Shown here: one piece after another, positions 1 to 24,000 of the stretch | How positions within the stretch are numbered: the first letter of the stretch is position 1 | How the letters are laid out: each line of letters begins with the position of its first letter | Source: Fredinandcohnia aciditolerans | Lineage (GTDB): Bacteria > Bacillota > Bacilli > Bacillales > Bacillaceae_L | Assembly (NCBI GenBank): GCA_003640645.1 | Contig: QGHH01000002.1 | Location: 88,180-112,179, forward strand | Direction of reading: 5' to 3' | Length of the DNA stretch: 24,000 bases | Made by a program: the position numbers and the translations under genes | The notes under the pieces: generated by a model | What the model was told of the DNA's origin: nothing | What the model saw: only the letters and a program-made list of their open reading frames with translations | Database searches by the model: none

Positions 1-1
1 T

Positions 2-562
2 CCTCCCGTTATTGAAGATGTTCTAGAGCTTCTTGACGAGGGGGATGTTATAACACATTGTTATCATGGGAAAATTGGTACTCCTTGGAAATCTAATGGA
101 CTCCCCGTGATGGCATTAGAAAAGGCTTTGGCAAGGGGGGTGAAAATGGACATAGGTCACGGAGCGGCAAGTTTTAATTTTGATGTATGCCACAAAGCAA
201 TTCATAATGGATATTTCCCGTTTTCAATTAGTACTGATGTGCATATCCGTAATATTCAAGGACCAGTTTATGATCTGGCTACAACTATGACGAAAACTTT
301 GCATTGTGGATTATCGCTAATGGATATTATTGCATCTGTCACACTCGCACCTTCAGAAGTCCTTGGTATAAAGAATTGGTGCAGACTAGATGGAATAATA
401 ACGAATGCGACGCTATTCCGAATTTCGCATGATCCAGTAAGAAATAGAGAAATTAAGGATTCAAATGGAACAACTATACAATTAGATCGACATATTGTTC
501 CAACAGGAGTGATTACTGAAAAAGGCTTTAAATCCATAGTAGGAGAAAAAAGTATAGTTTAG
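2..562 (+). CDS. Metal-dependent amidohydrolase/deacetylase-family protein, C-terminal part (5' end lies outside the window)
   Basis: The frame is open from base 2 (PPVIEDVLELLDEGDVITHCYHGK...) into the listed 107..562 ORF. THCYHG, DIGHGAASFNF and STDVH strands resemble the metal-ligand strands of dihydroorotase-like amidohydrolases. The gene ends 31 nt before the next gene. Confidence 0.7.
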   Translation, partial: PPVIEDVLELLDEGDVITHCYHGKIGTPWKSNGLPVMALEKALARGVKMDIGHGAASFNFDVCHKAIHNGYFPFSISTDVHIRNIQGPVYDLATTMTKTLHCGLSLMDIIASVTLAPSEVLGIKNWCRLDGIITNATLFRISHDPVRNREIKDSNGTTIQLDRHIVPTGVITEKGFKSIVGEKSIV

Positions 563-593
563 TATTTTCATAATTAAGGGAGGGGTTTTTTAC

Positions 594-2111
594 ATGAAAA
601 AGGCATTATCGATAATTTTGATATTACTAGTCATCTTGACTGGGTGTACCTCTAATAACACTAGTTCAGGTGATGAGAAGGAGAAGGAGAAGGACAGTAG
701 TGAAAAAGAGCTAGTTGTGGCCCAAGTATCTGATGCAAGTACAATGGACCCACAAAACCAAGGTAGCATGCCAGATATGAATATTTTAATTAATATCTTT
801 GACACGCTGGTGACACGTGATGAAAATAATAATCTTGCACCAAGTTTAGCAACGGAATGGGAAGCAATTGATGATACAACTTGGCAATTCAAGCTTCGAG
901 ATGATGTGACGTTCCACAACGGGGAGAAGTTCGATGCCGAGACAGTAAAATATAGTATTGAAAGATTAAATAGTTTGAATGAAATTGTTGAACTCCGTAA
1001 TGTGAAGGAGGTCAATGTGGTTGATGAGTATACCGTTAATATTGTAACGGAAGCTCCAGATCCAATTCTCCCTAACAAAACAGTTCTTTTCGGTGGGGTA
1101 ATGGTACCGAAACAATATATTGAAGAGGAAGGCGAGGATAACTTCGCAAAGAATCCGGTAGGAACTGGCCCGTTCAAATTTGTTTCGTGGAAAAAGGATA
1201 ATGAGGTTGTCTTGGAAGCAAATGATGACTATTTTAAAGGCGCACCGGAAATCGATAAATTAGTGTTTAGAACAATTCCAAATATCGCCGATATGGTAGC
1301 TGCTGCGAAGACGGGTGAAATTGATATCGCAACAGGTCTAACATCTGACGTTGCGATACAGCTTGAAGGTGATCAAAATATTAGCGTTGTTGCTGCAGAC
1401 TGGATTCGTACATTCTATCTTGTAATTGATACAACAAAGGATGGTCCATTAGCGAAGAAGGAAGTACGTCAGGCTATGAATCATGCAGTAAATATACAGC
1501 AAATTATAGATACAGTACTTGGCGGATATGCCAAACGTGTAGCTACATTAATTCCATCACAGAACTTTGGAGTTGACTCAGATATTAAGCCTTTTGAATA
1601 TGACCTTGAAAAAGCTAAAGAGCTATTGGCACAAGCAGGATATCCAGATGGTTTCGAAGTAGATTTAGATGCTGCTAATACAGATTCAGCGATTGTTCAA
1701 GCAATTGCAGCGGAATTAGAAAAAGTCGGCATTAAAGTAAAAGTAAACTTAATGGATCGTACCACACTTATGAGTAATATAACGGCTAAAACCTCAGCAC
1801 CCCTTTACTATTTAGGTAATACTGGCTGGACAATGGATGCGATTAGTAACTTCCAATCTTATATCAAGAGTGACCGACGATATAATGTCTGGAAAAATGA
1901 TGAAGCAGACCAGCTAATGGATGTTCAAGAGCAAAATATAGATCCAGAAATTCGACAAGAAGCATTAACTGGAATTCAAGAGCTTCTTATTGAAGAAGCA
2001 CCATATGTATATTTGTGGCAACTTGATGGTCTATATGCGATGAGTAATGATGTTGAGTGGGAACCAAACGTAATAGGCGTATTAAATATGTATAATGCAT
2101 CACTAAAATAA
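594..2111 (+). CDS. ABC transporter substrate-binding lipoprotein, family 5 (Dpp/Opp/Nik peptide-type)
   Basis: A GGGAGGGG RBS lies just upstream. The signal peptide carries a lipobox (MKKALSIILILLVILTGC) and is followed by a Ser/Glu/Lys-rich tether. The 505-aa length and NPVGTGPFKF-type motif are typical of SBP_bac_5 proteins. Confidence 0.9.
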   Translation: MKKALSIILILLVILTGCTSNNTSSGDEKEKEKDSSEKELVVAQVSDASTMDPQNQGSMPDMNILINIFDTLVTRDENNNLAPSLATEWEAIDDTTWQFKLRDDVTFHNGEKFDAETVKYSIERLNSLNEIVELRNVKEVNVVDEYTVNIVTEAPDPILPNKTVLFGGVMVPKQYIEEEGEDNFAKNPVGTGPFKFVSWKKDNEVVLEANDDYFKGAPEIDKLVFRTIPNIADMVAAAKTGEIDIATGLTSDVAIQLEGDQNISVVAADWIRTFYLVIDTTKDGPLAKKEVRQAMNHAVNIQQIIDTVLGGYAKRVATLIPSQNFGVDSDIKPFEYDLEKAKELLAQAGYPDGFEVDLDAANTDSAIVQAIAAELEKVGIKVKVNLMDRTTLMSNITAKTSAPLYYLGNTGWTMDAISNFQSYIKSDRRYNVWKNDEADQLMDVQEQNIDPEIRQEALTGIQELLIEEAPYVYLWQLDGLYAMSNDVEWEPNVIGVLNMYNASLK

Positions 2112-2125
2112 TCAAACAATGGGAG

Positions 2126-3052
2126 GTGAAATCTTTGTTATCATATATACTTCGTCGCTGCTTATATGCAATTTTTGTCTTATTTGGAGTAGCAACAGTA
2201 GTGTTTTTCATTACTAGAATGACAGGTGATCCGGTAGCGATTATGTTGCCTCCCGATGCAACTGTTGAGCAAATGGAAGAATTACGAATAGAGCTTGGCA
2301 TGGATAAGCCTTTACTAACTCAATACGGTATATTCATTTGGGATTTACTTCACTTTGATTTAGGAGAATCCTTACGATACGATGATTCAACTCTTAAACT
2401 AATTTTGGAACGGTTACCTGCAACCCTTCAACTAGCCTCTACATCATTAATTATTGCATTGCTCGTTTCCATTCCAGCTGGAATTATCTCAGCACTTAAG
2501 CAAGGTTCTTTGTTTGATCGCTTAATCATGTCATTTGTGCTAATTGGGCAATCCTTTCCAGTATTTTGGGTGGGTATATTGCTCATCCTCTTTTTCTCTG
2601 TTTCATTGGGGCTTCTGCCAACCGGAGGTATTGGCGGTTGGGAGCATTTAATATTACCAGCATTTGCACTAGGCCTGCACATGATGGCATTAATTACAAG
2701 ATTACTGCGTTCCTCATTAATTGAAGTGCTTAGCTCGGATTATATTCGGACAGCTAGGGCAAAGGGGTTACTATCCTTTAAAGTTATAGCTAAACATGCA
2801 TTACGAAATAGTCTATTACCTGTTGTTACAATAGTAGGATTACAGGTTGGTGCTCTATTAGGAGGATCTGTTGTAACTGAAATGGTGTTTGCGTGGCCAG
2901 GTGTTGGTCAAATGATTATTCAGGCAATTAACTTTCGTGATTTTCCATTAGTTCAAACAGCCATCATTTTATTAGCAGGAATATTTGTGTTAATTAATCT
3001 GATTGTGGACTTACTATATGTTGTTATTGATCCACGCATTCATTACAAGTAG
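2126..3052 (+). CDS. ABC transporter permease, DppB/OppB-type
   Basis: Multi-TM protein with the ...DYIRTARAKGL... EAA-loop signature of DppB/OppB permeases. The track start (GTG 2126) sits inside the GGGAGG RBS (2121-2126), so TTG at 2135 (MLSYILRR...) is the better-spaced start. Confidence 0.9.
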   Translation: MKSLLSYILRRCLYAIFVLFGVATVVFFITRMTGDPVAIMLPPDATVEQMEELRIELGMDKPLLTQYGIFIWDLLHFDLGESLRYDDSTLKLILERLPATLQLASTSLIIALLVSIPAGIISALKQGSLFDRLIMSFVLIGQSFPVFWVGILLILFFSVSLGLLPTGGIGGWEHLILPAFALGLHMMALITRLLRSSLIEVLSSDYIRTARAKGLLSFKVIAKHALRNSLLPVVTIVGLQVGALLGGSVVTEMVFAWPGVGQMIIQAINFRDFPLVQTAIILLAGIFVLINLIVDLLYVVIDPRIHYK

Positions 3053-3066
3053 AAAGGGGGATACTT

Positions 3067-3912
3067 ATGGCTAAGAAAAAACGTAAAGGAAACATAGGTA
3101 ATCTCTTTAACTGGTTTTCTATCATTACTCTTGTACTATTTATCATAATTGCAGTGTTCGCACCACTAATTGCTCCCCATGATCCGAATGCACAAAACTT
3201 ATTAGCACGTTTGAAACCACCAATTTGGGCAGAAGGCGCGGAACCCGGCTATTTATTGGGTACAGATAATCTCGGTCGTGATATATTAAGTCGAGTTATT
3301 TACGGAACACGCATATCTATTTTAGTTGGTCTTCTAGCTGTTGTAATATCGGGAACGATTGGTGTATTTATTGGATTATTATCAGGATATTATCGAATTT
3401 TCGATGGTTTTATGATGAGAATTGCAGATATCCAATTAGCGTTTCCTACTATTCTATTAGCACTTGCGATTGTTGCTGTACTTGGTGGTGGATTAGGAAA
3501 TCTTATTATCGTGTTAGGTATAACCGGCTGGGTTGAATATGCAAGGGTCATTCGTTCTGAGGTTCTTAGTATGAAAACAAGCGACTTTGTTGTTGCAGCA
3601 AGTACAATTGGTGCAAGTGATGGGAGGTTATTATTCCGACATATCCTCCCGAATATTTTAGCACCTATAATAACAATTGCTACATTCCATGTGGCAGCTA
3701 CAATTATTGCAGAATCCTCCCTGAGTTTCCTAGGGCTAGGAGTACCAATCAGTATACCAAGCTGGGGAAATATGCTTAGTGAAGGTCAGTTATATGTTAG
3801 CTCTGCCTGGTGGATGTCGCTCTTCCCAGGCTTAATGATTATGTTTGTCGTTTTAGCTATTAATATATTAGGAGATTATATCCGAGAAGGTTTTAATCCC
3901 AATGCCAAATAA
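3067..3912 (+). CDS. ABC transporter permease, DppC/OppC-type
   Basis: A GGGGGA RBS lies upstream. The N-terminal anchor is followed by a LIAPHDP motif characteristic of DppC/OppC, and then a BPD_transp_1-like polytopic core. Confidence 0.9.
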   Translation: MAKKKRKGNIGNLFNWFSIITLVLFIIIAVFAPLIAPHDPNAQNLLARLKPPIWAEGAEPGYLLGTDNLGRDILSRVIYGTRISILVGLLAVVISGTIGVFIGLLSGYYRIFDGFMMRIADIQLAFPTILLALAIVAVLGGGLGNLIIVLGITGWVEYARVIRSEVLSMKTSDFVVAASTIGASDGRLLFRHILPNILAPIITIATFHVAATIIAESSLSFLGLGVPISIPSWGNMLSEGQLYVSSAWWMSLFPGLMIMFVVLAINILGDYIREGFNPNAK

Positions 3913-3927
3913 TTAGGAGGATATATC

Positions 3928-5184
3928 ATGTCTTGGTCATATGCGACTCACTATGTATGCGATCGATGTACAGCCGATTTTTCACTATCTCTCCCTTTAA
4001 ATACATGTCCGCGTTGTGGTGGTTTACTGGAAGTACAATACGATTTACAACAAATGAAGCAGGATATATCCCCCGATATATTCAAGGGACGTGGAAATTC
4101 CATGTGGCGCTGGCACGAGTTTTATCCATTAAAGGAAGTTGAAAATATAGTATCACTGGGAGAAGGTGGCACGCCCTTAATAAAGTCTGTCTACGCAGCA
4201 AAAGAGCTCGGAATGAGAAATCTTTATTTTAAAAATGATACCTTAATGCCAACTGGAAGTTTTAAAGACCGTGGTTTCAGTCTTGCTATTAGCTTTGCTA
4301 AGGAATTGGGGATAACGAAGGGCCTAACGTATAGTTCTGGTAATGCTGGGGCATCTTTTGCAGCTTATTCTTCACGGGCTGCAATTGATGCAACTGTACT
4401 TGTCGAATATTTAGCCAATCCCGTGAAAAAGGCGATAATCTCCTTATATGGTGCCAATGTCGCAACACTTCATTTTAATAACTTTGAAGAGATTACTAAA
4501 ATGCTGGAACTGGCTGTCCAAGAGCTTGGCTTATACCAGTTTGTTAATTTTATTAATCCTATTAGACATGAAGCAATGAAGAGTTATGCATATGAGATAA
4601 GTGAGGAGTTTAGCTGGCAGGCACCAGATTTCATGGTTCATCCAGTTGGAACAGGTGGGGGAATCTATGGAGCTTGGAAGGGGTTTCGAGAATTAAAAAC
4701 GCTTGGGTGGATAAATACATTACCAAGGATGGTAGCTGTACAACCCGAAGCAACTGGGCCAATTACGAGAGCATATCAAAGTGGGAAAAGAAAAGCAGTA
4801 AAACATGGTGATTCGTCAAAAACAATTGCCCAAAGTATTTCTGGAAATGCACCCATTCAAGACGGTGAACGTGTATTAAATACTATTTACGACTCAGGTG
4901 GCTTTGCGGAAAATGTGTCTGATGCTGAAATAGTAGAAGCAGTACGCTGGCTTGGTCATGATGGAATATGCGCCGAACCAGCATCTGCAGCATCTTTAGC
5001 AGCAGTTAAAAAGAGTGTTGAAGACGGTCGAATACAACCAAATGACACAGTGGTATGTGTCATTACTGGTAGTGGTCTGAAACAAGCATCCATTATTGAA
5101 CAGTCTGCCCAAGTTTCTACACATAAGTTAAATGCTACTATTAGTGAACTTGAAGCATTGATCGCACAAATAAACCGGACATAA
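3928..5184 (+). CDS. Threonine-synthase-like fold-type II PLP-dependent enzyme with N-terminal Cys4 ribbon
   Basis: AGGAGG RBS upstream. The N-terminus carries CDRC-x18-CPRC. Further motifs are the PLP-lysine motif PTGSFKDRG, the SSGNAGAS and GTGGG loops, and a C-terminal AEPASAAS...ITGSGLK. This pattern matches the ThrC subfamily but diverges from the canonical STGNTSAS/GNAGN motifs. Confidence 0.8.
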   Translation: MSWSYATHYVCDRCTADFSLSLPLNTCPRCGGLLEVQYDLQQMKQDISPDIFKGRGNSMWRWHEFYPLKEVENIVSLGEGGTPLIKSVYAAKELGMRNLYFKNDTLMPTGSFKDRGFSLAISFAKELGITKGLTYSSGNAGASFAAYSSRAAIDATVLVEYLANPVKKAIISLYGANVATLHFNNFEEITKMLELAVQELGLYQFVNFINPIRHEAMKSYAYEISEEFSWQAPDFMVHPVGTGGGIYGAWKGFRELKTLGWINTLPRMVAVQPEATGPITRAYQSGKRKAVKHGDSSKTIAQSISGNAPIQDGERVLNTIYDSGGFAENVSDAEIVEAVRWLGHDGICAEPASAASLAAVKKSVEDGRIQPNDTVVCVITGSGLKQASIIEQSAQVSTHKLNATISELEALIAQINRT

Positions 5185-5198
5185 AAAGGAGAGATTTT

Positions 5199-6356
5199 AT
5201 GTCAAATGTAAGTCAGGTTATTCAAAGATTAATGGAATGTATGGCACTTAAAAGTCCCACTCCACCAGGAGATGTTGCTGATGTTGCAAATTGGATCGAG
5301 GCATGGGGAAAGGATTTTGGAGCCATCATCGAACGTCAAACAGTAGAACCAGGAAAGGATAATCTAATAATGACTTTAGAGTTCGGTCCAGGACCAACCT
5401 TGGTGTTCAATTCACACATGGATGTGAACAATCCAAAGGGTCAAAAGTGGAGTAATCCTCCATTCGAACCTAAGATTAAAGGTAATCGTTTATACGGACT
5501 TGGAGCATGTGATGCCAAGGGAAGTCTTGTAAGCATGATTGCAGCCATGGAACGGCTTACCGGAAATCAGAATGAACTTAGCGGAAAACTCATATTGACG
5601 GCTGTAATGGGAGAAGAAGCTGGGGGACTAGGTAGTTTACACCTAGTCAATCAGGGTATAGAAGCAGATGGGGCTGTAGTAGGTGAACCGACACATTTAG
5701 AGGTTTGTACTGCTCACAAAGGTACATACATGAGAAGGCTAGGTTTTCGAGGACTAGAATCACACTCAGGAAGACCTGATTTAGGCATTAATTCTATTGT
5801 CCATGCCGCACATTTTGTCTTGGAATATGAGAAGTTAAATAAACAACTGATTCGACTTCCACACCCTTTACTTGGTCCTGCAAGTGCAGAAGTAACGATT
5901 ATCCAAGGTGGTACAAGACAGAACACTATACCAGGTTACACCGAAATGATTATTGATCGACGGCTCCTACCCGGAGAAACACATGCTAAGGCAGATCGAG
6001 AGTTAGATAGGGTTCTAGCAAATATCAAAGAAACTGTATCTGATTTACATATTGAAAAAATAGAGACGGTAGTAGCAACGATTCCATCAGAGACACATTC
6101 TTCAGAGAAGATTGTTGAAGTGGCACTCAATACTATAAACAATGTAACAGAATCAATTCATCAACTGAAAGGATTTCCGGCAGGATGTGATATGAGTAAG
6201 CTTGTTACCATTGCTAATATTCCGACTGTTATTATCGGACCGGGGAGTTTGAAGCAAGCACATGCTCCAAACGAGTTCGTTGAGATAACCCAGGTGGAAC
6301 AAGCCGTTGATATCTATGAAAATATAGCGCGAAGTTTCTTGAAGAAGGTGAAGTAA
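5199..6356 (+). CDS. M20-family metallopeptidase/deacylase (ArgE/DapE/ACY1-like)
   Basis: AAGGAGAG RBS upstream. Metal-ligand motifs are NSHMDV, GACDAKG and MGEEAGG, with a central dimerisation-domain-sized insert. The length is 385 aa. Confidence 0.85.
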   Translation: MSNVSQVIQRLMECMALKSPTPPGDVADVANWIEAWGKDFGAIIERQTVEPGKDNLIMTLEFGPGPTLVFNSHMDVNNPKGQKWSNPPFEPKIKGNRLYGLGACDAKGSLVSMIAAMERLTGNQNELSGKLILTAVMGEEAGGLGSLHLVNQGIEADGAVVGEPTHLEVCTAHKGTYMRRLGFRGLESHSGRPDLGINSIVHAAHFVLEYEKLNKQLIRLPHPLLGPASAEVTIIQGGTRQNTIPGYTEMIIDRRLLPGETHAKADRELDRVLANIKETVSDLHIEKIETVVATIPSETHSSEKIVEVALNTINNVTESIHQLKGFPAGCDMSKLVTIANIPTVIIGPGSLKQAHAPNEFVEITQVEQAVDIYENIARSFLKKVK

Positions 6357-7406
6357 ATGATGAATGTTGTAAAGTTACTTGAACAAGCAAGAAATAATAA
6401 GTCTTTTTCAGGAGCTGTGTTTGCATATGGAAATTCCCATGAAATAGTGGCACAAGGTGCAATAGGAACATTAGTATGGGGTGGCCAAAAGACAGAAATT
6501 GATAGTTTGTGGGATTTGGCTTCCGTTACAAAACCGCTAGTTGCCCTTGCTCTTATGAAGCTTTTTGAACAAGGTGTGCTTTCACTCGAAGATACTATCT
6601 CCTATTTTCTACCGAGCTATGAGGGGACAGATAAGGCTGAGATTACGCTGTTTGAATTACTAGCACATACAAGCGGGATACCAGGTCAGCAGCCCTTATA
6701 CAAACATGCAAAGACAGTGGAAGATATGAAAGTGGCCGTCCGGCAATTGCCCCTTAGACATGAACGAGGAACTTATGTAGAATACACATCCCAGGGGTTT
6801 ATGATTGTAGGAGATATCATTGAACAAGTAGTGGATAAGAGGCTTGATGAAGCAATGAATGAGCTCGTTTTTCATCCTATTGGAGTAAAGAATACCCTAT
6901 TTAATCCACCAGTAATGTTAAAAAATCGAATTGCTGCAACCGAAAACTGTCCATGGCGAAACCAAATGGTAAAAGGTCAGGTACATGATGAAAACTGTGT
7001 GGTGCTAGGAGGGGTTGCAGGTCATGCAGGGTTATTCGGAACGGCGGAAGATTTGTCCACTATTTGTCAAATGATGTTACGAAAGGGTGCAACAGACCAA
7101 GAAGACTACCTAAAGGCTCCTACTGTTAGGGTTATGACTAATAATTTTACATCTTCATTGAATCTAGCTAGAGCATTAGGTTGGCAGGCCAAAGATCAAC
7201 ATGGTTCTCCAGCAGGAGATCTCTTTTCTCCATCCTCTTATGGCCATACTGGTTTTACAGGAACAAGTATCTGGATGGATCCAGAAAAAGATCTATTTGC
7301 CGTTCTGCTAACAAATCGTGTTCACCCAACACGTGAGAATCATTCTATTCAACGTATACGCCGTCTTTTTCACAATCTAGTTGTACTTAATATGGATAAT
7401 AATTAA
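6357..7406 (+). CDS. Serine hydrolase of the class-C beta-lactamase / D-aminopeptidase / esterase fold
   Basis: The ATG directly abuts the previous stop (TAAATG). Motifs are the S-x-x-K nucleophile (ASVTKP), a Y-x-x second motif (EYTSQG) and the GHTGFTGTS third motif typical of the Beta-lactamase (PF00144-like) family. Confidence 0.85.
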   Translation: MMNVVKLLEQARNNKSFSGAVFAYGNSHEIVAQGAIGTLVWGGQKTEIDSLWDLASVTKPLVALALMKLFEQGVLSLEDTISYFLPSYEGTDKAEITLFELLAHTSGIPGQQPLYKHAKTVEDMKVAVRQLPLRHERGTYVEYTSQGFMIVGDIIEQVVDKRLDEAMNELVFHPIGVKNTLFNPPVMLKNRIAATENCPWRNQMVKGQVHDENCVVLGGVAGHAGLFGTAEDLSTICQMMLRKGATDQEDYLKAPTVRVMTNNFTSSLNLARALGWQAKDQHGSPAGDLFSPSSYGHTGFTGTSIWMDPEKDLFAVLLTNRVHPTRENHSIQRIRRLFHNLVVLNMDNN

Positions 7407-7419
7407 TTTGGAGGGATAT

Positions 7420-7797
7420 ATGGTGAAAGAAGGTATTGTAACAAGTCAAGCACCCACTCCAGTGGGGGCATATTCACAAGCAGTAAAGGTTGGTAATCGA
7501 GTTTATGTAGCAGGTCAAGGGCCAAAAAATCCTGAAACAGGAGAAACACCAGCAACAATAAAAGAACAAACAAGACAGGTGTTGCATAATATCCAACAAA
7601 TATTGGAGGCGGCAGGCGCAAAAATGTCCGATGTTGTCAAAGTGACAGCACATTTATCCGATTTAAAGTATTTTGACGAATATAACGAAGTTTATTGGGA
7701 GTTTTTCAGTGAACCGTATCCAGTTCGTACAACAGTTGGAAGTCAGTTGATGGATATACTTGTGGAGATTGATGTGATTGCAGAAATCATTGACTAA
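7420..7797 (+). CDS. RidA/YjgF/L-PSP-family reactive-intermediate (enamine/imine) deaminase
   Basis: APTPVGAYSQAVKVGNRVYVAGQ... and the C-terminal ...VEIDVIAE are hallmarks of the RidA family. ATG 7420 is preceded by GGAGGG (7410-7415). The track start TTG 7381 overlaps the upstream gene and lacks an RBS. Confidence 0.9.
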   Translation: MVKEGIVTSQAPTPVGAYSQAVKVGNRVYVAGQGPKNPETGETPATIKEQTRQVLHNIQQILEAAGAKMSDVVKVTAHLSDLKYFDEYNEVYWEFFSEPYPVRTTVGSQLMDILVEIDVIAEIID

Positions 7798-7866
7798 ATC
7801 TTCAATTGGAGTAAAATCAAATCATTATCTAAGAAAAACAGTGGAATGTGAATCGAGGTAAAGGCA

Positions 7867-8502
7867 GTGGAAAATATAAAAGATGAATTGGAGTTACTCA
7901 AAAAAATCATCAAAGGAATAAGTGCACAATTTGGGGATAAATGTGAAGTGGTCCTCCATGATTTAACGGGTGATTACGAGAATTCTATCGTGGCGATTGA
8001 AAATCCTACGATTACTGGTCGTAAAATCGGAGACAGTGGCACAAATTTAGGTCTTGAGGTTCTTCGTGGAACAGTAAAGGATGGAGATCGTTATAATTAT
8101 ATTACACATACAAAGAGTGGTAAGATTCTAAGGTCAACCTCCATATATATTAATAATAGTGAAGGTACACCTATTGGTGCAATCTGTATAAATCTTGATA
8201 TCTCTGATTTAATTATGGCAGAAAAAACAATCCAATCAATCACTATGCATAGTCTAAATTCAGAGGTGAAAGAGGTCTTTGTAGAAGATGTAAATGAGCT
8301 CCTAGAATACCTCATTCAGGAGTGCCAAAAGGAAATCGGTAAACCAGTTGTCCATATGACAAAGGAAGATAAGATACAAGCGATTAAATACCTAGACAAA
8401 CGCGGTGCCTTCTTAATTAAAAAGGCAGGGGATCATGTATGCCGCTTTTTAGACATTTCTAAATACACATTATATACCTACCTAGACAATGGTCGTGAGT
8501 AA
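7867..8502 (+). CDS. YheO-like PAS-domain transcriptional regulator with C-terminal HTH
   Basis: The N-terminal ...GDKCEVVLHDL... segment is typical of YheO-like sensor domains. The C-terminal ...KEDKIQAIKYLDKRGAFLIKKAGDHVCRFLDISKYTLYTYL is an HTH_22-like motif. The GTG start follows GAGGTAAAGG. Confidence 0.7.
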   Translation: MENIKDELELLKKIIKGISAQFGDKCEVVLHDLTGDYENSIVAIENPTITGRKIGDSGTNLGLEVLRGTVKDGDRYNYITHTKSGKILRSTSIYINNSEGTPIGAICINLDISDLIMAEKTIQSITMHSLNSEVKEVFVEDVNELLEYLIQECQKEIGKPVVHMTKEDKIQAIKYLDKRGAFLIKKAGDHVCRFLDISKYTLYTYLDNGRE

Positions 8503-8516
8503 TACTTCTGGGTTTA

Positions 8517-8553
8517 CTGGGTCACAGTGACACCCCGAAATTTGTCGGAGGTT
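8517..8553. repeat. Intergenic repeat, degenerate copy D (half hairpin plus CGAAATTTGTCGGAGGTT motif)
   Basis: CTGGGTCACAGTGACACCCC matches the left half of the 31-nt repeat at 15861 and 19621. GGTCAC-N10-CGAAATTTGTCGGAGGTT aligns, with identical spacing, to 18116-18149 (GGTCAC-N10-CGAAGTTTGTCGAAGATT). Confidence 0.7.
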
Positions 8554-8576
8554 GCGAGCTAGAATGGAGAATCATA

Positions 8577-8605
8577 AAAAGAGAGCTATTAAGAAGCTCT
8601 CTTTT
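8577..8605. terminator. Bidirectional rho-independent terminator between convergent genes
   Basis: An 11-bp stem, AAAAGAGAGCT (8577-8587) / AGCTCTCTTTT (8595-8605), encloses the 7-nt loop ATTAAGA. The A-tract and T-tract give a U-run in both orientations. It lies 75 nt after the + gene stop and 4 nt after the - gene stop. Confidence 0.8.
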
Positions 8606-8608
8606 ACA

Positions 8609-9013
8609 TTATTGATTATATAATTCTTTATAGGCAATTACTTTTAATGCTAGAATTTCATCTTCGCTTAATTTGCTCTGTACTTCATCAAGTACTTCTT
8701 CATTAGAAATTGTACCTTCTTGTACTTGGTGTCTAATCTCGTTTAGTTGAGTAATACCGACTTTATTAATCAGAACTTTAGTCGCCTCCTCTTTTGTTGT
8801 AAATGGAAGTTTACTCTTATCAACTGATTTTGCGTCTTTCAAAAAGGTCATTAACTCTGGATCGTTTACAATTGCCCTTTTAATATCTTCGATTTCTCCG
8901 CTATTTTCTAATTCTGACTAATCAGATACTATTTTGGTTCCAAAATAGTAAACCCCATAACCTAGAATCACAAATACAACTATGGTGAAAAAAAGAAATT
9001 TTAATAACCTCAT
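8609..9013 (-). pseudogene. Small membrane-anchored protein gene interrupted by an in-frame TAG at codon 32
   Basis: On the minus strand, AGGAGGAGAG-N6-ATG (9013) opens MRLLKFLFFTIVVFVILGYGVYYFGTKIVSD, followed by TAG (8920-8918). The same frame then continues SELENSGEIEDIKRAIVNDPEL into the listed 80-aa ORF (MTFLKDAK...). The internal ATG at 8851 has no RBS. Confidence 0.6.
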
Positions 9014-9112
9014 ATCTTCACTCTCCTCCTATAACTATACATAAATCATGTAGGGCTGAATAGTGTCATTGGCTTTTTATTAATGTTACTAGCAGATAGC
9101 TGTTGATAATTA

Positions 9113-9166
9113 CCTTTAAAATAAAAAAGAAGATGAATCCATACAATCATGTAGTTCATCTTCTTT
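9113..9166 (-). terminator. Rho-independent terminator of the SRPBCC gene
   Basis: A perfect 12-bp stem, AAAGAAGATGAA (9126-9137) / TTCATCTTCTTT (9155-9166), encloses a 17-nt loop. On the minus strand it is followed by TTTATTTTAAAGG. Confidence 0.7.
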
Positions 9167-9244
9167 CTTAATGCATATCTTTAAAATTACTTTGGTTATA
9201 TCAGATTGTTTTCTACTTTGCTTGAGAGATTTTCATCTATAAAA

Positions 9245-9685
9245 CTATGAAAACACTGGAATTTTACGAGCGATTGATTCTGTTAAACGAGTTGCAACTT
9301 TTGGAACAGCCCATTTAATAATCGGTGTTAACACGGCACCCGATAATCCGCCTGCATGGACTTCCACGGTACAAGTCATGGTTGTTTTCCCATTACCATC
9401 TTCTGCAGTAAAGTGACCGCTACCTGTAAAGTTATCTGATAACCCTTTCAGTTCAAACTTAATATTAGAAGGCTCATTCCACTCAGTAATATCTACCTGC
9501 GCTTTTACCGTCTTTTTAATTCCTTTTACATTACCTTCAAACGTCCAAATTGATTGCTTGTCATTAATGATTTCATGTTCTTTATACGCTGGTACTGTCG
9601 TTGCCCACTTTTCAAGATCACTGACATAGTCCCAAACTGCTTGTACATCTACTGGAATTACTACTGTATGAGTTCCTGTCGCCAT
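9245..9685 (-). CDS. SRPBCC-superfamily (CoxG / polyketide-cyclase-like) ligand-binding protein
   Basis: 146-aa ORF. Its pattern (...VWDYVSDLEKWATTVPAYKEHEI...GSGHFTAEDGNGKTTMTCTVEVHAGG...) resembles CoxG/SRPBCC proteins. It has its own terminator downstream. Confidence 0.65.
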   Translation of the reverse strand: MATGTHTVVIPVDVQAVWDYVSDLEKWATTVPAYKEHEIINDKQSIWTFEGNVKGIKKTVKAQVDITEWNEPSNIKFELKGLSDNFTGSGHFTAEDGNGKTTMTCTVEVHAGGLSGAVLTPIIKWAVPKVATRLTESIARKIPVFS

Positions 9686-9876
9686 TCTGATTCCTACTTT
9701 CGTTATGTATGAATTGTAGATTTAGATATCTACAAGAATATTATTACATAAAAGACATGAACTAACATTACTTTTGTAGGGGGGCAAACCCATATAGTTC
9801 CTAAAAGGGTAGACCTTTAGGGCTGGTCTAAAATGGATATATTAGATCCTACAAAAATCATGTAGCTGAATTCAAG

Positions 9877-9907
9877 CTGGGACACGGGACCTGTCCCCTT
9901 GTCCCAG
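9877..9907. repeat. Intergenic quasi-palindromic repeat, copy A
   Basis: CTGGGACACGGGACCTGTCCCCTTGTCCCAG shares the GGGAC..GTCCC core and outer CTGGG/CCCAG arms with copies B and C. It lies in the 477-nt gap between divergent genes. Confidence 0.8.
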
Positions 9908-10162
9908 AACAATCCGAGGTCTAAATAATCAAATTGTTTCACCCTGTAAAGCATGTTAACCCGTCATAATAAATCAAATTGTAAAATGTTGTAATATTTG
10001 CTACGTTCTTTCCCACCCTAGTGGACCAAAAGCGTTTTTTCCTAAACATTCCTTCCGGTACGATAATAAAACCACTTATATTTTTTTATCAAAACATCTC
10101 AAATGAATTCATAAACAATCATATCGGTTCATAGAATCTGGTAAGAAGGGTGGTTATTTTTT

Positions 10163-10951
10163 ATGCTTCAGGCTGAAAGGGCTGAAAAAATACTGCAATT
10201 CATCAATGAGAAAGGATTTGTCAAAACAACAGAACTGATTGAATTATGCAAAGTATCAAAACCCACTATTATTCGTGATTTGCAAGTACTTGAAAAAGAA
10301 GGTGCTATTATTCGAACACATGGTGGCGCAAAGAGTGTAAAGAAGGGGACTAATTTTGAACCAAAACAAAGCTTGAAGGAACAAATTGCAAATGAGAGCA
10401 AAAAACAGATTGCTAAAGTTGCAAAACAATATATTTTTCCTGGTGAAACCATTCTGCTTGATAGCGGGACTACTACATTAATGTTAGCTAACGAGCTTAA
10501 GGATATGGAAAATATAACAGTCATTACAAATGATATTAAGGTTGCAATGGTTCTGGCCGAGAATGATGGAATAGAGTTAGTCGTTCTTGGCGGTCAAAAG
10601 AGAAAAGGTGTATACAGTCTAATTGGCCCCATTACAGAAATGCTTACAAGTCAATTCCATGTAGATAAGGTGTTCCTTACTGCAGATGCGATACATATTC
10701 ACAAGGGAATTACGAACTCAAATATAGAGGAATCTAGTGTGAAAAAGGCTTTCATAGACATTTGTAAGGAACGATTTTTATTAGTAGATAGTAGCAAATT
10801 CAGTTCAATTTCTTTTTTTAAAATTGCGGATATCTTTGAGGTCCAAACCATTATTACAGATGAAGGTTTTTTACAATTATCTGATCTCGAGTCTTGGAAC
10901 AGTTTTTCTAAAGATATTATAACAGCTGGCAAAGAGGAAGGTGGTATATGA
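10163..10951 (+). CDS. DeoR-family transcriptional regulator (SgcR-like)
   Basis: The N-terminal DeoR HTH is ...TTELIELCKVSKPTIIRDLQVLEKEGAIIRTHGGA. The C-terminal sugar-phosphate-binding DeoR_C region carries LLDSGTTT. The gene sits at the head of a PTS cluster. Confidence 0.9.
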   Translation: MLQAERAEKILQFINEKGFVKTTELIELCKVSKPTIIRDLQVLEKEGAIIRTHGGAKSVKKGTNFEPKQSLKEQIANESKKQIAKVAKQYIFPGETILLDSGTTTLMLANELKDMENITVITNDIKVAMVLAENDGIELVVLGGQKRKGVYSLIGPITEMLTSQFHVDKVFLTADAIHIHKGITNSNIEESSVKKAFIDICKERFLLVDSSKFSSISFFKIADIFEVQTIITDEGFLQLSDLESWNSFSKDIITAGKEEGGI

Positions 10952-11431
10952 GTGAATCTACTTAATGGTTTATTGGATGAAGAGTTAATCTTTCTTAAGT
11001 TGAAATGCAATTCGAAAGAACAACTTCTAGGTTGGCTTGGAAACGAATTAGTCGAAAAGGGCTACGTAATGCAGGGGTATGAAAAAGCACTCTTGGAACG
11101 TGAGGCTTTGTATCCTACTGGATTAGTGACAACCAGCTGTGGGGTTGCGATTCCACATGCTGAACCGTCCTATGTAATTAAAGAAAGAATTGCTATAGGT
11201 ATTTTAGAAGATGGAGTAGCTTTTGGAAACATGGGGGCGTTAGACGAAGAAGTGCTAGTGCGTGTTGTGTTTCTATTAGCATTAAAGCATTCGTCACAAC
11301 ATCTAGAAGTATTACAGGCAGTAACGTCCCTTTTTCAAAACGAAGCATTTATGAATAACATTCAAAAGGCAGAGACAAAAGAAGACGTTCTAGAGTTGTT
11401 TCAATCAATCTTACTAGAGAAAAGGGGGTGA
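10952..11431 (+). CDS. PTS EIIA component, fructose/mannitol (PTS_EIIA_2) type (SgcA-like)
   Basis: The GTG start abuts the upstream TGA. The phosphorylatable His motif is GVAIPHA. The 159-aa size is typical of stand-alone EIIA-2 proteins. Confidence 0.85.
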   Translation: MNLLNGLLDEELIFLKLKCNSKEQLLGWLGNELVEKGYVMQGYEKALLEREALYPTGLVTTSCGVAIPHAEPSYVIKERIAIGILEDGVAFGNMGALDEEVLVRVVFLLALKHSSQHLEVLQAVTSLFQNEAFMNNIQKAETKEDVLELFQSILLEKRG

Positions 11432-11435
11432 ATCG

Positions 11436-12554
11436 GTGGAACAGCTCAAACAAATCATTAAAGAGCTCACATCCATATCTGGAGTAAGTTCTCGTGAGGA
11501 TAAGGTCATTTCTTATATGATAAAAAGTCTAAAGCCATATGGAGATCAAATCGAGGTTGACCCTTTAGGGAATGTTACATGTTCGTTTTTCTCTAGTGTT
11601 TCGAATCCTAAAAAGCTCATGCTATTTGCTCACATGGATGAAATCGGGTTTATTGTCCGAAAGGTTGAAGAGAACGGGTTTTTGCGGGTTGAACGAATTG
11701 GTGGAGTACATGTAAATGTGTTGCCGGGGCTAAAAGTGGATGTAATTGGTTCCAAAGGAGTTATCCCGGGGCTCATTGGAACCACGTCCCATCATTTTAC
11801 AAAGCAAGATCAAAAAGGAAAAGTACCCACTGATGGAATGTATGTTGATATTGGGGCAAGAACGAGGGAACATGTGAAGGAACTTGGAGTCAACGTTGGT
11901 TCTTTTATCACCTACCATTCTGATTTTACGGAACTAGCAGGTGACTTGATTTCCAATAAAGCCATGGATAACCGCGCAGCTTGTGCAAGCTTGCTACTGT
12001 TAGCTCAGGAACTATTTCAGATAAAAGATAAACTCCAATGGAATATTCATCTAGTCGCATGTGTGCAAGAAGAGTTTAATATTCGGGGCATCATGCCAGT
12101 AGTGCGAAAACTATCACCAGATGTTTCGATAGGGATTGATGTCACTCCTTCTTGTGATACACCGGATATGAGCGGATATTCTGATGTGATCATTGGCAAT
12201 GGACCAGCCATTACGTGTATGAACTTTCATGGCCGTGGGACATTAGCCGGGGTACTCCCTGATGAAGGATTATTTAATCAAATTGTTACAATAGCCGAGC
12301 AGCAGAATATACCCCTGCAACGTGAAGTCGCACTCGGAGTTATTACTGAAAACGCCTTTATTTCATTTGCTGAACAAGGCATAATGACAGCTGGTTTTTC
12401 GATTCCTACAAGGTATACTCATACTCCAATTGAAACAGTATGTCTATCTGATGTAAAAGCACTCATACACGTCCTCTTCCATTTTCTACGATCTCTAACT
12501 ACTCATACATCATTTGGAAAACAATACATACTCGAGAAAGGAGGTGCACAATGA
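11436..12554 (+). CDS. M42-family peptidase/endoglucanase-like protein (SgcX/FrvX-like)
   Basis: AAGGGGGTG RBS with a GTG start. Motifs include FAHMDEIGF, D...NRAA and QEEF, consistent with M42 (glutamyl aminopeptidase/CelM) metalloenzymes. Its stop overlaps the next start (ATGA). Confidence 0.85.
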   Translation: MEQLKQIIKELTSISGVSSREDKVISYMIKSLKPYGDQIEVDPLGNVTCSFFSSVSNPKKLMLFAHMDEIGFIVRKVEENGFLRVERIGGVHVNVLPGLKVDVIGSKGVIPGLIGTTSHHFTKQDQKGKVPTDGMYVDIGARTREHVKELGVNVGSFITYHSDFTELAGDLISNKAMDNRAACASLLLLAQELFQIKDKLQWNIHLVACVQEEFNIRGIMPVVRKLSPDVSIGIDVTPSCDTPDMSGYSDVIIGNGPAITCMNFHGRGTLAGVLPDEGLFNQIVTIAEQQNIPLQREVALGVITENAFISFAEQGIMTAGFSIPTRYTHTPIETVCLSDVKALIHVLFHFLRSLTTHTSFGKQYILEKGGAQ

Positions 12555-12826
12555 AAACCATAATCGTAGCTTGTGGTGCAGGTGTTGCAACTTCAACCTT
12601 AATTTGTGATCGAGTCCAAAAGTTACTTAGCTCTCAACATATTCAAGCAAACATTATCCAATGCACACTTGGTGATATTTCACGCTATGTAGATCAAGCA
12701 AATGTGATTGTTACGTCGATGAAAGTCGATCGTTCTTACTCAATTCCTATTGTATTAGGTATTTCCTTTATTACTGGAGTGGGTGTAGAGCAAACAGAAA
12801 AAGAAATTTTAGAGAGTCTATCTTAG
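12551..12826 (+). CDS. PTS EIIB component, galactitol/lactose-type (SgcB-like)
   Basis: A 91-aa protein with the N-terminal active-site Cys loop IIVACGAGVATS. It is translationally coupled to the upstream gene through an ATGA overlap. Confidence 0.85.
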   Translation: MKTIIVACGAGVATSTLICDRVQKLLSSQHIQANIIQCTLGDISRYVDQANVIVTSMKVDRSYSIPIVLGISFITGVGVEQTEKEILESLS

Positions 12827-12851
12827 TTTTATCACATAAGGGGGATTGTGT

Positions 12852-14192
12852 ATGGATTTTATTGTTAGTGTGTTTGATTATATAAGTGGTTTAGGTGCCA
12901 CTGTTATGATTCCAATCATAATTGCAATTGTTGGGCTTGTTTTCCGACTTAGTATCGGAAAGGCAATTCGTGCCGGTGTTCTAGTAGGTATTGGGTTTGT
13001 CGGTCTAAACCTAGTGTTAAATCTTATTTGGGACTATGTTGGTCCAGTAACAACTATTTTAATAGAAAAATTCGACCTTAATTTATCTGTTGTAGATGCG
13101 GGCTGGCCTGCTGCAGCTGGCGTAGCATTCGCTACAAAAGTAGGAGCCGTTATCATTCCTTTTATTATTATTGTTAATTTCCTCATGCTTCTGACAAAGC
13201 AAACCAAAACTGTCAATATCGATATATGGAATTATTGGCACTTTGCTTTTTCAGGTGCGATTATTATGTCGATCACAAATAGTTTCTGGTATGGGTTACT
13301 TGGGGCAGCAGGGCACGCTATCATTGCTCTGAAAATCGCCGATGTATCTGCTGAAAGGGTTCAAAAAGAGATCGGTATACCAGGTATCTCCATTCCCCAG
13401 GGGTTTGCAATTACGACCGTCCCTATTTACATGCTCCTCGATAAGATATATGACAGGATTCCAGGCTTTAAAAATAGGAAAATTGATTCAGCCGCAATAA
13501 ACCAAAAACTAGGGATATTCGGAGAACCATTTATGATTGGGTTATTCCTAGGTATTTTAATCGGTTTAGTAGTTGGCTATGATGTGAAGCAAACGATTGA
13601 ATTAGGTGTAGCGATGGCTGCCCTTATGCTCCTTTTACCACGAATGGTTAAAGTGATTATGGAAGGTCTGGTGCCTATTTCAGACGCGGCAAAAGCCTTC
13701 TTGGAAAAGCGCTTTAAAGGATCGGAGTTTTATATCGGACTTGATTCAGCCGTAACTCTTGGACATTCAACCACAATCACAATCGGAATCCTACTCATTC
13801 CAATTACCCTACTCCTAGCAATGATTATCCCATTAAATACAACCTTACCTTTCGGTGATCTAGCTGCAACTGCATTTTTTATCGCGATGGCCACTCCTAT
13901 TCATAGAGGGGATTTCTTTAGAACGTTAATAAGTGGAACCATTGTAATGGCTATCATTCTCATGCTCGCAAGCTATTTTGCTCCCGTTATTACTGAAACA
14001 GCTATGAATACAGGCTTTGACTTCCCTGAAGGTGCAACCGACATTACTGCATTATCAGCTGGTAATCTAGTAGCCTATGTGTTTTCCTTATTCGCCAAGT
14101 TAAAAATAGTTGGCGTGTTCTTAATCGTAGCCTTCGTAGCAGCGGTATTATTTTTCTTCAGAAAACCATCAACATCAGGGAATACGAATTAA
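12852..14192 (+). CDS. PTS EIIC permease, galactitol family (SgcC/GatC-like)
   Basis: A polytopic membrane protein of roughly 446 aa that directly follows EIIB. ATG 12852, preceded by AAGGGGGA, is preferred over the track's TTG at 12846. Confidence 0.85.
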   Translation: MDFIVSVFDYISGLGATVMIPIIIAIVGLVFRLSIGKAIRAGVLVGIGFVGLNLVLNLIWDYVGPVTTILIEKFDLNLSVVDAGWPAAAGVAFATKVGAVIIPFIIIVNFLMLLTKQTKTVNIDIWNYWHFAFSGAIIMSITNSFWYGLLGAAGHAIIALKIADVSAERVQKEIGIPGISIPQGFAITTVPIYMLLDKIYDRIPGFKNRKIDSAAINQKLGIFGEPFMIGLFLGILIGLVVGYDVKQTIELGVAMAALMLLLPRMVKVIMEGLVPISDAAKAFLEKRFKGSEFYIGLDSAVTLGHSTTITIGILLIPITLLLAMIIPLNTTLPFGDLAATAFFIAMATPIHRGDFFRTLISGTIVMAIILMLASYFAPVITETAMNTGFDFPEGATDITALSAGNLVAYVFSLFAKLKIVGVFLIVAFVAAVLFFFRKPSTSGNTN

Positions 14193-14218
14193 AAATATGA
14201 CTAACAAGAGGTGCAGGT

Positions 14219-15025
14219 ATGACTTGGTTAAAAGAAGTAATTGGAACGGAGAAATGTATTATTGCAATGTGTCATCTATTACCACTTCCTGGAGACCCGA
14301 AATTTGACAACGAAAAAGGGATGGACTACGTGATATCGATGGCTCGAAAGGACCTACATGCCCTTCAAGATGGTGGAGTAGATGCGGTTATGTTTTCCAA
14401 TGAGTTTAGCCTGCCGTATCTAACAGATGTACGAACCGAGACAGTTGCTGCAATGGCGAGAATCATAGGTGAATTGAAAAGTGAAATTAAAATTCCATTT
14501 GGTGTAAATGTCTTATGGGATGCCAAGAAGTCACTAGATTTAGCAGCCGCAACGAATGCGTTGTTTGTTAGAGAAATCTTTACTGGTGCTTATGCAAGCG
14601 ACTTCGGGATATGGAATACCAATGTAGGGGACACCATTCGTCATAAGCATTATCTAGGTGTAGGTGATGTGAAGGTTTTATTCAATATTATTCCTGAGGC
14701 AGCTAGTTATCTGGCACCTAGAACAATTGAAAGTATTGCAAAGTCAACCGTCTTTAATAATCAGCCTGATGCACTTTGTGTTTCTGGGTTAACGGCAGGT
14801 GTGGAGACAGATGCTCAACTTATGAAGCGAGTGAAAAAAACTGTTCCGGAAACTGTTCTATTTGCGAATACGGGTGTGAGGCTTACTAATTTTGAACAGC
14901 AGTTAGAGGTTGCAGATGGAGCCATTGTTGGAACAACATTTAAATACGACGGAAACTTCCATAATCATGTTGATAAAAAGAGAGTCAAAGAATTCATGGA
15001 TGAGGTAAAAAGATTCAGGAACTGA
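14219..15025 (+). CDS. BtpA/SgcQ-family TIM-barrel protein
   Basis: The N-terminal ...IAMCHLLPLPGDPKF... motif and the 268-aa size are characteristic of the BtpA/SgcQ family. GAGGTGCAGG RBS upstream. Confidence 0.8.
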   Translation: MTWLKEVIGTEKCIIAMCHLLPLPGDPKFDNEKGMDYVISMARKDLHALQDGGVDAVMFSNEFSLPYLTDVRTETVAAMARIIGELKSEIKIPFGVNVLWDAKKSLDLAAATNALFVREIFTGAYASDFGIWNTNVGDTIRHKHYLGVGDVKVLFNIIPEAASYLAPRTIESIAKSTVFNNQPDALCVSGLTAGVETDAQLMKRVKKTVPETVLFANTGVRLTNFEQQLEVADGAIVGTTFKYDGNFHNHVDKKRVKEFMDEVKRFRN

Positions 15026-15034
15026 CAGATGCTA

Positions 15035-15080
15035 CTGGGGCAAGGGGAATGTTCCTTATCCCACCGACGTTTGAGGAAGG
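15035..15080. repeat. Intergenic repeat, degenerate copy E, inside the PTS operon
   Basis: CTGGGGCAAGGGGAATGTTCCTTATCCCAC aligns base-for-base with the 31-nt repeat and retains hairpin potential. It is followed by CGACGTTTGAGGAAGG, related to the CGAAATTTGTCGGAGG motif of copy D. It starts 10 nt after the sgcQ-like stop. Confidence 0.65.
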
Positions 15081-15192
15081 GGGACGAACGATAGCAGTGG
15101 TCCTCGAGGTAGTTTCTGCTGGTGGTTAATTCATTAAAAAATATGACATGTTACACCAGGTATACGGTCATAGAGAAATAATGGAGGTAATA

Positions 15193-15786
15193 ATGAAGAT
15201 TTCACCTTCGATTGCATCTGCAAATCAATTGCAACTAGGCGAAGAAGTAAAGAAAGTTCAAGTGTATTATGACGATCTTCACATCGACATTGAGGACGGA
15301 AACTTTATATCGAATATCACCTTTGGACATAAAACCATAAAAGCTCTTCGAAGTGTTACACATCTTCCATTCTCATTTCATCTAATGGTTACCAATCCAT
15401 ATGATTACTTGGAACAACTTATGGATTTATCACCAAGCATCATATTTGCACATGTTGAGTCACTTCCATATCCAAGTGATTTTTTATCAAAAGTACGTAA
15501 GGTAAATCAAAAATGCGGTTTTGCCTTCAATCCAAAAACACCAGTAGATTCTTATTCTTACTTAATGAATCAGGTAGATGCCATTTTAATTATGACCTCA
15601 GAACCCGACGGACAAGGACAATTGTTTAATGCGGCAATGGTTGAAAAGGTTAAGAAGGTAGCTAAGAACTACAACTTTAAGGGAGAAATTTGGGTTGATG
15701 GTGGAATCAAATATGAGCACCTTCCACTCTTAGTTGAAGCCGGCGCTACACACGCAGTAATGGGTAGGGCCGTTTTTGGAGAATAG
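15193..15786 (+). CDS. Ribulose-phosphate 3-epimerase-family protein (SgcE-like)
   Basis: Motifs are MKISPSIASAN, HIDIEDGNF, MTSEPDGQGQ and VDGGI, matching the Rpe catalytic pattern (SPS.., H.D.MDG.F, ..PG..GQ, VDGG). ATG 15193 follows GGAGG (15183-15187). The track start at 15148 lacks an RBS. Confidence 0.85.
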   Translation: MKISPSIASANQLQLGEEVKKVQVYYDDLHIDIEDGNFISNITFGHKTIKALRSVTHLPFSFHLMVTNPYDYLEQLMDLSPSIIFAHVESLPYPSDFLSKVRKVNQKCGFAFNPKTPVDSYSYLMNQVDAILIMTSEPDGQGQLFNAAMVEKVKKVAKNYNFKGEIWVDGGIKYEHLPLLVEAGATHAVMGRAVFGE

Positions 15787-15860
15787 CTGGACTATAGCGG
15801 CACGTGGGATTTCGGACTTTAATTGGATATTTTTAATTGTATTTTATTTCGTAGCATGAC

Positions 15861-15891
15861 CTGGGTCACAGGGACATGTCCCTTGTCCCAC
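15861..15891. repeat. Intergenic quasi-palindromic repeat, copy B
   Basis: CTGGGTCACAGGGACATGTCCCTTGTCCCAC is identical to copy C at 29 of 31 positions. Confidence 0.9.
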
Positions 15892-15911
15892 TTTCGAGTC
15901 CAGGTAACACC

Positions 15912-15940
15912 AAGGAGGGCAGGTATCTGCCCTCCTTTTT
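15912..15940 (+). terminator. Rho-independent terminator of the PTS operon (hairpin also abuts the convergent ABC-2 gene)
   Basis: An 11-bp GC-rich stem, AAGGAGGGCAG / CTGCCCTCCTT, has a GTAT loop and a TTT tail (to 15940). It lies 10 nt from the stop of the minus-strand permease gene. Confidence 0.85.
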
Positions 15941-15947
15941 CATCATT

Positions 15948-17069
15948 TTACCTCGTTGATACAATTGATTGTCTTTTATATAACAAGGAACCCAAGATAA
16001 AGGCGACCCCACCCCAAAGGAGCATGTTCCCAAAACCAAGCCAAAGCGGGAATGAAAGAATAGGAGTATTATAGACCATACTGTCTCTTAGGCCGTCTGC
16101 AAAATAGGTGAGCGGAAGGATGTTTGAGATAGGCTGGAGCCATTCAGGCATTGTTTCGATTGGAAAGAAAATGCCGCTAACAAACATCATGAGAAAGCTA
16201 ACAATGTTTGCTACTCCCATATAGGCTTCATTCGTATTGCTAAAAGAAGAAATAAAATAGCCAATCGCATTGAAAGCGAGAGCTCCCATTAAGAAGACTA
16301 ACAGTAAACTAGGGAAGTTAATAAACAGATTGGCCCCGAATACGAATACGCCAATTAAGGATAAGAGCGTGATTTGGATGATGCTAAATACCAGACGCAT
16401 GATCATATCACTAAGACCAAAGATACCCATTTTTGTAGGGGTCATCCGCAACCTTTTGATTAATCCTTTTCTACGCATATCCACTAAGTCAACCATTCCA
16501 AACAAGCCACCTTGAGCAATGGATAAAGCAATCATTCCAGTTAAGAGAAAGTCAGTATAATCTAATTCCGGATCGCCTGAAGAAACCGTCTCGAATTGCT
16601 GCTCAAAAGTTGGAGTTGCACCAACAGCTTGTAAGTTTGCCTGCTGAATGAAATTATCGAGAATCCCCGACACGACTTGGGTTGATACACTTTGTTCATT
16701 CTCTTTGTTTACGATCAGTTTTATCGATGTTGACTGTGCCGATTCCGGCAAAATGATGGCAGCATCTACTTCCTTTTCTATTACTAAATCTTTTGCTTTA
16801 TCTTCACTAACCGTACCATCTCCGCTTTCTTCGATAATCGGAACTTGTTGCAGTTGCTTTTCCATCATCGTAGATGTTTCATTCGGGGATTCATTTACAA
16901 TCACCACCTTCGTGTTGAAATCATCACTTGAACCACCGCTGAATATCGTCATAAAGATAACCATTAAAATGACTGGGAAGAAAATCCCCCAAAACCAAGC
17001 TTGTTTTTCACGAAAGGTTAATTTTAGCTGAGCAAGGAACATTTGTTTAAATTGCTTGAGATTATTCAT
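15948..17069 (-). CDS. ABC-2-type exporter permease
   Basis: Polytopic protein with a large extracytoplasmic loop after TM1 and a C-terminal ABC-2 membrane core. The likely start is ATG 17069 (MNNLKQFKQ...), one base after the ATPase TAG and preceded by GGAGTGGAGGG. The track start at 17117 overlaps the ATPase gene. Confidence 0.85.
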   Translation of the reverse strand: MNNLKQFKQMFLAQLKLTFREKQAWFWGIFFPVILMVIFMTIFSGGSSDDFNTKVVIVNESPNETSTMMEKQLQQVPIIEESGDGTVSEDKAKDLVIEKEVDAAIILPESAQSTSIKLIVNKENEQSVSTQVVSGILDNFIQQANLQAVGATPTFEQQFETVSSGDPELDYTDFLLTGMIALSIAQGGLFGMVDLVDMRRKGLIKRLRMTPTKMGIFGLSDMIMRLVFSIIQITLLSLIGVFVFGANLFINFPSLLLVFLMGALAFNAIGYFISSFSNTNEAYMGVANIVSFLMMFVSGIFFPIETMPEWLQPISNILPLTYFADGLRDSMVYNTPILSFPLWLGFGNMLLWGGVAFILGSLLYKRQSIVSTR

Positions 17070-17070
17070 C

Positions 17071-18000
17071 CTAATCCCTCCACTCCTTACCGGTATAAGC
17101 AATAAAGACATCTTCAAGACTCATTTCGTGAATAGAAACTTGTTCGACTTGATATTCATTTTCATTTGTGAATTTAAAGAGGTTTAACAGTGAATCCTCG
17201 GGTTTTATTGTCCATAGATTAAGTGTCGTGTCTTCCCGTTCTGTCCGTGTTACAGACTCAAGAGATTTGGCAAAAAGCTCCGCATCCTGGGCGGCTTTCT
17301 CTCCATCAAGGAAGGATAATCGTACCTCTCTTTCGTTTGTTAGTTTTTCGATTAAACCGGAAGGGGAGTCCAAAGTTACGACCAAACCCTGGTCAACGAT
17401 ACATACTCTGTCGCTCAGTTTTTCAGCTTCTTCCATATAATGAGTGGTAAGAATCGTCGTTTTCCCTAAATTCTTAAGCTCAAGAATAATGTCCCACACA
17501 TTTCGTCGTGCCTGAGGATCGAGGCCAGTTGTCGGTTCATCCAGGAATACAATATCGGGATCACTAATCATGGCAAGCCCAATAGCAAGTCGTTGCCGCT
17601 GACCGCCAGATAATTTTTTTACTTGGTTCTTACGGTGCTCCGTAAGATTAACCAATTTGAGTATTTCCTCCGTTGATCGCGCCTTATCATAGAATGTAGC
17701 AAATAGATTCAAATTTTCTTCCGGTGTCAATAAATCAAACATGGCACTCGATTGTGGCTGTACACCAATTTTCCTTTTGATCGTTAGTGCATGCTTCTTC
17801 CAGTTCAGTTCACCAAACTGTATTTCTCCTTGATCTGGTGTGACCAAGCCTTCTATCATTTCTAGTGTTGTTGTTTTTCCTGCCCCATTTGGACCGATAA
17901 TGGTAAAAATCTCACCTTCTTTTACAGAAAAGCTAATATCTTTAACGGCTTGAATGGAACCAAAGGATTTCTTTAAATTCCGAACTTCTAACACATTCAT
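17071..18000 (-). CDS. ABC transporter ATP-binding protein (ABC-2/DrrA/NatA-like subfamily)
   Basis: Walker A GPNGAGKTT, signature LSGGQRQRL, Walker B IVFLDEPTTGLD and the H-loop TTHYM are all present. A C-terminal extension is typical of ABC-2 partner ATPases. Confidence 0.95.
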   Translation of the reverse strand: MNVLEVRNLKKSFGSIQAVKDISFSVKEGEIFTIIGPNGAGKTTTLEMIEGLVTPDQGEIQFGELNWKKHALTIKRKIGVQPQSSAMFDLLTPEENLNLFATFYDKARSTEEILKLVNLTEHRKNQVKKLSGGQRQRLAIGLAMISDPDIVFLDEPTTGLDPQARRNVWDIILELKNLGKTTILTTHYMEEAEKLSDRVCIVDQGLVVTLDSPSGLIEKLTNEREVRLSFLDGEKAAQDAELFAKSLESVTRTEREDTTLNLWTIKPEDSLLNLFKFTNENEYQVEQVSIHEMSLEDVFIAYTGKEWRD

Positions 18001-18115
18001 ACTTACATCACCTTTCCTTGAAATCGAGCCATTTTTGCAAAAGCCCTACACCAAAAGTAGTACCACGTTTATTCCTATGATGTGAGCAAAGGAAAAATTC
18101 GTAATGAATTGATTA

Positions 18116-18149
18116 GGTCACGCTAACTTCTCGAAGTTTGTCGAAGATT
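18116..18149. repeat. Intergenic repeat, degenerate copy F (GGTCAC-N10-CGAAGTTTGTCGAAGATT)
   Basis: Aligns with copy D (8520-8553) with identical spacing. The GGTCAC is 6/6 identical and the CGAA motif 15/18 identical. Confidence 0.6.
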
Positions 18150-18391
18150 TAGACCGTAATCAAATCTAAAACCCTATACTCCAAAAGTTACAATTCTACA
18201 TAAAAACTAGGTATTTCCGCTGATTTGATAGGATAGGACCAACTATTCATTTTTAATAAAAGTTTCGGTTTTCGAAGTAATTTGATAGAAATAGTCAAAA
18301 CTAGTACAGTTTCGACAGCGAAAATCGACATATGTAAATCTACTAAATTTATACAATCTAGTTGTATTCATAGAAAAAATAGTAGAGTGGA

Positions 18392-19582
18392 GTGGTAGGA
18401 GTGAAGAAGAAAAAGGTTATTTCTACGTTAGGAGTTATTGCATTATCGGCAAGTTTGGTAACGCCGGTGTTTGCACAACAACCGGAAACATCACCTGGGA
18501 CACCTGATGAGCAAGTTTTATCTGTAGAGGGGTTCACAAATCATGAGCAGTTAGGGAAAAAACTGCAGCAAATCGCAAAGAGCAGCCAAGGAAAGGTTCA
18601 GGTTGAGGTAGCGGGTTACTCAAACCGAGGTAGAGAAATCTACAAGGCGACAGTTGGCCAAGGAGACAAGGTCATTTTACTCGAAAGTGAAATTCACGGA
18701 AATGAACCGACAGGAACGGAGGCCATACTCAACATTTTACAATTCTTAGGTACAAATTCTCCTGAAGCACAAAAGATTCGTGAAGAGGTTACGATTGTAG
18801 CGCTACCGAAAATGAACCCAGACGCGTCTGAGTTGAGTCGTCGTGGAAATGATTTAACATGGGCAGAGGTAGTAGAGGACTTTCCACAATTAGCAAGCGT
18901 AAGACCAACATGGAACTACTATACATATCAGAATCAGACTTTTGATTATGCATCACAGCCAGGCTTTGATGTTAACCGTGACTTTAATCCAAACCTTGAT
19001 TATGTCCCACAACCTGAGGACTTCCCAGGGAATTCATCTCAACCAGGATGGTTCATTACGCCTGAATCTCAGGTCGTTCGAGACGTGTATAAGGACCTTC
19101 AAGCTGAGTTTGGCAAGGTTGATGTATTTGTAGACTTACACCATCAAGCACCATACTATGAGGTAGAAGGCACAGACGATCTAGTCACGTTCTCTATCAG
19201 CGGCCAATTCGTCCCAGACCCATCCACAACTGAAAAATATGCTGAATATGCGGATACATACGACTTTGATTTCTCGCGCCAGCTGAATGTTGCAGTGTTT
19301 GACGCCTTACAAGAAAAAGGGAATGCAAACATTTCCCTCTATCCACAAGGCCTTGACTTACCAGGTACAGCATTAGGAACATTTGCGCTAAACGGAAGTG
19401 GTGCCGTGTTGTTTGAAGTAAGAGGCCAAACACAAAGCATGGGCCAAAAGAAAAAGGGTGAATTAGTAAAAGCGGTTGAAAGAGGTCTATACGGAATTAT
19501 CAACGGCGTAGCTGACGGTACCGTGTACGACATTAACCCTGAAGAATACGAATCTATTCCATTGACCAAAGGTAGACAATAG
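18392..19582 (+). CDS. Secreted M14-family zinc carboxypeptidase
   Basis: The signal peptide is (KKKKVISTLGVIALSASLVTPVFAQQ). The zinc-ligand motif HGNEPTG (H-x-x-E) is followed by later ...VFVDLHHQ. The start is ambiguous: GTG 18392 or GTG 18401, the latter 8 nt after GGAG. Confidence 0.8.
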   Translation: MVGVKKKKVISTLGVIALSASLVTPVFAQQPETSPGTPDEQVLSVEGFTNHEQLGKKLQQIAKSSQGKVQVEVAGYSNRGREIYKATVGQGDKVILLESEIHGNEPTGTEAILNILQFLGTNSPEAQKIREEVTIVALPKMNPDASELSRRGNDLTWAEVVEDFPQLASVRPTWNYYTYQNQTFDYASQPGFDVNRDFNPNLDYVPQPEDFPGNSSQPGWFITPESQVVRDVYKDLQAEFGKVDVFVDLHHQAPYYEVEGTDDLVTFSISGQFVPDPSTTEKYAEYADTYDFDFSRQLNVAVFDALQEKGNANISLYPQGLDLPGTALGTFALNGSGAVLFEVRGQTQSMGQKKKGELVKAVERGLYGIINGVADGTVYDINPEEYESIPLTKGRQ

Positions 19583-19603
19583 GCGGAGGTCATGTTGAAG
19601 ATT

Positions 19604-19651
19604 CGAAAGTTGTCAAAAGTGTGGGTCACAGGGACAGGTCCCTTGTCCCAC
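19604..19651. repeat. Intergenic repeat, copy C (CGAAAGTTGTCAAAAGT motif plus 31-nt hairpin)
   Basis: GTGGGTCACAGGGACAGGTCCCTTGTCCCAC (19621-19651) folds into a stem of about 13 bp. It is directly preceded by CGAAAGTTGTCAAAAGT, which is related to the motif in copies D, E and F. Confidence 0.9.
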
Positions 19652-19742
19652 TTCTTTCTCACAGTAACGTCTAGGGATACCAGTGCAAGATCGCTTCGGG
19701 ATAAGTTAAAGTTACTATATTAAAGTGATAATCATATTTTTT

Positions 19743-19783
19743 GAGATGCTTGTCATTTTACAGGCATCTCTTGTTTTTGTTTC
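19743..19783 (+). terminator. Terminator-like hairpin with T-rich tail
   Basis: The GAGATGC (19743-19749) / GCATCTC (19764-19770) stem is extendable by 2 bp after one mismatch. It is followed by TTGTTTTTGTTT. Confidence 0.5.
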
Positions 19784-19801
19784 GTAAATGGTCGTTACAG
19801 G

Positions 19802-19846
19802 ATGTGGAACTTTGCATTTTAACTTGCAAAGTTCCACATTTTTATT
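19802..19846 (+). terminator. Strong rho-independent terminator (15-bp perfect stem)
   Basis: The stem is ATGTGGAACTTTGCA (19802-19816) / TGCAAAGTTCCACAT (19825-19839) with an 8-nt loop, followed by TTTTATT. There is no T-run in the opposite orientation. Confidence 0.75.
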
Positions 19847-19911
19847 GGTGAAAACCTCAGTTATGGTACCTACCATGACTTTAACCTGTCTGTGTTTCAT
19901 TTTGAGTAGTG

Positions 19912-20311
19912 TCAGCAAAAAACGCTGAACAGATAAAACCGTTTTTTCAATCTTAAAATAAGGTAGGCATTTATTAATGTGATAAGTTCTTTAAGATCGA
20001 GTGTGTTTTGAGCATGGCCTCTTGAAACACTAATAATAGATTTAACAGTGTTTATGCCCATTCTAGCTTCTAATTCGTCAAATTGTTTTCTTCGAAGATT
20101 AATTTTGCCTCTTCCAATATTTCCACCCGACTTCAGAGAAATATCCTTTTGTATTAACGTAATCTTCAATCTCATCTAACCGATAAATGTTTAAACGAGC
20201 TTTTTGGAAAACAGCGAAGGCATCTTCAATATAAATAATTTCGTGGTTTCCCAAATAACGTGCATTAAACCCTTACTCCTTACGTGTGTATCTCTGTAAA
20301 CTACCTAGCAT
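19912..20311 (-). pseudogene. Decayed gene remnant: two protein-like frames broken by an in-frame TAA and a frameshift, with an HTH-like C-terminal half
   Basis: On the minus strand, AAGGAAGT-ATG (20311) opens MLGSLQRYTRKE. After TAA (20275-20273) the frame continues GFNARYLGNHEIIYIEDAFAVFQKARLNIYRLDEIEDYVNTKGYFSEVGWKYWKRQN and ends at TAA (20101-20099). The listed 87-aa ORF (20175-19912) overlaps in another frame, has no RBS, and carries an HTH-like stretch (LRRKQFDELEARMGINTVKSIISVSRGHAQNTLDLKELITLINAYL). The family is uncertain; XRE-like and sigma-70 region 2 plus region 4-like are both possible. Confidence 0.35.
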
Positions 20312-20423
20312 ACTTCCTTGCACCAGACGAAGCCTGCCTTATAATTGTATATATCTATTATACTACTAGGTTGGGAACGAATCTCCCAGAAGACAGATTA
20401 ATTCCCACTTTAACTTCAACAAT

Positions 20424-22220
20424 CTAAATTCCATAGTGCTTGATTTTTCTGTAGAGGGTTGCCAGACTCATTCCAAGTTGTTTGGCAATTCTTTTTTTGG
20501 CCGTCGTTGATGAACCGATGTTGTTTAATAGGTGTAAGATTTGGTTTTTTTCATATTCGTCAATTGAGATGGCCAGTTGGGTTATTTGTAGATCTTGATT
20601 GCTAGCATGCTGTGTTACATTCGTTCTACTCGTATTGTTTTTTATTGAAGATGGAAGATGCTTTTCTGAGAGGATGGTTTCTTCATGCCCTGCAAGATTG
20701 ATGGCAAACTCAATTGCATTTTCAAGCTCGCGGATGTTTCCTGGCCATTGATGGGATAGTAGTGTTTGTTCTGCCTCATGGGATATGTATGTGATATTTC
20801 GACCCAACATCTCTGAATATCTTGCAATAAAAAAGTGTGACAGATGGATGATATCCTCGCTGCGTTCCCTGAGTGGTGGGAGTTTAATCGGGATAACATT
20901 CAGTCGGTAGTATAGATCCTCTCGAAATTCACCCTCTTCCACCATTTTTTCAAGATTACTATTTGTTGCGGCAACTATCCGGACATCGACTGGAATTGTT
21001 TCTTTTCCCCCAATTTTATCGATTTCCCGCGTTTGCAGAACACGTAATAGTTTAATCTGTAAATAGAGAGGCATTGTCCCAACTTCGTCCAAGAATATGG
21101 TACCTTGGTCTGCCAGCTCGAACTTTCCCACTCTTCCTTTCGCATGGGCCCCAGTAAATGCACCCTTTTCATACCCAAATAGCTCACTTTCAATAAGCGT
21201 TTCAGGTATAGCACCACAGTTTATGGAGATGAATGGTTTTGATGCTCGTGAACTGGCTTGGTGGATGGCCCTTGCGAACATTTCTTTTCCTGTTCCGCTC
21301 TCACCTGTGATCAAAATGGTAGAGTTTCCATCTGCAACATGGGCAATTAATGATTTTATTTCCTTTATCTTTGGTGACTCACCAATAATGTCATTAAAGG
21401 TTATATCCCGGTTACTATTCATCATTTCATAGGCCATAATTTGGACATCCTTGTAATTTTGTAACGAGATAACTGCCCCCTCGTACCTTTGGTTTACTAT
21501 AATTGATTTAATATTGGCTAAGTATCGGTGCTTTGTATGAAGTCGTTTATAGGTCAGTTCATAATTTTGTAACTCTTGGCCCGTTTTTATTTCATGAGTA
21601 GGAAAATCCTCAAATAGTTCATAAATTGATTGAACTTCTACCCTGACATTCGAAAAGAAAAGCATTTCCTTCGCCTTTTCATTAATTTGTGTGATGTCTC
21701 CGCCTGGATCAATAGCGATTACCCCATTTGAAATCGTATTAATTAAGGTTCGTAATGCACTATTCATTTTCGACTCTTTTTCAATTAATTCTAGTTCAGA
21801 CATTTTGGTTGCTAATAAATCGGACATTTTTTCTAGAAAGTCTGCAATACCTTCTAGATTTTGTTTTATCGTATGTAATCGGTCATAATCGTACGCAACC
21901 ATATTGATTGTGCCAATAATTTCGTTCTCGTAATGTATCGGGGTAATAATACCTCCAAGATACGAACATTTTCCCAAACCAGGGCAACTTAAACAGACCT
22001 TACTCAGTTGCGTATTATCAATAAATACATATTGGTTGGTTTCCATGACCATTTTGCTTCCGGTACCGTACTGCATTTTCCTTCCTATTTTAGGGAAGGC
22101 CCTACCAGTTGCTGCAACTCTAACAGCATCTGAGTTGACTATTTCTACATCCATTTGAAAAGCTGCATAAATTGCTTCTGCAATGTCCTGTGCAACGTGT
22201 TTGATCTTTGAGATATTCAT
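20424..22220 (-). CDS. Sigma-54-dependent transcriptional activator (bEBP): CdaR/Diacid_rec-like N-terminal sensor, PAS, AAA+ and Fis-type HTH
   Basis: The AAA+ core has Walker A GESGTGKE, the ESELFGYEKGAFTGA (GAFTGA) sigma-54 contact loop and Walker B IFLDEV. A PAS-like segment is LINTISNGVIAIDPGGDITQINEKAKEML. The C-terminal HTH is AKQLGMSLATLYRKIK. The N-terminal ~140 aa resemble the sugar-diacid-recognition domain of CdaR. GGAGGAG RBS upstream. Confidence 0.9.
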   Translation of the reverse strand: MNISKIKHVAQDIAEAIYAAFQMDVEIVNSDAVRVAATGRAFPKIGRKMQYGTGSKMVMETNQYVFIDNTQLSKVCLSCPGLGKCSYLGGIITPIHYENEIIGTINMVAYDYDRLHTIKQNLEGIADFLEKMSDLLATKMSELELIEKESKMNSALRTLINTISNGVIAIDPGGDITQINEKAKEMLFFSNVRVEVQSIYELFEDFPTHEIKTGQELQNYELTYKRLHTKHRYLANIKSIIVNQRYEGAVISLQNYKDVQIMAYEMMNSNRDITFNDIIGESPKIKEIKSLIAHVADGNSTILITGESGTGKEMFARAIHQASSRASKPFISINCGAIPETLIESELFGYEKGAFTGAHAKGRVGKFELADQGTIFLDEVGTMPLYLQIKLLRVLQTREIDKIGGKETIPVDVRIVAATNSNLEKMVEEGEFREDLYYRLNVIPIKLPPLRERSEDIIHLSHFFIARYSEMLGRNITYISHEAEQTLLSHQWPGNIRELENAIEFAINLAGHEETILSEKHLPSSIKNNTSRTNVTQHASNQDLQITQLAISIDEYEKNQILHLLNNIGSSTTAKKRIAKQLGMSLATLYRKIKHYGI

Positions 22221-22286
22221 AGGCTCCTCCTCTAAAGTATGGATTATTTTTATTATAAAACAGCCATTTCTTAAATAATATAAAAA

Positions 22287-22339
22287 TTCTCAAAGTTAGA
22301 AAAATAATTCTCGTTATGAGAAATTTCTCAATTTGAGAA
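22287..22339. promoter_or_regulatory. Three tandem inverted repeats TTCTC-N5-GAGAA (candidate enhancer/UAS sites for the adjacent bEBP)
   Basis: The sites are TTCTCaaagtTAGAA (22287-22301, degenerate right arm), TTCTCgttatGAGAA (22308-22322) and TTCTCaatttGAGAA (22325-22339). Their centres lie about 43-81 bp upstream of the -24 GG. Confidence 0.6.
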
Positions 22340-22373
22340 TTGAAACTTTCCTAATTTAGTAGCTTTTTAAAGT

Positions 22374-22389
22374 TGGCATGCTTTTTGCA
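22374..22389 (+). promoter_or_regulatory. Sigma-54 (-24/-12) promoter
   Basis: TGGCAT-GCTTT-TTGCA matches the consensus TGGCAC-N5-TTGCW at all but one position, with correct GG-to-GC spacing of 12. It is about 50 nt upstream of the RBS-supported ATG at 22442 and adjacent to a bEBP gene. Confidence 0.85.
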
Positions 22390-22441
22390 TTAAGAAATAA
22401 TGAATCAAAAAACTTTTTCCATCAATAGGAGGCTTGCACTT

Positions 22442-23563
22442 ATGAGTGACAAACTTGAGTTTTTATATTTGTCTGAACCCGAGGTAATTGAAGCGGGAGT
22501 ACTAGATATGAAGAATTGTGTATCAACAATTGAAAAGGTATTTGAATTAATGGCGACCGGTGATTATTTAATGGGGGGACCTCTGGAAAATGAACATGGA
22601 ATGATGTTATGGTTTCCAACAGAAAAAAGAGGACCAAATATGCCTGTAGCAGGACCAGATCGCCGATTTATGTCGATGATTGCTTATGTCGGTGGAGATT
22701 TTAATGTGTGTGGAGACAAATGGTATGGCTCTAATATTGCTAATCGTGGCAAGGGACTACCTCGATCTATCTTAATGGTTACTTTGAATGATCCTGACAC
22801 GGGACAGCCACTTGCTCATATGTCCGGAAACCTTATTAGCGCAACGAGAACTGGCGCGATTCCAGGGGTTGCAGCAAAATACTTAGCCAAACCGAATGCA
22901 GAAACAGTTGGCATACTAGGTGCGGGGGTTATCAGTAAGGCATGTTTGAAGGCGATTGCAGAAACACAGCATTCTCTTAAGGAAATTAAAGTTTACGATT
23001 TATTTTTTGAAAAGGCACAGGAATTTAGCCAGCAGATGAGTGAGGAATTGCAGTTAAATGTCGTACCTGTACATACCTTAAAGGATGCGATTGTAGATGC
23101 AGATATTATTAGTGTTGCTACAAGTGGGCAAAATAAAGCGCGAATTGAGAAGCAGTGGCTTAAACCAGGCTGTCTTGTGACTCTTACTGGACCTGCCGAT
23201 TTTGATGATGAGGTATATCTCGAACATAAAGTTGTTGCTGATAATTGGAAAATGCATGAGGCGTGGCTTCAAGATGCGAGAGAGCATCCGCTTGGATTTG
23301 ATAGTATTAAAGATTGGGCGCCGACCGGTCAGTTATTACAATTAGTGGAACAGCAACAAAAGAATAGTGAAGACATTATTAATCTGGGTGATGTAGTGTC
23401 TGGTCAGAAACTAGCGAGAAATAATGAGGATGAGGTTATCTTATTTGTAACAGGTGGTATGCCTGTCTATGATGTAGCCTGGGGATATCAAGTGTATCAA
23501 AATGCCCTTCAAAAAGGCCTCGGAACACAACTACTATTATGGGAAAAGGCTCATTGGGCTTAA
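22442..23563 (+). CDS. Ornithine cyclodeaminase / mu-crystallin-family NAD(P)-dependent enzyme
   Basis: The family motif ...LISATRTGAIPGVAAKYLA... is followed by the Rossmann loop GILGAGVISK. ATG 22442 lies 9 nt after AGGAGG (22427-22432). The track start at 22400 would sit at the predicted sigma-54 transcription start and has no RBS. Confidence 0.8.
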   Translation: MSDKLEFLYLSEPEVIEAGVLDMKNCVSTIEKVFELMATGDYLMGGPLENEHGMMLWFPTEKRGPNMPVAGPDRRFMSMIAYVGGDFNVCGDKWYGSNIANRGKGLPRSILMVTLNDPDTGQPLAHMSGNLISATRTGAIPGVAAKYLAKPNAETVGILGAGVISKACLKAIAETQHSLKEIKVYDLFFEKAQEFSQQMSEELQLNVVPVHTLKDAIVDADIISVATSGQNKARIEKQWLKPGCLVTLTGPADFDDEVYLEHKVVADNWKMHEAWLQDAREHPLGFDSIKDWAPTGQLLQLVEQQQKNSEDIINLGDVVSGQKLARNNEDEVILFVTGGMPVYDVAWGYQVYQNALQKGLGTQLLLWEKAHWA

Positions 23564-23583
23564 TAAAAAGGAGGAGATGAAGA

Positions 23584-24000
23584 ATGAGTTATCGTATCGG
23601 TGTAGATACAGGTGGAACTTTTACAGATGTTGCACTTGTACATGAGGAATCTGGAAAAATCTACGTAACAAAGGTACCGTCAACACCCCATAACCCATCT
23701 TTAGCGGTGATTGATGGAACGAAGCAAATCATTAAAGAAAACAACCTAAGCTTTGAGGATGTTGGCTTTTTCATTCACGGTTCAACGGTTGCGACCAATA
23801 CACTTCTTGAGCAAAAGGGAGCCAATACGGCCCTTTTAACAACAAAGGGATTCAAAGACGTGTTACAAATCGGAAGACAGACAAGACCAAAACTATATGA
23901 TTTCAGAGCTCGTAAAAACAATCCACTAGTTCCGCGAAATTTACGTTTGGAGCTTGATGAAAGAATCTCCTTTCAAGGGGATGTGTTAAAGGAAGTTAAC
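23584..24000 (+). CDS. Hydantoinase/oxoprolinase-family protein (HyuA-type N-terminus), 3' end outside the window
   Basis: This ORF is not in the track because it runs off the window. AAGGAGGAG RBS, then ATG 23584, giving MSYRIGVDTGGTFTDVALV...IHGSTVATNTLLEQKGANTALLTTKGFKDVLQIGRQ..., the canonical Hydant_A_N signature. The frame is open through base 24000. Confidence 0.85.
   Translation, partial: MSYRIGVDTGGTFTDVALVHEESGKIYVTKVPSTPHNPSLAVIDGTKQIIKENNLSFEDVGFFIHGSTVATNTLLEQKGANTALLTTKGFKDVLQIGRQTRPKLYDFRARKNNPLVPRNLRLELDERISFQGDVLKEVN

Follow-up and report, generated by a model that had tools for sequence, protein, structure and literature searches.

Two described systems are relevant to the locus analysed here. 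The ong cluster, for oxidised chitin, combines an N-deacylase, a PLP deaminase and an essential RidA with a GH20 enzyme (PMC9537276), and in B. subtilis the genes amiE, encoding a MurNAc-L-Ala amidase, and nagZ lie downstream from murQRP (PMC5061867). We analysed a stretch of DNA of 24,000 nucleotides, hereafter the window, in which positions 2-8502 carry importer, hydrolase, threonine synthase (ThrC)-like, RidA and YheO-type genes. A literature search found no described pathway with this gene combination, in line with an earlier note on this DNA that had recognised no named pathway. Most likely, the operon takes up a small nutrient with amide or ester linkages, from which it frees an unusual amino acid that it then breaks down.

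Extent and boundaries of the operon

A recheck of the open reading frames returned nine genes on the + strand, separated by 31, 14, 14, 15, 14, 0, 13 and 69 nt, exactly as the earlier note had given them, and profile searches agreed with the domains it had named for all nine (Table 1). Upstream of the solute-binding protein (SBP) gene, the two loci most closely related to the window, L001 (94% identical) and L005, both carry two oligo_HPY ABC ATPase genes and a full amidohydrolase gene of 373 aa. The full operon has about 11 genes, of which positions 2-8502 hold the final nine; the two ATPase genes and the amidohydrolase gene's 5' half are located further upstream, and the importer seems incomplete in the window because the window edge cuts the operon.

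Table 1. Features of the operon and its downstream boundary
Feature	Coordinates	Strand	Details
Amidohydrolase, 3' part	2..562	+	186 codons; ORF leaves window at left end
Family-5 solute-binding lipoprotein of ABC importer	594..2111	+	SBP_bac_5
ABC permease, DppB/NikB type	2126..3052	+	BPD_transp_1 + BPD_transp_1_N
ABC permease, DppC/NikC type	3067..3912	+	OppC_N + BPD_transp_1
ThrC-family PLP enzyme	3928..5184	+	PALP, NF006050
M20A metallo-deacylase/dipeptidase, ArgE/DapE subfamily, accessory	5199..6356	+	Peptidase_M20 + M20_dimer
Cytoplasmic serine hydrolase, beta-lactamase fold, PBP4B/YfeW-like, accessory	6357..7406	+	Beta-lactamase
RidA enamine/imine deaminase	7420..7797	+	TIGR00004; ATG start
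YheO-type transcription regulator	7867..8502	+	PAS_6 sensor + HTH_22
Sigma-70-like hexamer pair 5' of yheO, weak candidate	7790..7817	+	TTGACT-16-TAAAAT
Hairpin, 11-nt perfect inverted repeat, 7-nt loop	8577..8605	.	A and T runs on flanks

The hairpin that the earlier note had placed at 8577 proved to be a perfect inverted repeat, with arms at 8577-8587 (AAAAGAGAGCT) and 8595-8605 (AGCTCTCTTTT). It separates the operon from a small convergent ORF and is probably a bidirectional terminator. It was not picked up by a simple terminator scan, which returned four weak sites on the + strand, all within genes, and a total of nine sites, a number in the range of chance (5.8 +/- 2.2 expected). The hexamer pair ahead of yheO matches at 10 of 12 positions. 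Sigma-70-like sites in the region are not more numerous than in shuffled sequences, and this one is conserved poorly, and in part only, in L005; it is a weak candidate for a promoter of yheO's own. The RidA ORF is also open from an alternative TTG start at 7381.

A divergent ThrC-like enzyme and its conserved partners

Public records name the ThrC-like proteins "threonine synthase". The protein contains an N-terminal CxxC...CxxC zinc ribbon, scores 226.8 bits with PALP and passes the threonine synthase equivalog NF006050 (338.8 bits, cut-off 303), and threonine synthases make up all its best PDB matches by sequence and all 19 best by fold. Three ThrC residues are also retained: K61, the PLP lysine (K113 here), N154 (N207) and R160 (R213). 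The label could thus be taken at face value, the operon then being one for peptide utilisation in which a genuine threonine synthase happens to lie, and residual threonine synthase chemistry is possible given the NF006050 score and the retained N154 and R160. However, three canonical active-site residues are invariantly replaced across the subfamily (T88 by A, S155 by F and N188 by T); together with R160, these presumably form the phosphate site, as reported for Thermus ThrC structures. Where four solved ThrCs have the motifs STGNT, VNS-x-NP-x-R-x-EGQ and GNAGN, the subfamily has SSGNAG, VNF-x-NP-x-RHE and GTGGG. Members share at least 49% identity across phyla and at most 41% with anything else, a sharp gap that indicates a distinct function. 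The earlier note had called the enzyme divergent, and these replacements and identities bear it out. Judged by its residues, a biosynthetic threonine synthase role is unlikely, and we propose a beta/gamma-eliminating lyase; the database label is most likely wrong.

Gene neighbourhoods also argue against a genuine threonine synthase. Among 40 non-redundant loci of the subfamily, from Bacilli, Clostridia, Actinomycetes, Chloroflexi and Treponema (at least four phyla), none has a homoserine dehydrogenase or kinase gene among its annotated neighbours, which are instead catabolic hydrolases and an importer, and a Rid partner occurs in 24. Taken together, we consider a genuine threonine synthase highly improbable. 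The genes are conserved together across these loci: between phyla, cluster content is kept while gene order is shuffled, and permeases are found in 32/40. An outgroup of 47 "threonine synthase" loci had no amidohydrolase, serine hydrolase, M20 or YheO gene; these loci were picked by the peptide pattern MPTGSFKD and do not sample ThrC homologues at random. The gene cluster is a real, conserved functional unit and not a chance neighbourhood. Flanking genes differ even among relatives 94% and 86% identical, and Mob_Pre and IS200-type genes adjoin the cluster in L085 and L088. The operon is probably a self-contained catabolic module spread by horizontal transfer.

The earlier note had listed three hydrolases. 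Their domains were confirmed, and all three sets of catalytic motifs are intact and invariant; the enzymes are not co-equal, since, of the 40 loci around ThrC-like genes, 33 also have the amidohydrolase gene (24 of the 26 whose flanks reach at least 6 kb), 27 the serine hydrolase gene and 18 the M20 gene. As a partner of the PLP enzyme, the amidohydrolase alone is near-obligate, and the other two are dispensable in many versions of the cluster. In the smallest versions, the ThrC-like and amidohydrolase genes are immediate neighbours; in Treponema, the amidohydrolase start (11257) falls within the ThrC-like stop region (11260). The fragment in the window is of the binuclear-metal cog3964/PRK09237/EF_0837 type (PRK09237, 159.8 bits; NCBIfam EF_0837, 147 bits), and the full-length orthologue in L001 reaches 344.5 bits (cut-off 371). 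Its best solved structure is 2ogj (253.6 bits), and all of 23 orthologues retain H55-x-H57, K150, H183, H206/H209 and D266. Work by Ornelas et al. in 2013 reportedly found cog3964 enzymes active on an (R)-configured acyl ester, a D-like stereochemistry.

RidA (TIGR00004, 127.3 bits against 106.25) has one invariant arginine, R107 in the numbering of the L001 ORF, which we take to be the equivalent of catalytic Arg105. Its proposed partner, the PLP enzyme, occurs with a Rid protein (RidA or a PF14588 Rid paralogue) in 24 loci; the other 16 lack one. The YheO-type protein (PAS_6, 123 bits; HTH_22, 74.5 bits), for which a search of solved structures gave no relative, is limited to Firmicutes (14/40 loci), where its gene is first, last or divergent depending on the lineage; elsewhere it is replaced by regulators of the IclR, GntR/LacI or sigma-54 kind. 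In L085, importer, Rid, ThrC-like and YheO genes occur with no hydrolase whatever, and the compound imported there may be a direct substrate of the PLP enzyme.

Accessory hydrolases, importer and candidate substrates

The serine hydrolase (Beta-lactamase, 195 bits) is 33% identical to E. coli PBP4B/YfeW (E = 3e-41), with S56-x-x-K59, Y143-x-S145 and H297-T-G299 invariant. Foldseek relatives of its AF2 model (pLDDT 93) include EstG, macrolactin acyltransferase and family VIII esterases, and no D-aminopeptidase was found among the top 50 structural matches; a reading as a D-aminopeptidase is not specifically supported. The M20 enzyme exceeds TIGR01910 (236.5 bits against 217.6) and reaches no equivalog cut-off; H73, D75, D105, E139-E140 and E163 are invariant, and among solved structures the DapE-like 7uoi matches it best.

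These likenesses could point to catabolism of cell-wall-derived conjugates (muropeptides, MurNAc-peptides or D-lactoyl-peptides). Here, cleavage of the lactyl-L-Ala amide would fall to the PBP4B/AmiE-like serine hydrolase and that of gamma-D-Glu-diaminopimelate-type bonds to the M20 enzyme, which is DapE-like; the amidohydrolase would be a deacetylase or D-specific deacylase. AmiE has a beta-lactamase fold and follows murQRP in B. subtilis, as does nagZ, and yfeW comes third in murQ-murP-yfeW. Further genes are consistent with this reading: an L-Ala-D/L-Glu-epimerase-like enzyme and alanine dehydrogenase in L002, NlpC/P60 neighbours in L005 and L088, GH20 in L021, an FAD D-2-hydroxyacid-dehydrogenase-like gene in L022 and L090, and an M14 carboxypeptidase gene at 18392-19582 of the window. 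However, these accessory genes are each confined to one or two loci, MurQ, MurK and NagA/B are not among the linked genes, and no common peptidoglycan constituent needs PLP beta/gamma-elimination, which leaves the invariant core of ThrC-like enzyme and amidohydrolase unexplained. We regard a cell-wall origin as unlikely.

The SBP (SBP_bac_5, 288 bits) has a lipobox, L-T-G-C, at residues 15-18. In NCBIfam it comes nearest to nickel NikA, Opp4A, GsiB and CntA but stays far under each cut-off, and its nearest solved structures are 5u4o, HbpA, AccA, AgaA and YliB/GsiB. The DppB/NikB-type permease best matches the Opp2B nickel permease (340.2 bits, cut-off 350), and the DppC/NikC-type permease matches Opp4C, Opp1C and Opp2C (280.5, 272.7 and 263.7 bits), all under cut-offs. 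By these scores, the permeases appear closest to nickel/metallophore and glutathione systems (Nik/Gsi type). A sugar-type CUT1 system replaces the importer in three loci: L021 combines SBP_bac_1/CUT1 with a GH20 glycosidase, and in L010 a CUT1 importer and a GFO/IDH/MocA oxidoreductase adjoin the ThrC-like gene. Enolase-superfamily enzymes, mostly acid-sugar dehydratases, are added in 12/40 loci; six carry such a dehydratase, ManD-like and orthologous (45-74% identity), inside the cluster, and four more, L001 and L005 among them, have DgoD-like or glucarate-dehydratase-like enzymes in or beside it.

The earlier note had proposed a peptide of an unusual kind (containing D-amino acids, N-acylated or gamma-substituted), trimmed stepwise by three hydrolases before elimination of a non-standard amino acid. 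The importer does belong to the Dpp/Opp family by Pfam and has oligo_HPY ATPases, the M20 enzyme is a deacylase/dipeptidase, and the reported (R)-acyl-ester activity and the dipeptide-epimerase-like gene of L002 would fit. However, two of the three hydrolases are dispensable, the serine hydrolase is nearest to PBP4B and esterases, the transporter scores nearest to Nik, Cnt and Gsi, which are non-peptide systems, and many versions of the cluster have sugar-type importers or acid-sugar dehydratases. An ordinary or D-amino-acid peptide substrate is not specifically supported by these data, and the peptide proposal now looks improbable.

Proposed pathway and comparison with the ong cluster

On balance, we favour a route of uptake, hydrolytic unmasking, PLP-dependent elimination and Rid-assisted deamination, of which we infer each catalytic step, the order and the direction; the gene content, its conservation and linkage, and the changed active-site motifs are observed. 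The lipoprotein-dependent ABC importer (Nik/Gsi/Dpp clade) would bring in a small conjugate with amide and/or ester bonds, from which the cog3964-type amidohydrolase would strip an acyl or aminoacyl group, giving a free alpha-amino acid whose beta or gamma carbon bears a leaving group. Larger or alternative forms of the substrate may be processed by the M20 deacylase and the PBP4B-like serine hydrolase, which are optional in other lineages. The ThrC-family enzyme would then eliminate the substituent rather than make threonine, and RidA would hydrolyse the resulting enamine/imine to a 2-oxo acid and ammonium, with the YheO-type PAS-HTH protein as putative local regulator.

The substrate could also be an N-acylated amino-sugar acid or glyco-amino acid, such as oxidised chitin, another 2-acylamino-2-deoxy-aldonate or O-glycosyl Ser/Thr, making the operon a non-homologous analogue of the ong pathway, which has the same functional triad and GH20. 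The amidohydrolase would deacylate, the ThrC-like enzyme dehydrate and deaminate, and Rid finish the conversion to a 2-keto-3-deoxy acid. The sugar-type importers of L021 and L010 with their GH20 and oxidoreductase genes, the ten loci with ManD-, DgoD- or glucarate-dehydratase-like enzymes and the sugar-opine binders AccA and AgaA among the SBP's solved relatives are consistent with this. However, enolase-superfamily genes are limited to 12/40 loci and GH20 to one, no KDG kinase or aldolase is linked (PfkB occurs in 2/98 flanking ORFs), the M20 and serine hydrolases would have no obvious role, and glucosaminate is D-configured while ThrC chemistry is specific for L. A sugar-derived substrate seems quite unlikely. 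For the favoured route of unmasking, elimination and deamination, the N-deacylase, PLP deaminase and RidA of the ong cluster are a functional precedent for the hydrolase, PLP enzyme and Rid protein of this operon (PMC9537276).

Organization of the cluster and its surroundings

The nine plus-strand ORFs that an earlier note, made from the sequence alone, had placed in this cluster were all reproduced, with their coordinates and their gaps of 31, 14, 14, 15, 14, 0, 13 and 69 nt, and profile searches confirmed every one of its domain calls. The hairpin reported downstream was also recovered; it is bidirectional and common to the operon and to a convergent ORF. A candidate yheO promoter was dropped, its conservation being poor. 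The ORF lying antisense to the gene of the solute-binding protein (SBP) is almost certainly spurious, a mere shadow ORF.

Features of the window and occurrence of the cluster genes among 40 non-redundant loci of the ThrC-like subfamily and 47 outgroup loci
Feature	Position	Strand	Assignment	Subfamily loci	Outgroup loci
Amidohydrolase	window left end	+	PRK09237/EF_0837 type; C-terminal 186 codons inside window	33/40 (24/26 where flanks reach 6 kb or more)	0/47
SBP	cluster gene 2	+	SBP_bac_5 lipoprotein	30/40	1/47
Permeases (two)	cluster genes 3 and 4	+	BPD_transp_1	32/40	0/47
PLP enzyme (ThrC-like)	cluster gene 5	+	PALP, ThrC clade
M20 enzyme	cluster gene 6	+	ArgE/DapE subfamily	18/40	0/47
Serine hydrolase	cluster gene 7	+	beta-lactamase fold	27/40	0/47
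RidA	cluster gene 8	+	by profile search; counts cover Rid proteins of RidA or PF14588 type	24/40	4/47
Regulator	cluster gene 9	+	PAS_6 and HTH_22, YheO-type	14/40	0/47
ATPases				30/40	1/47
195-aa ORF	590-1177	-	antisense to SBP gene; low-complexity Ser/Thr-rich translation
Hairpin	8577-8605		perfect 11-nt inverted repeat between A and T runs
80-aa ORF	8609-8851	-	convergent; no family match
SRPBCC/Polyketide_cyc2 protein gene	9245-9685	-	follows the 80-aa ORF
sgc-like cluster	10163-15786	+	complete; DeoR regulator, PTS EIIA_2, M42 peptidase-like, EIIC-GAT, BtpA/SgcQ-like, ribulose-phosphate 3-epimerase
91-aa ORF in sgc-like cluster	12551-12826		candidate EIIB by position
M14 enzyme	18392-19582	+	zinc carboxypeptidase
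Transcriptional activator	20424-22220	-	sigma-54-dependent
Ornithine-cyclodeaminase-like gene	22400-23563	+	ornithine cyclodeaminase/mu-crystallin family

At the DNA level, window positions 1-9069 are 94% identical to a metagenomic contig (L001) and positions 1-8495 are 86% identical to Bacillus sp. REN16 (L005). In both loci the genes of two oligo_HPY ABC ATPases and of a full-length, 373-aa amidohydrolase lie immediately upstream, and further upstream come genes for a GntR-FCD regulator and an enolase-superfamily protein. Judged from L001 and L005, the window cuts the unit, the rest of the operon being predicted to lie upstream, and the importer would be complete since its ATPase genes are found there. 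Homology stops just past yheO, at 9069 for L001 and at 8495 for L005, and the neighbours beyond differ completely, which places the cluster at a variable junction. No mobile-element genes were found within the window, and base composition gave no clear foreign-DNA signature (GC 38-42% inside the cluster versus 34-41% outside). Elsewhere, the version at locus L085 is flanked by Mob_Pre with a HepT/MNT pair and that at L088 by an IS200-type Y1 transposase. The remaining genes of the window, namely the sgc-like PTS cluster (which presumably mirrors sgcRAQCBXE of E. coli), an ABC-2 exporter, the M14 peptidase, the sigma-54 activator and the ornithine-cyclodeaminase-like gene, are unrelated to the cluster. 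The M14 enzyme could be of the murein-peptide amidase type, in keeping with a cell-wall theme.

Conservation of the gene set across phyla

Linkage was assessed by tblastn of the window proteins, and of the proteins encoded upstream in L001, against the 40 subfamily loci, with the 47 outgroup loci as controls; the latter carry more distant "threonine synthase" homologues retrieved by the peptide pattern MPTGSFKD and are not a random sample. The subfamily was found in Bacillaceae, Paenibacillus, Oceanobacillus, Sporosarcina and Salibacterium, in Hydrogenispora and many Clostridia MAGs, in Actinoallomurus, Nonomuraea, Microbacterium and Subtercola, and in one Thermomicrobiales MAG and one Treponema MAG. 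None of its members comes from a model organism, and in public records they bear names that are generic or probably wrong. The window's ThrC-like protein itself had no exact match in the protein records, the nearest entry being a 96%-identical JGI protein. One 79%-identical homologue of the Bacillaceae-type protein (P0003) carries the NCBI label Rhodococcus qingshengii; its source assembly is probably contaminated or mislabelled.

The cluster genes are clearly conserved together in the subfamily loci compared with the outgroup (table), contrary to the outcome that the earlier note had named as refuting its proposal. Across phyla the content of the cluster is retained while gene order varies, and because the genes are conserved together we regard the cluster as a functional unit. 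At its core stands an invariant pair, the ThrC-like enzyme with the cog3964-type amidohydrolase. Minimal versions (L015, L016 and L021) comprise the ThrC-like, amidohydrolase and serine hydrolase genes, and the ThrC-like and amidohydrolase genes overlap in Treponema; L085 carries only the importer, Rid, ThrC-like and YheO genes. The three hydrolases of the earlier proposal are all present in the window, but the M20 enzyme and the serine hydrolase, although common, are dispensable across loci.

When 98 further flanking ORFs were surveyed with Pfam, no other recurrent family emerged (PfkB kinases accounted for only two of them), which places KDG- and MurNAc-pathway genes outside the unit. Searches of the accessible literature found no paper describing this gene combination, in line with the earlier note, which did not recognise it as a named pathway. 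We regard the conservation and the likely systematic mis-annotation as solid, and we infer the mechanism.

The ThrC-like enzyme and its partner proteins

All public records label the PLP enzyme threonine synthase, and several observations favour that name. It belongs to fold-type II and the ThrC clade (PALP, 226.8 bits), its K113 aligns with the PLP lysine K61 of Thermus ThrC, and it passes curated threonine-synthase models (NF006050, 338.8 versus 303 bits; TIGR00260, 186.4 versus 167.1). Its nearest solved relatives, by sequence and by predicted fold, are all threonine synthases: the subfamily profile matched 2zsj with E = 4e-65, and the top Foldseek matches were ThrC. The enzyme is nevertheless only 30-34% identical to canonical ThrC and differs from it by an extra N-terminal zinc ribbon, a catabolic instead of a hom-thrB context, and a Rid partner alongside.

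The active site was compared with four solved ThrCs (PDB 1uim, 2zsj, 2d1f and 6cgq) using Thermus numbering. The equivalents of K61, N154 and R160 are kept in the subfamily, while T85S, T88A, S155F, G163A, Q164M, N188T, A189G and N191G are invariant changes. The canonical motifs S-T-G-N-T, N-S-x-N-P-x-R-x-E-G-Q and G-N-A-G-N are absent from the subfamily, which carries SSGNAG, NF-x-NP-x-RHE(A/G)M and GTGGG without variation in at least 35 sequences. SSGNAG was rejected as subfamily-specific, as a PRK08197-like outgroup (32-37% identical) has it too; the discriminating features are F208, H214, A216/M217 and GTGGG, together with the retained R213. We take T88, S155, R160 and N188 of Thermus ThrC to form the site that holds the substrate/product phosphate and is needed for threonine formation. 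We treat the altered phosphate site as a lead rather than a result.

These replacements, together with a sharp identity gap (public proteins and genome loci 49-96% identical, next homologues at most 41%), bear out the early description of the enzyme as divergent. Among their annotated neighbours the 40 subfamily loci show no hom/thrB biosynthetic context, with importer, hydrolases and Rid instead, and the 98 flanking ORFs contain no recurrent biosynthetic gene. A biosynthetic ThrC is unlikely in view of the altered pocket, the catabolic surroundings, the accompanying Rid protein and the identity of at least 49% across phyla, and we consider it highly improbable that the annotation is right and the protein a genuine threonine synthase. 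The enzyme would instead act as an eliminating lyase, with the Rid protein clearing the enamine or imine product. ThrC-family paralogues with other chemistry exist, and a CapA2-type enzyme ranked 20th in the fold search. Many outgroup "threonine synthases" with MPTGSFKD (32-37% identical; L049, L046, L071, L054, L061, L075 and L053) lack the Arg160 equivalent, as in ...SHVYNPFFYEG..., and may not be threonine synthases either.

The amidohydrolase is best described as a close relative of the cog3964/PRK09237 family that falls short of the curated cut-offs, the full-length L001 protein scoring just below them (PRK09237, 344.5 versus 371; EF_0837, 307.6 versus 432.15). Its closest solved relatives are Atu3266 (PDB 2ogj, 253.6 bits) and EF0837 (PDB 2ics, 201.7 bits), whose binuclear-metal ligand set (HxH, a bridging Lys, two His and one Asp) it keeps: across 23 orthologues H55, H57, K150, H183, H206/H209 and D266 do not vary, and H206, H209 and D266 lie within the window's fragment. 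The cog3964 family is documented as "incorrectly annotated dihydroorotases", and 2ogj is not superimposable on dihydroorotases. The published substrates are reportedly acetyl-(R)-mandelate-type esters, and to our knowledge a physiological substrate has never been found for any member. In the Treponema MAG (L003/L004, 9442-12303), three genes overlap in series: that of a RimJ-like GNAT acetyltransferase runs into the start of the ThrC-like gene, and the ThrC-like gene into that of the amidohydrolase. An acetyltransferase beside a deacylase suggests that the substrate is alternately acetylated and deacetylated in that lineage.

The serine hydrolase has no signal peptide, and its motifs S56-V-T-K59, Y143-T-S145 and H297-T-G299 (SxxK, YxS and HTG) are invariant and agree with the SxxK, Yx(N/S) and (K/H)(T/S)G pattern of D-aminopeptidases and class C beta-lactamases. 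It had been proposed to be of the D-aminopeptidase/class-C type, a reading that gains no specific support: with the high-confidence predicted model (pLDDT 93), Foldseek placed EstG, a macrolactin acyltransferase and family VIII esterases closest, class C enzymes appeared only from rank 26, and no D-aminopeptidase was among the top 50, the closest proteins being YfeW/PBP4B and esterases. None of the bla models came near its cut-off in the profile search. The M20 enzyme passes TIGR01910 (deacylases of the ArgE/DapE subfamily, 236.5 versus 217.6 bits) with invariant metal ligands H73, D75, D105, E139/E140 and E163, and it scored below cut-off with all ArgE/DapE equivalog models (e.g., PRK08588, 201 versus 289).

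RidA belongs with the archetypal subfamily of the Rid family: it passes TIGR00004 (127.3 versus 106.25 bits) and retains the invariant Arg of the ...YPVRTTVG... motif, presumably the equivalent of catalytic Arg105. The regulator exceeds the gathering scores for PAS_6 (123.1 bits) and HTH_22 (74.5 bits). Regulators vary with lineage, with YheO in Firmicutes, IclR in Actinomycetes, and GntR/LacI hybrids or sigma-54 activators elsewhere. The importer parts are of the Dpp/Opp type, with a family-5 SBP and two BPD_transp_1 permeases in the window and two oligo_HPY ATPases in L001 and L005 only. They reach no equivalog cut-off, the nearest models being nickel/metallophore and glutathione systems, and solved relatives of the SBP bind glutathione/haem, sugar-opines and nickel complexes.

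Possible substrates and comparison with known systems

We lean, by a modest degree, towards a general model of uptake, unmasking, PLP elimination and Rid-assisted deamination. The earlier note had proposed an imported unusual peptide as its substrate, and the Dpp/Opp-type importer and the M20 enzyme are the elements that recall peptides. The nearest transporter models are however non-peptide ones, and some loci carry sugar-type importers and acid-sugar dehydratases, so that the evidence argues against a plain peptide and the unusual-peptide variant appears rather improbable. A sugar-type SBP_bac_1/CUT1 importer and a divergent GH20 gene replace the Dpp-type importer at L021, and at L010 the ThrC-like gene has a CUT1 importer and a GFO/IDH/MocA oxidoreductase as its neighbours. 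Enolase-superfamily genes occur in 12 of the 40 subfamily loci: one orthologous ManD-like acid-sugar dehydratase lies inside the cluster in six (45-74% identity), DgoD- or glucarate-dehydratase-like genes are found in four more, including the window's nearest relatives, and one locus has a dipeptide-epimerase-like gene with an alanine dehydrogenase. Two loci add an FAD D-2-hydroxyacid-dehydrogenase-like gene. The importer affinities, the CUT1/GH20 variants and the enolase-superfamily and D-2-hydroxyacid-dehydrogenase-like genes suggest a small conjugate, in which an amino acid bearing a leaving group would be joined to an acyl, hydroxy-acid or sugar-acid moiety. The narrower variant of an amino-sugar-acid or glyco-amino acid is doubtful.

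A cell-wall-derived conjugate is a further variant, to which we give little weight, if more than to the unusual peptide or the amino-sugar-acid or glyco-amino acid. The serine hydrolase is 33% identical over 315 residues to E. coli PBP4B/YfeW, whose own gene completes the MurNAc operon murQ-murP-yfeW, and shares with it the SxxK, GQVHDE, GHAGLF and YGHTG-x-TGT motifs. In B. subtilis the position equivalent to yfeW in murQRP-amiE-nagZ is taken by the MurNAc-L-Ala amidase AmiE (PMC5061867). The serine hydrolase is, however, about 85 residues shorter than PBP4B, lacks a signal peptide and scores below the cut-off of the PBP4B model (151 versus 385), and unlike in MurNAc recycling operons its gene is not linked to murQ or murP.

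A bolder reading, which we consider less likely than not, is that a repurposed ThrC-family lyase and the cog3964 amidohydrolase define a hitherto unrecognised pathway, widely distributed among bacteria of soil and gut, that handles an amino acid-sugar/hydroxy-acid hybrid conjugate. A muropeptide-derived or oxidised amino-sugar compound would be a candidate, as would an O-substituted Ser, Thr or homoserine. Hundreds of "threonine synthase" database entries would then be mis-annotated. If the general model holds, a tight cross-phylum family listed as threonine synthase throughout the public records would acquire a catabolic role, correcting a systematic mis-annotation in a gene from which metabolic reconstructions infer threonine prototrophy. 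The cog3964 amidohydrolases would gain a defined metabolic partner and context, and the YheO-type regulators, for which we know of no solved structure or effector, a handle for ligand hunting. The model would also point to an unrecognised nutrient, possibly cell-wall- or glycan-derived, common to soil Bacilli/Actinomycetes and gut Clostridia/Treponema.

Among known systems, B. subtilis dpp-ykf and E. coli mpp/mpaA/ycjG also combine a peptide-type ABC importer with several peptidases, and their L-Ala-D/L-Glu-epimerase-like enzyme recurs in one species' version of the cluster. The window-type loci differ in lacking an LD-carboxypeptidase and, in most cases, a dedicated epimerase, and both systems presumably lack counterparts of the cluster's PLP enzyme, Rid protein and cog3964 amidohydrolase.

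The ong cluster of Pseudoalteromonas prydzensis, which serves the catabolism of oxidised chitin (GlcNAc1A), likewise comprises uptake, the amidohydrolase-superfamily N-deacylase OngB, the PLP-dependent deaminating lyase OngC, the essential RidA OngD and a local repressor, and it includes a GH20 enzyme, as at L021 (PMC9537276). By the descriptions in that paper (PMC9537276), OngB is D-aminoacylase-like, OngC is of the D-amino-acid-deaminase type and the transporter is SSS/TonB. By these descriptions the window cluster draws on other families, with cog3964 for the amidohydrolase, ThrC for the PLP enzyme and an ABC system for import. The window cluster moreover adds M20 and PBP4B-like hydrolases and has no linked KDG kinase. 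The ong pathway is a working precedent, in other enzyme families, for combining an N-deacylase with a PLP deaminase and an essential RidA. Substrate-specific catabolic operons that pair a deacylase and a PLP lyase with RidA are known as a kind; one that relies on a repurposed ThrC-family enzyme together with a cog3964 amidohydrolase would be new.
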